Part shown: piece after piece, positions 1 through 64,000 of the stretch
Position numbering within the stretch: the stretch's first letter is position 1
Layout of the letters: the number at the start of each line of letters is the position of its first letter
Source: Macrostomum hystrix
Taxonomy: Eukaryota; Animalia; Platyhelminthes
DNA length: 64,000 bases
Direction: 5' to 3'
Assembly (NCBI GenBank): GCA_950097015.1
Contig: CATNEN010000002.1
Location: 8,122,001 to 8,186,000 of the forward strand
Position numbers and translations under genes: made by a program
The notes under the pieces: model-generated
What the model saw: the letters and a program-made list of their open reading frames with translations, nothing else
Database searches by the model: none
What the model was told of the DNA's origin: nothing

Positions 1-234
1 CGGCAGCGATAGCGGCAGCGATAGCGGCAGCGATAGCGGCAGCGATAGCGGCAGCGATAGCGGCAGCGATAGCGGCAGCGATAGCGGCAGCGATAGCGGC
101 AGCGATAGCGGCAGCGATAGCGGCAGCGATAGCGGCAGCGATAGCGGCAGCGATAGCGGAGCGGATAGCGAAGCGGATAGCGAAGCGGATAGCGGAGCGG
201 ATAGCGGAGCGGATAGCGAAGCGGATAGCGGAGC
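1..234. repeat. 12-bp satellite (CGGCAGCGATAG)n, degenerating to CGGAGCGGATAG
   Basis: Direct tandem repeat; the same unit recurs at 63841-64000. Confidence 0.97.
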
Positions 235-467
235 ACTGCATAATACAGAGATGTTTCACATTTCCCCACAGAAGCGGAACCACTCCCCGGACACTCCTGA
301 TGCACACTCCTGAATTATGTTATTGGCGATATACAAAAATTGTTCATTTTTTAGACTGGGAAGTATGTGTAGCAGATGAGCAATGTAGCAGATGATCGAT
401 GCAATATATTTTGTCATGCTTCATTTTGCTTTTTCCTTATAAAGCATAAGCCTTTTCTTTTTTTCAG

Positions 468-3400
468 AAATCAGAAAGCTCACATATGTTGTCACCTACA
501 GATCGCAACAGCATCTTTGCGGCAGCTAGAATTCTCAATGAAACGGAGGAATACGCAAACCTTTTGAATTTGAGTGCAGAATTCCGCGAACTCTATAAGT
601 GTATTAGCGAAGCATCCATAAAGGCAGGAACCATTGGGTTTAGCTTAGTTTTCGGTCCAAGTGGTACTGGTAAAACAACCCTGCATAGGTATGCTGCAGA
701 TGTTTTCAAGAAGGCTAGCTTCCCCACCTTTGTCCTGCCTTCTGATATCGCCAATGAACAAGCCGTTGTGACTGCTCTTGAAAATAATGGGTACAGTGAA
801 GTTTCTGCTATTCAAGAGTTTGGAATCCAAGTTGGCGAGTTCATTATTCAGCAACTAAGTCAAAATCGTTACGCTGAGCTTCGATGTTCTAATGATCTAT
901 TTGTGGCATCCATGCTGGAACCGCGCAAACCGTTTAAGAGACTACCAGGATTCGTTCTGTTGCATGATGCCACAAAAGAGGACAATCCAAATCCTGAAAA
1001 AAAACGCAGGTCTCGGAACATCTCCCACACTGCTTGCGAATCCCTTTCATCAAGTGTGAATGAGAGCCCAAAAGCCAAGAAGATGAGACTTGCGTACACA
1101 TCACCACCACACCGCTACTCTGGGTCACAACCGAGTGTGAAGAAGTCACCGTTGCAGGATGATAATGACTGCAAGGAAGCTCCACCAATCTTCAAGTTTG
1201 AGGTTGGATCATCAGTGCCATCAGTTACGTTTCCACTTTGTATGTCTGATTCGCACATGGCTGAAATGTACACTGACATTGACGACAACAAATACATCAC
1301 TTTTATGACAAGCCTCATGAGGGGATTGTCTGGGACTGGCACTACTGGAAGCGGTGCCATTGTGTGCTTCAGCAGTCGTCTTTCTCCACCCATGAAAGTG
1401 GACTATGAACGTGGAGAAGTCTTTGCTGCTACTGTAACTTCTTCAGCAAGACCTATTGTATACATGCGCCTAAACCCTGCCATGTCGCCAGCAGAAACTG
1501 ATTGCATTCATCGGTGAGTTTCCTTTTAATTAGCTATTGTGTTATTGAGCGTGTCAAGCCTTGTTATTTCTGATCTTATCAGCACCGATTAATCAGTTCA
1601 GTAGGCAGGAGTTCATACTCAGTTGGTTAGAATATATGTGAGCACTATCATTATTATGTGACATTAGGGGGTTGACTGGCTGGGTCCGAAATTACCGCTA
1701 ATGGGGGTGTATGTTATGTATTGACAATGTCTCTCATTAGGGTCTATTCGAATTCGCCGGGGAGAATGAGCAAATTTCTGAGGGAAAGTGGGGGCCAATA
1801 CAAGACTCCCTGTGGGTTGAAAAATAGGGCTAAAAATACTGGTTTGGGAGAGTATGGCCGCCAAGCATTAACAGTGTTCTCTGTCAAAACAATTATGATC
1901 ACGCTTTCCTCCCACAGGTATGTGCATACCAAACTCGTCGAGACATTAGAATCAAGTGGATTCCGCATAAACTCCGGTTTCAACCACTCGATTGCACGAC
2001 TGCTAGGGCTTGCAATTACCGGATTAGAGCATTCTATGCTGCGTTTAAAAGATTTTATTATCCAGTTAGAGGCGTGTTACCCTCAAGACGGACAAACTGA
2101 GTCCGGCCAGTTTTCCGATTCTTTGGAAAGAAAAATAGTCGATTTCTGCATGTCTGGCAACTTGACGGAATTAGAGGCAATTCACCTTGAGACAGTGGTC
2201 CGCAATGTCCCCGAGGGTTGGGAAGATTCTTTCTGCGCCAAATTGCTTATCGCAGCCTTCTCTGATGTGCCCGTGTCACTGACCAAACATGCAACTCGGG
2301 ATGCAGTGCTTCATTCCATTTTCCGTGTTATTAGCCAGTCTCCAATGAATAATTCTTCTGATATTTGCGTCCGCGTGGACAGTCGAATTACCAAAGTAAT
2401 ATTGACAAAACTGCAGGAATCGATCAAATGCAAACTCACTCAGGACATTCTCGGTCACTGCTGTGCTGTCTTGTTGCAGGCCGAAATTCCGAGTCACACA
2501 GGCACTGCTGTTCCCGGGGAGGCAATTTTCTTCGGTACTCGATTTGAGCAGGCATTTTTCTGCAAAACTGTCCTGCTATTGTGTTGCACCCAAATTGCAT
2601 TTGAGAAGCTTCCTCGCAATTGTTTTGGGCTGAGACAGCTGTTGCAACTCGGGTCAGATTCACCAACGAGCCAAAAAATGCAGGGGTGCGACAGGAACGA
2701 AGATGCTTTGCCCACGGGGCACAAAATCCCGTTAGTACGCTACTGCAAACGTGCTACCTTGATTAATCTGGAGGCCATAATCAAAGATTTCACCCAAGAG
2801 TTGACCAGGGAGGACCAGTCGGTTGTCAAATTCCTTGTCGTGAACACGCCAAATGTGACATCAGTGGACGTGGTGCTGGCTTGCGCTACATGTACCAGAA
2901 GACCGGACGCGAATGTGGATAGGAAGATGACGATTTGGCTGATCGAGTGTAAGTCGCTGTCTTTCATTAACATGCATTGTAAAAATGGTATTTAAGTTGT
3001 CGTTGTATTTAGGATTTAGTTGTAAAGTTAAAAGTATTTCAGTCTAATAGATAGTGAGTAATTGACTGTGTTTTCTGTGAGACCGACTATTGGTCACAAG
3101 TTTCCTTGGACCACTGTGATGTTTAAAGGACAGTTCTCAATTCCTTCACAAATAATATGGAGAGGAATATTCACATTTGGTAATTTTTCACTAGCAAAAC
3201 ATTTAATAATTTCCAGGCAAGTCATCGCTGCTTGCTGGACAGGATTTCAAAATGGCAGACAAGGACAGCCTGCTTGCAAAAGGCCAGCTGACATTTGAGC
3301 GCATCAAGACAGCTGCATCATCTGAAAACTGCTCTCTGAAGCTGAGCTACTCTATTCAGCTACTGAACAGGTCAGTAAGCTTCCAGGCCGCAGATCGGGA

Positions 3401-3629
3401 GCAACCGCCCCGTGCTGCGAAGAAGATTTCGCCATTGGATGTGTACTACAGTGAGCTCAGCGCATGTTCTGATTCGCCGTTGTTTCTACCTGGAGTGGCT
3501 GTCGCTTCCTCTCCGGAAATGTATATCTCTTCTAAATGCCGTTGCACGGACCTGCGCAATCAACTTCAGGAGGCATTTCGAGGCGGAGATCCTGGCGAAG
3601 GGGAACCTTGTGTTGATATAGTGCGTTAA
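468..3629 (+). CDS. Spliced P-loop NTPase (STAND-like) plus C-terminal PD-(D/E)xK nuclease-motif protein, ~880 aa; exons 468/486-1513, 1741-2948, 3217-3629
   Basis: Walker A FGPSGTGKTT, Walker B-like GFVLLHDA, sensor-like AIVCFSSR. Donor CG|GTGAGT (1514) and acceptor TTAG| (1740) are both phase 2. Donor T|GTAAGT (2949) and acceptor TTCCAG| (3216) are both phase 1, giving VDVV..IECKSS. A phase-0 acceptor with pyrimidine tract at 467 suggests an upstream exon or trans-splicing. Confidence 0.75.
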
Positions 3630-3763
3630 TATGCTTTACTTGTGGGTGCCAGCAGTGAGCAATCTTTACAGAACGATATTTTACACCATTTTTACCCCCT
3701 GCTTTAAAATGTGTCAAGCCTCCTCTATTTTTTTGTCCTAATTAATTTTTTGTCTCACATTTT

Positions 3764-4368
3764 GAGCTGAAATGTTAGCGAAGCGAGCTGAAATGTGAGC
3801 GAAGCGAGCTGAAATGTGTGCGAAGCGAGCTGAAATGTGAGCGAAGCGAGCTGAAATGTGAGCGAAGCGAGCTGAAATGTGAGCGAAGCGAGCTGAAATA
3901 TGTGCGAAGCGAGCTGAAATATGTGCGAAGCGAGCTGAAATGTGTGCGAAGCGAGCTGAAATATGTGCGAAGCGAGCTGAAATGTGAGCGAAGCGAGCTG
4001 AAATATGTGCGAAGCGAGCTGAAATGTGAGCGAAGCGAGCTGAAATATGTGCGAAGCGAGCTGAAATATGTGCGAAGCGAGCTGAGATGTGAGCGAAGCG
4101 AGCTGAAATATGTGCGAAGCGAGCTGAAATGTGAGCGAAGCGAGCTGAAATATGTGCGAAGCGAGCTGAAATATGTGCGAAGCGAGCTGAAATGTGAGCG
4201 AAGCGAGCTGAAATATGTGCGAAGCGAGCTGAAATGTGAGCGAAGCGAGCTGAAATGTGTGCGAAGCGAGCTGAAATGTGAGCGAAGCGAGCTGAAATAT
4301 GTGCGAAGCGAGCTGAAATGTGAGCGAAGCGAGCTGAAATGTGAGCGAAGCGAGCTGAAATGTGAGCG
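3764..4368. repeat. 21-bp minisatellite (GCGAAGCGAGCTGAAATGTGA)n
   Basis: Tandem array; explains the repetitive ORFs at 3738-4439. Confidence 0.97.
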
Positions 4369-4640
4369 GAGTGGATAACTGATAAAATACGCCATTCCCC
4401 CCTTCCCTCATATTGTACCATATTGTTTTTTATGCACATTTTAAACTCGCTGCTTTTGCTTTACTTGTCTCTAATGTAACGTATTTAGTAGTGTCTTTGG
4501 TACAGCTGGATCTCAACTGATAGGGAATTAATTAATTAATTAATTGCTCACTTGTTTGTTTAAGTTTCCCTTTGCAAGCCCATTGTCACTTGTTTTCCCT
4601 TGCCTAATGTGTAAAAACTGTTTAGTTTTATGCTACCCTG

Positions 4641-4678
4641 GTCACACGGACTTACACCGATGTGTAAGTCCGTGTGAC
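4641..4678. repeat. Perfect 17-bp inverted repeat with 4-nt loop (collapsed MITE-like hairpin)
   Basis: GTCACACGGACTTACAC-cgat-GTGTAAGTCCGTGTGAC. Confidence 0.85.
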
Positions 4679-5447
4679 AACAATATGTTACAGTGCTGAA
4701 TTATGTTATTGGCAATATGCAAAAATGGTACATTTCAAAATGCGGATGGCAAATCGTAGAAGCGTTAACGGAAGTGATAGCGGAAGCTAATAATATGTTA
4801 TTTTTAGCTGTGCGCAGTGCACTTATTCTGTTGTTACTTTTTACACTTTGCATTGCTGCATGAATGACTTTTTCTTTACAAATACTGCAATTCAGAAAGC
4901 CCCAATAAGAAATGTACCATTTTTTATACTGCCAGTACATACTGCTCCATCTATTTTCTGCTAAATGCACTCGTACATGTCCTTTCTCACAACGCACCAC
5001 ACACAACGTTGCATGCGCACTCAGTGTCGGTGTCAGCATTATTATTTTAATAATCCTTTCTATACACTTTTTTGTATCCAATTTCTTCAGGTCATGCAAA
5101 CCTAAAATCGATTAATTTTTATTCCCTTATCTTGGTTGACCTGTAGGTTGGGTAGAGCGTAGGAGTAGGTTGAGTAGAGTGTTAGAGTAGGTTGGGTAGA
5201 GTGAAGGAGTAGGGTGGGTAGAGTAGAGAGCGGATTCTGAACGGGATGAGAGGAGGCGGTATAGAGGTCGTGTCAACATAATATTGTGCACCACTTGTCA
5301 TTCTATTTTTCTCATCTTTCGTTATCAATAAATCAAATGAAAATAGTTCGTATTTACGATCGCACGCTCGCAATGTTGTTTTATTGTGCACAAAACATGG
5401 AGCATTGTTTTTTGTTCATTTTTGCTTTAGACTGGAGAATGAGATGA

Positions 5448-6075
5448 GGGGTGGCTAGGTGGGGAATTGGGTGGCTAGGTGGGGAGTTGGGTGGCTAGGT
5501 TTGGAGGTTTGTCGGGCTAGGTGGGGAGTTGGCTAGGTGGGGAATTGGGTGGCTAGGTGGGGAGTTGAGTGGCGAGGTGGGGAGTTGGGTGGCTAGGTTG
5601 GGAGGTTTGTCGGGCTAGGTGGGGAGTTGGCTAGGTGGGGAGTTGGCTAGGTGGGGAATTGGGTGGCTAGGTGGGGAGTTGGTTGGCTAGGTGGGGAATT
5701 AGGTGGCTAGGTGGGGAGTTGGGTGGCGAGGTGGGGAGTTGGGTGGCTAGGTGGGGAGTTGGGTGGCTAGGTGGGGAGTTGGGTGGCTAGGTGGGGAGTT
5801 GGGTGGCTAGGTGGGGAGTTGGGTGGCTAGGTGGGGAGTTGGGTGGCTAGGTGGGGAGTTGGGTGGCTAGGTGGGGAGTTGGGTGGCTAGGTGGGCAGTT
5901 GGGTGGCGAGGTGGGGAGTTGGGTGGCTAGGTGGGGAGTTGGGTGGCTAGGTGGGGAGTTGGGTGGCTAGGTGGGGAGTTGGGTGGCTAGGTGGGGAGTT
6001 GGGTGGCTAGGTGGGGAGTTGGGTGGCTAGGTGGGGAGTTGGGTGGCTAGGTGGGGAGTTGGGTGGCGAGGTGGG
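5448..6075. repeat. 20-bp G-rich satellite (GGGTGGCTAGGTGGGGAGTT)n
   Basis: Tandem array; related copies at 15961-16250 (inverted) and 63121-63203. Confidence 0.97.
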
Positions 6076-6721
6076 ACTTTTATATGTAGAAACTCCAGTA
6101 TTGGAGTCCATACAGTAGAAACTCCAATAGTGGAGGCTTAACACTAGAAACTCCGGCAATGTTCTACTTCCGTTCGTTATATTATTTTTTGTTTGCAAAC
6201 GACAGATAACGAAAATAAACAAGTTTAACGGTAACAAAAAGTCTGTAGTTTGGTCAGACAGTTCTGAAAAGTCTTGGTCAGTCTTTCTTTCTCTTTCTTT
6301 CTTGAGAAGACTAAGACTTAGAGGGTATAGACGGCGCCATAAGAATTCTTCGAGGTGGCTTTCGAATAGAGCAGCACTCGTGCCATGCATTTGACGCAGC
6401 TTTGGCCTTTTGGCCTTTGCGAAATCTTTAGCTGCAGAATTTCTGTGCTTTAGCTTCCTGTTCCCCCATATTTGCCAGATTTTGCCATAGACATAGATCC
6501 AAGTGTCAAGTTATGGCAAAGCCACGTCAGCACAACTTTTTCAAACTCAGAATGCACGTGTGGCACGAATTCAAACGAAAAAATAATATAACGAACGGAA
6601 GTAGAACATCACCAGAGTGATACAATACTACAGGGCTGGCTACTTAAATCAGCCCATTTTACCAAACCACTGTTTCAGCTGCCCAACTTATTTAGTTGCA
6701 CGTCTCCACCTGGCAACTGTC

Positions 6722-8355
6722 CTGGACCAGAGAGATACTATATTCAAGGGCTGGCTGGTTAAATCGCCGCCATTTCAACCATCTGGTGGTGGTTCCAGCA
6801 TTTTCCGTAGGCCACAGCCACTTCAACCAGTGAGTCTAAAGTGCATTATCATCCATTAGTATTATTGCACCAATGATACAATTTCCTCATTTTTTATAGC
6901 GCTGGCGGCGTCGCTATTTCGTACTAAGCTGCATCAGAACTAAAGACCGCTCTAGCAACTACCTACTGACCTATTATGAAGACGCACTGCAGACTAAGCG
7001 CAAGGGCCGGGTGGATTTGGAGCACGCCAATAACATCACTACTTACGTAATTCCGCCAATATATCTGCTGAACAAGCTGCAGCCTAGGCTTCTCCGCGCC
7101 CCAGCAAGGCCAGCATTCTTCAGACGGGATCAGACGGCATTCTTCCTGCTGGAGACTGTCCACCGCAGGCAGATGCGCACCTACTATTTCCTGCCAGAGG
7201 GCAATACCATGGAGCGCTGGGTCAGCCATCTGCGCAACGCGTGCGGACTTGGCGAAGACGATCTGTCCGGGATAAATGATAGCACTATCGATCCCTCTTA
7301 TAGAGAACAATTTCCTCCTCTATCTGGTGCGTCATTTCTACAAGTGCAGCAATTTCAGCCGCTCTCCCAAAACATGCTTTCACCGTCTGGTCGCTACATT
7401 CCAGGCGATAGCATCGATGGCACTATCAGGTAAGAAATGTGGGACTAGACTCGCGATTTAGCCTAGATTATTTATAGCCTAGAATGTGGTCTTTACTCTT
7501 TGATAAATAACTGTAAATTAAGGGATTTTCAGTGGGATTTCTAAGCTATAATCAAAGGATTTTCAGTGGGATTTCTGAGCTATAATCAAAGGATTTTCAG
7601 TGGGAGTTCTGAGCTTTAATCAATGGATTTACAGCGGGATTTCTGAGATTTAATTAATGGATTTACAGCGGGATTTCTGAGATTTAATTAATGGATTAAC
7701 AGCGGGATTTCTGAGCTTTAATCAATGGATTTACAGCGGGATTTCTGAGCTTTAATCAATGGATTTACTGCGAGATTTCTGAGCTACAATCAAGGGATTT
7801 ACAGCGGGTTTCTAGACCAGAATAACGAGTTATTTAATAAAGCATGTCTATGAGAAATCTGTAATTCCATTTTACCGATCGCTCCACGCCTCAACCGGTC
7901 GATTCCCGTTAAATTCTTCGATCAGACGACCAACTGCCCAGGCACCTGAAGACGATTATAGCATGCCTCCAACGGTTGCTAGAGGAGGCGGTAACCCTAG
8001 CAACGAATATGATTATCGCATGCCTCCTAGTACAGACGAGGACGATTATCGATTGCCGCCACCGCATGTTACGGGCCAAAGTTTATATAAAACTGGTGAA
8101 GATGAGTATCGATTGCCGCCTGTTGCGTCTGATCACCCCGAATTCGTTGAAGAAGATTATCGATTGCCTCCACCGCTGACTGGAAACGCTCCGGCCAGCA
8201 CTGACGAAGACGCTTACCGGTTGCCACCACAGCAACAGCAGCAGCAGTTAGCTACTGCTAGTCGCGCCGACCCTGACGCCAGTCAATACATCAACCTGGG
8301 ACCAACCGGCTGCCACCACAGCAACAAGCACCAGAGTCAGCGTGGATCGGGTTAG
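6722..8355 (+). CDS. Gab/DOS-like PH-domain docking protein; exons ~6722-6829, 6900-7429, 7926-8355
   Basis: Spliced PH domain IFKGWLVKSPP..|RWRRRYFVL..LTYYED..KRKGRVDL..WVSHLRNAC resembles the Gab/DOS N-terminus. Donor GTGAGT at 6830 (phase 0), donor GTAAG at 7430 (phase 2) and the matching acceptors are in frame. Six Y-[SR]-[ML]-P-P motifs plus YINL. No ATG at the expected start (CTG at 6722). Confidence 0.8.
7522..7812. repeat. ~34-bp intronic minisatellite (GGATTTACAGCGGGATTTCTGAGCTTTAATCAAT)
   Basis: Tandem imperfect copies inside intron 2 of the Gab-like gene. Confidence 0.9.
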
Positions 8356-8367
8356 GCAAATTTTGTA

Positions 8368-8705
8368 TTGATAAATTCTAACTTAAAACCTGTCCCTCTA
8401 TTTTTTGTTTTGTCTATAGACCTCCTCCTGCTGATGACTCTTATCTTGTCAATGTTACAAAGTTGTGGCTTTGTAAATTCAGGCTATTTGCCTATTGGGT
8501 TAACTAATCCATCTAGCTCAATCCATTTAATTGGAGACTTTAATGCCCACTCTAATGCCCATATGTCTTGGCTGAAATCAAATGGCACAGATGCCCATTG
8601 TAATATTCTTAAACCAATAGGAAATTCTGATCACTGTCTAATTTGATGGGTAAATTTAAATTTCAATACCTCTTTGGCCGCATTTGATTCCAGCAAGGAT
8701 TCCAG
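8368..8705 (+). mobile_element. Decayed non-LTR retrotransposon APE-endonuclease remnant
   Basis: Residual motifs IHLIGDFNAH and PIGNSDHCLI; a diverged copy at ~62560-63122 retains CFVYRP. Confidence 0.65.
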
Positions 8706-8903
8706 TATATAGGATGGCGTAATCCAAGTTGCCATAATTGATTTTGCCCATTGTTTCTGTAGCCACCTCTTCGTTGACCTAATGATGTACTTTGGCATTG
8801 CAGCAAACATATTTGCTGCAAGGTTCAGCAATTCAATTCTGCACAGCAACAGCGAACTCTTGCTAGCTTGCATTTGAACATTAAAGTTTTTCATTGTTTT
8901 CAG

Positions 8904-10127
8904 AGAATCGCAGAAAATTGCGACCACCAAAATTCGCCAACTTCGCCGCGGCCTATCCGCAGTACTGCGAGTCCAGATGCCCGGCTGTCCTAGCCGGAGC
9001 TGATAGTGTCGATGGCGTCGGCCCGTGTTGTCAGCAGCAGCAGCAGCGACAGTTTCTAGTCGAGCTAAACTACGCCACGAATCAGGGACCGACTAAACTA
9101 TTAAGTTTTGTCTACGTCGGCTCTCAAACTGACGCCTGCGACTCAGATGTGATCCGGCGTCACGGCATTACCCACATATTGAATGTGAGCGCCAATTGTC
9201 CGCAGTCGGAGCACGTCGACGAGGCTAATTTCATGCGGGTTCCAGTTAACGACGGCTACGCCGACAAATTGTTGCCGCATTTCAAACTGGCTTTCCAGTT
9301 TCTGGGTATGTGTTTGTTTTGCCTAAAAAACTTTTTTCTCGGCTATTGGCACTTAAAAGTTGTACATTTTTTGCCTATATGTATCGAAAAAATGTTTTAT
9401 CGACAGTACGTTTAAAAGTTTGTATTAAGCCGATATGTATCGAAAAATATACAAATATATCTTTATTCTCTTGCATTTTAGACAATGTCTGGCGTAGCAA
9501 CGGTCGCTGCCTTGTACACAGCCTTGCTGGCGTATCTCGCTCTCCAACCATGGTGATTGCATACATTATGCAGCATCTCAATATGACTCAAGATCAAGCT
9601 TATCAGTGAGCGGAATTTTATTTTTATAAGCGATATGCATTTTTAGAAAGGCTAATTATGCACAACCTAACAAAGTGACTTCTTCTGTTTTTAGCTACGT
9701 TAAGGCTCGCCGGCCTAGTATTAGTCCGAATTTCAATTTTCTTGGACAACTTTTGGAATTCGAACGCCAACTTCAGCAGCAAAAGCAGCAATCTGAGTCT
9801 TCGGCATCAACAGCAGAGGACTCAGACTCATCCTGCTCAGAAGCGAAGCGTCAGAAAAGATTCTGTCTGACGGCCGCCTCTGCTGCTTCAATAGTGGCTA
9901 GCACTGTCAGTGCAATGTCTAAAATGTCTTTCACCGCCCAGCAACAGCATCAGCAGCAGCGATCTGCCATTACCACAACTGACCGCATTGCAACTAAAAG
10001 GCGCCAACGACCGCTCAGTGAAGTTCTGCTTGACGAGAATTCCACTCCGTCTAATTCAACAGCATCGTCAGCTGCTGCTGTTGCTACCTCTTCCTCTGCG
10101 GCGCTTCCGCAAGCAACCACTGCCTAA
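8904..10127 (+). CDS. DUSP8/16 (MKP)-type phosphatase domain with catalytic Cys->Ser and most of the rhodanese domain missing; exons 8904-9305, 9482-9605, 9695-10127
   Basis: GPTKLLSFVYVGSQ..GITHILNVS, VHSLAGVSRS (AGC at 9520-9522), RRPSISPNFNFLGQLLEFE; splice phases 1 and 2 are consistent. Confidence 0.85.
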
Positions 10128-10511
10128 TAATAATATTAATAATGACTTACCTTGAGACAGTACAAATGTCATATTTTTGCAGCTAAATCTGGTAATTATT
10201 TTGCATGGTTTATAGTCGGCTAATTAATAATACCAGCCGAAATGAAAAATTTTAACGCCTCAAGTATTAAGCTTGCATTCCCGAGTCCTATTATAATTTG
10301 TGTCTCCTTTCTGTACTTTTTGTTCTAATAACGATTAAGTATTCCGTGTACATGCAGCCAAAGCACAATAAATCTGATTTCTATTTATTTTTTATTCTTC
10401 ACATGCTCAATTGTAAAATACTGTTTGCTTCAGACTCAAAGCACGACAATTTAGCAATAAGGCTTGTCAATTGTTAGTACTGGGATAATAATATTAATCG
10501 ATTCTGTAGTT

Positions 10512-10701
10512 CTGAAAGTCAAAGTCATGGAATTCTAAAAAGAGCCACAACTTTCTGTCCCGACCATCTAGAGGCGCCGGACTGGCGCCTCTAGACTCAG
10601 GGCGTCAACCTCTAGTCGAGAAATGTCATTTCCAACATTGCCCGCCAATGACGGAAATTTCGACATGGGAAATTCTCGATTTAATATTGCTTTTAGACAA
10701 G
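10512..10701 (+). repeat. Fragment of the ~385-bp dispersed/tandem repeat with 12-bp hairpin
   Basis: Contains TCTAGAGGCGCC-ggact-GGCGCCTCTAGA; matches copies at 22.6-23.7, 46.9-47.4 and 60.9-61.4 kb. Confidence 0.9.
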
Positions 10702-11568
10702 CAGTTACATAGTGGGCTGGTCGGCCAGTCGGAGTCGAGCAGCTAAGAGAATTCTATACTACTTGCAGTATAATGAAGCGGGTTTTTTAGGCGTAAAACG
10801 GCTGTAGATAGTTTAGCTTGCGTCGGACAGTCTCGCGACCGTCAAATTCCGACTCTACGCGTCGAAGTACATCGGACTAGGTGTCTTTGTTTTTTCAAAG
10901 TGTCTCTGCCAAAATTTTGTACTTAAAGGTCTAAGGGATTGACTGGCCAGTTTCGGGAAGTCCGTCTGTCTCGGCGGAATCTACCACGAGCAGGTGGCAC
11001 CTAATTCCGATGAATACAATTCGATAGAGCATCACTAGAGCTTTCGAACGACACCAAGCACGTCCGGAAATACCCACTAGAAGCCTGGCAAAGTGCATTG
11101 AAAGTCTCAAGGTACCTACAGGCACTGTAACGGTGAGGTGGAAATTACACCTTGCGGGAACGGCTGCCAGTCGAAGACGGTAGCACATCTATTGATGAGA
11201 CAAACGGCAACCGACGCATTCTAAAGACTCACCTGCCCAGACTGAACCGGTCTCGAATGGCATCCAGTCAAACTTGAGCTATACAGGCCTGTCTAGCCTG
11301 GCATTTAGGCGCCCCACCGGTCACAAAAGTGCTTTCCGAGTGCCCCTTAATTTTGATGGATCTCGGCCGGACTTGACCACCTGTACTCTGGGATAAATGT
11401 AGAAGCGATCCCCGCCGAAATCCGGGGTCAATAGGTCACTCTATGGGGCCAGTTTGTTGCGCACTACTTAGCCTAGGCAAACGCTAGAAAACGACTGAGG
11501 GAATTATTACACCTTACTTGGCGCGGTGCCAAAAAAGAACGGTGGCATCTACCTGCGCGCCGCGAGCG

Positions 11569-11794
11569 TCTGGGATCTGTGTGCAGTTTTTGGGATCTGT
11601 GTGTGGGAATTCGGCTGTTGGGATCTGGTTGTGGGAATTCGGCTATTGGGATCTGGGTGTGGGAATTCGGCTATTGGGATCTGGGTGTGGGAATTCGGCT
11701 ATTGGGATCTGGGTGTGGGAATTCGGCTATGGGGATCTGGGTGTGGGAATTCGGATGTTGGGATCTGGGTGTGGGAATTCGGCTATTGGGATCT
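11569..11794. repeat. 28-bp minisatellite (CTATTGGGATCTGGGTGTGGGAATTCGG)n
   Basis: Tandem array; second array at 13141-13590. Confidence 0.95.
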
Positions 11795-12294
11795 AATATG
11801 AGAATTGGGTCGATGAGATAGTCAGGGCAGATGTACACACCTGTGCGTGTTTGCTCAGGAGTCAGCGAAATGGGCAGAATTGCTTCCTCGCTGGCTGCGT
11901 GTCCAGTGTCATCAAATGATGTGCCATTGCCCGCAGCCCTCCTGCAATTATTATTATCATAACTTTTTACGTTTTTGATGCGCAAGTGCGTGGGCGTCGT
12001 CGCGTCACAGCAAAGCAATGTTAAAATAATTTTGTTGTGTTATGTGTCTCTATTGCCATTTCAACGATGAGGAGAGTTAGTCTCGTGTTATTTCATGCAC
12101 CCGGCGAGCATTTTTAGAAGTTTGAGAGTAGACTAGGCATTTGAGTAGCTGCTCCATGCAAAGCTTTGGTAGATTAGATGCTTTTAGGTTAGATATTAGA
12201 ATAAAAATTTAAGGTGTAATGTTAAACTACAGACTGACGAATCGGACTGACGGGTTGCTTAACTCCCATCTCAGGGGAGTTTGGGTGAGAAAGA

Positions 12295-12512
12295 TTAGAA
12301 AGAGTTGGAGAAAAAGGTGAGAGAGATGGGGAAGAAAAATGAGAGAGATGGGAAAGAGAGATGAGAGAGATGGGAAAGAAAGGTGAGAGAGATGGGGAAG
12401 AAAGATGAGAGAGATGGGAAAGAAAGGTGAGAGAGATGGGGAAGAAAAGTGAGTGAGAGATGGGGAAGAAAGATAAGAGAGATGGGGAAGAAAGGTGAGA
12501 GATTGGGAAGAA
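12295..12512. repeat. GA-rich simple repeat
   Basis: Imperfect GAGAGATGGG(G)AAGAAA units. Confidence 0.85.
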
Positions 12513-13140
12513 ATATGAACTTTTTTAGCGATATTTTTCCAGGAAAATAAATTTATAAAAAGCTTCCTACAAGACAGAAGTGGTGAGGCGAGGCAAGGTT
12601 AGTTAGTCTTGTATTTGAAGTAGGATTTTCCAAAAAATAATTTTTTCGAAATAGAAACGGAAGTTATAAATTAGGTGTCCATTTAACAACAACAACTACG
12701 ATAGCAAAATCGCTTCCTTATATACACAAGTTGTATAAACAAAATTGCTCTGTAGGTTAAAACCATAAATTATTTTTAAATAGGTCGAATAATCCCACAC
12801 ATTGCAGGTCCCAGCATGACTCAAGATAAGCCAAAATGGGGCATTCGGGGACATGGAGTGAGTATGCCATGACTCAAATTTGAGCATGCCACTTGCTAGG
12901 GCACGGGGGAAGGTCAACTGAGCAGATCACGCAGGGCTACTCAAACCAGTGCTCACTTTCCAAGCCGTCGCTGACCTAGAAAAGTTCATCTGTCTGGCTT
13001 AACCCCTTCCCCAGCCTGTGCTTAATCCTCACACTCGTCAGCTCTCACCTCGCAGCAAGCTAGGACTAGCGTGAGCGGGATACAGCCCATCTGACAAGCT
13101 AGCAATTGAAGGTCGTCTGATATTTCTGCAACCAATTTTA

Positions 13141-13590
13141 TTGGGATCTGTTGGGATCTGGGTGGGGAAATTCGGCTGTTGGGATCTGGGTGTGGGAATT
13201 CGGCTGTTGGGATCTGGGTGGGGAAATTCGGCTGTTGGGATCTGGGTGTGGGAATTCGGCTATTGGGATCTGGGTGGGGAAATTCGGCTGTTGGGATCTG
13301 GGTGTGGGAATTCGGCTATTGGGATCTGGGTGGGGAAATTCGGCTGTTGGGATCTGGGTGTGGGAATTCGACTGTTGGGATCTGGGTGTGGGAATTCGGC
13401 TGTTGGGATCTGGGTGTGGGAATTCAGCTATCGGGATCTGGGTGTGGGAATTCGGCTATTGGGATCTGGGTGTGGGAATTCGGCTATTGGGATCTGGGTG
13501 TGGGAATTCGGCTGTTGGGATCTGGGTGGGGAAATTCGGCTATTGGGATCTGGGTGTGGGAATTCTGCTATTGGGATCTGGGTGTGGGAA
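13141..13590. repeat. 28-bp minisatellite, second array
   Basis: Same unit as 11569-11794; explains the ORFs at 13141-13807. Confidence 0.95.
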
Positions 13591-14854
13591 GTGGGATGTA
13601 CACGAAAACTGCTTCAGGGAGAATTACGGCTTGGTGAGTGTTTCGAACAAAATAACATGTCACGTCAAAGGCGGAAAACCTCGTGCTTTATCCTGTCTCA
13701 CAATGGCTCAAGCAATTGGCCTTACCTGTGGGGTACTTTATAATTGCGCAAATATTTTATTTTATATTAACATAATCACCCTACAGATAAGATTAAGGAC
13801 ACAATAAACTGCAAAAGCACACTTGAGAACATTGAAGAGCGGTTTTTAGGCGAACAAATTAAAGATGATTAATTATTAACGCACTCTTTTAAACAAATAC
13901 AACCACTTAGGTGGAGAAATACAATTATGGAAGAACATTTAAAACAGAAATAATTCAGCAAGACAGGCTAATATCGATTTGTTAAAGTACGCATTTCAAA
14001 CTCGATGATTAGTAAAATTAAAAGCAAAGAACTAAGGATTTGACAACCTCTGCTTTCTCTCGCTGTATTTTGTGGACAGAATGAGAACAGAACCAACATA
14101 CTTGGAACTTGGAAAATGACGATTTGAATGATATTTACAGTCGGGTACACTCACCTGCTATGCAGTTATTTTCAAAATAAAACATACACAAATTTTATTG
14201 AATAGACAAGGGCAAGAATTTTTTCGGTAAGAGGTAATTAGGAGATTGTTACATATTCTGCTTTGAAAGAAACAATTATAACGATTAATGGCACGCAGTT
14301 AATAATACATCTCGAGGCACGACATGTAGTTAAACCTAGGCCAATCAAGACAGGTTTGCATGTAATTCATGGCAATACGCAGATATATTAAAGCAGCATG
14401 TTTTTATCGAATATCTAAAATTCTCGCCAGAAAAAATGCACTGACCATCTCTTAATACAAGAAATTCAACACTAAACTCCAATTACAAGCGATATATTGC
14501 TTTTAATTCAGAATTGAGACAGGTACCTAGAGTTCTGAAAAGTGAAGTTAATTGGAACAGCTGTTCATTAATTATTTTAGTAAATAGCAAGTAGCTAAAC
14601 ATATTCGGATTCATCTCGTAGTAAAATAAAAAATATATATACTAAAACTGACTGCCCAACAAGTGTAATATTGAGGCATAACTACCAATCTTCTGGTTAC
14701 CATGGAAACTCGCCTGAAAGAGCTAGTGCAATTTAAACTGGCGCCAAAGCCAACCAAAAAACGCAAAAGTAATTTTTTACATGTCCGAAGTACGAACTTT
14801 TACGTAAGTTTTGGCGCCAATTCGAATTCTAAATCAGCCATCAGCGACAGAAAA

Positions 14855-15913
14855 TCAGCAATATCCGCCGTAGCCAGAGTCCTTGCACACGTGGCTGCAG
14901 GGACGATAATCTGAGAACGACGACGCGGCCGAAGCTATTCTGGACGACGAGTAAACCGACTTTAGCTCCTCTAGGGAGGCGCACGATGAAGGCGGCGGCG
15001 GAGGCGGCATGTTCGACTGCTGCTGCTGCTGGGTAGATAGCTTTGTCGTCCCAGGCATAGAGTTGGGCTCAATAGTTTCCTCGGCAACAAGCCAGGGATG
15101 AAGCAGCATCTGCTCCAGACTGGGTCTCTTGGCCGGGTCACACTGCAGGCAGGCGGAGATGAGGTCGCGGCATTCGCTGCTAATCTTGCGCTTGAACACG
15201 GGCGTGCAGTCGCAGATCTGGTCGTCGCGTTCAAACGGTATGTCGCCGCAGACCATGTCAAACAGGAGGATGCCAATTGACCACACCTCGGCCTGTTTGC
15301 CATTGTAGCGGTGCGACCTGATCCATTCCGGCGGGCTGTACACCCGGGTGCCATTGAAGTCTGTGTAGTCGGCCTCTCTAAGCAGGGCTCCGGAGCCGAA
15401 GTCGATTAGGCGCAGAGAGCCGTCAGTCAGGTCGATCAGCAGGTTCTCGTCCTTGACGTCGCGGTGCAGCACGCCGGCATGATGGCAGTCAACCAGGGTG
15501 AGAAGCTTAGCCTCGGACTCGTCCAGGTAGCGCTTGTTAGAGATGTAGTCGAACAGGTCCTTGCAGCGGCGGAGTCTGTGCATGACAACCAGCCACTCGT
15601 GCTCGCCCTCAAAGTATTCGACTGGTTGAACAATGCCAGAAACGTTGCGGCACTTGTGCAGCAGCATGATTTCGACTGGGACTAGTTTCTCGCAGGGCAG
15701 TTTATGCCAGGTCATCTTGCTCTTCTCCATGACCTTAACTACAAACTCGGCGCCGTCGCAACGTCTGGTGGCATTGTAGACTCGGCCGAAGCCGCCGCGA
15801 CCAATCTCGGTGCCAACCATGTAGCAGCGGCGGAAGTCCTCCAGACGATGCCACTCCAAGGAATCTGCTGCCGAATCTGTGGGCATCGCAGACTGGCGCG
15901 ACAATAGACAGCC
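14855..15913 (-). CDS. PIM-family Ser/Thr kinase in a single large exon, with ~6-codon in-frame deletion in helix alphaE
   Basis: IGRGGFGRVY, VPVEIMLL, CKDLFDYIS, HRDVKDENLL, IDFGSG, GTRVYSPPEWI, CGDIPFE are PIM hallmarks; phase-0 acceptor TTCCAG at 15914-15915 (minus). Confidence 0.9.
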   Translation of the reverse strand, partial: GCLLSRQSAMPTDSAADSLEWHRLEDFRRCYMVGTEIGRGGFGRVYNATRRCDGAEFVVKVMEKSKMTWHKLPCEKLVPVEIMLLHKCRNVSGIVQPVEYFEGEHEWLVVMHRLRRCKDLFDYISNKRYLDESEAKLLTLVDCHHAGVLHRDVKDENLLIDLTDGSLRLIDFGSGALLREADYTDFNGTRVYSPPEWIRSHRYNGKQAEVWSIGILLFDMVCGDIPFERDDQICDCTPVFKRKISSECRDLISACLQCDPAKRPSLEQMLLHPWLVAEETIEPNSMPGTTKLSTQQQQQSNMPPPPPPSSCASLEELKSVYSSSRIASAASSFSDYRPCSHVCKDSGYGGYC

Positions 15914-15960
15914 CTGGAATCATTTTGTAAACAGAAATGATTATCCAACAAAAAATAAAA

Positions 15961-16250
15961 AACTAGCCAACATCTAGCCAACTCCCCAACTAGCCACCCA
16001 ACTGCCCACCTAGCCACCCAACTGCCCTTTTAGCCACGCAACTCCCCACCTAGCCAACACCCCACCTAGCCAGCCAACTCCCCACCTAGCCAGCCAACTC
16101 CCCACCTAGCCAGCCAACTCCCCACCTAGCCAGCCAACTCCCCACCTAGCCAGCCAACTCCCCACCTAGCCAGCCAACTCCCCACCTAGCCAACACCCCA
16201 CCTAGCCAACACCCCACCTAGCCAACTCCCCACCTAGCCAGCCACCCAAG
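15961..16250. repeat. Inverted array of the 20/21-bp G-rich satellite
   Basis: (CCACCTAGCCAGCCAACTCCC)n. Confidence 0.95.
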
Positions 16251-16582
16251 CTTGGTCAGCAAATAAAGGAAGACAAAAAAGGCAAACCCGGGATTAACCA
16301 TCAGTTAAAAAATACACACACAATGAGTTAGATAGAGAAATATACACAACAATGTGCCTAGAATACAGATAGGCCCATTAAATGCTACAAAGATCAATTA
16401 TAGAGTACACAAAGACTCTGAGACAGCAGCCGGCGTCGACGACTGCTGTTGAATAGGCTCGGGCTGATGCCGCGGCTGAGGCTGCGGCTGCGGAGCGTGC
16501 GACGGTGACTGGGTGCGGCGAAGCGAATAGACGCGCGACAGCTTGGTGACGTTAATGTAGTCGACGCCGCCACATTTGAACA

Positions 16583-18615
16583 TTATTTCTTCCGTGGCCG
16601 CATCTGCCGACTCAAAGCGGGCTCGTTTTCCCGCCGCCGCTTCTGGCCCGAGACGGGAGTAATCTGCCGGCCATTGCTGGACTTCTCTGTGACCAACTCG
16701 CAGCCGATGGCCTTCAACAGCCGGTGCAGCTTGTCCGAGGCCAGCCTGAACTCGGACATGAGGCCGGCGGTCTCGGTGACGAAGCCGTCCAGCTGAAGGC
16801 ATAGGATGATCATGTGCATCAACTGCTTGTCCTTCATTATCTTCGGGAGGGCCCGCTGCTGCTGGCCGGAGCCGGCGGTCATCTGAGACAGAAACAATGG
16901 AAAAGTCTTTAGAAAAACGGCTTACCTACTACTGTCAGTAGGAATGAGGCGCATGAGTTAAAAGGAAAGTGTCAATCGAGGATAAATAATAGAAGGTCGG
17001 CAGGCTCGTGATTCGTGGAAAAACTGAAATGTCGCCGATTTTAGGCGAAAATAATATTTTTTTTAATTCGAAGTTAACACATTCTGAACAATCTTAATAC
17101 AGCTGCAGTGTTAACACTTTAGTATGTCATATTTAGCTGAAGAGGCTGGCAAACAAAACAAAAAGTGGTTGCTTTCGCATTGTTTCAGAGGGATATATGT
17201 CTATGGCCAAAACGTATTTACACACTAACACAGCAACCGTCTCGCTGTTAACAAAGAGGGTAACAAAATGGACATTAAACCATCTTTTCTGAGCATTTAT
17301 TCTTATTGAAAATCGGCCTTCGAGGCCATCAACAACATTCTGTACTATTTATAAATAGTACAACCTAGAGTCTAGAGTCTGGCGTCCTTCTGCTATAATA
17401 GTCCCTGGCATCGAAACAGTCCCTTTTTAATTACCTGCAAAGTGTAATTAGCCAGCAGGTGGCTCCCAACTTCCTCCGGCAGGTCGGGCAGGGCGCCCTT
17501 CCTGTTCACCATTTTGAAGGTGAAGCCGTAGAAGCGGCGCATGCAGGCCAGCATGGCCAGGCGCACGCAGTGGCTCAGCCGAGCTGCCGGCTCCGTTGGC
17601 GACTGCGGCAGCCGCTGCAGCACCAGCGCGTCCGGGTAGGCCCCCTCCGAGCGCCAGGCGGCCCAGTCAGCCGGGCCGGAGGCGGCGAGGCGCTCCGCCT
17701 CGGGCAGCAGGGCGGCCCGCAGCTTGGCCGGGCAGACAGCCTCCGGGTCATAGACAGCGGCCGGCTGGCTGGCCGCGGGGTTGCGGGGCGGGAGCAGCGC
17801 AGCGGTCGGATCATTGCTGAGGTCGGCCGCACCGTTAGCTCCAGCGACATCGCCGCTAGCACCGGTGGGCGCGGCAGCGTCCAGGCGCTTATTCGCGGCG
17901 GCCACGGCGGCTTTGAGGTCGCGCGAGGTCACGCTAGCGTTCAGCCGCTTGGCCTCAGCGATGCGCCGCTTCTTGGCGGAGCTGCCGAACTCCTCGTACA
18001 TCGCCGTCGCGGCCTGCTGAGCTGTGCGCTTTCGTCTGGTCGCGGCGGCCGCCTCGGCGTCCGGTGCATCAAGGACACACTGCGGCAGGAAGCGCACGGC
18101 GTCGACAGAGGAGACAATGGAAACGTGGCCGGAGCTGCGGTCCCGGCCTAGCAGTACGAGGCGAGTGGCGCCTGCCAGGCGGGAGTCGTGGCGGCCCGTC
18201 CAGTGAAGGCCGCTGGCTGTGCGGCACGACTGGTAAAATAAAGAGTAGATATGTAGGCAAGGTAGACGGCGCGAGTTGCTATTGTTTGGTTTACGAGTAT
18301 ATTGATAAACGCCTCGTCATATAAATAGTACCGCTCTTACATAAGCTTTCTCCGTGTTTTCCGCATTTCGTTGCACAGAGATCTCCAAGTCTTTCTTGTC
18401 TTCGGCGCTGATTTGCGACGAGAAGTAGGCTGAAAAGTTGAGTAAATAAATGCTTTATTTATAGTAGGTTAGAACTTATCTATCCGGTGGATTAAAAAAA
18501 TCATACATGGACAAACCAATCTGATCGAGCTACAGGCAATTGGCGTAAAAAAACAGGTAGTCAACTTACCAACAGCGTATTTGGTCTTTGACTTGGCTTG
18601 GTCAACCTTCACCAT
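16583..18615 (-). CDS. POLR1E: RNA polymerase I subunit RPA49/PAF53; exons 18615-18570, 18429-18341, 18229-17435, 16882-16583 (3' end provisional)
   Basis: EEFGSSAKKRR and KDKQLMHMIILCLQLDGF..EFRLASDKL..LKAIGC match A49-family motifs; GT-AG introns with phases 1, 0, 0 join in frame. Confidence 0.8.
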
Positions 18616-18675
18616 GGCTTAAAATATGATCCAATCACGGCTGCTCAGTGCAGTCCCAGCTGTCCCTGCAGGCTG

Positions 18676-19629
18676 GCTGAAATTCACATGGGAAATTAAT
18701 TGCTGTTGATCATATCCAGTACAAAGTGGCGAGACTGAAGGCGTCATCGTCTTGACCTGCGGTGTGACCTTCTCTGACACGAGCTTTAGTCTGTGAATAT
18801 TTTATTATTTGCCAGTAGCTTTACCGTTGAGTGCCAACTGCGCAGTGGTGCAGCGGCATTCGTAATATTAGCAGACTCCGTGCCCTCCTAGCTGGCATGC
18901 CCGCTGGTTTGTTTGTGTCTTGGCGTATCGGGTTTCAGTCAATGAAAGTTCTGTCAAGTGGCGACCTGCTGCGGTGCTAATTCTAACAGGCCCTCCATCA
19001 AGAGAGTGCAACTATAAACCATTTTGCAGCACTTTTGCATTGATTTGCTAGCATTTGTAGGCACAGCTTTGTGCTTATTAATAAATCACTCACTGAGATT
19101 CGTCTGTTGGCGCATTTTAACTTTTGAATAAGAAATTACGCCCTGTCCTATCGCTGAAATTCACATGGGAAATTAATTGCTGTTGATCATATCTAGTACA
19201 AAGTGGCGAGACTGAAGGCGTCATCGTCTTGACCTGCGGTGTGACCTTCTCTGACACGAGCTTTAGTCTGTGAATATTTTATTATTTGCCAGTAGCTTTA
19301 CCGTTGAGTGCCAACTGCGCAGTGGTGCAGCGGCATTCGTAATATTAGCAGACTCCGTGCCCTCCTAGCTGGCATGCCCGCTGGTTTGTTTGTGTCTTGG
19401 CGTATCGGGTTTCAGTCAATGAAAGTTCTGTCAAGTGGCGACCTGCTGCGGTGCTAATTCTAACAGGCCCTCCATCAAGAGAGTGCAACTATAAACCATT
19501 TTGCAGCACTTTTGCATTGATTTGCTAGCATTTGTAGGCACAGCTTTGTGCTTATTAATAAATCACTCACTGAGATTTGTCTGTTGGCGCATTTTAACTT
19601 TTGAATAAGAAATTACGCCCTGTCTTATC
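18676..19629. repeat. 477-bp tandem duplication upstream of POLR1E
   Basis: 18676-19152 and 19153-19629 are near-identical. Confidence 0.92.
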
Positions 19630-20056
19630 GTTAGCGTTGCTGATTATTTACATTGGGAAATATGGGGGGCATATGGCTTCAGTGTGCATGTAGCGGTTGC
19701 GTCACCCGCTGCAGAGACCGCCAGCCATTCCTGTTCAATAGATTATTGATCTATCGGGCCAACACAAATTTATATACAAAGGCAGAAGCTCCCGCGGCCC
19801 TTTGTACTCCGATGGCCCGCATTTTAAACTGGCCGATCGGTGTGCAGGTTACGCAAGACGGTTAGCAGCGGGTTATCAGACGGAAGCCGGGGGCAGTCTA
19901 CAATGGTCCGCTGCGTGTCCCACGTCTACCTCTGTTCCTCTGAGGCTTTTTGTCTGCTTGAAAAGGGGAGTTTGAAATAACTGCCCCTACCGTGATAGGC
20001 AATTTTGTTAAATCGACACCCACCCCACCTCTGCTGACACTAGCGTCTGAACTCGA

Positions 20057-21290
20057 AGCTTAACTCCGAAATCGTCTCCTACGTGCGAGGAGTTTTATAC
20101 ATTTGCTACAGTTTTCAAAACTATATTTCAAAAGTTTGCCAATGCCAGACGCCAAACTAATGCCAGACATGCCAATGCCAGACACCATGTTCGGCTAGGA
20201 TTGTCGCTGTGGAATCTAAACTAGTTAGGATTGTGGCTAACTTGCGCAGGTTTATTTCATAAATAGACGCCAATGCCAGACACAATGCCAAACTGATGCC
20301 AGACACATGCCAAACACCATGCCAATGCCGAACTGACGGCAGACAAATGCCAATGCCAGACACAATGCCAAACTGATGCCAGACAGATGCTAATGCCTAA
20401 CACAATGCCAGACATGCCAATGCCAGACACCATGCTAAACAAACGCCAGACAGATGCCGATGCCAGACGTAATGCCAAACTGATGCCAGACACATGCCAA
20501 ACACCATGCTAATGCCGAACAGATGCCAGACAGATGCCAATGCCAGACACATGCCAGAGAGATGCTAATGCTAGACATGCCAAAAATATGCCAGACAGAT
20601 GCCAGACAATAAGCTAATGCCAGACACCATGCTAATGCCAAACAAGAAAAAGAAAACAATTGGCAGTGCTTGGCCTAAATCGATTTATGATGACTGTTAT
20701 GACATTGCATCGCGTGATTAACTCAAAGCTTAACTCCGAAATCGTCTCCTCCGTGCGAGGAGTTTTATACCTTTGCTACTGTTTTTAAAACTATATTTCA
20801 AAAGTTTGCCAATGCCAGACACCATGTCGGCGGGAAGGTCCACTGGCAGTTCGGGCTGCTCGATGGCCTGAGGAGCCGGATCCGCCGGAGGAGCAGGCTG
20901 CAACGAATTGCAAATTCCACGAAAGACTCGGGACTGCAATCCATTCTACTCTTTCTCCCCTCCATTCTACCCCAAGAAGTGTTTTAATATCTTCTTCTAC
21001 TAGGTTTATCCAAGATTACTAGGCCTAATTTGTTTAATATGTTTTATCTGATTTGACTGTTATGACATATTGCATCGCGTGATTAACTCGAAGCTTAACT
21101 CCGAAATCGTCTCTTCCGTGCGAGGAGTTTTATACCTTTGCTACTGTTTTCAAAACTATATTTCAAAAGTTTGCCAATGCCAGACGCCAAACTAATGCCA
21201 GACAGATGCCAAACACTATGCCAATGCCAAACTGATGCCAGACACATGCCAAACACCATGCTAATGCCGAACAGACGCCAGGCTACCACC
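20057..21290. repeat. Composite repeat: conserved ~85-bp head with CTCCTC/GAGGAG hairpin plus ATGCCAGAC-type minisatellite (three heads)
   Basis: Head AAGCTTAACTCCGAAATCGTCTCCTCCGTGCGAGGAGTTTTATAC at ~20057, ~20727 and ~21092; inverted copy at ~63510-63732. Confidence 0.85.
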
Positions 21291-22649
21291 CTTGCATTTT
21301 AGAGCTATGGGCCATGAGCAATTAAAATCCCAATATGGCCAATGTTATCTGTGACCAGATTGGCATCAGAAAGGAGATGACAAAATAATGTGAACTGCAG
21401 GATTTGAAAACTGCCTCCAAAGGATTTTGGACCTCTTAATTAGACTATTCCAAACTTACTACACCACACTACACAACACAATGTAAACTATGTACTTTAA
21501 CTTTTAATTGCCAAAAGTCAAAGTTCCATTTTCCAAATCTTCAGCTTTAACAATGAAAATACCTTTAAAAATCACAATATTAGGCCTATTTTAGCTAGGC
21601 AATATTAAAAAAATATAAAACTGATTTCCTCTGCTACATTTTAAATTTGGGCATACTTTTCACTAATCATACAAGGAGCTAAACTAGACAACCAATCCAA
21701 TACTAAAGTCTTTACATTAGAAACTCCAATAATTGTAGTCCATATGGTAGAAACTCAAATATTGAAGAATTATGCCCTCTATGCTTAAACTTACTAAGCC
21801 CCCTAACAACATAAATATAATTATTCTACTCAGTTACCTAGACTTGTATGTATATGATAAATCTTTTATTCTAGCTATCTTTCTTAAATTATATGCTAGG
21901 TCTTTGACTTACTTGACTTAGCTGCAGGGCGCTCCCAAAGGAGGGACACAGAGGTAAGGCGTTGCCGCCCATTATGCTAGTCCCTGGACATGCTAGGTCT
22001 TTAGGTTTTAGCAAAAATAATAATTCCCTTATCTAAATTTTTAAGAAGCCTAGCCTACATTGTTCAAAAGTAAAGTCTAATTGTAAGCAATTATTAATAA
22101 AATCTATAGTAAGGCCATATACAACAGTGACTTGGTAAGTTGATATTATGTCAATGATAGGCCTAGCTAAATAAATTATAAAACATAGCATCAGGCCTAA
22201 CATTGGGCTTGGGGCCAAGCCCTGCCTCTAGAGTCTAAGACAAAAACTTTAGTTTTACACCTTAATTATCAGAATCAATACTAATTGTTGCAGTATGGTG
22301 ATGTCTGTTGCAACATATGTTACTTTGCCATTTGAACACTAGAGCAGTGTAATCGGTATAGCTCATAGAAATTCAAATTTCTATTCTCCACGTGCAGACG
22401 TGCTGAACTTTGCCTTGGCTTAAGATGCAGAAGCGAAGCGCGTGCACAAGACAATTTAAAAAGCAATGGACAAAGCAAAGCAATGTCTTTTATTAACAAA
22501 TTAAAACTTTGCTTTGCAAATTCAAACAATAGAAACGATATAAAAATATCGATATGTAGTAGAAACAGATTTTAACTCAGAGAAAATTACACACTGCCTC
22601 AATTTGTTGGTAAGTTAGTTTTTTACGCTTTTGCTGTGCAATATCAGTT

Positions 22650-23720
22650 AAACTGCGCTTGGCTAGAGGCTTTAGATTCCGGTTGAGTCCCGCGAGATTG
22701 TCTATTGGGTGCCAACTTGGGCTCTGAGCGGCTACCTAACTTGTCAAAGAGCAATACTTATTCGAAAATTGACCAAATCGAAATTTCAGTCATTTATTTT
22801 GGCAAGCAATGTTGGAAATGATATTTCTCGACTAGAGGTTGATGCCCTGAGTCTAGAGGCGCCAGTCCGGCACCTCTAGATGGTCGGGACAGAAAGTTGT
22901 GGCTATTTTAAGAATTTCATGAGTTTGACTTGTTATCAGTCACTGTCCTTGACTTTCCATAAAGTCAATGCTTCCTACATCCTTCTCGGGCCGATTCGAG
23001 ACAGTTCCCGAGGTCCCCGGGAACTGATTTTGGTGTCGTTCGAAAGGCCTGGCGATGCTCTATAGATTCCGGTTGAGTCCACCGAGATTGTCTATTGGGT
23101 GCCAACTTGGGCTCTGAGCGGCTACCTAACTTGTCAAAGAGCAATACTTATTCGAAAATTGACCAAATCGAAATTTCAGTCATTGGCGGGCAATGTTGGA
23201 AATGACATTTCTTGACTAGAGGTTGACGCCCTGAGTCTAGAGGCGCCAGTCCGGCACCTCTAGATGGTCGGGACAGAAAGTTGTGGCGCTTTTTAGAATT
23301 CCATGACTTTGACTTTCAGAAGTCAAAGGCCTGGAGTCAAAGGTTTGGCTTTGTCAAACTTTGACTTTGACTTTGACATTGTAATCGGTCAATGTCTTTG
23401 ATTTTACAGAAAGTCAATGCTTCCTACAGCCTCCTCGGGCCGATTCGAGACAGTTCCCGAGGTCCCCGGCAACTGATTTTGGTGTCGTTCGAAAGGCCTG
23501 GAGATGCTCTATAGATTCCGGTTGAGTCCCCCAAGATTGTCTATTGGGTGCCAACTTGGGCTCTGAGCGGCTACCTAACTTGTCTAAAAGCAATATTAAA
23601 TCGTAAATTTCCCATGTCGAAATTTCTGTCATTGGCGGGCAATGTTGGAAATGACATTTCTCGACTAGAGGTTGACGCGCTGAGTCTAGAGGTGCCAGTC
23701 CGGCGCCTCTAGATGGTCGC
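22650..23720 (-). repeat. Tandem/partial copies of the ~385-bp repeat
   Basis: Reverse-complement matches to 46914-47364 and 60865-61437. Confidence 0.9.
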
Positions 23721-23953
23721 AACGTATGATAATTCACTACGTCAACGTATTCACTATTCTGAATACGAGCTGCTCAGCGCTCGAGTCGTTTTGAAATATC
23801 TAGCTATTGTCTATGGTAAATTGGCAACTGCAAACTCTGTTTAAATTCGACTCTGACAACTGCAAACAGCGGGGGCCACTGCGCATCCAGCCAAGAGCAT
23901 CACCAAGAACTGCGGCAGCAACACCACCAACACCACTCATCTTCATCTGTACC

Positions 23954-24670
23954 ATGAAGGTAGAGGAACTCGTTCAGCGGGGCCCGGAAGGCATGGCCGT
24001 TATTGAGCCGGCACCTGTCGGGGCCAATTTCGTTTGCCCAGGTGGCAAATTTGCCATCTGGGTTAACATGGAAGGCAGACCCGCACAGGTGCGGGATAGG
24101 CTGTGCCCATGCCTTCTGGGCGCGGGTGGTCCGGCGGCCGGCAAGAGGCACGCCCCGCAAACATACCAATACTCTGGCGGGAACGCCGTAAGTACTCATC
24201 CTATGTTAATATTTTCCTTCCCTACCACTTGCTCTCGCTCTCTCGCTCTCTCGCTCTCTCGCTCTCGCTTTCGCTCTCGCTTTCGCTCTCGCTCCCGCTC
24301 TCCCTCTCTCGCTCTCTCGCTCTATGTCGCTCTCGCTCTCTTGCTGACCTGAGAGCTGTATCCCACCCATTCCATTTTAATCCAGAGGATGTACTGGCGC
24401 GTGGGTGCCCACTGCATTCTGTGGACCCACGGGGTGGAACTGCGTGGGAGCGACCTTCGCAATCTGCGTGCAATCGTGCAGGGGTCGGTCGCCCCGCAGC
24501 TGGACCGGCGTGAGGCAGCGCAACAGCATCAGGCGGCAGCGGTCGCCGACGTGCTGGGTGAGGCGCAGCAGCGTCGGGCGGCAGCGGTCGTCGACCGCCT
24601 GGATCGAGCGCAGCTGCGAATAGTGCTGCGGAGTTTGGTAGCAGTGCCACCAGTTGTAAGTGATGAGTAA
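23954..24670 (+). CDS. Candidate two-exon orphan gene (~172 aa); exons 23954-24187, 24386-24670
   Basis: GC-rich; ATG 23954, donor GCC|GTAAGT, pyrimidine-rich intron, acceptor CCAG| in phase 0, open to a stop at 24670. No family recognised. Confidence 0.4.
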
Positions 24671-24879
24671 CTGAAATTGCCGTGTAACTTCTAGTGAACG
24701 TCGTAAATGGCAATTAGTAATCACTAGCAGAAATGAACGCCTTGAATTGTCTAATCCATGGAAATTCCATCCAAAGAATTTCATCTGTAAAATCGATATA
24801 ATGATCCCCAATATTTTATTTTTCATTCGTTCAGTATATACTTATTAGCAGCTGTATTTTCAGATTTTCAAAAGCTACA

Positions 24880-25200
24880 ATGATCCCCATGCAGTACTTG
24901 ACAATGATCCCCCAGTTGACAATGATCCTCCAGTTGACCATGATCCCCCATTGGATGATAATCCCCATTGATGATGATCCTCAGTTGACAATGATCACCC
25001 AGCTGACAATGATCCCCCAGTTGACCATGATCCCAAATTTGATGATAATCCCCATTGATGATTGATGATGATCCCCAGTTGACAATGATCACCCAGTTGA
25101 CAATGGTAACTCAGCTGACAATGATATTCCAGTTGACCATGATCCCTCATTTGATGATTAATCCCCATTGATGATGATCCTCAGTTGACAATGTTCGCCA
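24880..25200. repeat. Imperfect ~21-bp minisatellite (GATCCCCAGTTGACAAT-type)
   Basis: Tandem degenerate copies. Confidence 0.85.
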
Positions 25201-25339
25201 GTTGAATTTTTATATTAGCTGCTTTTGTAGAAAATTGAAAAGAACAACATTAAATGAATTAAATGAATATCATTATGACGTTATAAGATAACAAAATCAA
25301 AATATAGAGAATTTGATTCAATGACAAAAGAAAAATTAT

Positions 25340-26220
25340 GCCATGATTCAAACTCTGGTTTAGCCATGATTCAAACTCTGGTTTTGCCATGATTCAGACT
25401 CTAGTTTTGCCATGATTCAAACTCTGGTTTAGCCATGATTCAAACTCTGGTTTTGCCATGATTCAGACTCTAGTTTTGCCATGATTCAAACTCTGGTTTA
25501 GCCATGATTCAAACTCTGGTTTTGCCATGATTCAGACTCTGGTTTAGCCATGATTCAAACTCTGGTTTAGCCATGATTCAAACTCTGGTTTTGCCATGAT
25601 TCAGACTCTGGTTTAGCCATGATTCAAACTCTGGCTTTGCCATGACTTAGACTCTAGTTTTGCCATGATTCAAACTCTGGCTTTGCCATGATTCAGACTC
25701 TAGTTTAGCCATGATTCAAACTCTGGTTTAGCCATGATTCAAACTCTGGCTTTGCCATGATTCAGACTCTAGTTTTGCCATGATTCAAACTCTGGTTTAG
25801 CCATGATTCAAACTCTGGTTTTGCCATGATTCAGACTCTGGTTTAGCCATGATTCAAACTCTGGTTTAGCCATGATTCAAACTCTGGTTTTGCCATGATT
25901 CAGACTCTAGTTTTGCCATGATTCAAACTCTGGTTTAGCCATGATTCAAACTCTGGTTTTGCCATGATTCAGACTCTGGTTTAGCCATGATTCAAACTCT
26001 GGCTTTGCCATGACTCAGACTCTAGTTTTGCCATGATTCAAACTCTGGCTTTGCCATGATTCAGACTCTAGTTTAGCCATGATTCAAACTCTGGTTTAGC
26101 CATGATTCAAACTCTGGCTTTGCCATGATTCAGACTCTAGTTTAGCCATCATTCAAACTCTGGTTTAGCCATGATTGAAACGCTGGTTTTGCCATGATTC
26201 AAACTCTGGTTTTGCAATGA
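25340..26220. repeat. 23-bp satellite (GCCATGATTCAAACTCTGGTTTA)n
   Basis: Tandem array. Confidence 0.96.
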
Positions 26221-26715
26221 TCTGCGTCTTCACTTTCTAGACACATTTAGCTGACTACCAACACTACTACTATCCTTGTCTTAGCTTCAGCTCAAACTAC
26301 TCAAGCATTTCCGCTCGCTTTGTACATATGCGCCCACATTTAATTAGCAAAACACAATAAAACATTCTACTGTGTTTCCTGTGTTTTCTGCGTCTTTACT
26401 TTCTAGATTCAAACTGTGGTTTTGCCACAATTTGAAAAATGGGTAAAAGTTAAAAAATATTTAATTTTTTAGCTCAAGCACTGGTGAACGTAGTCGCTGC
26501 TGTCGACGCCGCGACCGCCGGCGCCGTAGCAGCAGCAGCAACAACAGCAGCAGCAACAGCAGCAGCAGCAGCAGAGGAGGAAGAGCCGCCATCGCCGGTC
26601 TTCCGGAGGCAGCGGTGGAGTTGTCAGTAACTTTAACTGTATTTTGCTCGCATTTGGCGAGATTCATTCGCTTTGTGATTGTCTTACTATACCGGATGGG
26701 GCTTAGTTATACCAG

Positions 26716-27555
26716 GTGGACGGGAATCCTACCTACCTAAAATCCACCCACAAAAAATCTCACCTAGCTGATTCCTCGGTACTCCTTGCGGCTGGCACCG
26801 CAGCCGACACCGCGGCCGACACCGCCGCCGACACCGCGGCCGACACCGCAGCCGACACCGCGGCCGACACCGCAGCCGACACCGCGGCCGACACCGCAGC
26901 CTCCGTCGCTGCTACCGCGGGGCCGCCGTTTGCGGCGTCAACGCCCCTGTCGGCGCGGCGGACGCATACGCCGCCGCCGCCGCCGCCGACACAGCCGCCG
27001 CCCCCGCCGTTGACACCGCCGCCGCCGCATCCGCCGACACCCCCGCCGCCGCCGCCGCCGACACAGCCGCCGCCCCCGCCGTTGACACCGCCGCCGCCAC
27101 ATCCGCCGACACCCCCGCCGCCGCCGCCGCCGACACAGCCGCCGCCCCCGCCGTTGACACCGCCGCCGCCGCATCCGCCGACACCCCCGCCGCCGCCGCC
27201 GCCGACACAGCCGCCGCCCCCGCCGTTGACACCGCCGCCGCCACATCCGCCGACACCCCCGCCGCCGCCGCCGCCGACACAGCCGCCGCCCCCGCCGTTG
27301 ACACCGCCGCCGCCGCATCCGCCGACACCCCCGCCGCCGCCGCCGCCGACACAGCCGCCGCCCCTGCCGTTGACACCGCCGCCGCCACATCCGCCGACAC
27401 CCCCGCCGCCGCCGCCGCTGACAAAAAAGCAGAAGCGGAATCTTCAAACGCTGCCGGCGAGGGATGCCCTGGCTGCCAAGCGGAAGGTAAACCCGCAACT
27501 TAACTACGCGCTTTGTAGCTACGAGTTGTTTTCTGGCATTCTCGCAGGTCTCTGA
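26716..27555 (+). other. GC-rich low-complexity ORF built from 12-bp (ADTA) and 72-bp poly-Pro repeats; coding status unclear
   Basis: Open in several frames because of CCG repeats; possible donor near 27486. Confidence 0.3.
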
Positions 27556-27966
27556 GGGGCAACGCGTGCCTCGCGGAAAGTTCATACTTGTCAGGCTCTC
27601 CGATTGGCTCAGGTTACCGGACATTTGAAAAAAACGCAAAATGCAAACCCATTGGTCGTTATGAGTGATTCAACCCGGCACCTGGAAACTGACATATTCA
27701 GTTTGTATTTCAACTATCACTTTTTATGAGCCAAACAAACCCCAAAAGCGGACTCCCAATTAGCAAGACATCAGCTTTAGCTTATAGCAATTATAATGTA
27801 ATCATACATTATGTTACAGAATGTAATCTTTTAGTAAACCAACATTTCAGAAGTAACAACAAGTGGACAGCAGTGGTCAACAAGTGCAACACACAAGTGC
27901 ACAGCTGGATAAGTCCACTCATTTTGTTCATTTTATTTTTTTAAGAAAAAACACATAAAAACACTT

Positions 27967-28660
27967 TAGTGGCGTAGCCAGAAAAAAATACAGGAGGGGG
28001 CCTAAGGCCGACGGGTTTTTAGTTCAGGCGGGGGTCTCTCTCTTCTCTCTTTCTCTCTCTCTGCACTCTCCATTCTCTCTCTCCATTATCTCTCCATCTT
28101 CTGTCTCCATTCTCTCTCTGCACTCTCAAAATTCTCTCTCTGCACTCTCTGTCTCCATTCTTTCTCTCCATTCTCTCTCTGCACTCTCTCTCCATTCTCT
28201 CTCTGCACTCTCTCTCCATTCTCTCCCTGCACGCTCTCTCCATTCTCACTATCCATTCTCTCTCTGCACTCTCTGTCTCCATTCTCTCTCTCCATTCACT
28301 CTCTGCACTCTCTCTCCATTCTCTCTCTGCACTCTCTCTCCATTCTCTCTCTGCACTCTCTCTCCATTCTCTCTCTGCACTCTCTCTCCATTCTTTCCCT
28401 GCACGCTCTCTCCATTCTCTCTCTCCATTCACTCTCTGCACTCTCTCTCCATTCTCTCTCTGCACTCTCTCTCCATTCTCACTCTCCATTCTCTCTCTGC
28501 ACTCTCTCTCCATTCTCTGTCTCCATTCTCTCTCCAAGTCTCACTCTCCATCCTCTCTCTCCTCTCTCCTCTCTCCTCCCTCCTCTCTACTCTCTTTCCT
28601 ACGCCTGGACTAAAAAGCCTGAACTTAGGCCCCTAACTGCCCCCCATGGCTACGTCAGGG
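27967..28660. mobile_element. Non-autonomous DNA transposon (MITE-like) with internal CT microsatellite
   Basis: Imperfect TIRs TGGCGTAGCCA / TGGCTACGTCA and subterminal GGGGCCTAAG / CTTAGGCCCC; no clear TSD. Confidence 0.6.
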
Positions 28661-28977
28661 GATTTAATTTTTATACTCATTTAATACTTTATTTTATGGG
28701 TTATACAAATTTATAAAAACTTGATACAAATTTTATACAATTTTATACAAACTTTTACAATTTTATACAAACTTATACAATATTATACAAAATATTTATG
28801 TTTTTAGGGGGGGGTTCGTTGGAGCATTGTCAGTGTCGTGCTTGCAAAAAGCATGTACGCATGTACCTAGACACTGCTTGTGTTCTAGCGGACACCCTTG
28901 CCCCGTTGCTCGTCATTCCCTACGTTTATTCCCTGCCCTTCCCGAGGCAATTGACATTTTTAGCCATCATGAACTGT

Positions 28978-29570
28978 GAAGTTTGTTTTTTTAACTTGCC
29001 AAATCTGTCAGGTCATGTTTCAGGATCCTGGACACCGCGTGGATGCCTGGCCAGAGAAAAGTAAAAGTTGCGTGGCGTTTTTCTCAAGTCGATCGAGGAC
29101 TGAAAGAGCTTTCTTTGACACCAAGTGCAGCTCGATTGACCCATCAGAAATGCCCCGATCGGCCCCGATAGTGAAGCTAATCGAGTATTGGCATCGAATT
29201 TCGGCTATAAATCAATCAGACGACTTGAAGTCCAAGCAACTAGACGCGTCCATCGAGTGGATTCCTGCATCAAACAGTAGGAGTCCAGTTTTCCGAATTT
29301 TGCCCGTAACTTTTTTCGGCGACCTCCCCCAGTCTTCGGAGTAGCGTCAATCAACTCGGCGCAACGAGTTGCTCTTAGACAAGTTAGGTTGCCGCTCAGA
29401 GCCCAAGTTGGCACCCAATAGACAATCTCGGGGGACTCAACCGGAATCTATAGAGCATCTCCAGGCCTTTCGAACGACACCAAAATCAGTTGCCGGGGAC
29501 CTCGGGAACTGTCTCGAATCGGCCCGAGGAGGCTGTAGGAAGCATTGACTTTCTGTAAAGTCAAAGACAT
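28978..29570 (+). repeat. ~600-bp segment directly duplicated at ~60477-61082, ending in a 385-bp-family fragment
   Basis: Near-identical sequence; yields the same spurious ORFs at both sites. Confidence 0.9.
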
Positions 29571-29589
29571 TGACCCATTGCAATGTCAA

Positions 29590-31990
29590 AGTCACTGTTC
29601 TGGCATGTGTTGGCATGTGTGTCTATTTGGCACTGTTCTGGCATGTGTTGGCATGTGTGTCTATTTGGCACTGTTCTGGCATGTGTTGGCATGTGTGTCA
29701 ATTCTGGCATGTTCTGGCATGTGTTTGGCATTGTTCTGGCATGTGTTGGCATGTGTGTCTATTTGGCACAGTTCTGGCATGTGTTGGCATGTGTGTCTAT
29801 TCTGGCATGTTCTGGCATGTGTTTGACATTGTTCTGGCATGTGTCTGGCATGTTCTGGCATGTGTCTGGCATGTGTGTCTATTCTGGCATGTGTCTGGCA
29901 TGTGTGTCTATTCTGGCATGTTCTGGCATGTGTTTGGCATGGTTCTGGCATGTGTCTGGCATGTGTGTCTATACTGGCATGGTCTGGCATGTGTCTGGCA
30001 TATTCTGGCATGTGTCTGGCATGTGTGTCTATTTGGCATTGTTCTGGCATGTGTCCTGGATGTGTTTGGCATGTGTCTGGCATTTATCTGGCATGTATCT
30101 GGCATGTGTCTAGCATGTCTGGAATGTGTCTGGCATGTGTTTGGCATGTGTCTGGCATGTGTGTCTATTTGGCACTGTTCTGGCATGTGTCTGGCATGTG
30201 TGTCTATTCTGGCAAGTTCTGGCATGTGTTTGGCATGAGTTTGGCATGTGTCAGGCACGCCAGTGGGGTCAATTGTTACCGCCAGTGGGGCCAATTGTTA
30301 CCGCCAGTGGGGTCAATTGATACCGCCAGTGGGGCCAATTGTAAGCGCCAGTGGGGCCAGTTGTAAGCGCCAATGGGGTCAATTGTAAGCGCCAGTGGGG
30401 CCAATTGTAAGCGCCAATGGGGTCAATTGTAAGCGCCAGTGGGGTCAATTGTTACCGCCAGTGGGGTCAATTGTTACCGCCAGTGGGGTCAATTGTAAGC
30501 GCCAGGTGGGCCAATTGTTACCGCCAGTGGGGCCAATTGTAAGCGCCAGTGGGGCCAATTGTTACCGCCAGGTGGGCCAATTGTTACCGCCAGTGGGGCC
30601 AATTGTAAGCGCCAGTGGGGTCAATTGTTACCGCCAGTGGGGCCAATTGTTACCGCCAGTGGGGCCAATTGTAAGCGCCAGTGGGGTCAATTGTAAGCGC
30701 CAGTGGGGCCAATTGTAAGCGCCAGTGGGGTCAATTGTTACCGCCAGTGGGGCCAATTGTAAGCGCCAGTGGGGTCAATTGTAAGCGCCAGTGGGGTCAA
30801 TTGTAAGCGCCAGTGGGGTCAATTGTAAGCGCCAGTGGGGTCAATTGTAAGCGCCAGTGGGGTCAATTGTAAGCGCCAGTGGGGCCAATTGTAAGCGCCA
30901 GTGGGGTCAATTGTTACCGCCAGTGGGGCCAATTGTAAGCGCCAGTGGGGTCAATTGTTACCGCCAGTGGGGCCAATTGTTACCGCCAGTGGGGTCAATT
31001 GTAAGCGCCAGTGGGGTCAATTGTAAGCGCCAGTGAGGCCAATTGTAAGCGCCAGTGGGGTCAATTGTTACCGCCAGTGGGGCCAATTGTAAGCGCCAGT
31101 GGGGCCAATTGTTACCGCCAGTGGGGCCAATTGTTACCGCCAGTGGGGCCAATTGTTACCGCCAGTGGGGCCAATTGTAAGCGCCAGTGGGGTCAATTGT
31201 AAGCGCCAGTGGGGTCAATTGTAAGCGCCAGTGGGGTCAATTGTAAGCGCCAGTGGGGTCAATTGTAAGCGCCAGTGGGGTCAATTGTAAGCGCCAGTGG
31301 GGCCAATTGTAAGCGCCAGTGGGGTCAATTGTTACCGCCAGTGGGGCCAATTGTAAGCGCCAGTGGGGTCAATTGTTACCGCCAGTGGGGCCAATTGTTA
31401 CCGCCAGTGGGGTCAATTGTTACCGCCAGTGGGGCCAATTGTAAGCGCCAGTGGGGCCAATTGTTACCGCCAGTGGGGTCAATTGTTACCGCAAGTGGGG
31501 TCATTTGTAACCGCTAGTGAGGACGGCCAATTGTAAGCGCCAGTGGGGCCAAATAGATGTGTGTCTATTTGGCACTGTTCTGGAATGTGTTGGCATGTGT
31601 GTCTATTCTGGCATGTTCTGGCATGTGTTTGGCATGTGTCTGGCATGTATCTGGCATGTGTCTGGCATGTGTCTGGCATGTGTCTGGCATGTGTCTGGCA
31701 TGTCTGGAATGTGTCTGGCATGTGTGTCTTTTTGGCACTGCTCTGGCATGTTTCTGGCATGTGTGTCTATTCTGGCATGTTCTGGCATGTGTTTGGCATT
31801 GTTCTGGCATGTGTCTGGCATGTCTGGCATGTGTTTGGCATGTGTCTATTTGGCACTATTCTGGCATGTGTTTGGCATGTGTGTCTATTTGGCACTGTTC
31901 TGGCATGTGTTTGGCATGTGTGTCTATTTGGCACTGTTCTGGCATGTGTTTGGCATGTGTGTCTATTTGGCACTGTTTTGGCATGCACCT
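29590..31990. repeat. TGGCATGTG-type minisatellite interrupted by a 22-bp satellite (GCCAGTGGGGTCAATTGTTACC)n at ~30260-31550
   Basis: Nested tandem arrays; explain all ORFs at 29545-32078. Confidence 0.95.
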
Positions 31991-32073
31991 GACATTATTC
32001 TATTTGACATGTGTGGCATGGCTATGGCTTCAGAGTGCTAGTGTTTACATCATCTGTCTCTGTTCTCTTGCAG

Positions 32074-33081
32074 TCTAGCATTGGCAAGTTGCTTCAGTCC
32101 CAGTCGGATGGTGCGCTTTCTCCCTCTGGGACACTTCCTCGCTGCCCTGATCGGTCCATTGCTCTAGTTCTTTCGGCATCGCATGATGTTTCACTTCTTG
32201 ATGCCTGCAGTCGTCTTTGCAATTGTACTCGTCGACTGGAATATTCTGACATTCGCGTTCACACACTGGATGGCTATCGGCGTTGTGGTCGAGGAAAAGT
32301 AGCCGTGTTCCAATCTATCTCGGAGCCAGGAAAGTTTCTGTTTCTGCATGATGTTCGTGGTAGCAGTGTTAAGGGTGTTCACCGTCAAAATGCCAGCGAA
32401 TGGTTGAAACAAGACCGAATGTACTGCAAGTTACCTGAACGCCATCAAAAGGCAAGTCCGAAAGAGAGGCTGCAACGCAGACGTCTGCTTAGAAATCTTC
32501 AGCATCTCTGTCAACATGGCGATGCAAACTGCATTAATATTTTGTCTGCCGTTGCAAGTTCTCTCTGTTGCATGCAGAGACGTAGACGAGGCAGGGTTTT
32601 CGCTAAAAGTCGCCGAGTGAAGGTACCCGCCGATCCACGCAATCGGGAGGAGTCCTCCACTTCTGACGATCAGCAGCCGGCCGCTGCTGGCAGTCCGCCG
32701 ACCGCTACTGCTAATATGCCAGCCGCTGCTGGCAGTCCGCCGACCGCTGCTGCTAATATGCCGGCCGCTGCTGGCAGTCCGCCGACCGCTGCTGCTAATA
32801 TGCCGGCCGCTGCTGGCAGTCCGCCGACCGCTGCTGCTAATATGCCGGCCGCTGCTGGCAGTCCGCCGACCGCTGCTGCTAATATGCCAGCCGCTGCTGG
32901 CAGTCCGCCGACCGCTGCTGCTAATATGCCGGCCGCTGCTGGCAGTCCGACCGCCGGCGCTAGCGGTCGCGATCAGCATTCGGGGCGGCGACTGGAGATA
33001 CGTGCGTCGCTAAAGCGCCAGTGCACTTCAGTACCTGACGTTCAGAGGCAGTTACGGCAGAGAAACAAGAAACATTTTTAG
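32074..33081 (+). CDS. Exon-like ORF, possibly the degenerate NTPase exon of the second NTPase-nuclease paralog
   Basis: Phase-0 acceptor CTTGCAG| at 32073; SISEPGKFLFLHDV resembles SMLEP..GFVLLHDA; 42-bp AAAGSPPTAAANMP repeat; no intact Walker A. Confidence 0.4.
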   Translation, partial: SSIGKLLQSQSDGALSPSGTLPRCPDRSIALVLSASHDVSLLDACSRLCNCTRRLEYSDIRVHTLDGYRRCGRGKVAVFQSISEPGKFLFLHDVRGSSVKGVHRQNASEWLKQDRMYCKLPERHQKASPKERLQRRRLLRNLQHLCQHGDANCINILSAVASSLCCMQRRRRGRVFAKSRRVKVPADPRNREESSTSDDQQPAAAGSPPTATANMPAAAGSPPTAAANMPAAAGSPPTAAANMPAAAGSPPTAAANMPAAAGSPPTAAANMPAAAGSPPTAAANMPAAAGSPTAGASGRDQHSGRRLEIRASLKRQCTSVPDVQRQLRQRNKKHF

Positions 33082-33105
33082 ACCGTCTAATGCAGTTTCA
33101 TTGCC

Positions 33106-33422
33106 TACAGAGGTTGTAGCCTAGAGGTTAGGGCGTCGGACTCACGACTTGAAGGTCGGGGGTTCGATTCCCGACTCCACTGGAACAATTTGTGTCCTTT
33201 AGCAAGACACTTAACTCTGCATTGCTTCAGTTCACCCAGCTGTTAAAAATGGGTACCAGCATCAGCTGGGATAATTGAAGGTGGGTGTGGCGTCCCCCCA
33301 GTCCATGGACTGAACAGCTGTACGCAGTCTTCAGATGTGCCGCGCATTAGCTGCGGCTGTGCTGTCGGCTGCACATCTGACCCAATTGGGGCAGGTGTAA
33401 TCAATTATTATTATTATTATTA
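33106..33422 (+). mobile_element. tRNA-derived CORE-type SINE
   Basis: A box TAGCCTAGAGG, B box GGTTCGATTCC (33161-33171), MIR/CORE-like TGTGTCCTTTAGCAAGACACTTAACTC..CTGTTAAAAATGGG, (ATT)n tail, 9-bp TSD TTCATTGCC (33097-33105 / 33423-33431). Confidence 0.85.
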
Positions 33423-34333
33423 TTCATTGCCAAGTGTAGTTGCACTGCATTTTTATGCAAGAACAAGATGCCTTGGCCGTTCGCTTGATTCTCACAATTG
33501 AATTTAAATTTACGATTTAGATATTCATAAAGTATATACATATAGGATGTTGCCCGCCTTTAAATCAAGCTGTACTATTTGCGAGCTAGGAAGCTTCTCA
33601 GAGGCTTGCTTCGATCTTTCGATCGATCGATTTCGGAGTTCGGGTCTTTAAATAAAATTGTCCCCTATTTCAGGCCTCCCAACTTACGTATATATTACAT
33701 TTCTAACGCATTTGCTTTCGCGCCATGCTATTATTTCTGAGTCCTGAGTATGGCGGGTCCGGACACAGCGATTAGGCGAGCGTCGCCCATTTTGCTATTG
33801 CAGTAATCCACCTTTCAGTAAATTTTAGACTTAAAGAAGACTTGAGACTTACTACTTTTTGACTGCAGAACTTCACATTTTAGGCATAAAAATGAGAAAA
33901 ACTTCTAGGCTAGTTACATTACTTTATTTATCTATCGAACTTAATCCAACAAAATAATACTCAGGTGCTAATCAAGCATACAGCGAGCTGCTCTTTGAAA
34001 AACTGTTGGCATTTCATTCTCACTTCTCAGTCAATCTAAGACAAATAACTGTCTAATAATCATATTCAGAGTATAGAAATTCTCCTTATGGCTACGAGCA
34101 TAAAAACTCGGCGCAAAACAGCTCACAAACAAATCGTCTACAACAATTAGTGACTCAATGGAGCCGATTGTTTTCCCTGGGCAGTGAAGAAAATGCATAT
34201 ACATGTAAGAAACATTAAAAAGAAAAAGGATTGGCAAGTTTAGGAATTTTTTCTGCACACAGCAGTGGACAATGGACAGTGGACAGCAAGTAAATAGCAA
34301 GTCTAAGAAACAAAAAATGCTAAAAAAAAGGCG

Positions 34334-36134
34334 TTGAGCTTTAAGATTAAAGATCAAGTCGTTAGTATCCCTCGTGCTACAGACATCATCGCAAGTCGGG
34401 AGACAGCCTTCTATCGCCTTCACCCTGCAGCACTTTCTGTGGGTGGAGGGAAGTGTTTCCACGAGCACGTCTTCACAACAATCACGAAGTATCTGAAGTT
34501 GAGAGGGTGCAATGATTCGAGAGCCCAACTTGTGGCAGTACGCGTTCTGGGGATTGTGTTAACTGCAGCGGAATATTCCATGAGACAATTTCAAGTTATC
34601 ATGTTATGCTTAAAAAAAAGTCCAGACCTGAGAGATTCACTGGACGATAGCCAAATTGAGACTAGTCTGGTTAACGCCTGTTGCCTGTCTGGGTTGTCAT
34701 CGAAGGAGTCGGCGCGCCTTGATGCCGTATTTGCAAGCTGCCAATCTGATGAGGAGAAAACTGAACTACGGCTCAAGATGATCCTGGCGTCGCTGTCCGA
34801 CGTGCCCGTCTCCTTGGCGTCGCATGTGACCAGGGACACCGTTAACTACTCAGTCATTCAAATTGTGTTCATGCCGAAGCTGGAGAGCACTGGCGGCTTC
34901 CCCATTCATGTGAAGGTACGCATGCAGATCCGCCTCTTGCGTCGCATGCTCTATGACGTGCTCAAGCCGCTGGAAGGGAAAGACAACTATCTGGCTCTGA
35001 AAGACTGTGTAGATGCGCTGCTGGAGGCCAGACTTCCCACCCACGTGGCAGCGTTGAATGCTGGCACAGCTGTTTACTTCGGCTGCAAGTTCGAGCTGTG
35101 CGTCTTTTCCAGAATGTTTCTGCTGCTGTACTGCTGCCGTGGAGCGTTTCTCAGCGGCTTTCCAGAGGACTGCTTTGGCATCGTAGAGCTGCTCCTACTT
35201 GGCGAGCCAATTGCAGGCGTCACACATGGACTTAAGGACAATCTTCCTGGACTGGATTTCCCAGCTAACCTGCACTTCACGGAATTGAAGTGGTGCACTT
35301 CTAAATGCCGCGGAACTCTGTTGTGCAGCGAGCTGGCAACTTTCGTGACGTCAGAGCACGGCAAAAAGCCGGGTGTTCGATTTTTCATCGCGCACACTCC
35401 GCATGTTGATTCCATTGACATAGTTGTGGCCGGTGCTGTCACCCGCCAGCTCGTGGACGAGAAAGTGGAGCAGCAAGTAACAGTTTGGCTAATTGAGTGT
35501 AAGTTGCTTCTCTTCATTGCCCTATGATTTCCATCGCATCCAACCCATTGAGAATCGCCTCCAACTCTCATTAGGAATCGCCCACATAAGAATATTTTTT
35601 ACTTAAGTGGCATATCTGCATCTACGCAGAAAGGCTACTCAGTTTCCACAACGGGTAAGCAAATCGTCATTTGCAGGCAAATCATCGACGGCATCCCGGA
35701 CACCGTTCACGTACACTGACGTTTTTTGCCTTCTGGAGAAGGGCAAGAATGTGTTCGACTCGTTGAAACGTGCCGCGACGGTCGAAGATGCCCCAGAGCC
35801 GTACATATAATACAGCATTCAGCTGCTAAATCGGCCTTGCATCTTTCCTGTACCTGAACGTACAAACGTGCCGCGGGACGCCAAGCTGCCCGAATGTCCG
35901 CCGACGATCCGCACGGTGCGCTGCATGCAGCACCGAGTGTCGGTTGATTCGGCAATTTTTTTGCCTGGCCTGGCGGCGTCCCTCAGTCCGAATATCTATC
36001 TGCCTTACGACTGCAAACCATGCGAGCAACTGAGGACCAGACTGATGACGGTCTATAACGCTGACATGGATGCATCTGATGCAGCTGGGGATGCACCAAG
36101 ACTCATTCGGACTTTTTCTTTTTTGAATTTCTGA
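34334..36134 (+). pseudogene. Divergent paralog of exons 2-3 of the NTPase-nuclease gene, with an in-frame TAA at 35808-35810; exons ~34334-35498, 35677-36134
   Basis: Shared blocks SDVPVSL..H.TRD, FG..FE, CFG..LL.LG, WLIECKSS, LL.KG, YSIQLLNR, FLPG.A; identical phase-1 intron inside the Cys codon of ECK. Confidence 0.75.
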
Positions 36135-36947
36135 GCCGAGGGCCAAGAGGCAGTGTGTTTAAGAATCTAGCCAGTCGATGGACCAGGAGGGAGCCCAGCC
36201 TGTGTGGCGTCCTTAGTAACCGGCCCCTGGAAACAGCATCCGGCATTCCAGCATAAGTCAACTAAGTGAATTAGTTTTATAACAGGCTATATTTGAATTC
36301 GTGCTAAAAATATGCTACGCGTATGCTTATAATATTCGACTTATGCGATTTGTTAAGATGAAAAGAAATATACCGTGTGTATGCTGAGTGTATTAGGAAT
36401 ATTGCTATAAATAGAGGCGGGAAGTGATAAAGACAGTAACCGTTTCGTGCCCATTATTAGAAACAGTTCAATTCTCCTCGTGAGCAATCTTACAAAAGCC
36501 TTACTTATTTCTAAAGTAAGTGGAAGCCGTTGAAACCGATCCGGGGAAGCCCGAGTACAGACTGGCCAGAGAGCCTGAATTACCTGACAAAACTTGTCTG
36601 AATCACCTGAGAGCATTGTCTCCAGATCTAACTAGATTTAATATCTAGAATATAACTGGCAGGAGGCCAGAAATATCGTGACAAAGAGCCACGCTACCCA
36701 AACTATCTGTAGTTTGCATAAGTCCACCCGAGCAGGGGTGTGGTATAATGTATATGTCACTCTAAAATGATTGACAGGCAATAAGTCAGAAGTTTAGGCC
36801 AATTACTTACAGTATGAGGAGAGTTTGAATTACTAGAAAAGTGCAATTGTAAAAGAAGCACTACTACAACTTGGTGGCAGCGGAAAAGGATCGGAAAAGC
36901 GGCGGAATCTTACTTAGAAATAAGCTATTCATAGTCAAATAGTCAAA

Positions 36948-38066
36948 ATGAATGCCAACGATGCAATCGCCATGCTAGCAGAAGAACTAAGAAACCGATT
37001 AGAGCTGGGACCGACGAGACATGTCAAAATTCAAAAATTTACGCCAAATCAGGAAATCAGAATTTGGCTGACAGCCTTTGACCAGCGCTGCGAAGCTGAA
37101 GGAATAGAGGAGGCACACAGGAAGCGCGAGCTCCTAGCCAACCTCGATCTCTCAACTGCGTTTGCCGCAGTGCAGCGTATGAACTTACCGGACGATCTAG
37201 ATTACGAAGAATTTAAAGAAAGACTAGTGGAACGTTTCGGAAGAACAGGAAGCTCCGCCGAATTTAGGGAAGAATTTAGAAGCCGTAGTCAAGGACGCAA
37301 CGAACCAGTGGAAAATTTCTCTGACGCTCTTATCGAACTAGCTACCAGAGCATTTCCGAATATGACCGCAGAACAGAGAGAAGAAGAAATAATAGAACAA
37401 TTTATTAAAGGAGTGAAAGTACCGGCTGAAACCAGAGAGAAGCTTATTTTTGCTGCACCAGCAACTCTACAAGATGCAAGGAGAATGCTGAGACGCATGG
37501 AAACAGCGTGGAACATGTCCCACAAAGGTGTTAGTATGAAGATGGCCAAGAGTGATGAAGCTGAACAAAAGAGACAGAGCAGGATTGAAGAAATATTGCT
37601 GAGGCAACAAGAAGAACTAGAACAACAAAAGAGAACCATGCAAGAACTCATGGTCAGTGTCCAGATGGCTACTCAGAACCTGCAGCAGCAGCAGAACTAT
37701 CAGCAGCAGCAGAACTATCCGCAGCAGCAGCAGCAGAACTATCAGCAGCAGAATTATCAGCAGCGGCAGAACTATCAGCAGCAGCAGAATTATCAGCAAC
37801 GGCAGAACTATCAGCAGCAGCAGAACTATCAGCCGAAACAGCAGCAGAACCATCAGCAACAGCAGAACTATCAGCGGCAGAACTATCAGCAGAGACAGCA
37901 GCCAAATACTCAAGCGCAACAGCAGCAGTCGCAGAACTATCAGCAGCAGCAACAGCAGCAGGATCGCCCGCCGCGAATCTGCTTCAATTGTGGCAATAAC
38001 GGACATGTGGCCAAATTCTGCCGAAGTTCTGGACCGGCTAATTCCAATCAGCAGCAGGGAAACTGA
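36948..38066 (+). CDS. gag: Gag with QQQQNY repeats and CCHC zinc knuckle
   Basis: CFNCGNNGHVAKFC; capsid-like N-terminal part. Confidence 0.9.
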   Translation: MNANDAIAMLAEELRNRLELGPTRHVKIQKFTPNQEIRIWLTAFDQRCEAEGIEEAHRKRELLANLDLSTAFAAVQRMNLPDDLDYEEFKERLVERFGRTGSSAEFREEFRSRSQGRNEPVENFSDALIELATRAFPNMTAEQREEEIIEQFIKGVKVPAETREKLIFAAPATLQDARRMLRRMETAWNMSHKGVSMKMAKSDEAEQKRQSRIEEILLRQQEELEQQKRTMQELMVSVQMATQNLQQQQNYQQQQNYPQQQQQNYQQQNYQQRQNYQQQQNYQQRQNYQQQQNYQPKQQQNHQQQQNYQRQNYQQRQQPNTQAQQQQSQNYQQQQQQQDRPPRICFNCGNNGHVAKFCRSSGPANSNQQQGN

Positions 38067-38100
38067 AGAGCGAGGATCGAGCAGAGAGGCCCCGATCCTC
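38057..38100 (+). promoter_or_regulatory. -1 ribosomal frameshift signal
   Basis: Slippery G GGA AAC (38057-38063), 8-nt spacer, 8-bp stem GAGGATCG/CGATCCTC; pol is in the -1 frame and open from here. Confidence 0.8.
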
Positions 38101-40954
38101 AGGAACAAATAAGTGCAAATTAAAAGCCTCTGAACCAGCAGTAGCAACGTCCGCACCCAAGATCGAGTCAACTAATATAGAGATTAAAGGTCGGGAAGCA
38201 ATATTACAAGGAGAAATTAGAGGAAAGTCGCTAAACTTTTTACTAGACACCGGTGCTGGACATAACTTTTTAAGTCGAAGCTCATGGAAGAACACGTTCC
38301 GCAAAGAAGAAATTTACAATTCAAATAGACGAGTAACAACTTTCGACGGTTCAGAAGTGGAGATTATTGGTGAAGTAACAACAGTATTAAACTTTGGCGA
38401 TATCAGTATCAGTACACTATTCCTGCTGTGTGACCACGAGAGTGACGATATCTTAGGAATGGAGTTTTTCTTGAAATATTGCAATAATATCAATTTTAGT
38501 CAAGGAATGGTGGTTTTAAAGAATGGAAGATGTCTGCCTATTCAATTTACTAAACTGCCTGTGCGAATATGCAGAGTATACAGCCAGGAGAAAATAACCG
38601 TGCCGGCTAGCAGCGCTCTGAAGATCCCAGTGCGATTAGCAACTAACTATGAAAGAAATTATGGAACGCCCATGACTGTAGAAGCAATCAACGATCAGAT
38701 TCAATTAAAAGAAGGATCAGTAGGAGTAACTCCTACGTTAGTTACTATGATCGATGGAACAGGAGTAGTGGAAGTTGTGAATAAACATAACTACGAAATC
38801 AATATACCGAAATCATCTTTAATTGGTTTAGCCAAGCCGCTGAAGTCAAAGAATTTGAATTATTATATTGAATGCGATAAAGAAACAGAACGAATCGGAA
38901 GCGTCAAAGAAGAATCAGATGAATGGATAAAGGAAATCCATTTAGGCAAAGAACTGTCCGACATCCAACAAGAACAGGTCAGACAATTAATCAAAGACAA
39001 TCGGAAGGCTTTTTCGCAGAATAGTCGAGAAATGGGTCTAACCCATTTAATAACTCATGAAATCGTGTTACAGGACACTACGCCAGTCAGGATACCGACA
39101 CGACGAATTCCGCCACACCTTCAAAAGCAGGTCGATGAGCAGTTAGATGACATGTTGGCAAAGAACTTAATCCGACCTTGCTACAGTACCTATTCAACAC
39201 CGTTGGTAATTGTGCCAAAGAAAGACGGGACGCTCCGGATAGTGAGTGATTTTCGTGTACTGAATTCACGAGTACACTATTATCCCTATCCGTTGCCTAA
39301 CATCCAAGAAACGTTTTCTCATCTGACGGGCAGTCAGTTCTTCAGCAGCCTTGACCTGAATTCGGGTTATTGGCAAGTGCCGATCAAGGAAGAACACAAA
39401 CATATGACTGCGTTCTCCACGCTGACCCGAGGTCAATTTGAATACCAAGTGATGGCGCAAGGGCTGTCCAATGCCCCTGGCACCTTTCAAAGATTGATGA
39501 ATACAGTGCTAGAAGGGATCCAGCATCGGTATGCCATGTCCTATATAGATGACATCATCACCTATTCAAAAAGATTTGAAGAACATCTACAGCATTTAGC
39601 CGAAGTTTTCAAAAGAATCATTTCTGCCGGGCTCAAACTAAGGCCCAAGAAATGTTTTCTGTTTCAGCAAGAATTGCAGTATTTAGGTCATGTCATCGGA
39701 AAGTATGGAATTAGAACTGACCCTGCTAAGATCGAAGCAATTGCATCATGGCCAACGCCGCGGGATGTGAAAGAACTGCGAAGCTTCTTAGGCCTGTGTA
39801 ATTATTATTGTAGGTTCGTAAAAAATTATGCAGAGGCAGCGCATCCACTTTTCCAACTGACAAAGAAGAACATTCAGAACTTTAAAGAGAAATGGAACAG
39901 TAGTCATGATGCGGCATTTCAGCTACTGAAGCAAAGAATGACTTCCACTGAAGTGCTCGCTTATCCGGAAATCACTGATAATGAAAATGTGAGTATGGTG
40001 CTAGACACTGACGCCAGCGACGATAGAATCGGCGCTTGCCTGGGTCAGATCCAGGCGGATGGCGTAGAAAGGCCCATCGCTTATTTTAGCCGCGCGATGA
40101 AGGAGTCGGAGAAACGTTATCCGATTACCAAAAAAGAGTTGCTCGCCTTGGTCGATGGGATGAAGCATTTTCGCTTCTACCTGATTGGCAAGAAATTCTT
40201 AGCCAGAACGGACCACAAAGCAATTCTATGGCTTTTGAGACAGACGGAGGCACAGGGCATCCTAGGCAGATGGATAGAGAGGCTTAGTGAGTTCCAATTC
40301 GATATTGAGCATCGAAGTGGAGCCAAGCACTCTAATGCTGATGGATTGTCCAGAAGGCCGTCAGAAGCAATCAAAACAGAAGAAGTAAATAGAATCTCAA
40401 CCAGACAGTTGCCACGTGTCCAAGAGAAAGGATGCCAGACTGTAAGGAATGAGAAGAGAAAAAGAAAGACCAGGTCAAAACGAAAGTCTGCATTAACAAG
40501 CCAGCGCTTGTTTCAAGACAAACAAGGACCAAAACTGTTATTATATCGAATTAATGTCACTGCTGTTCCGAATTCAATGAGAATTATTGAAGAAATTGTG
40601 AAGAAAAATGGCGCTCCTAAAGCAAAGGCCAAGCCCGCAGAGCAAGGCATTAAGAGGAGGCAGCCAGAGCGCAAAAAGCCGCCAGACAAATCGCCGGACG
40701 TGTCAAATAGTGAGTTAAGCTCTGAAGAAAGAATTAGATGGTCTGCCCGTGGCAGGGAAAGTTTTGACCCGCACGAGGAAAATGAATCGCCAGAGAGCGA
40801 TACCAGTGAAAGCTCGGAGGAAAATGAAGAAATCCCCGAGGACTTAGCAGCTCAATCTGCCTATAATCTCAGGCCACGCCTGACCCCACGCATCACGCAG
40901 ACATGCGGTGATCTCGTGCCAAAGCTTAAGCGTGCTCGCTTTCAAAAACAATAG
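38057..40954 (+). CDS. pol: Pol: protease-RT-RNase H, no integrase core
   Basis: LLDTGA, YIDDII, TDASD, TDHKA, HSNADGLSR; then a basic/acidic tail ending YNLRPR, with no HHCC or DDE motif. Confidence 0.9.
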   Translation, partial: GKLKSEDRAERPRSSGTNKCKLKASEPAVATSAPKIESTNIEIKGREAILQGEIRGKSLNFLLDTGAGHNFLSRSSWKNTFRKEEIYNSNRRVTTFDGSEVEIIGEVTTVLNFGDISISTLFLLCDHESDDILGMEFFLKYCNNINFSQGMVVLKNGRCLPIQFTKLPVRICRVYSQEKITVPASSALKIPVRLATNYERNYGTPMTVEAINDQIQLKEGSVGVTPTLVTMIDGTGVVEVVNKHNYEINIPKSSLIGLAKPLKSKNLNYYIECDKETERIGSVKEESDEWIKEIHLGKELSDIQQEQVRQLIKDNRKAFSQNSREMGLTHLITHEIVLQDTTPVRIPTRRIPPHLQKQVDEQLDDMLAKNLIRPCYSTYSTPLVIVPKKDGTLRIVSDFRVLNSRVHYYPYPLPNIQETFSHLTGSQFFSSLDLNSGYWQVPIKEEHKHMTAFSTLTRGQFEYQVMAQGLSNAPGTFQRLMNTVLEGIQHRYAMSYIDDIITYSKRFEEHLQHLAEVFKRIISAGLKLRPKKCFLFQQELQYLGHVIGKYGIRTDPAKIEAIASWPTPRDVKELRSFLGLCNYYCRFVKNYAEAAHPLFQLTKKNIQNFKEKWNSSHDAAFQLLKQRMTSTEVLAYPEITDNENVSMVLDTDASDDRIGACLGQIQADGVERPIAYFSRAMKESEKRYPITKKELLALVDGMKHFRFYLIGKKFLARTDHKAILWLLRQTEAQGILGRWIERLSEFQFDIEHRSGAKHSNADGLSRRPSEAIKTEEVNRISTRQLPRVQEKGCQTVRNEKRKRKTRSKRKSALTSQRLFQDKQGPKLLLYRINVTAVPNSMRIIEEIVKKNGAPKAKAKPAEQGIKRRQPERKKPPDKSPDVSNSELSSEERIRWSARGRESFDPHEENESPESDTSESSEENEEIPEDLAAQSAYNLRPRLTPRITQTCGDLVPKLKRARFQKQ

Positions 40955-41307
40955 GCGAACGCCCACCACCCCAGGCCAGTAAGCCAATGGGTGATGATAT
41001 TGCTCACATATTCTCCGTGTATTATTGTGTAATCTGGCGATACCTATATCGCTAATATATCCTGCGTGTATCAAATTTGTATTGTTGTGTAATTCCTACG
41101 ATAAGACTGCGTCACGAAAATATTTTAAATACTCTCCGCATATTATTTGGTATATTTTGTATACACCTCGATATCCTCATTGTAAACAAAATCTCGGCAT
41201 CCTATTGGTCAGGCACTCGCCCATTTTGTGACTATATAAAGGGCCACCTCGGAACAAGGGTTGCGCTAGCTAAGTGCTCTACTGAGACATACAGCCAACT
41301 CGCCATA

Positions 41308-42186
41308 ATGGCCGAAAATACCTCACTGAGTGATTTCTTACAAGAACTCATTGACTGTAATGAAGTTCAAAATGAATTCACAGGAGTGAGTGTGGAAGTC
41401 CTGCCAGCAGGCAGCGAAACTGAGCCGCCAATAGGCGAATGCAATGTGGTTGACACCACGCCACGCAACGAATTGGCCGCTCCACTGCGGCAGGCCACGC
41501 GGCCGAAACCACCTGCCTATATGGGCACGGCTGTCAAGCGGATGAGAACCTCAAGCCCGCGGCTGGAACCAGAGAATCGGCCACGAGGATCGCCGCAAAG
41601 CCGAGTCTCTAGGCTGCCAATATCTACAGCCGAGATTCGTAGACCTACAGTGCTATTGCAGCAGCCACCTGCGCATAGACCATCACAGAAGACAAAGGTG
41701 GTGCAACAACCAAAGCCGCAATCAACAGTGTACAGACCACCGCCACGGCAGCCGCTGGCTCCACGGCCTCAGAAGTCATCTACGCCGGAGGATAATTGGC
41801 CACCGCGGTCTGCAGCAGCACACGCCCGGGCCGATCGGCCGGCTGCGTCAAGGATTCCACCACCCAGAATCGGGACCCGCGAAGAGCGAGTGGCCAAAGC
41901 GCAGCACAAGCTAACGCAATATCTGCTAAAAATTGTGTTCCTGCGCCATGACCAAGCACTGCCGCAGAGGGCGCACATATGGCCGTCGATTCGCTCCCTA
42001 CGCAGTGCGACGGACACGGCCGGGGCCATTACGGCCATGGAGACGGTCGCTGACAGGATACGGCGAGCTCTAAATGCAGGCGACAGGCAGGCCTTCAAGA
42101 CCCTACTAAACATCGAGGTACGCTGGATCCTTATCCAGCTAGGCTGGATACATTACGAGGAACCACCACCGCAATTTGAGTTCTAG
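41308..42186 (+). CDS. Retroelement ORF3 of unknown function (292 aa from ATG 41308)
   Basis: Acidic N-terminus, Pro/Arg-rich middle, helical-looking C-terminus; ATTGG at 41204 and TATATAAA at 41233-41240 upstream. Confidence 0.7.
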   Translation: MAENTSLSDFLQELIDCNEVQNEFTGVSVEVLPAGSETEPPIGECNVVDTTPRNELAAPLRQATRPKPPAYMGTAVKRMRTSSPRLEPENRPRGSPQSRVSRLPISTAEIRRPTVLLQQPPAHRPSQKTKVVQQPKPQSTVYRPPPRQPLAPRPQKSSTPEDNWPPRSAAAHARADRPAASRIPPPRIGTREERVAKAQHKLTQYLLKIVFLRHDQALPQRAHIWPSIRSLRSATDTAGAITAMETVADRIRRALNAGDRQAFKTLLNIEVRWILIQLGWIHYEEPPPQFEF

Positions 42187-44295
42187 AGGGATTGACTAAG
42201 TGTTTTATCAATTCTTTATGGACATTTATTTTGTGTATCTGCAAAGTGTTAATCCTTAGCTAACATCTTTCTGAAACTTTTGCTACGTATTTTGCTTTCT
42301 TTGTGTATGTTTTATGAAACTTTGTGTATTTTTACTTATCTTCACTATACTTGGTATCTACGAATGTTAACTCTTTATTTTGCTAACATCTTTTGCTACG
42401 GACTTTTGCTAATAATACTTCACTTAATTATTCAGTATTATTATTAAGAGGAGGCAGTTATAACAGGCTATATTTGAATTCGTGCTAAAAATATGCTACG
42501 CGTATGCTTATAATATTCGACTTATGCGATTTGTTAAGATGAAAAGAAATATACCGTGTGTATGCTGAGTGTATTAGGAATATTGCTATAAATAGAGGCG
42601 GGAAGTGATAAAGACAGTAACCGTTTCGTGCCCATTATTAGAAACAGTTCAATTCTCCTCGTGAGCAATCTTACAAAAGCCTTACTTATTTCTAAAGTAA
42701 GTGGAAGCCGTTGAAACCGATCCGGGGAAGCCCGAGTACAGACTGGCCAGAGAGCCTGAATTACCTGACAAAACTTGTCTGAATCACCTGAGAGCATTGT
42801 CTCCAGATCTAACTAGATTTAATATCTAGAATATAACTGGCAGGAGGCCAGAAATATCGTGACAAAGAGCCACGCTACCCAAACTATCTGTAGTTTGCAT
42901 AAGTCCACCCGAGCAGGGGTGTGGTATAATGTATATGTCACTCTAAAATGATTGACAGGCAATAAGTCAGAAGTTTAGGCCAATTACTTACAGTATGAGG
43001 AGAGTTTGAATTACTAGAAAAGTGCAATTGTAAAAGAAGCACTACTACAGTTTCATTGTTTTGTTATTTAGTTGTCATGGACTGATTGTCCCCAAACTGA
43101 GAATTTGGGATTGTCACCAAACTGAGGATCTGGGATTGTCCCAAACTTAGGATCTGGGATTGTCACCAAACTGAGGGTCTGGGATAATTGTCTTTATACT
43201 AAGTTTTAAATTTTTATATATTGTTGTATCATCTGGCGGCTTTTCCTTTTGCGACAATACGCATTTATTATGGACCAGGAGGGAGCCCAGCCTGTGTGGC
43301 GTCCTAAGAAATCCAGGGCTTGGACTTTGAAATTGCCAGAAGTCAAAGTTCTACTTTTTTGGTCTAAGAAATCCAGGGCTTGCACTTTAAAATTTCGAGT
43401 TCTCAAGTTCCCAACCATTTTGCTGATGATTTCGAGCGTGTTCGTTTGCGCATATGAATCTCATTTTCTTTCTGCTCATTATTTTGCTTCATTATTTTTC
43501 GTCAGAATAAAGAAAGAAGTGCTGTGCAAATCTATTAGTAAATCGATTAGTCTCATTCGGACTACTTATCTTTATCTTATTATTTATTTATCTATTTATT
43601 TATTTATTTATTTATTTTCTTATCTTTATGATCAATCTGGTGACACAGCCTACACAACTTGTACGCATCTTCATTTTTATTTGCAACTCAATGCACCACC
43701 CACAAAATGCAATAATTTATATCCAATAAATCTAATAGAGTTCAATAAATGTGACATATCCAATAAACACTCGCAAACGATAGTGATTTATCGTGCACAA
43801 AACATATGTACAGTAGTCTTGTCTTTCTATTCATTTTTACTTTCCTTGAAGAACTGTACAATGTGACAAATCCAGTAAACACTCGCAAACGATGTCGTTT
43901 GAAATTGCGGAAAGTCAAAGTTCAACTTTTGTAGGGCTTGCATCCAGGGGTTCAGGGGAATCCAGGGCTTGCACTTTAAAATTGCGAGAAGTCAAAGTTT
44001 AATTAAGTTTAACTGACCAAGTCGCATGACCAGACTTACCTAGGCCCCTGAGCGCGATAAGCGACCATTGTACTCCGCCTAAACTATCATAGTACAAGCC
44101 AGTACAGGCACTGTACGAAGCTCATACGCGGGTGCGAGTTCCGCAGTCTTGGATCAAGTCGCCAGTACTTCATGAATGCACAGTTGCTCTTATGACCAAG
44201 TCGCATGACCAGACTCACCTAGTACATAGTACAAGAAATCCAAGGCTTGCACTTTGAATTGCAAGAAATCAAAGTTCCACTTTTCAAGTCTAATA

Positions 44296-44910
44296 AGCGC
44301 CAGTGGGGCCAATTTTAAGCGCCAGTCGGGTCAATGGTGGCCAATTGTTGCCGCCAGTGGGGTCAATTGTAACCGCTAGTGGGGTCAATTGTAACCGCTA
44401 GTGGGGACGGCCAATTGTAAGCGCCAGTGGGGTCAATTGTAACCGCTAGTGGGGACGGCCAATTGTAAGCGCCAGTGGGGTCAATTGTAACCGCTAGTGG
44501 GGCCAATTGTAAGCGCCAGTGGGGTCAATTGTGGCCAATTGTTACCGCCAGTGGGGTCAATTGTAAGCTACCAAAGGACTCCAATACTGGAGTTTCTACT
44601 AATGCGCCTCAACTATTGCAGTTTTGACTAATTAGAATCCAATACTGGAGTTTCCACTGTAAAGCCTCCACTGTATTTGGGTTTCTACTGTATGGACTCC
44701 ACTATCGGAGTTTCTACTTATAGGACACCAATACTGGAGTGTCTACACACAAGAATCCAATACTGGAGTTTCTACTGTTGAGCCTCCACTATTGCAGTTT
44801 TTACTAATTAGAATCCAATATTGGAGTTCCTACCAAAGGACTCCAATACTGAAGTTTTTACACATTGGACTCAAAAGAGTTTCTACTAATGCGCCTCCAC
44901 TATCGGAGTT
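44296..44910. repeat. 22-bp satellite fragment followed by CCAATACTGGAGTTTCTACT-type repeats
   Basis: Same 22-mer as 30260-31550; the second motif also occurs inverted near 6085-6160 and 21715-21765. Confidence 0.85.
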
Positions 44911-45649
44911 TCTTCTGTATGGACTCCAGTATTTGATCGGTCGTCCAGTTTAGCTCTCAGTGCAATGCTGAACTGCTCAGCGGCTCGAGTAGTTTTGATT
45001 AGTTGTAAGTTGCGGGAGCACCTGACTACTTGCAGAATCTTTACCGGGAGCAGCTTGGTCAGTCCTGAATTTGAGAAGTGGACCTGGATTACAAGTTGCA
45101 TCGGCAATTTGGCACTTTCCAGAGTGGCTTTCACGCTTATGCGAACAACATGTTCTTATAGATTTCGGCAGCCAGAGTCGAATGGCGCCAGTCCCAGCGC
45201 GCCAGAATGTTGTCCAGAAAAGTTATTTGCAATTTTTGCTGTTGCAAAATCGTTAGTGTTTCTTTGTTTCTAGTGTTAAGCCTAAGTTAAGTTTCTACTG
45301 TATGGACTCCACTATCGGAGTTTCTACTTAAAAGTAGGCCGACGCGGGCCGCTTCGGCGCGTTGCGGTCCTTGCGCGGACCGCGGTATAGTTTAATTTAT
45401 ATTTAACATAAACTTCTCTCGCGCTGCACATTAACAATGTTTAGCAGCTTGGTCAGCAAATAAAGGAAGACAAAAAAGACCCGGGATTTTTAGCTTTATG
45501 CTACAAGACCGGTCACATTTCAGTTTTTACTGTCACTATTGAACGAAATAAACGTGAATTAGCCTAACATATAAACAACTCTAATACAGGCTGTAATTAA
45601 CAGATGTACAATTCTTAATTAATTTTTAATTCTTAATTTTGTGATTTAG

Positions 45650-46130
45650 CAATCTGCCAAACAGATGCCAGACAAATGCCAGAGAGATGCAAATGCCAGA
45701 CACAATGCCAAACAGATGTTAGACTGATGCCAGACACTATGCCAGTGCCAGACACCATGACAAACATATGCCAGACAAACGCCAGACGGATGCTAATGCT
45801 AGACACTATGCCAAACTGATGCCAGACAGATGCCAGACACTATGCCAATGCCAAACTGATGCCAGACACATGCCAAACACTATGCTAATGCCGAACTGAT
45901 GCCAGACAGATGCCAGACACTATGCCAATGCCAAACTGATGCCAGACACATGCCAAACACTATGCTAATGCCGAACAGACGCCAGACGGATGCCAATGCC
46001 AGACACAATGCCAAACTGATGCCAGACACATGCCAGAGAGATGCTAATGCTAAACACTATGCCAAACATATGCCAGACATGGTGTCTGGCATTGGCATGT
46101 GTCTGGCGTCTGTCTGGCATTTTTTTTGGC
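45650..46130. repeat. ATGCCAGAC-type minisatellite that flips orientation at ~46080
   Basis: ATGCCAGACA-tgg-TGTCTGGCAT junction. Confidence 0.85.
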
Positions 46131-47364
46131 ATAATCAGACTAGCTCAAGCTCATCTCTACTAAAACAAATCTGCAATGAAGAACCCAAACGTGCGAACAT
46201 TATCTGGCTAGTGAGCTGAAAGGAAAGCTTAAATGCTACCGACATTCAGCCAGGCTGATTAGAACAGGCATGAGAGCAGTAATAGTAACATTAACTGTTC
46301 GCACAATTTCGCACTGTGACAAATTCAATAAACACTCGCAAACGATGTTGCTTTATCTTGGCATTGGCATATGTCTGGCATATACATTAGCGAGATCGGT
46401 CTTTTTAATCTTTTAAATCACAGAGCGATAGTCTATGGGCCAAACCGCACCAACAGTGAAGTGTTACAATTTAACCCATGCGATTCACACCTATATGCGC
46501 TTATAAAAAAAAAACAAAAAATATCCTGCACTCCTCTGCAATCCGACCTGCCGCCTCCTTCGCCGTGTCTGCTGAAGATCTGCCAGTGCCATTCTGCTCG
46601 ACGCCGGCCACTCTACATTCTTTCGCTACCTGACACTGGGATCGATTGCGCCTCCGTGACTGCCATCTGATTTCATTTCTCTTCTTTATCCGTATTTCTT
46701 CGTCTGACTTTTCCCTCATTGTCTCTCCAATATGGACGCTTCACTTATTACCATCACCCTCGCAACACTCTGGCTTGATCTCTCCCTCCCTAATTTTCCT
46801 GAACAATTTAGTTGTCTCCTAAGTGAGCTCGGGTGGGGTCCTATTCTAGCTTGCCTCACTAATAATCCTTCTGGGGCAGCTACTCTTACTCTCCCCTCTT
46901 GTCCTTCACAAGAGGACTGGCGCCTCTAGACTCAGGGCGTCAATCTCTAGTCGAGAAATATCATTTCCAACATTGCCCGCCAATGACTGAAATTTCGATT
47001 TGGTCAATTTTCGAATAAGTATTGCTCTTTGACAAGTTAGGTAGCCGCTCAGAGCCCAAGTTGGCACCCAATAGACAATCTCGGTGGACTCAACCGGAAT
47101 CTATAGAGCATCGCCAGGCCTTTCGAACGACACCAAAATCAGTTCCCGGGGACCTCGGGAACTGTCTCGAATCGGCCCGAGAAGGATGTAGGAAGCATTG
47201 ACTTTATGGAAAGTCAAGGACATTGACTGATAACAAGTCAAACTCATGAAATTCTAAAAATAGCCACAACTTTCTGTCCCGACCATCTAGAGGTGCCGGA
47301 CTGGCGCCTCTAGACTCAGGGCGTCAATCTCTAGTCGAGAAATGTCATTTCCAACATTGCCCGC

Positions 47365-50300
47365 TGTAAGCTGAATAACCCTAAGTCATGTCACGTTAAC
47401 TGACTAACAACGTTAAGGGCCAGTGCCAACAACAGCGGTCTATTTAATAGGCACATACTTGTCTATGGAAGTACTTATGCCTCGGTGGTGAGTAAACACT
47501 GCTAAAGAGAGAGAGACAGCACACGAGGGATAGGAAGAAAGATATCATAGAATGTAACGAGGTCTAAAACATAAAAGTGCAACCGCAAATCCAACACTGC
47601 CCCCCTCAAACAGACAGACAAATATTGTTTGCAATAACAAGCAATTTCATTTAGCAATTACAGTACCCCAAACATGAGTCAAAGCAGCAGCAAGTCGCAG
47701 ATCTCAACACGGCAGTTACTAAACTTTATAACAAACAGGTTTACGAGGGCGCAAAACATAAGAATCATTTTGGTCTTCAGTAGGAACTCTTGGACTCTGC
47801 ACTGAGCTGTTTGCAGAAGCACCGGGTCCCGGCTGCTCCAGGTCAGCGCCCGCGCCGGCGCCAGTGACGGCCCGGCTGCCTTGGTCCTCAGGTCCGGCAG
47901 CCTCGGTCGGTCTCCGCTCAGCGTCGGTCTCCGGCCTGCTGCTCCACTGGTTCACGTGGGCCATCCGCAGTCCTCCGTCAGGCAGGTCGGCCGCAGCCAC
48001 CAGCGCGGTGTTCTGACCATGTTGGACAACAAACTTGGCCGGAATCGGAGCGGTGCCGGGTCGATTCCGCAGCCAGATGGAGTCGCCCACCTGCTCGGTC
48101 ATGGTCAGCGGATGGCGGAGGCGGCGGCCCCACATGAGCTGGTCCGGAGAGTCCGAGCGGTTCCCGCTGGGCCTGCTGGTGCGAATAGTCAGGAGAAGCT
48201 TCTGCAGAAATTGGTCGAATGGCACCACCTTGGTCCACGTCTTCAACCCGCCTTTCAGACTTCTCACCAGCCGCTCAGCCTGTCCGTTAGACTGCGGATG
48301 ATAGGGCGGGGTGTGTACCTTCTTGCACCCGACGCTGCTCAACCACTGCGACACTCTCTCCGACTTGAACTCCGGAGCATTGTCCGACACCAGCGTCCGC
48401 GGCACTCCGTTCCGGGCGAACACCGCCCTCAGCACCCGCAGCACCGAACCCGCAGACCTGTCAGGAACCTGAATCGCTTCCGGCCAGCCCGAGTAAGCAT
48501 CAGACATTAGCAGCAGCAGACCCACCCCGGGCACCTCGCAGTGGTCCATGTGCACTCGGGACCACGGTTCACTCTCTGGTGGCCAACAGTCAATCTTCCT
48601 CTGGACAACTGGTCGCTTCTCTGAGCACAGCTGGCACCGCTCAACAAACTGACGCACCTCGCGGTCCAATCTAGGCCACCAGAACTCTCTTGATACATGC
48701 GCCTTGGTGTTCTCCGCACTCGGGTGCACCTCGTCGTGCGCGACCTCCAGGATGCGCCTGCGGAGGATTGTTGGCGGGACCACCCTTGTGCCATGAATGA
48801 CCAGTCCGTTCTCCACCGACAGCGCTTCTCGACAGGCTTTGTACGGCCGCTCCACCTGCGATACCTGGCCCCAGTGGCCTGTCCGGATTCTCTGTTGGAG
48901 TCTCTTCAGCAGCGAGCACTGCGCAGTCGCCTCCCTGAGCTCCTCCACCGTGACCAGTCCTCCATTGGCAGCTAGCTCAACTCGGTGCACCGGCTCGCCT
49001 GCACAGTCCTGCTGCTCAAAACTGAGTCTCGACAGAGCGTCAGCGTCCTGCATCCTCCTTCCCGGCACGTATTCGATGTCGTAGTCATACGCCGACAACC
49101 GAAGTGCCCACCGAGTCAGTCTGGCAGACACAGTCTTAGGCAGATTTTTGCTCGGGTTCAGGATGTACCTTAGGGGTTCGTGGTCGGTTTGGATAGTGAA
49201 CTTCTTCCCCAGCAACATCTTCCTGGCTCGCTCCACGGCCCACACGATCGCCAGCGCTTCCCTTTCGATGTTGGAATAATTAGTCTCCGCCGGCGTGAGC
49301 GCTCTGGACAGGTACATCACCGGATGTCCCGACTGGACCAGCACCCCGCCGAGGCATCTCTCGCTGGCATCCACTCGAAGGCAGACAGGCAAGCGGACGT
49401 CAAACGGCTTGATGCACGGGTTGGAGGCCAGACTTCTCTTGACCTCAAAAAATGCAGTCTCAGCCGCGGCGCTCCACTCGAAAACTCGGTCAGCACGACG
49501 AAGTTCTTGAAGGGGCCGACATTTCTCAGAAAAGTTCGGAACGAGCCGTCCATAAAACTGAGCCAGTCCCAGGAATCGCTCCAAGTCTTTCTTGCTTTTC
49601 GGTGTCTCAACATCCATCACCCGCTTCACCATGCCTGGGTCGGGCTTGATTCCCTCCGCGTCAATCATGTGGCCGAGGAACTTCAAACTACTCGCCTCCA
49701 TGACGCACTTCGCCTCGTTGATCTTCACATTCGCGGCCTTCAGCTTCGCCAGCACCTGCTCCCTGATGCTCTGCAGCTCAGCCTGAGTCACTGCACCAAT
49801 CAGCACATCATCCTGATATACAATGACGCAAGGGTGATCCCCCAGGAGCTTCTCCATCTCTCGTTGAAAAACTGACGGGGACACCTTTATACCGTACGGC
49901 AGCCTGTTGAACCGGTAGCAGCCGAACGGAGTGTTGATGGTTGTCACGGCTTTCGACTCCTCATTCAGCGGGATCTGGTAGTATGCATCCGAGAGATCCA
50001 GCTTACTGAAAAGCTTTTTGTTGGCCATCTTGCAGAAAGCTGTCTCTATGGACGGGGTGAGATAGGTCTGGTCCTGCACCCACTGATTGACTGCTGTGTA
50101 GTCTCCACAGATCCTCACGGATGCTCGGTCCGACTTGACCGTCACCACAATCGGGCTGCCCCACTCCGACGACGTCACCCTCTCCACAATGCCTGCACTC
50201 TCCATCAGGTCCAGCTCCTTCTTAACCAAGTGCTTTAGCGCTAAGGGCAGCTCCCTGGCGGGCTGGAAAATCGGCCTGGCTCCCGCGCGCAGCCGGATTT

Positions 50301-51852
50301 CTCCCGTGGCTCCACAGATCCCCAGCAAGCTCTCATACCTGTTGCTGGCTGCGGACGCAGCTGAGCTGGTATGGTGCACTGGGGTGGGTCCCTGCAGGTC
50401 CCGTCCGAGCAGGCCGAACTCCTGCAGGCAGTCGATGACGGGCAGCTCCGCCGCCTTGAACTGGCCCTTCTTGCCACTGGTCTCCACCAGGCACTCCAGC
50501 ACGCCCAGCTGCCGCATCACGTGACCGTCGTAGGCCAGCATGCGCGACTTCGCCGACTTCAGCGGGGGCCGGCCGAGCTCATCCCAGATTCTTCGGGAGA
50601 CCAGCGAGCAGGAGGCGCCGCTGTCCTTCTCCATCTGCACGTCCCGGTGGTTGATCCTCACCGTGCAGTACTCGGCTGGCCGTCCTTCTCCGCAGTAGAA
50701 CACGGGCTCGTCGCTATTTTCAATCGGCGTGCTGCTCTCTGATCCACTCGGCTCCGCGAAGTGAGCCCTGGCACTTCGGCACACGCGAGAGAAATGACCC
50801 TGCTTTCCGCACTTGTGGCAAGTGGCTTGTAGGGCACGGCAGTCGGCAGGCCTCCTATGTGCTGGCATGCCACAGCGCTGGCAGCTCTTGGACCCGAAGC
50901 TCGGCGGTCTCTGCTTCTCTACTGCGTTCACGCTGGCTGAGCTCTCAGAGTTGCCAGGTTTCGCATCCGCAGCTGGTCCGATGTGCAGCGGGGTGGCCTG
51001 GTGCACCGCGGAGTCCGCTGGCGCCGAGGCCGCAGCAGTCAAGGAAAATGTGCAGACCATCTGCAGCTGCTGCACGTAGTCGGTGATCTGATCAACCGCC
51101 AGCTCCTGGGTCACCTCACGCTCCAGCACCTTGTTCCGGACTTGCTGGTTGGCCAGGCCCGCGATCAGTCGCATCTTGATGAGCTGTTCGGCCGGATCCG
51201 CATCCTTACCCTTCAGCTGGTCAAACTCGCAGACGACGGCTTGCTCCCTCAGGCGGGCAGCGAAGCTGGTGACTGACTCACCGTCGGCCTGGCGCATCGA
51301 CATGAACGACGTCCTCTCGGCAATCAGCAGCTTCTTCTTGGGCTCCAGGAAGAGCAGCAATTTCGCTTTTATATCTGCCCACTTCATCTGTGGGAGGATT
51401 TTCGGAGCAACCAGTTGTTTGACTTTGATGAGCTCCGCCACGCCCAGACTGCCAAGGAACGCATCGGTCAGCGCCAGATTACCGTCTTCGTCTTTGACTC
51501 CCTTCGACCTAGCCTGGGCGTCAAACACTTCCACCCAGGCGCGCAGCTCTTCAATGCTGTTTAGAGGCAGTGCCTCTCTCAGTTTGATGCTCATTTTGTA
51601 TCCTGCTTGCAACGCCAAATTGTAAGCTGAATAACCCTAAGTCATGTCACGTTAACTGACTAACAACGTTAAGGGCCAGTGCCAACAACAGCGGTCTATT
51701 TAATAGGCACATACTTGTCTATGGAAGTACTTATGCCTCGGTGGTGAGTAAACACTGCTAAAGAGAGAGAGACAGCACACGAGGGATAGGAAGAAAGATA
51801 TCATAGAATGTAACGAGGTCTAAAACATAAAAGTGCAACCGCAAATCCAACA
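47365..51852 (-). mobile_element. Complete Ty3/Gypsy LTR retrotransposon
   Basis: 232-bp LTRs TG..CA (47365-47596, 51621-51852; identical by eye), 5-bp TSD CCCGC, PBS TGGCGTTGCAAGCAGGA (tRNA-Ser-like, inferred), PPT GAGGGGGGCAG. Confidence 0.95.
47719..51594 (-). CDS. Single-ORF Gag-Pol (zinc knuckle, PR, RT, RH, integrase)
   Basis: CHKCGKQGHFSRVC, KDSGAS, YQDD, VDAS, H..H..C..C, SDNAPEF..SNGQAE. First ATG is at 51594; the track start overlaps the PBS. Confidence 0.95.
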   Translation of the reverse strand: MSIKLREALPLNSIEELRAWVEVFDAQARSKGVKDEDGNLALTDAFLGSLGVAELIKVKQLVAPKILPQMKWADIKAKLLLFLEPKKKLLIAERTSFMSMRQADGESVTSFAARLREQAVVCEFDQLKGKDADPAEQLIKMRLIAGLANQQVRNKVLEREVTQELAVDQITDYVQQLQMVCTFSLTAAASAPADSAVHQATPLHIGPAADAKPGNSESSASVNAVEKQRPPSFGSKSCQRCGMPAHRRPADCRALQATCHKCGKQGHFSRVCRSARAHFAEPSGSESSTPIENSDEPVFYCGEGRPAEYCTVRINHRDVQMEKDSGASCSLVSRRIWDELGRPPLKSAKSRMLAYDGHVMRQLGVLECLVETSGKKGQFKAAELPVIDCLQEFGLLGRDLQGPTPVHHTSSAASAASNRYESLLGICGATGEIRLRAGARPIFQPARELPLALKHLVKKELDLMESAGIVERVTSSEWGSPIVVTVKSDRASVRICGDYTAVNQWVQDQTYLTPSIETAFCKMANKKLFSKLDLSDAYYQIPLNEESKAVTTINTPFGCYRFNRLPYGIKVSPSVFQREMEKLLGDHPCVIVYQDDVLIGAVTQAELQSIREQVLAKLKAANVKINEAKCVMEASSLKFLGHMIDAEGIKPDPGMVKRVMDVETPKSKKDLERFLGLAQFYGRLVPNFSEKCRPLQELRRADRVFEWSAAAETAFFEVKRSLASNPCIKPFDVRLPVCLRVDASERCLGGVLVQSGHPVMYLSRALTPAETNYSNIEREALAIVWAVERARKMLLGKKFTIQTDHEPLRYILNPSKNLPKTVSARLTRWALRLSAYDYDIEYVPGRRMQDADALSRLSFEQQDCAGEPVHRVELAANGGLVTVEELREATAQCSLLKRLQQRIRTGHWGQVSQVERPYKACREALSVENGLVIHGTRVVPPTILRRRILEVAHDEVHPSAENTKAHVSREFWWPRLDREVRQFVERCQLCSEKRPVVQRKIDCWPPESEPWSRVHMDHCEVPGVGLLLLMSDAYSGWPEAIQVPDRSAGSVLRVLRAVFARNGVPRTLVSDNAPEFKSERVSQWLSSVGCKKVHTPPYHPQSNGQAERLVRSLKGGLKTWTKVVPFDQFLQKLLLTIRTSRPSGNRSDSPDQLMWGRRLRHPLTMTEQVGDSIWLRNRPGTAPIPAKFVVQHGQNTALVAAADLPDGGLRMAHVNQWSSRPETDAERRPTEAAGPEDQGSRAVTGAGAGADLEQPGPGASANSSVQSPRVPTEDQNDSYVLRPRKPVCYKV

Positions 51853-54608
51853 CCCGCCAATGACTGAAATTTCGATTTGGTCAATTTTCGAATAAGTATT
51901 GCTCTTTGACAAGTTAGGTAGCCGCTCAGAGCCCAAGTTGGCACCCAATAGACAATCTCGGTGGACTCAACCGGAATCTATAGAGCATCGCCAGGCCTTT
52001 CGAACGACACCAAAATCAGTTCCCGGGGACCTCGGGAACTGTCTCGAATCGGCCCGAGAAGGATGTAGGAAGCATTGTACATATACGCAAGAGTATTATA
52101 ATGACACGCACTATTTTGTCATTCCTTAGCGCTGAACAAAAACTTTTTGACCATAGACCATTTTTTCATATGCTGTGTTATGATGTGGAGTGTGCTGCGG
52201 GAATCGAGTGGGAGTGTGAGCCAGCATAATTTTTCGAATTTTTAAGTAACTAATAATTGCGACCCACATAGCAGCTGGCCACAAAACAAGATCATTAATC
52301 TTAGGGCCGGGTTTGAGGCGGCGGTGAATCAAGTAGCTGTCGAATCCTCTCTCTCCGGAGTTGTCTAGACTCCCCGTAGGAATGACTGATCGCGGCCATA
52401 ATGTTACTGTATGAACTAGTTTAGGTCATAATTCCCCTCCAAACCGCGATCAGATATAGGGGCTCACTCGCGCGTTATGAGTGATCATTAAATTCTTCAT
52501 GTCCCCTCTTCTTTACAGTATTCGAGCCCAGCTCGACTTTATGACCTCCCTCCTTTAGATACATGTAAATGTCACTGTAGGCAGGTCGGCGCCTGCGCTT
52601 CCCATTGTCCCGGCGGAGTAACAATCGCTGGCTGACTGCCGACGGCTGTTCGCGCAGAACATCTGTCGTTTCCCGCCGCCGGTTCATTGGGCAATTGGGG
52701 CGGCAATCGCCGCTTCAATTCCTCGTTGACAGGCGGGCGCGAATGTGGGTTGCTTTGATGGATGTCGGGGTTGGCGTGCTGCAAGGCCTATTTAAGCAAG
52801 CGCGCTGCGCTGCTCCCTCTAGGACCTTTTTCCCCCGCCGGCTCTTCCCCTTCTCCCCTGCCGGACTTACCTAAGCCGGGCCGGACTCCCACCGGACCCA
52901 GAGCACTATTTCCGACCACGTAGGGCTTAGACCCTTGAGCCTTGAGCTCCGAGCAGATAAGCACAGGCCAATTGCCTGTTCCCATTCCCTAAGCGCAAGC
53001 CACCTCTTAGGTGAGCTCTAAATTGAGCCTTTGAGCTCCAAGCGTGTTGGCCCCCTGCCGACTCGCAGCATCTTTCCCTTCCCGGCTTTTACTATCTTAC
53101 CCCATCCTCTTCCCCGAGAACAACGGGATTGCAGCACGCGGCCGAAGCGTCCAGATAAGTAATCCGCGCAGCGGTTTGCAATTATTGCTCCTAAGGGGCT
53201 TTCTATTAGTTTAGGCGGCATTTAGTGGGAGGGGAGTTCGGAATTGTTTCAGCCTAATAAAACCACTTAATCTAAAGCACCTTTAACTTATTGGGCTAAT
53301 TTTTAACATCAACCTAATTTTTACTATGTCTCCTTTTCACCTTTATTTTCTCATTAGTCAGCCCTCTACCATGAGTGGCTAATCTATTAGGGGAATGGGC
53401 TCTGGCACAGCCGAGCTGAAAGCTGCGGCAGGAAGGCAATTGTAAGCGCGCATGAGAGTAATATGGAGCTAGGGATTTGTAAGTAAATGCGGAGGGTAGC
53501 ATGTGCATTTTCCTTTCCAGGGGGTTGGGGGAATCCTTGGCCGGTTTTCCTTCTCCCTCTTGGGTGGGTTCAAGGTACGTGTCGAGCTCCCTTTCCAATG
53601 GAGTTTTCCCGCTGTCCCCCTTTCGCACCTGCGGCCACGGGAACGAGAGTGATGTTCAATTAATCTCACGCTTGCATAATCACTCAGCCAGTGTTCAGCT
53701 TAACCTCTCCTGCCTCTGATTTCCTCAACTCACACAGATTCGGATTTGCTAGTCATCTAATGCGTAGGCTGTAGCCTAATGTACAGAATGTGTCTAATGT
53801 CTCATGAGTAGGATTCTGGCTATGGATTTCTCTTTCGGGTTCTGAGTACCACCTTTCTAGACCACTGTAGCGCAAATTCAGGAATCCCCTGGTGAGGCGT
53901 GTCTCGATCCATTCTGGGGTCTTCACCCTAGTCTAAAACGGAAGTTACAGAAGGCTCTATTTTTTCGGCTTGTCTAAGATCTGTGTGACAAACTAGGAGC
54001 CGCGAGCTCCGGGGACCCAAGTTCCCAAATGTCTGCGGTGGCAACGTAGGCGCATTGGGTGGTGGCGCTACCCTAGATCATTTTCCGCTTTGCCGATAGC
54101 CTTTCCGCATTTCTAAGACAAGAGCCTAGGCCGAGTCGACCACTGCTACCGAGTTTAGGGGTCAGTTACGAACATGCTACTGATGACAGTAGGCTACATA
54201 GCCCTGTCCTATCCGTCTGCGGGTAGTCCGACATCTATTTAGACTTTTAGCCGGTTTCGAGCACTGCTTGGGGTAGGCACGGCAGTCATGCCTGTGGCCT
54301 ATGGGTTGAGTGGGACTGGCCAGCCTGAGGCCGAGAGGACCACTCCCTGCATCCACTGTCTCTCCCTTCATCTCCCCCTTCATCCCTCTTTCCGCGGCAA
54401 CTCGCGAGACTTTGCGGTACGACGTCTGACTCTATCGCCATCCCCACACTCCCTTTCCTTCACGAGGACAGATCATCGGATTGCAAACCCGCAGCTATTT
54501 CAGTTATATTTATTATAACTTTATAGCGAGACAACTTGAAAACATGATAATAAACAATAAAACAAAGTGTCTAGCCATATTGCAATCCTAAGGATGACAA
54601 TTAGAGCA

Positions 54609-55994
54609 TCACTTCGTAAAGTTAATAGTGCAGTGATGGAATGAGCAACCGGCAAACATGCTCGGTGTCCTATCGAACATATCATCCTTCTGTCCATGTG
54701 TAGCATCAGCGTACACACTCGTTAGTGTAGAGATCGCAGTCTCCGCTTCGCCCTTCCGCTTAAGAGCCCTGCTGACTGTCATGGACACATTCCGGACAGT
54801 GCGTTCACGCTGCCTAGACAAGTAGCGGCGTACAGTCCTGTCAGACTTTTGGCCAGTAATAGTCATAATATCGTTCAAAGAATGACCATTATCGCGCAAG
54901 TCAGCGATCCTTGTAACGCGAATGCAGTGATTACTATACACTTTACTCAAGTTGCATAGACGACTCACCCTCTGCATGAAATTCGCCAGCCAGTTGACTC
55001 CGCGCACCTGATTCGTAGAAAAACGGGGCCTGCCTTCTGAATCGTTCAAAAGAGGCTTCGGAAAAAAGCTGCCGTTTTTCACCCCTGTAGGTAAAGACCT
55101 CTCATACAGAGCAATCAGTTCACGATGCTCTCCATAGATGCGCGCCTGCTTCGCTCTGTCGTCTTTACACTTGGCTGGGTCACTCGATTGGTTCTTAGTT
55201 GGAAGTGGTGGTAGTTCATAGTACTCATGTCCGTCGGAGTCGATACCAGCAACCAAAGCTCCCTGCTGTTTCAAATACTTAAGGTGTTCTTGTCCTCTTT
55301 CCCCAAGAATATAGAGAATGGTGAATACCACCTCGTCCTGTAAGCGTTCGGCTGTGGTTCTATCAAAGTATGCCTTGACTTTTTCCAGATCTGCTTCCTC
55401 GATCGGTAGAAACTGCTTAGTTGTTCCACCTGAATTATGAAATTCGCGTACCTTAACACGCAACATCCGATTTGAGCTAACGAAGTCTTCTCCAGACACG
55501 ATATTAAGCGGACGCTTTAGGATCATGCTGAAGTACCTTTGGATCCCAGCCCTCCAGCATACCAAGCTAGAGGGGGCATACAAACTACCATCAGTCTTCT
55601 TAAGTGTATAGTAGAAAAAGCGCAGATATTCGTTCAGCATTGCCACTGGCATCTCTTGGGGGCTTTGAATGGATCGCGTCTCCAAAAATTTCATAAATGC
55701 TTCGCCAGCCTTGTTCATTTGTTCTCTCGAGCTTCGAGGAAGAGACGACAATTCAACGGCATCTAAATCAATGTCACCGAAACCAGCTGTTAGTTCAGGT
55801 AATTCAGGAAGGTTGTCTCCAGTCGTAAAACCTTCGTCCGAACTGGTCAATGCATCGATAAAGTTTCGCAGTTCGTCATCAGCACTCCAGTCAGCAGCGG
55901 AAAGTGAACTAAAAAATTGAAGCTCATCGTGCGTCACTCCATCAAGTGAATCCACCGGCAAGTTCCTCCAATTAATAAAATGATGTGTAGCCAT
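54609..55994 (-). CDS. Crypton-type tyrosine recombinase (DUF3504-like), intronless, 461 aa
   Basis: F..LKK.DG..Y..SSL...RAGIQRY, LGERG (Arg I), TKNQ (Lys), NHCIR (HxxR), TGQKS (His position is Gln), RRY (Tyr). Confidence 0.88.
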   Translation of the reverse strand: MATHHFINWRNLPVDSLDGVTHDELQFFSSLSAADWSADDELRNFIDALTSSDEGFTTGDNLPELPELTAGFGDIDLDAVELSSLPRSSREQMNKAGEAFMKFLETRSIQSPQEMPVAMLNEYLRFFYYTLKKTDGSLYAPSSLVCWRAGIQRYFSMILKRPLNIVSGEDFVSSNRMLRVKVREFHNSGGTTKQFLPIEEADLEKVKAYFDRTTAERLQDEVVFTILYILGERGQEHLKYLKQQGALVAGIDSDGHEYYELPPLPTKNQSSDPAKCKDDRAKQARIYGEHRELIALYERSLPTGVKNGSFFPKPLLNDSEGRPRFSTNQVRGVNWLANFMQRVSRLCNLSKVYSNHCIRVTRIADLRDNGHSLNDIMTITGQKSDRTVRRYLSRQRERTVRNVSMTVSRALKRKGEAETAISTLTSVYADATHGQKDDMFDRTPSMFAGCSFHHCTINFTK

Positions 55995-56203
55995 AAGATA
56001 TTGACTAAGTGAAATTGATATTTTGCGGCTGTAAATTTTCTTTCCTGTCTATCGCTTTTTTAACAGATGCTGGAATGGCACTTTTCAGTCGCGTCAAGGC
56101 CTAAATCTTTGTCTATGGCCCACTGCAGCAAAGCCTGAAAGTTTGTCTATGGTCGATTGGTTGCCTAATTTTAGTAGCATTAAGTAATGCAGATCTAGTA
56201 GGC

Positions 56204-56242
56204 TGAGTTAAGCAATGACAAAATTTGTCATTGCTTAACTCA
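56204..56242. repeat. Perfect palindrome upstream of the recombinase
   Basis: TGAGTTAAGCAATGACAAA-a-TTTGTCATTGCTTAACTCA. Confidence 0.9.
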
Positions 56243-56288
56243 AATAAATTATTATAATTGGCTACTGGTATGCTATATATACAATGCA

Positions 56289-56390
56289 ATTATATAGTAT
56301 GTTACAGCGTTAAATAATGGCCATAGACACTCGTGCGCTTCGCGCACTCGTGTTATGGCCATTATTTAACTCCGTAACATACTATATAAT
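56289..56390. repeat. ~100-bp near-perfect palindrome (probable element end)
   Basis: ATTATATAGTATGTTAC..GTTAAATAATGGCCATA..GTGCGC-TTC-GCGCAC..TATGGCCATTATTTAAC..GTAACATACTATATAAT. Confidence 0.88.
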
Positions 56391-56393
56391 CTA

Positions 56394-56630
56394 CCATTGC
56401 TCTTTGACAAGTTAGGTAGCCGCTCAGAGCCCAAGTTGGCACCCAATAGACAATCTCGGGGGACTCAACCGGAATCTATAGAGCATCGCCAGGCCTTTCG
56501 AACGACACCAAAATCAGTTCCCGGGACCTCGGGAACTGTCTCGAATCGGCCCGAGAAGGATGTAGGAAGCATTGACTTTATGGAAAGTCAAGGACATTGA
56601 CTGATAACAAGTCAAACTCATAAAATTCTA
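56394..56630 (+). repeat. ~385-bp repeat fragment
   Basis: Starts 4 bp after the end of the palindrome. Confidence 0.9.
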
Positions 56631-57409
56631 ACAATAGTTCTGGCCGAAGGTCAGATTTTTTCCATAAGCGCTGGTGTATTTCATACACCCTCTGCACGAA
56701 TTTGCACTGCGCCTCAGTGCGACCTTGCCAGGCCTTCAAAATTTATCAGCAACGTCATCCGAATGTGCCTGCATCATCTCCGTCTTCGGTGGTCACCTAC
56801 CTTTATCTAGACGGACTACTGGACCTTCAAGGGCTACAACAGGTGGAAATAGGCCATTTGGGCAACCATTTGGCCATAGACGAGAATTTCTCCAATTTCA
56901 CTGATCAAGCCTAACCACAGTACACCCTCGCCTAGTCTGGTAAGTCCTACTGTTAAATATAATATTTGTGAGTTTAGTAAAGCCCCAGATAGGCAACAAA
57001 GTCTTAATAAGATATCGTAATGCCATATTTAGTAAATGACACAAACCGCATCACTTTAAGGCCAATCAGAAATGCGATTTGCACAGGAATTTGCCATATA
57101 TTTAGCTAATTATTATCAATCAAGCCTCATCAAGCCAGAAATTTTACTTATAAATTCTGTTAGAAGGGTAGATAGGAGTACAATAATGTACAGGCACTTA
57201 AAAAACATTAAAATGACACAGAAACCAAAAAAGTTTCAAAGCTGACAAAAATAGGTGGGTTATGTAGCACAAAGTGGTACGAGCTAAATAAAATCAGAAC
57301 TTGCGACAGTGAATATTTCACTGCCTGATATGTTATATATAAATACCCTTAAGTAAAAATAGAACTTAAGAAATTAGTTTGTGCACAAAATTCTGAAAAT
57401 CCAAAACTA

Positions 57410-57960
57410 TGGGGATCAGAATACCGGATCAGGGAAATCCTAATGATTTATCTTAGGATCAGAATCCCAAATCAGGGAAATCCCAATGATCTATCTTAGG
57501 ATCAGAATCTTAGATAAGGGAAATCCCAATAATATATCTTAGGATCAGAATCCCAAATCAGGGAAATCTCAATAATCTATCTTAGGATCAGAATTCCAGA
57601 TCAGGGAAATCTCAATAATCTATCTTAGGATCAGAATTCCAGATCAGGGAAATCTCAATAATCTATCTTAGGATCAGAATTCCAGATCAGGGAAATCCAT
57701 TTCGCAGGAAATCCCAATGATCTATCTTAGGATCAGAATCCTAGATAAGGGAAATCCCAATGATTTATCTTAGGATCAGAATCCTAGATAAGGGAAATCC
57801 CAATGATTTATCTTAGGATCAGAATCCTAGATCAGGGAAATACTAGATTCAAACTAAGGATCAGAAACCAAGAATATGCTAATCCTAATTATCGATCTTA
57901 GAATCAAAATCCATATTTAGGTAAATTCCAATTACCAAGTTAGGGATCAGAATCCTAACA
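57410..57960. repeat. ~42-bp minisatellite (GGATCAGAATCCYAGATCAGGGAAATCCCAATGATCTATCTTA)
   Basis: Tandem imperfect copies. Confidence 0.88.
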
Positions 57961-58154
57961 TCAGGAATAATCCTACTTAACAGAATCGAGTTGTTGATAT
58001 TTACAGGGTTAAAGTTTTCATTATTAATAGTAATATTTTCGTTTATATTAAAGTATTATCTACACTTAGATATGAGAGAATGTAGAGAGATGAAATTATT
58101 TGATATGCTAGAAGTGTACATTCAGTAGTTCAACTAATGCCTGTGGTGAAGTCT

Positions 58155-60343
58155 AACTACAGAATCGATTAATATTATTATCCCAGTACTAACAATTGAC
58201 AAGCCTTATTGCTAAATTGTCGTGCTTTGAGTCTGAAGCAAACAGTATTTTACAATTGAGCATGTGAAGAATAAAAAATAAATAGAAATCAGATTTATTG
58301 TGCTTTGGCTGCATGTACACGGAATACTTAATCGTTATTAGAACAAAAAGTACAGAAAGGAGACACAAATTATAATAGGACTCGGGAATGCAAGCTTAAT
58401 ACTTAAGGCGTTAAAATTTTTCATTTCGGCTGGTATTATTAATTAGCCGACTATAAACCATGCAAAATAATTACCAGATTTAGCTGCAAAAATATGACAT
58501 TTGTACTGTCTCAAGGTAAGTCATTATTAATATTATTATTAGGCAGTGGTTGCTTGCGGAAGCGCCGCAGAGGAAGAGGTAGCAACAGCAGCAGCTGACG
58601 ATGCTGTTGAATTAGACGGAGTGGAATTCTCGTCAAGCAGAACTTCACTGAGCGGTCGTTGGCGCCTTTTAGTTGCAATGCGGTCAGTTGTGGTAATGGC
58701 AGATCGCTGCTGCTGATGCTGTTGCTGGGCGGTGAAAGACATTTTAGACATTGCACTGACAGTGCTAGCCACTATTGAAGCAGCAGAGGCGGCCGTCAGA
58801 CAGAATCTTTTCTGACGCTTCGCTTCTGAGCAGGATGAGTCTGAGTCCTCTGCTGTTGATGCCGAAGACTCAGATTGCTGCTTTTGCTGCTGAAGTTGGC
58901 GTTCGAATTCCAAAAGTTGTCCAAGAAAATTGAAATTCGGACTAATACTAGGCCGGCGAGCCTTAACGTAGCTAAAAACAGAAGAAGTCACTTTGTTAGG
59001 TTGTGCATAATTAGCCTTTCTAAAAATGCATATCGCTTATAAAAATAAAATTCCGCTCACTGATAAGCTTGATCTTGAGTCATATTGAGATGCTGCATAA
59101 TGTATGCAATCACCATGGTTGGAGAGCGAGACACGCCAGCAAGGCAGTGTACAAGGCAGCGACCGTTGCTACGCCAGACATTGTCTAAAATGCAAGAGAA
59201 TAAAGATATATTTGTATATTTTTCGATACATATCGGCTTAATACAAACTTTTAAACGTACTGTCGATAAAACATTTTTTCGATACATATAGGCAAAAAAT
59301 GTACAACTTTTAAGTGCCAATAGCCGAGAAAAAAGTTTTTTAGGTAAAACAAACACATACCCAGAAACTGGAAAGCCAGTTTGAAATGCGGCAACAATTT
59401 GTCGGCGTAGCCGTCGTTAACTGGAACCCGCATGAAATTAGCCTCGTCGACGTGCTCCGACTGCGGACAATTGGCGCTCACATTCAATATGTGGGTAATG
59501 CCGTGACGCCGGATCACATCTGAGTCGCAGGCGTCAGTTTGAGAGCCGACGTAGACAAAACTTAATAGTTTAGTCGGTCCCTGATTCGTGGCGTAGTTTA
59601 GCTCGACTAGAAACTGTCGCTGCTGCTGCTGCTGACAACACGGGCCGACGCCATCGACACTATCAGCTCCGGCTAGGACAGCCGGGCATCTGGACTCGCA
59701 GTACTGCGGATAGGCCGCGGCGAAGTTGGCGAATTTTGGTGGTCGCAATTTTCTGCGATTCTCTGAAAACAATGAAAAACTTTAATGTTCAAATGCAAGC
59801 TAGCAAGAGTTCGCTGTTGCTGTGCAGAATTGAATTGCTGAACCTTGCAGCAAATATGTTTGCTGCAATGCCAAAGTACATCATTAGGTCAACGAAGAGG
59901 TGGCTACAGAAACAATGGGCAAAATCAATTATGGCAACTTGGATTACGCCATCCTATATACTGGAATCCTTGCTGGAATCAAATGCGGCCAAAGAGGTAT
60001 TGAAATTTAAATTTACCCATCAAATTAGACAGTGATCAGAATTTCCTATTGGTTTAAGAATATTACAATGGGCATCTGTGCCATTTGATTTCAGCCAAGA
60101 CATATGGGCATTAGAGTGGGCATTAAAGTCTCCAATTAAATGGATTGAGCTAGATGGATTAGTTAACCCAATAGGCAAATAGCCTGAATTTACAAAGCCA
60201 CAACTTTGTAACATTGACAAGATAAGAGTCATCAGCAGGAGGAGGTCTATAGACAAAACAAAAAATAGAGGGACAGGTTTTAAGTTAGAATTTATCAATA
60301 CAAAATTTGCCTAACCCGATCCACGCTGACTCTGGTGCTTGTT
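58155..60343 (-). repeat. 2189-bp inverted duplicate of 8323-10511
   Basis: Both ends map with equal length; only a few substitutions seen. Confidence 0.95.
58539..59762 (-). pseudogene. DUSP8/16-type phosphatase segment with intact HCLAGVSR but no upstream exons; exons 59762-59361, 59184-59061, 58971-58539
   Basis: TGC at 59146-59144; the 5' side is cut at 60343 against satellite. Confidence 0.8.
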
Positions 60344-60864
60344 CGTTCTACGTGGATGTTTGGCATTGTTCTAGCATGTGTCTGGCATATTCTGGCATGT
60401 GTCTGGCATGTGTGTCTATTTAGCATTGTTCTGGCATGTGTTTGGCATGTGTGTCTATTTGGCATTGTTCTGGCATGTTTGTTTTTTGAACTTGCCAAAT
60501 CTGTCAGGTCATGTTTCAGGATCCTGGACACCGCGTGGATGCCTGGCCAGAGAAAAGTAAAAGTTGCGTGGCGTTTTTCTCAAGTCGATCGAGGACTGAA
60601 AGAGCTTTCTTTGACACCAAGTGCAGCTCGATTGACCCATCAGAAATGCCCCGATCGGCCCCGATAGTGAAGCTAATCGAGTATTGGCATCGAATTTCGG
60701 CTATAAATCAATCAGACGACTTGAAGTCCAAGCAACTAGACGCGTCCATCGAGTGGATTCCTGCATCAAACAGTAGGAGTCCAGTTTTCCGAATTTTGCC
60801 CGTAACTTTTTTCGGCGACCTCCCCCAGTCTTCGGAGTAGCGTCAATCAACTCGGCGCAACGAG

Positions 60865-61437
60865 TTGCTCTTAGACAAGTTAGGTTGCCGCTCAGAGCCC
60901 AAGTTGGCACCCAATAGACAATCTCGGGGGACTCAACCGGAATCTATAGAGCATCTCCAGGCCTTTCGAACGACACCAAAATCAGTTGCCGGGGACCTCG
61001 GGAACTGTCTCGAATCGGCCCGAGGAGGCTGTAGGAAGCATTGACTTTCTGTAAAGTCAAAGACATTGACCGATTACAATGTCAAAGTCAAAGTCAAAGT
61101 TTGGCAAAGTCAAACCTTTGACAAAGTCAAACCTTTGACTCCAGGCCTTTGACTTCTGAAAGTCAAAGTCATGGAATTCTAAAAAGAGCCACAACTTTCT
61201 GTCCCGACCATCTAGAGGCGCCGGACTGGCGCCTCTAGACTCAGGGCGTCAACCTCTAGTCGAGAAATGTCATTTCCAACATTGCCCGCCGATGACGGAA
61301 ATTTCGACATGGGAAATTTTCGATTTAATTTTGCTCTTAGACAAGTTAGGTAGCCGCTCAGAGCCCAAGTTGGCACCCAATAGACAATCTCGGGGGACTC
61401 AACTGGAATCTATAGAGCATCTCCAGGCCTTTCGAAC
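60865..61437 (+). repeat. More than one unit of the ~385-bp repeat
   Basis: Two GACAAGTTAGG..GCTCAGAGCC starts, separated by the hairpin module. Confidence 0.9.
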
Positions 61438-62559
61438 TTACATGTGTATTACAACTTATATTACAACTACAGTGGTGCGGCGACTAGGCACACACCAATT
61501 CAGAACTAATCAGTCCTTTTGCAAATTGCCTACAACAAAATCTCTCCTTTTCCACCTCAGAAAGTGAAGATCAGTCCTGTTAAGGCTATCCAGCTGAAGC
61601 CCTCGGGAATAGATCTACTGCCGTCGAAGCCTTCGATCGCTACAGTTGTTCAAGCTCAAGCTGCTGCATCCATTCAAGCTCAAGGGCTTTTAATCCCCGA
61701 ACACTTTTGATGTTGGCCTGATGCAGGCAAGGACAGAGCCGAGCTAGAGCAGAACGCTCGTTCCGCGCTTAGCTTTTCGCTAAGTGCTATTCGCTAACCG
61801 CTATTCGCTAACCGCTATTTGCTAACCGCTTTTCGCTCGTTTTGTTTCGTGCCGCCATTTCGTCTTGCCGAAGTATTTTTGCAGACGAAATGACTATTTA
61901 TGTAGCTTTTCCTTTTAATATATTTTTAAACGTTTTAAAATTATTAAGTGTATGCAAGTTTTTAGTATATTTTTGTTGCTATATTTATACGTTTTGTTTT
62001 TTTGTTATAATGTATGGTTATGTTTTTGCTCAATGCAGATTGCATTGATATTTGAAACGCTGCACGTTTTCGTCGCATGACGTGCAGCTGTTTGAGGTCA
62101 CTGTGTAAGAATTCAGATTCAAATCCAAGTGCTAGTAGTGTGAGACACTACACCTCCACTCCCATCTACACCAAAGACTACCATTGACTACCTTTGAATA
62201 GAATGCTACTAACCTATAAACTTTAGACTCCTAGCATAGTTAAAATCATTCTTTAAGGATTTGGAGCTAAAAGACGTTGCTTTTTTATTTGTAAAATTTG
62301 TAACTGGGTCATGGGATATTATAAAAACAACCATTAAAAGATGTGTTTTCCTGTGACAAGGTTGTATCGGTGTTAAGGAAACCTCTTTTATGGTCATTCA
62401 CATTAAGATTTTCCTTTCATGCTACTTCTTGGCCTCTTGGAGCCCTACCTGTTAGCCAGAAGGAAAGAGACAATGATTTCTACACAATCTGCAATCGGCC
62501 AGGCTGCTTTTGGGGGCATAATTCATGGGCAACAAAATGGGCATTTCTGTTTATATTAA

Positions 62560-63122
62560 GAACTCCCTATTCTATTTGCTTGTCAGTTGTCACTTGGCAA
62601 ATTTTGTCTTGGAAAATTCTAACTTAAAACCTGTCCCTCTATTTTTATGTTTTGTCTATAGACCTGTTGATGACTCTTATCTTGTCAACATTACAAAGTT
62701 GTGGCTTTGTAAATTCAGGCTATTGCCTATTAGGTTAACAAATCCATCTAGCCCAATCTATTTAATTGGATACTTTAATGCCCACTTTAATGCCCATATT
62801 ACTTTAGCCTAGCCTATGTATCCTAGAAACTGTGATTTCATTTATATATAATAAATTTAATTTGATATTTGGTAAATTTAACAATTGTTATTTTAGTATG
62901 CCCAATATCTTGGCTGAAATCAAATGGCACAGATGCCATGGATGCCCATTGTAATATTCTTAAACCAATAGGAAATTCTGATCACTATCTGATCTCTTGT
63001 CATTTACCTAATTTGATGGGTAAATTTCAATTTCAATACCTCTTTGGCCGCATTTGATTAGCAGGTATGGCAATGCTGTCTGCTGCATTTTTTCAGTAAG
63101 TTTAAGATAGCAAGGATTCCAG
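62560..63122 (+). mobile_element. Diverged copy of the LINE endonuclease remnant
   Basis: Aligns with 8368-8705; contains CFVYRP and NSDHY. Confidence 0.65.
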
Positions 63123-63203
63123 GTGGCTAGGTGGGGAGTTGGGTGGCTAGGTGGGGAGTAGGGTGGCTAGGTGGGGAGTTGGCTAGGTGGGGAGTTGGGT
63201 GGC

Positions 63204-63419
63204 TCCATTGACTCCATTGACTATGGCCTAACAAACTTTGTCTCGGAAGTTGGCGGCATCATGGGCATCTATCTGGGCATGTCGCTTCTAACCTTGTGCA
63301 AGCTGCTTGAGTTCCTTCACAACTGTGTAGCCTCCAACTGCTGCTCAAAGCCTCGCTGTCTCTCTTCTAAGGTAGAAGAGTGCGCTGTGAAATCCACTAG
63401 TTTAGAGATGGCCGATTAG
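63204..63419 (+). pseudogene. Orphan last exon of a DEG/ENaC (ASIC-like) channel, TM2 region
   Basis: YGLTNFVSEVGGIMGIYLGMSLLTLCKLLEF fits the pre-TM2/TM2 selectivity-filter pattern; fused directly to satellite, with a 9-bp TCCATTGAC duplication at the junction. Confidence 0.75.
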
Positions 63420-63509
63420 TGAGAGCAAGAAAGCGACCACTAATTTACAGGCATAACTGTATTGCTACTGCAGTTCTGCAAAATATGACTATGGAAAACG
63501 GAAAACAAA

Positions 63510-63732
63510 CCCATTGGCATTGGCATCTGTCTGGCGTCTGTTCGGCATTAGCATGGTGTTTGGCATGTGTCTGGCATCAGTTTGGCATTGGCATAGTGTT
63601 TGGCATCTGTCTGGCATTAGTTTGGCGTCTGGCATTGCCAGCATTGGCAAACTTTTGAAATATAGTTTTGAAAACAGTAGCAAAGGTATAAAACTCCTCG
63701 CACGGAGGAGACGATTTCGGAGTTAAGCTTCG
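63510..63732. repeat. Inverted copy of the composite head plus minisatellite repeat
   Basis: Reverse complement of ~21092-21290. Confidence 0.88.
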
Positions 63733-63840
63733 TGAAAGTACCTGAGAAAATAGATTCAAATTCAATTCATATAATCCAGCATAAAAGTGGATTCGGTTAA
63801 TTTAGGTTAATAAAGGTTAATTTTAAGTTTAAGTTAAATA

Positions 63841-64000
63841 GCGGGAGCGATAGCGGGAGCAATAGCGGCAGCGATAGTGGCAGCGATAGCGGCAGCGATA
63901 GCGGCAGCGATAGCGGCAGCGATAGCGGCAGCGATAGCGGCAGCGATAGCGGCAGCGATAGCGGCAGCGATAGCGGCAGCGATAGCGGCAGCGATAGCGG
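63841..64000. repeat. 12-bp satellite (CGGCAGCGATAG)n
   Basis: Same unit and orientation as at the window start. Confidence 0.97.

What the first reader, a model, noticed from the sequence alone, without database searches (positions are those of the whole stretch)
468..3629. Three ORFs are one spliced NTPase plus restriction-like nuclease gene (Crinkler/RHS-like architecture) in an animal-like genome
Seen: ORFs 486-1517, 1721-2995 and 3252-3629 join through consensus GT-AG introns with exactly matching phases into ~880 aa. The product has Walker A GPSGTGKT, a Walker B-like VLLHDA, a STAND-like 'IVCFSSR' strand, an 'L..MS..E' motif, and near the C-terminus VDVV-x~20-IECK, which fits a PD-(D/E)xK nuclease. 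Established: NTPase plus REase pairs define Crinkler/RHS effectors and prokaryotic STAND ATPase-nuclease fusions, and are linked to conflict systems and transposons. Inference: this may be an undescribed animal effector, immune or selfish-element family.
Basis: partly seen in the sequence, partly recalled or inferred. Interest (0 to 1): 0.78.

Follow-up and report, generated by a model that had tools for sequence, protein, structure and literature searches.

The report
Fast-evolving flatworm NTPase with nuclease-like tail
The three ORFs are exons of one real, expressed, trans-spliced flatworm (Macrostomum-type) gene for an 823-residue protein that has an ATP-binding domain and a conserved nuclease-like motif, almost no relatives anywhere, and unusually fast protein evolution; its nuclease fold is not yet shown.

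Summary
The gene is real. Transcript-like contigs from four runs of one study join 1513|1918 and 2948|3217 at GT..AG introns. They also carry the Macrostomum spliced leader, joined at 467|468. Its intron-1 acceptor (1740/1741) is wrong, so the product is 823 aa, not ~880.

- **Exon 1:** a P-loop NTPase of AAA+/STAND flavour. All family hits are below threshold, but they agree.
- **Exon 2 and exon 3:** no family, PDB or fold match.
- **D-x(16-25)-ExK block:** invariant across paralogs only ~30% identical, and it lies on a predicted beta-hairpin. A PD-(D/E)xK nuclease is plausible but unproven. Intron 2 splits the domain, and the joined protein was not built, by rule.
- **Relatives:** a profile search of 1.84 billion proteins found only two genomic fragments.
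- **In this genome:** one intact copy, one broken duplicate 64 kb downstream, and further fragments.
- **Evolution:** against its closest relative dN/dS is 1.2-1.4, and dN exceeds intron divergence, yet the frame stays open.
- **Not supported:** Crinkler, RHS or transposon membership.

The scan's first stage noted the broken duplicate separately (s1-395438).

The parts
461..467 (+). Trans-splice acceptor (polypyrimidine tract then AG at 466-467). The Macrostomum spliced leader is joined here.
   Evidence: all four spliced contigs carry 21-22 leader letters before 467; the leader matches the published M. lignano SL and an SL RNA gene of this genome; the 22-mer occurs at 30 sites, none near the gene.
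468..1513 (+). Exon 1: 5'UTR 468-485, CDS 486-1513 (342 codons plus 2 bases). Encodes the P-loop NTPase core, with a low-complexity basic insert (KKRRSR at 999-1016).
   Evidence: contigs cover 467-1512/1513; AAA_16, ATPase_2, AAA_22, RuvB, clamp loader; all below threshold; basic patches.
654..680 (+). Walker A, GPSGTGKTT (residues 57-65)
   Evidence: sequence; G57, G62, K63, T64, T65 and L66 are invariant in A, B and C.
948..968 (+). Walker B-like strand GFVLLHD (D161). No following acidic catalytic residue in A or B.
   Evidence: (L158 and L159 invariant; D kept in A and B, shifted in C).
1359..1379 (+). IVCFSSR, a sensor-1/STAND-like strand (residues 292-298)
   Evidence: (F295 and S296 invariant; R298 is E in homolog C).
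1514..1917 (+). Intron 1 (404 nt, GT..AG, phase 2)
   Evidence: joint 1512/1513 to 1917/1918 in 4 of 4 runs. The same position and phase occur in homolog C. The intron is absent in paralog B.
1918..2948 (+). Exon 2 (343 full codons, 1919-2947). Contains a helical region whose first ~80 residues resemble AAA+ lid bundles, a variable linker, and the first half of the nuclease-like domain.
2534..2548 (+). Invariant G-x-x-F-E motif (G206, F209, E210 of exon 2). It may be the helix-1 acidic residue of a PD-(D/E)xK domain. This is a lead only.
   Evidence: invariant columns; archaeal DUF234 proteins show G-x-x-F-E before their D...ECK, but hhalign gives no support.
2822..2948 (+). Conserved beta-beta-beta block: VVKFLVVNTP, SVDVVLACA (D at 2867-2869), and TIWLIE-C (E at 2945-2947; the C codon is split by intron 2).
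   Evidence: V303, F305, T310, P311, S315, D317, V319, A321, A323, L341, I342, E343 invariant; E302-311, E316-327, E333-342 after H281-296.
2949..3216 (+). Intron 2 (268 nt, GT..AG, phase 1), inside the ExK motif
   Evidence: joint 2948|3217 in 4 of 4 runs. The same position occurs in B, C and L025.
3217..3629 (+). Exon 3 coding part. K of ExK is at 3219-3221, followed by KSS, a conserved helix and strand, then the tail motif FLPG..SSP..Y..C..C..LR..L. Stop codon at 3627-3629.
3630..3807 (+). 3'UTR, at least this far. It runs into the 21-bp minisatellite, where the contigs end.
   Evidence: contigs extend ~67 nt beyond 3740; array 3764-4368.
34319..36062 (+). Paralog B, 3' fragment. It covers the end of the NTPase, an exon-2 equivalent (to 35500, 29-30% identity), the same intron-2 position, and an exon-3 equivalent (35679-36062) with an in-frame TAA at 35808-35810. 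It has no NTPase core, so it is a pseudogene fragment. It lies just before a Gypsy element.
63732..64000 (+). Start of the second copy of the ~5.35-kb duplicated unit (unit = window -205..5145). Its gene copy A' lies just beyond the window and is broken.

Best explanation
Window 468-3807 is a host gene of a Macrostomum-type flatworm. It has three exons, is SL trans-spliced and expressed, and encodes an 823-aa cytoplasmic or nuclear protein without a signal peptide.

The domain layout has four parts:
1. An N-terminal AAA+/STAND-like P-loop NTPase. It has a ~90-residue basic, NLS-like insert between Walker B and the sensor strand, and is followed by a lid-like helical bundle.
2. A helical middle region.
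3. A C-terminal alpha/beta domain. Its invariant D (residue 660) and E-x-K (686-688) face each other across a beta-hairpin, as in PD-(D/E)xK nucleases.
4. A conserved Cys-containing tail.

Likely mechanism (inferred): nucleotide binding by the NTPase acts as a switch rather than a motor, because no catalytic acid follows Walker B. The switch would control oligomerisation or activation of the C-terminal nuclease on nucleic acid in the nucleus.

The family is lineage-restricted and evolves by birth-and-death with amino-acid diversification. That is the pattern of genes in genetic conflict, such as defence against viruses or transposons, or a selfish toxin-like gene.

- Shown: gene model, expression, trans-splicing, P-loop motifs, conservation of D/ExK, rarity of relatives, dN/dS at or above 1 with the frame kept open.
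- Inferred: nuclease fold and activity, nuclear location, conflict role.
For: **Gene model and expression**
- spliced contigs in four runs, identical to copy A and not to A'.

**Trans-splicing**
- leader letters at 467.
- the 22-mer occurs 30 times in the genome, in tandem arrays elsewhere.
- it equals the published M. lignano SL.
- an SL RNA gene has the full 44-nt SL followed by GTAAG.

**NTPase**
- AAA_16 E=0.002, ATPase_2 E=0.0055, AAA_22 E=0.0078.
- Atlas score 0.88-0.91, with ten of ten hits in AAA_16, AAA_22, STAND or Orc1-like clusters.
- RuvB, ORC1, clamp loader.
- GKTT invariant.
- lid-like bundle directly after the core.

**Nuclease-like block**
- this is the densest run of invariant residues outside Walker A, with D317, E343, C and K kept at ~30% identity.
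- alpha-beta-beta-beta order.
- D and E are symmetric about the hairpin turn, and homolog C's 9-residue deletion sits at the hairpin tip, so the D/E register is kept.

**Selection**
- dN/dS is 1.23 (exon 2) and 1.41 (exon 3) against L025. Intron 2 is 92.5% identical, against 88.5% and 84.5% for the exons.
- nonsynonymous versus intron changes, Fisher p=0.006.
- the frame stays open in only 0.5-0.8% of neutral simulations.
- exon indels are multiples of three.

**Narrow family**
- almost no relatives in public collections.

**Birth-and-death**
- copies in this genome and their state.
Against: **Fold and family**
- No statistical link of exon 2 or 3 to any nuclease family: Pfam, NCBIfam, PHROGs, PADLOC, PDB hmmsearch, Foldseek and VIA.
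- hhalign against 23-29 archaeal ATPase_2+DUF234 proteins also gave nothing (P about 0.05-0.2).
- The only usable model has pLDDT 48, so its strands are a prediction of secondary structure and not a fold.
- D-x(n)-E-x-K is a short pattern that occurs by chance.
- All NTPase family hits are below the curated cut-offs and rest mainly on the P-loop region.
- Walker B and the sensor residues are not strictly kept in homolog C.

**Selection and expression**
- dN/dS versus dS alone is not significantly above 1 (p=0.29).
- That test rests on one pairwise comparison with a metagenomic contig of unknown species.
- Expression evidence comes from one study, and the kind of run is not on record.
Confidence: 0.5

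Rival explanations
1. A lineage-specific AAA+/STAND-like ATPase whose C-terminal domain is not a nuclease. The conserved D/ExK hairpin would serve binding or structure. The gene would be one of the many fast-evolving, for example reproduction-related, Macrostomum genes with no role in nucleic-acid cleavage.
For: No nuclease family, PDB or fold match for exon 2 or 3. The Atlas features for exon 2 point only to helical-repeat proteins, at sub-threshold scores. High dN/dS is also typical of reproductive genes.
Against: The D...ExK block is the most conserved part of exon 2/3 across ~30%-identical copies. Its hydrophobic-strand context and hairpin symmetry match the PD-(D/E)xK core. NTPase plus helical region plus REase is a recurrent architecture (PMC5289972).
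Confidence: 0.3
2. A remnant or domesticated gene of a DNA transposon or other selfish element that encodes an ATPase plus a restriction-like nuclease. This is the kind of prokaryotic transposon core from which Crinkler C-termini are thought to derive. It would now be decaying in the flatworm genome.
For: Several broken or partial copies exist: A', the B 5' part on C9, the B 3' part in the window, and NTPase fragments on C1 and C33. The B fragment abuts a Gypsy element. Weak P-loop hits include TnsC, TniB and a phage transposition protein.
Against: - Only one intact copy and about five fragments in 220 Mb.
- The 5.35-kb duplicated unit has no terminal inverted repeats, and its copies differ in flanks like a segmental duplication.
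- Intron positions are conserved between ~30%-identical homologs from different sources.
- The mRNA is SL trans-spliced like host genes.
- The frame is kept open under selection.
Confidence: 0.12
3. A true member of the Crinkler (CR/CRN) or RHS effector families, that is, a delivered toxin.
For: The order NTPase, helical region, REase-like domain is the commonest CR C-terminal layout (PMC5289972).
Against: The mRNA 5' end is defined by the spliced leader 18 nt before the ATG, and the NTPase starts at about residue 45. There is therefore no header/Ubl domain, no LxLFLAK or HVLVxxP motif, and no signal peptide. There is no Crinkler or RHS Pfam hit. The exon-2 profile finds no CR protein among 1.84 billion representatives.
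Confidence: 0.05

Closest known systems
Crinkler (CRN/CR) effector C-termini of the 'NTPase + HTH + REase' type (Zhang et al. 2016, as summarised in PMC5289972)
   Same: Same order of modules: P-loop NTPase, then a helical region, then a restriction-endonuclease-like D...ExK domain. Also found in eukaryotes and linked to conflict and rapid diversification.
   Different: No header/Ubl domain, no LxLFLAK or HVLVxxP motifs, no secretion signal. No detectable sequence similarity. It is a single intact intracellular gene with conserved introns and SL trans-splicing, not an expanded effector repertoire.
Archaeal and bacterial ATPase_2 (PF01637) + DUF234 (PF03008) proteins
   Same: An AAA+-type ATPase N-terminal to a PD-(D/E)xK-like domain. 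The short motifs resemble those here: G-x-x-F-E, then (E/S)-I-D-h-V, then h-h-h-E-C-K. ATPase_2 is among the best sub-threshold Pfam hits.
   Different: hhalign of the exon profiles against 23-29 such proteins is not significant (P 0.04 for Walker A only; 0.1-0.2 for the nuclease part). The flatworm protein is about 350 aa longer, with a ~105-aa spacer between the F-E helix and the D strand and a long insert in the NTPase.
STAND NTPases and AAA_16-type switch ATPases with nuclease effectors (for example prokaryotic Avs-type defence proteins; named from my own knowledge)
   Same: Walker A; Walker B without a catalytic Glu; an hhhFS(S/T)R-like strand; an R-L-x-P-A motif after it; a helical arm; a nuclease-like effector domain; fast evolution.
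   Different: No NACHT, NB-ARC or nSTAND Pfam hit. No C-terminal repeat sensor (TPR, LRR or WD40). The effector is C-terminal rather than N-terminal. The sensor Arg is not invariant.

Membership tests
Crinkler (CR/CRN) effectors | N-terminal header domain (Ubl fold with LxLFLAK, ending in HVLVxxP) | tested here: not met
   The spliced leader joins 18 nt before the ATG. Walker A is at residues 57-65. No Crinkler Pfam hit in exon 1. None of these motifs is in the translated exon.
Crinkler (CR/CRN) effectors | C-terminal toxin module NTPase + HTH + REase that is homologous to CR families | tested here: inconclusive
   The module order is alike, but no sequence relative was found (exon-2 profile against 1.84 billion representatives). 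CR family profiles were not on hand.
RHS/YD toxins | RHS/YD repeat shell before the toxin domain | tested here: not met
   No RHS Pfam hit in any exon. The protein starts directly with the NTPase.
P-loop NTPase, AAA+/STAND class | Walker A GxxxxGK[ST] and Walker B hhhhD on a conserved core | tested here: met
   GPSGTGKTT and FVLLHD are present. GKTT and LL are invariant in three ~30%-identical homologs.
P-loop NTPase, AAA+/STAND class | Significant match to a curated AAA+/STAND family model | tested here: not met
   The best hit is AAA_16 at 19 bits against a cut-off of 32.6. ATPase_2 scores 17 against 33.2. The Atlas features agree in class but are leads only. The single-sequence AF2 model was unusable (pLDDT 33).
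P-loop NTPase, AAA+/STAND class | Helical lid or arm domain directly after the core | tested here: inconclusive
PD-(D/E)xK (restriction endonuclease-like) nucleases | Catalytic D ... (D/E)xK on adjacent beta-strands 2 and 3 | tested here: met
   D317 and E343-C-K are kept in A, B, C and L025. They lie on predicted strands E316-327 and E333-342 and are symmetric about the turn. This is motif-level and secondary-structure-level evidence only.
PD-(D/E)xK (restriction endonuclease-like) nucleases | Alpha-beta-beta-beta-alpha-beta core fold, recognised by profile or structure comparison | tested here: inconclusive
No hit in Pfam, PDB hmmsearch, Foldseek, VIA or hhalign against DUF234.
DNA transposon | Terminal inverted repeats, target-site duplication, many copies | tested here: not met
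   No TIR between the ends of the 5.35-kb duplicated unit. There is one intact copy, one near-identical broken copy and a few fragments.

The most novel reading that the evidence does not exclude
A flatworm-restricted, positively selected, NTP-switched PD-(D/E)xK nuclease that acts as a cell-autonomous immune or anti-transposon effector. This would be an animal counterpart of prokaryotic STAND/AAA+-nuclease defence proteins. It either arose independently or has diverged beyond sequence recognition, and it evolves by local birth-and-death in a small gene cluster.
Probability: 0.22. Interest if true: 0.72.

Novelty: new variant of a known kind. Interest (0 to 1): 0.45.

Why it matters
If the C-terminal domain is an active nuclease gated by the NTPase, this would be a new animal family with the 'ATPase switch plus nuclease' logic known from bacterial anti-phage systems and Crinkler toxins. 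It sits in a lab-tractable flatworm genus where RNAi, in situ hybridisation and transgenesis are available, so the idea can be tested.

The case also shows how such genes escape annotation. The gene has no family hit, is split by introns inside its key motif, and has almost no relatives in 1.84 billion protein clusters.

If the nuclease reading fails, it remains an ordinary orphan, fast-evolving P-loop gene of modest interest.

Tried and rejected
**Searches and models that gave nothing**
- AF2 of exon 1 as a single sequence: pLDDT 33, unusable.
- AF2 of exon 2 with a 5-sequence alignment: pLDDT 48, so only secondary structure was used.
- Foldseek against PDB: no match at E<=0.001.
- PDB hmmsearch with profiles of exon 1, the nuclease N-half, exon 2 and exon 3: P-loop hits only, or nothing.
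- Pfam, PADLOC, NCBIfam and PHROGs on all exons of A, B and C: P-loop hits only.
- ESM Atlas for exon 2: sub-threshold helical-repeat leads.
- Word-based protein search: one fragment for exon 2 and none for the exon-1 profile.
- Metagenome locus scan: none.
- DUF234 (PF03008) in this genome: none.
- hhalign of the exon profiles against archaeal ATPase_2+DUF234 proteins fetched for the purpose: not significant.

**Readings rejected**
- A transposon reading.
- P0003 from the big search: a repetitive 697-aa protein hit in nine stretches, judged spurious.

**Left out**
- The joined spliced protein was never assembled, searched or folded. All searches were exon by exon, by reference.
Full report
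**1. Observation**

I laid the contigs of four public runs on window 240-3740. The runs come from one study; their kind is not on record, and their contig sets are small, 39-50 million letters. Each run gave one contig of 2.67-2.69 kb. These contigs cover 467-1512, 1917-2948 and 3217-3740 with no mismatch and no gap, and they skip 404 and 268 bases at GT..AG joints.

The exons are therefore 468-1513, 1918-2948 and 3217 onward. The CDS is 486-1513, 1918-2948 and 3217-3626, with the stop at 3627-3629. That is 342 + 1 + 343 + 1 + 136 = 823 residues.

Its intron-1 acceptor (1740/1741) has the same phase but is not used, so 59 codons of its model are intron.

The paralog on contig C9 has no intron 1. 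It reads straight from the end of the NTPase into sequence that aligns with what follows 1918. This confirms the corrected joint independently.

**2. The mRNA is trans-spliced, and the genome is a Macrostomum-type flatworm**

- All four contigs carry 21-22 extra letters before 467.
- Together with the G at 467, these letters form a 22-mer that occurs 30 times in the genome. None is near the gene, and many sit in ~11.6-kb tandem arrays.
- The 22-mer is the 3' end of the published Macrostomum lignano spliced leader (PMC5173321).
- One array unit holds the full 44-nt leader followed by GTAAG.
- A low-depth contig over 240-496 looks like the unprocessed outron.
- The leader's terminal ATG is in frame with the ORF, six codons upstream of the genomic ATG (read).

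The leader fixes the 5' end of the mRNA, so no upstream coding exon exists.

**3. What the protein looks like, exon by exon**

*Exon 1.* It has Walker A (GPSGTGKTT), a Walker B-like FVLLHD, and an IVCFSSR strand followed by R-L-x-P-A.
- Pfam gives only sub-threshold hits: AAA_16, ATPase_2, AAA_22 and AAA_5.
- NCBIfam and PHROGs add RuvB, ORC1-type, clamp loader and DnaA-like hits. These span the helix before the P-loop.
- The Atlas feature search places exon 1 among AAA_16, AAA_22, STAND and Orc1-like clusters. Scores are 0.88-0.91, and ten of ten hits fall in one clan.
- GKTT is invariant in homologs of ~30% identity.
- A ~90-residue low-complexity insert with basic patches (KKRRSR, KKMR) lies between Walker B and the sensor strand. 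Homologs B and C also have basic patches there.
- No acidic catalytic residue follows the Walker B Asp in A or B. This suggests a nucleotide switch rather than a motor (inference).

*Exon 2.* It has no family hit anywhere. AF2 with a five-sequence alignment reached only pLDDT 48.
- The model's secondary structure is eleven helices, a short strand (E273-276), then H281-296, E302-311, E316-327 and E333-342.

*The nuclease-like block.* The last ~45 residues of exon 2 plus the first residues of exon 3 hold the densest run of invariant positions outside Walker A. These are V-x-F, T-P, S-x-D-x-V-x-A-x-A and L-I-E-C-K-S-S.
- D317 opens predicted strand 2 and E343 closes predicted strand 3.
- Both are equidistant from the turn (RRPDAN in A). 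Homolog C's nine-residue deletion lies at that turn. The hairpin would therefore keep D opposite E-x-K, as in PD-(D/E)xK enzymes.
- An invariant G-x-x-F-E sits ~105 residues upstream. It resembles the helix-1 motif of some REase families.
- Archaeal ATPase_2+DUF234 proteins that I fetched show G-x-x-F-E, then E-I-D-h-V, then h-h-h-E-C-K.

All of this is motif-level evidence. Statistical tests gave nothing:
- PDB hmmsearch.
- Pfam at E up to 10.
- Foldseek and VIA.
- hhalign against 23-29 DUF234 proteins (P about 0.05-0.2).

Intron 2 cuts the domain inside E-x-K, and every homolog has that intron.

**4. Relatives**

A profile of exon 2 searched against 1.84 billion cluster representatives found two real hits:
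- P0001 is a 214-aa piece from a JGI metagenome contig. It is 74-80% identical, genomic, and has the same intron 2.
- P0002 comes from a 2.8-kb Logan contig. It is ~30% identical and has all three exons open. Both introns are at the same positions and phases.

A third hit is a repeat artefact. The word-based searches and a metagenome scan added nothing.

**5. Copies in this genome**

| Copy | Place | State |
|---|---|---|
| A | window 486-3629 | Intact and expressed |
| A' | begins 554 bases beyond the window's end | ~99.3% identical in exons 1-2 and intron 1; 2-nt deletion in exon 1 (at 1214-1215 of A); 80-nt deletion in exon 3 (3436-3515); lacks the 21-bp minisatellite |
| B, 3' part | window 34319-36062 | 5'-truncated, with an in-frame TAA at 35808-35810 |
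| B, 5' part | contig C9 | NTPase plus the start of exon 2 |
| NTPase fragments | contigs C1 and C33 | Short fragments only |

- A' belongs to a ~5.35-kb duplicated unit (window -205..5145) with no terminal inverted repeats.
- The laid contigs match A exactly, not A'.
- This pattern is a small birth-and-death family, not a transposon.

**6. Mode of evolution**

I compared A with L025:

| Region | Nucleotide identity | dN/dS |
|---|---|---|
| Exon 2 | 88.5% | 1.23 |
| Intron 2 | 92.5% | n/a |
| Exon 3 | 84.5% | 1.41 |

- Nonsynonymous change exceeds intron change (Fisher p=0.006). It does not significantly exceed synonymous change (p=0.29).
- Exon indels are multiples of three.
- With the observed number of substitutions placed at random, the frame stays open in only 0.5-0.8% of simulations.

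The protein is therefore kept, while its amino acids change at or above the neutral rate. This points to diversifying selection. It rests on a single pair of sequences.

**7. Interpretation**

The best-supported reading is a host gene for an intracellular, probably nuclear, NTP-switched protein with a PD-(D/E)xK-like C-terminal domain, evolving like a conflict gene.

- The architecture parallels the NTPase+HTH+REase C-termini of Crinkler effectors (PMC5289972) and prokaryotic ATPase-REase proteins.
- Membership in Crinkler or RHS fails on the header and repeat tests.
- No homology to any named family could be shown.
- The main rival is that the C-terminal domain is not a nuclease.

**8. Earlier notes of the scan**

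- A first-stage reader flagged the broken duplicate A' with the same kind of reading (s1-395438). I show that it is a pseudogene copy.
- A follow-up note called this genome flatworm-like (s1-395437). The spliced leader confirms this.
- The Gypsy element noted at 36278-43049 (s1-395525) lies just after paralog fragment B.

Noticed in passing
window 461-488; SL RNA genes e.g. L016:1440-1580 (-): The gene's mRNA carries the Macrostomum spliced leader. The leader's terminal ATG is in frame with the ORF, six codons upstream of the genomic ATG, so two in-frame starts are possible. SL RNA genes (44-nt leader plus GTAAG) lie in ~11.6-kb tandem arrays on contigs C15, C17 and C42.
   Followed up: partly
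window 1-231 and 3764-4368: The gene is bracketed by two minisatellites: a 12-bp unit (CGGCAGCGATAG, x19) upstream and a 21-bp unit (x29) that begins inside the 3'UTR. The 21-bp array is missing from the duplicated copy A'. More arrays follow at 5143-5224 and 5449-6000.
   Followed up: partly
window 8323-9000 and 59666-60343: A 678-bp inverted repeat, 100% identical, lies inside the interval between the two gene copies. It is probably two copies of a young repeat element. Related ~90% copies occur at about 62.1-63.1 kb and about 7.5-8.3 kb upstream of the window.
   Followed up: no
window 34319-36062: A 5'-truncated paralog fragment of the same family (~30% identical), with a premature TAA, lies directly before the Gypsy element noted at 36278-43049. 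Its missing 5' part has a 94%-identical counterpart on contig C9 (L004).
   Followed up: partly
window 32011-33081 (+): A 356-aa ORF has a tandem PAAAGSPPTAAANM repeat and a 'KFLFLHD' stretch that recalls the family's Walker B strand. It has no Walker A. tblastn with the family's exon 1 did not match it.
   Followed up: partly
L030 (G000:C1:14653351-14653692) and L031 (G000:C33:1188111-1188269): More distant NTPase-only fragments of the family. The C1 fragment has LVHGPSGCGKSTL in a 162-aa ORF, and the C33 fragment has a degenerate P-loop. No exon-2-like or exon-3-like sequence was found beside them.
   Followed up: partly
L025:675-930 versus window 2949-3216: Intron 2 is better conserved (92.5%) than the flanking exons (88.5% and 84.5%) between this gene and its closest relative from a JGI metagenome contig. 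The ORF read-through into the intron start is identical in both.
   Followed up: partly
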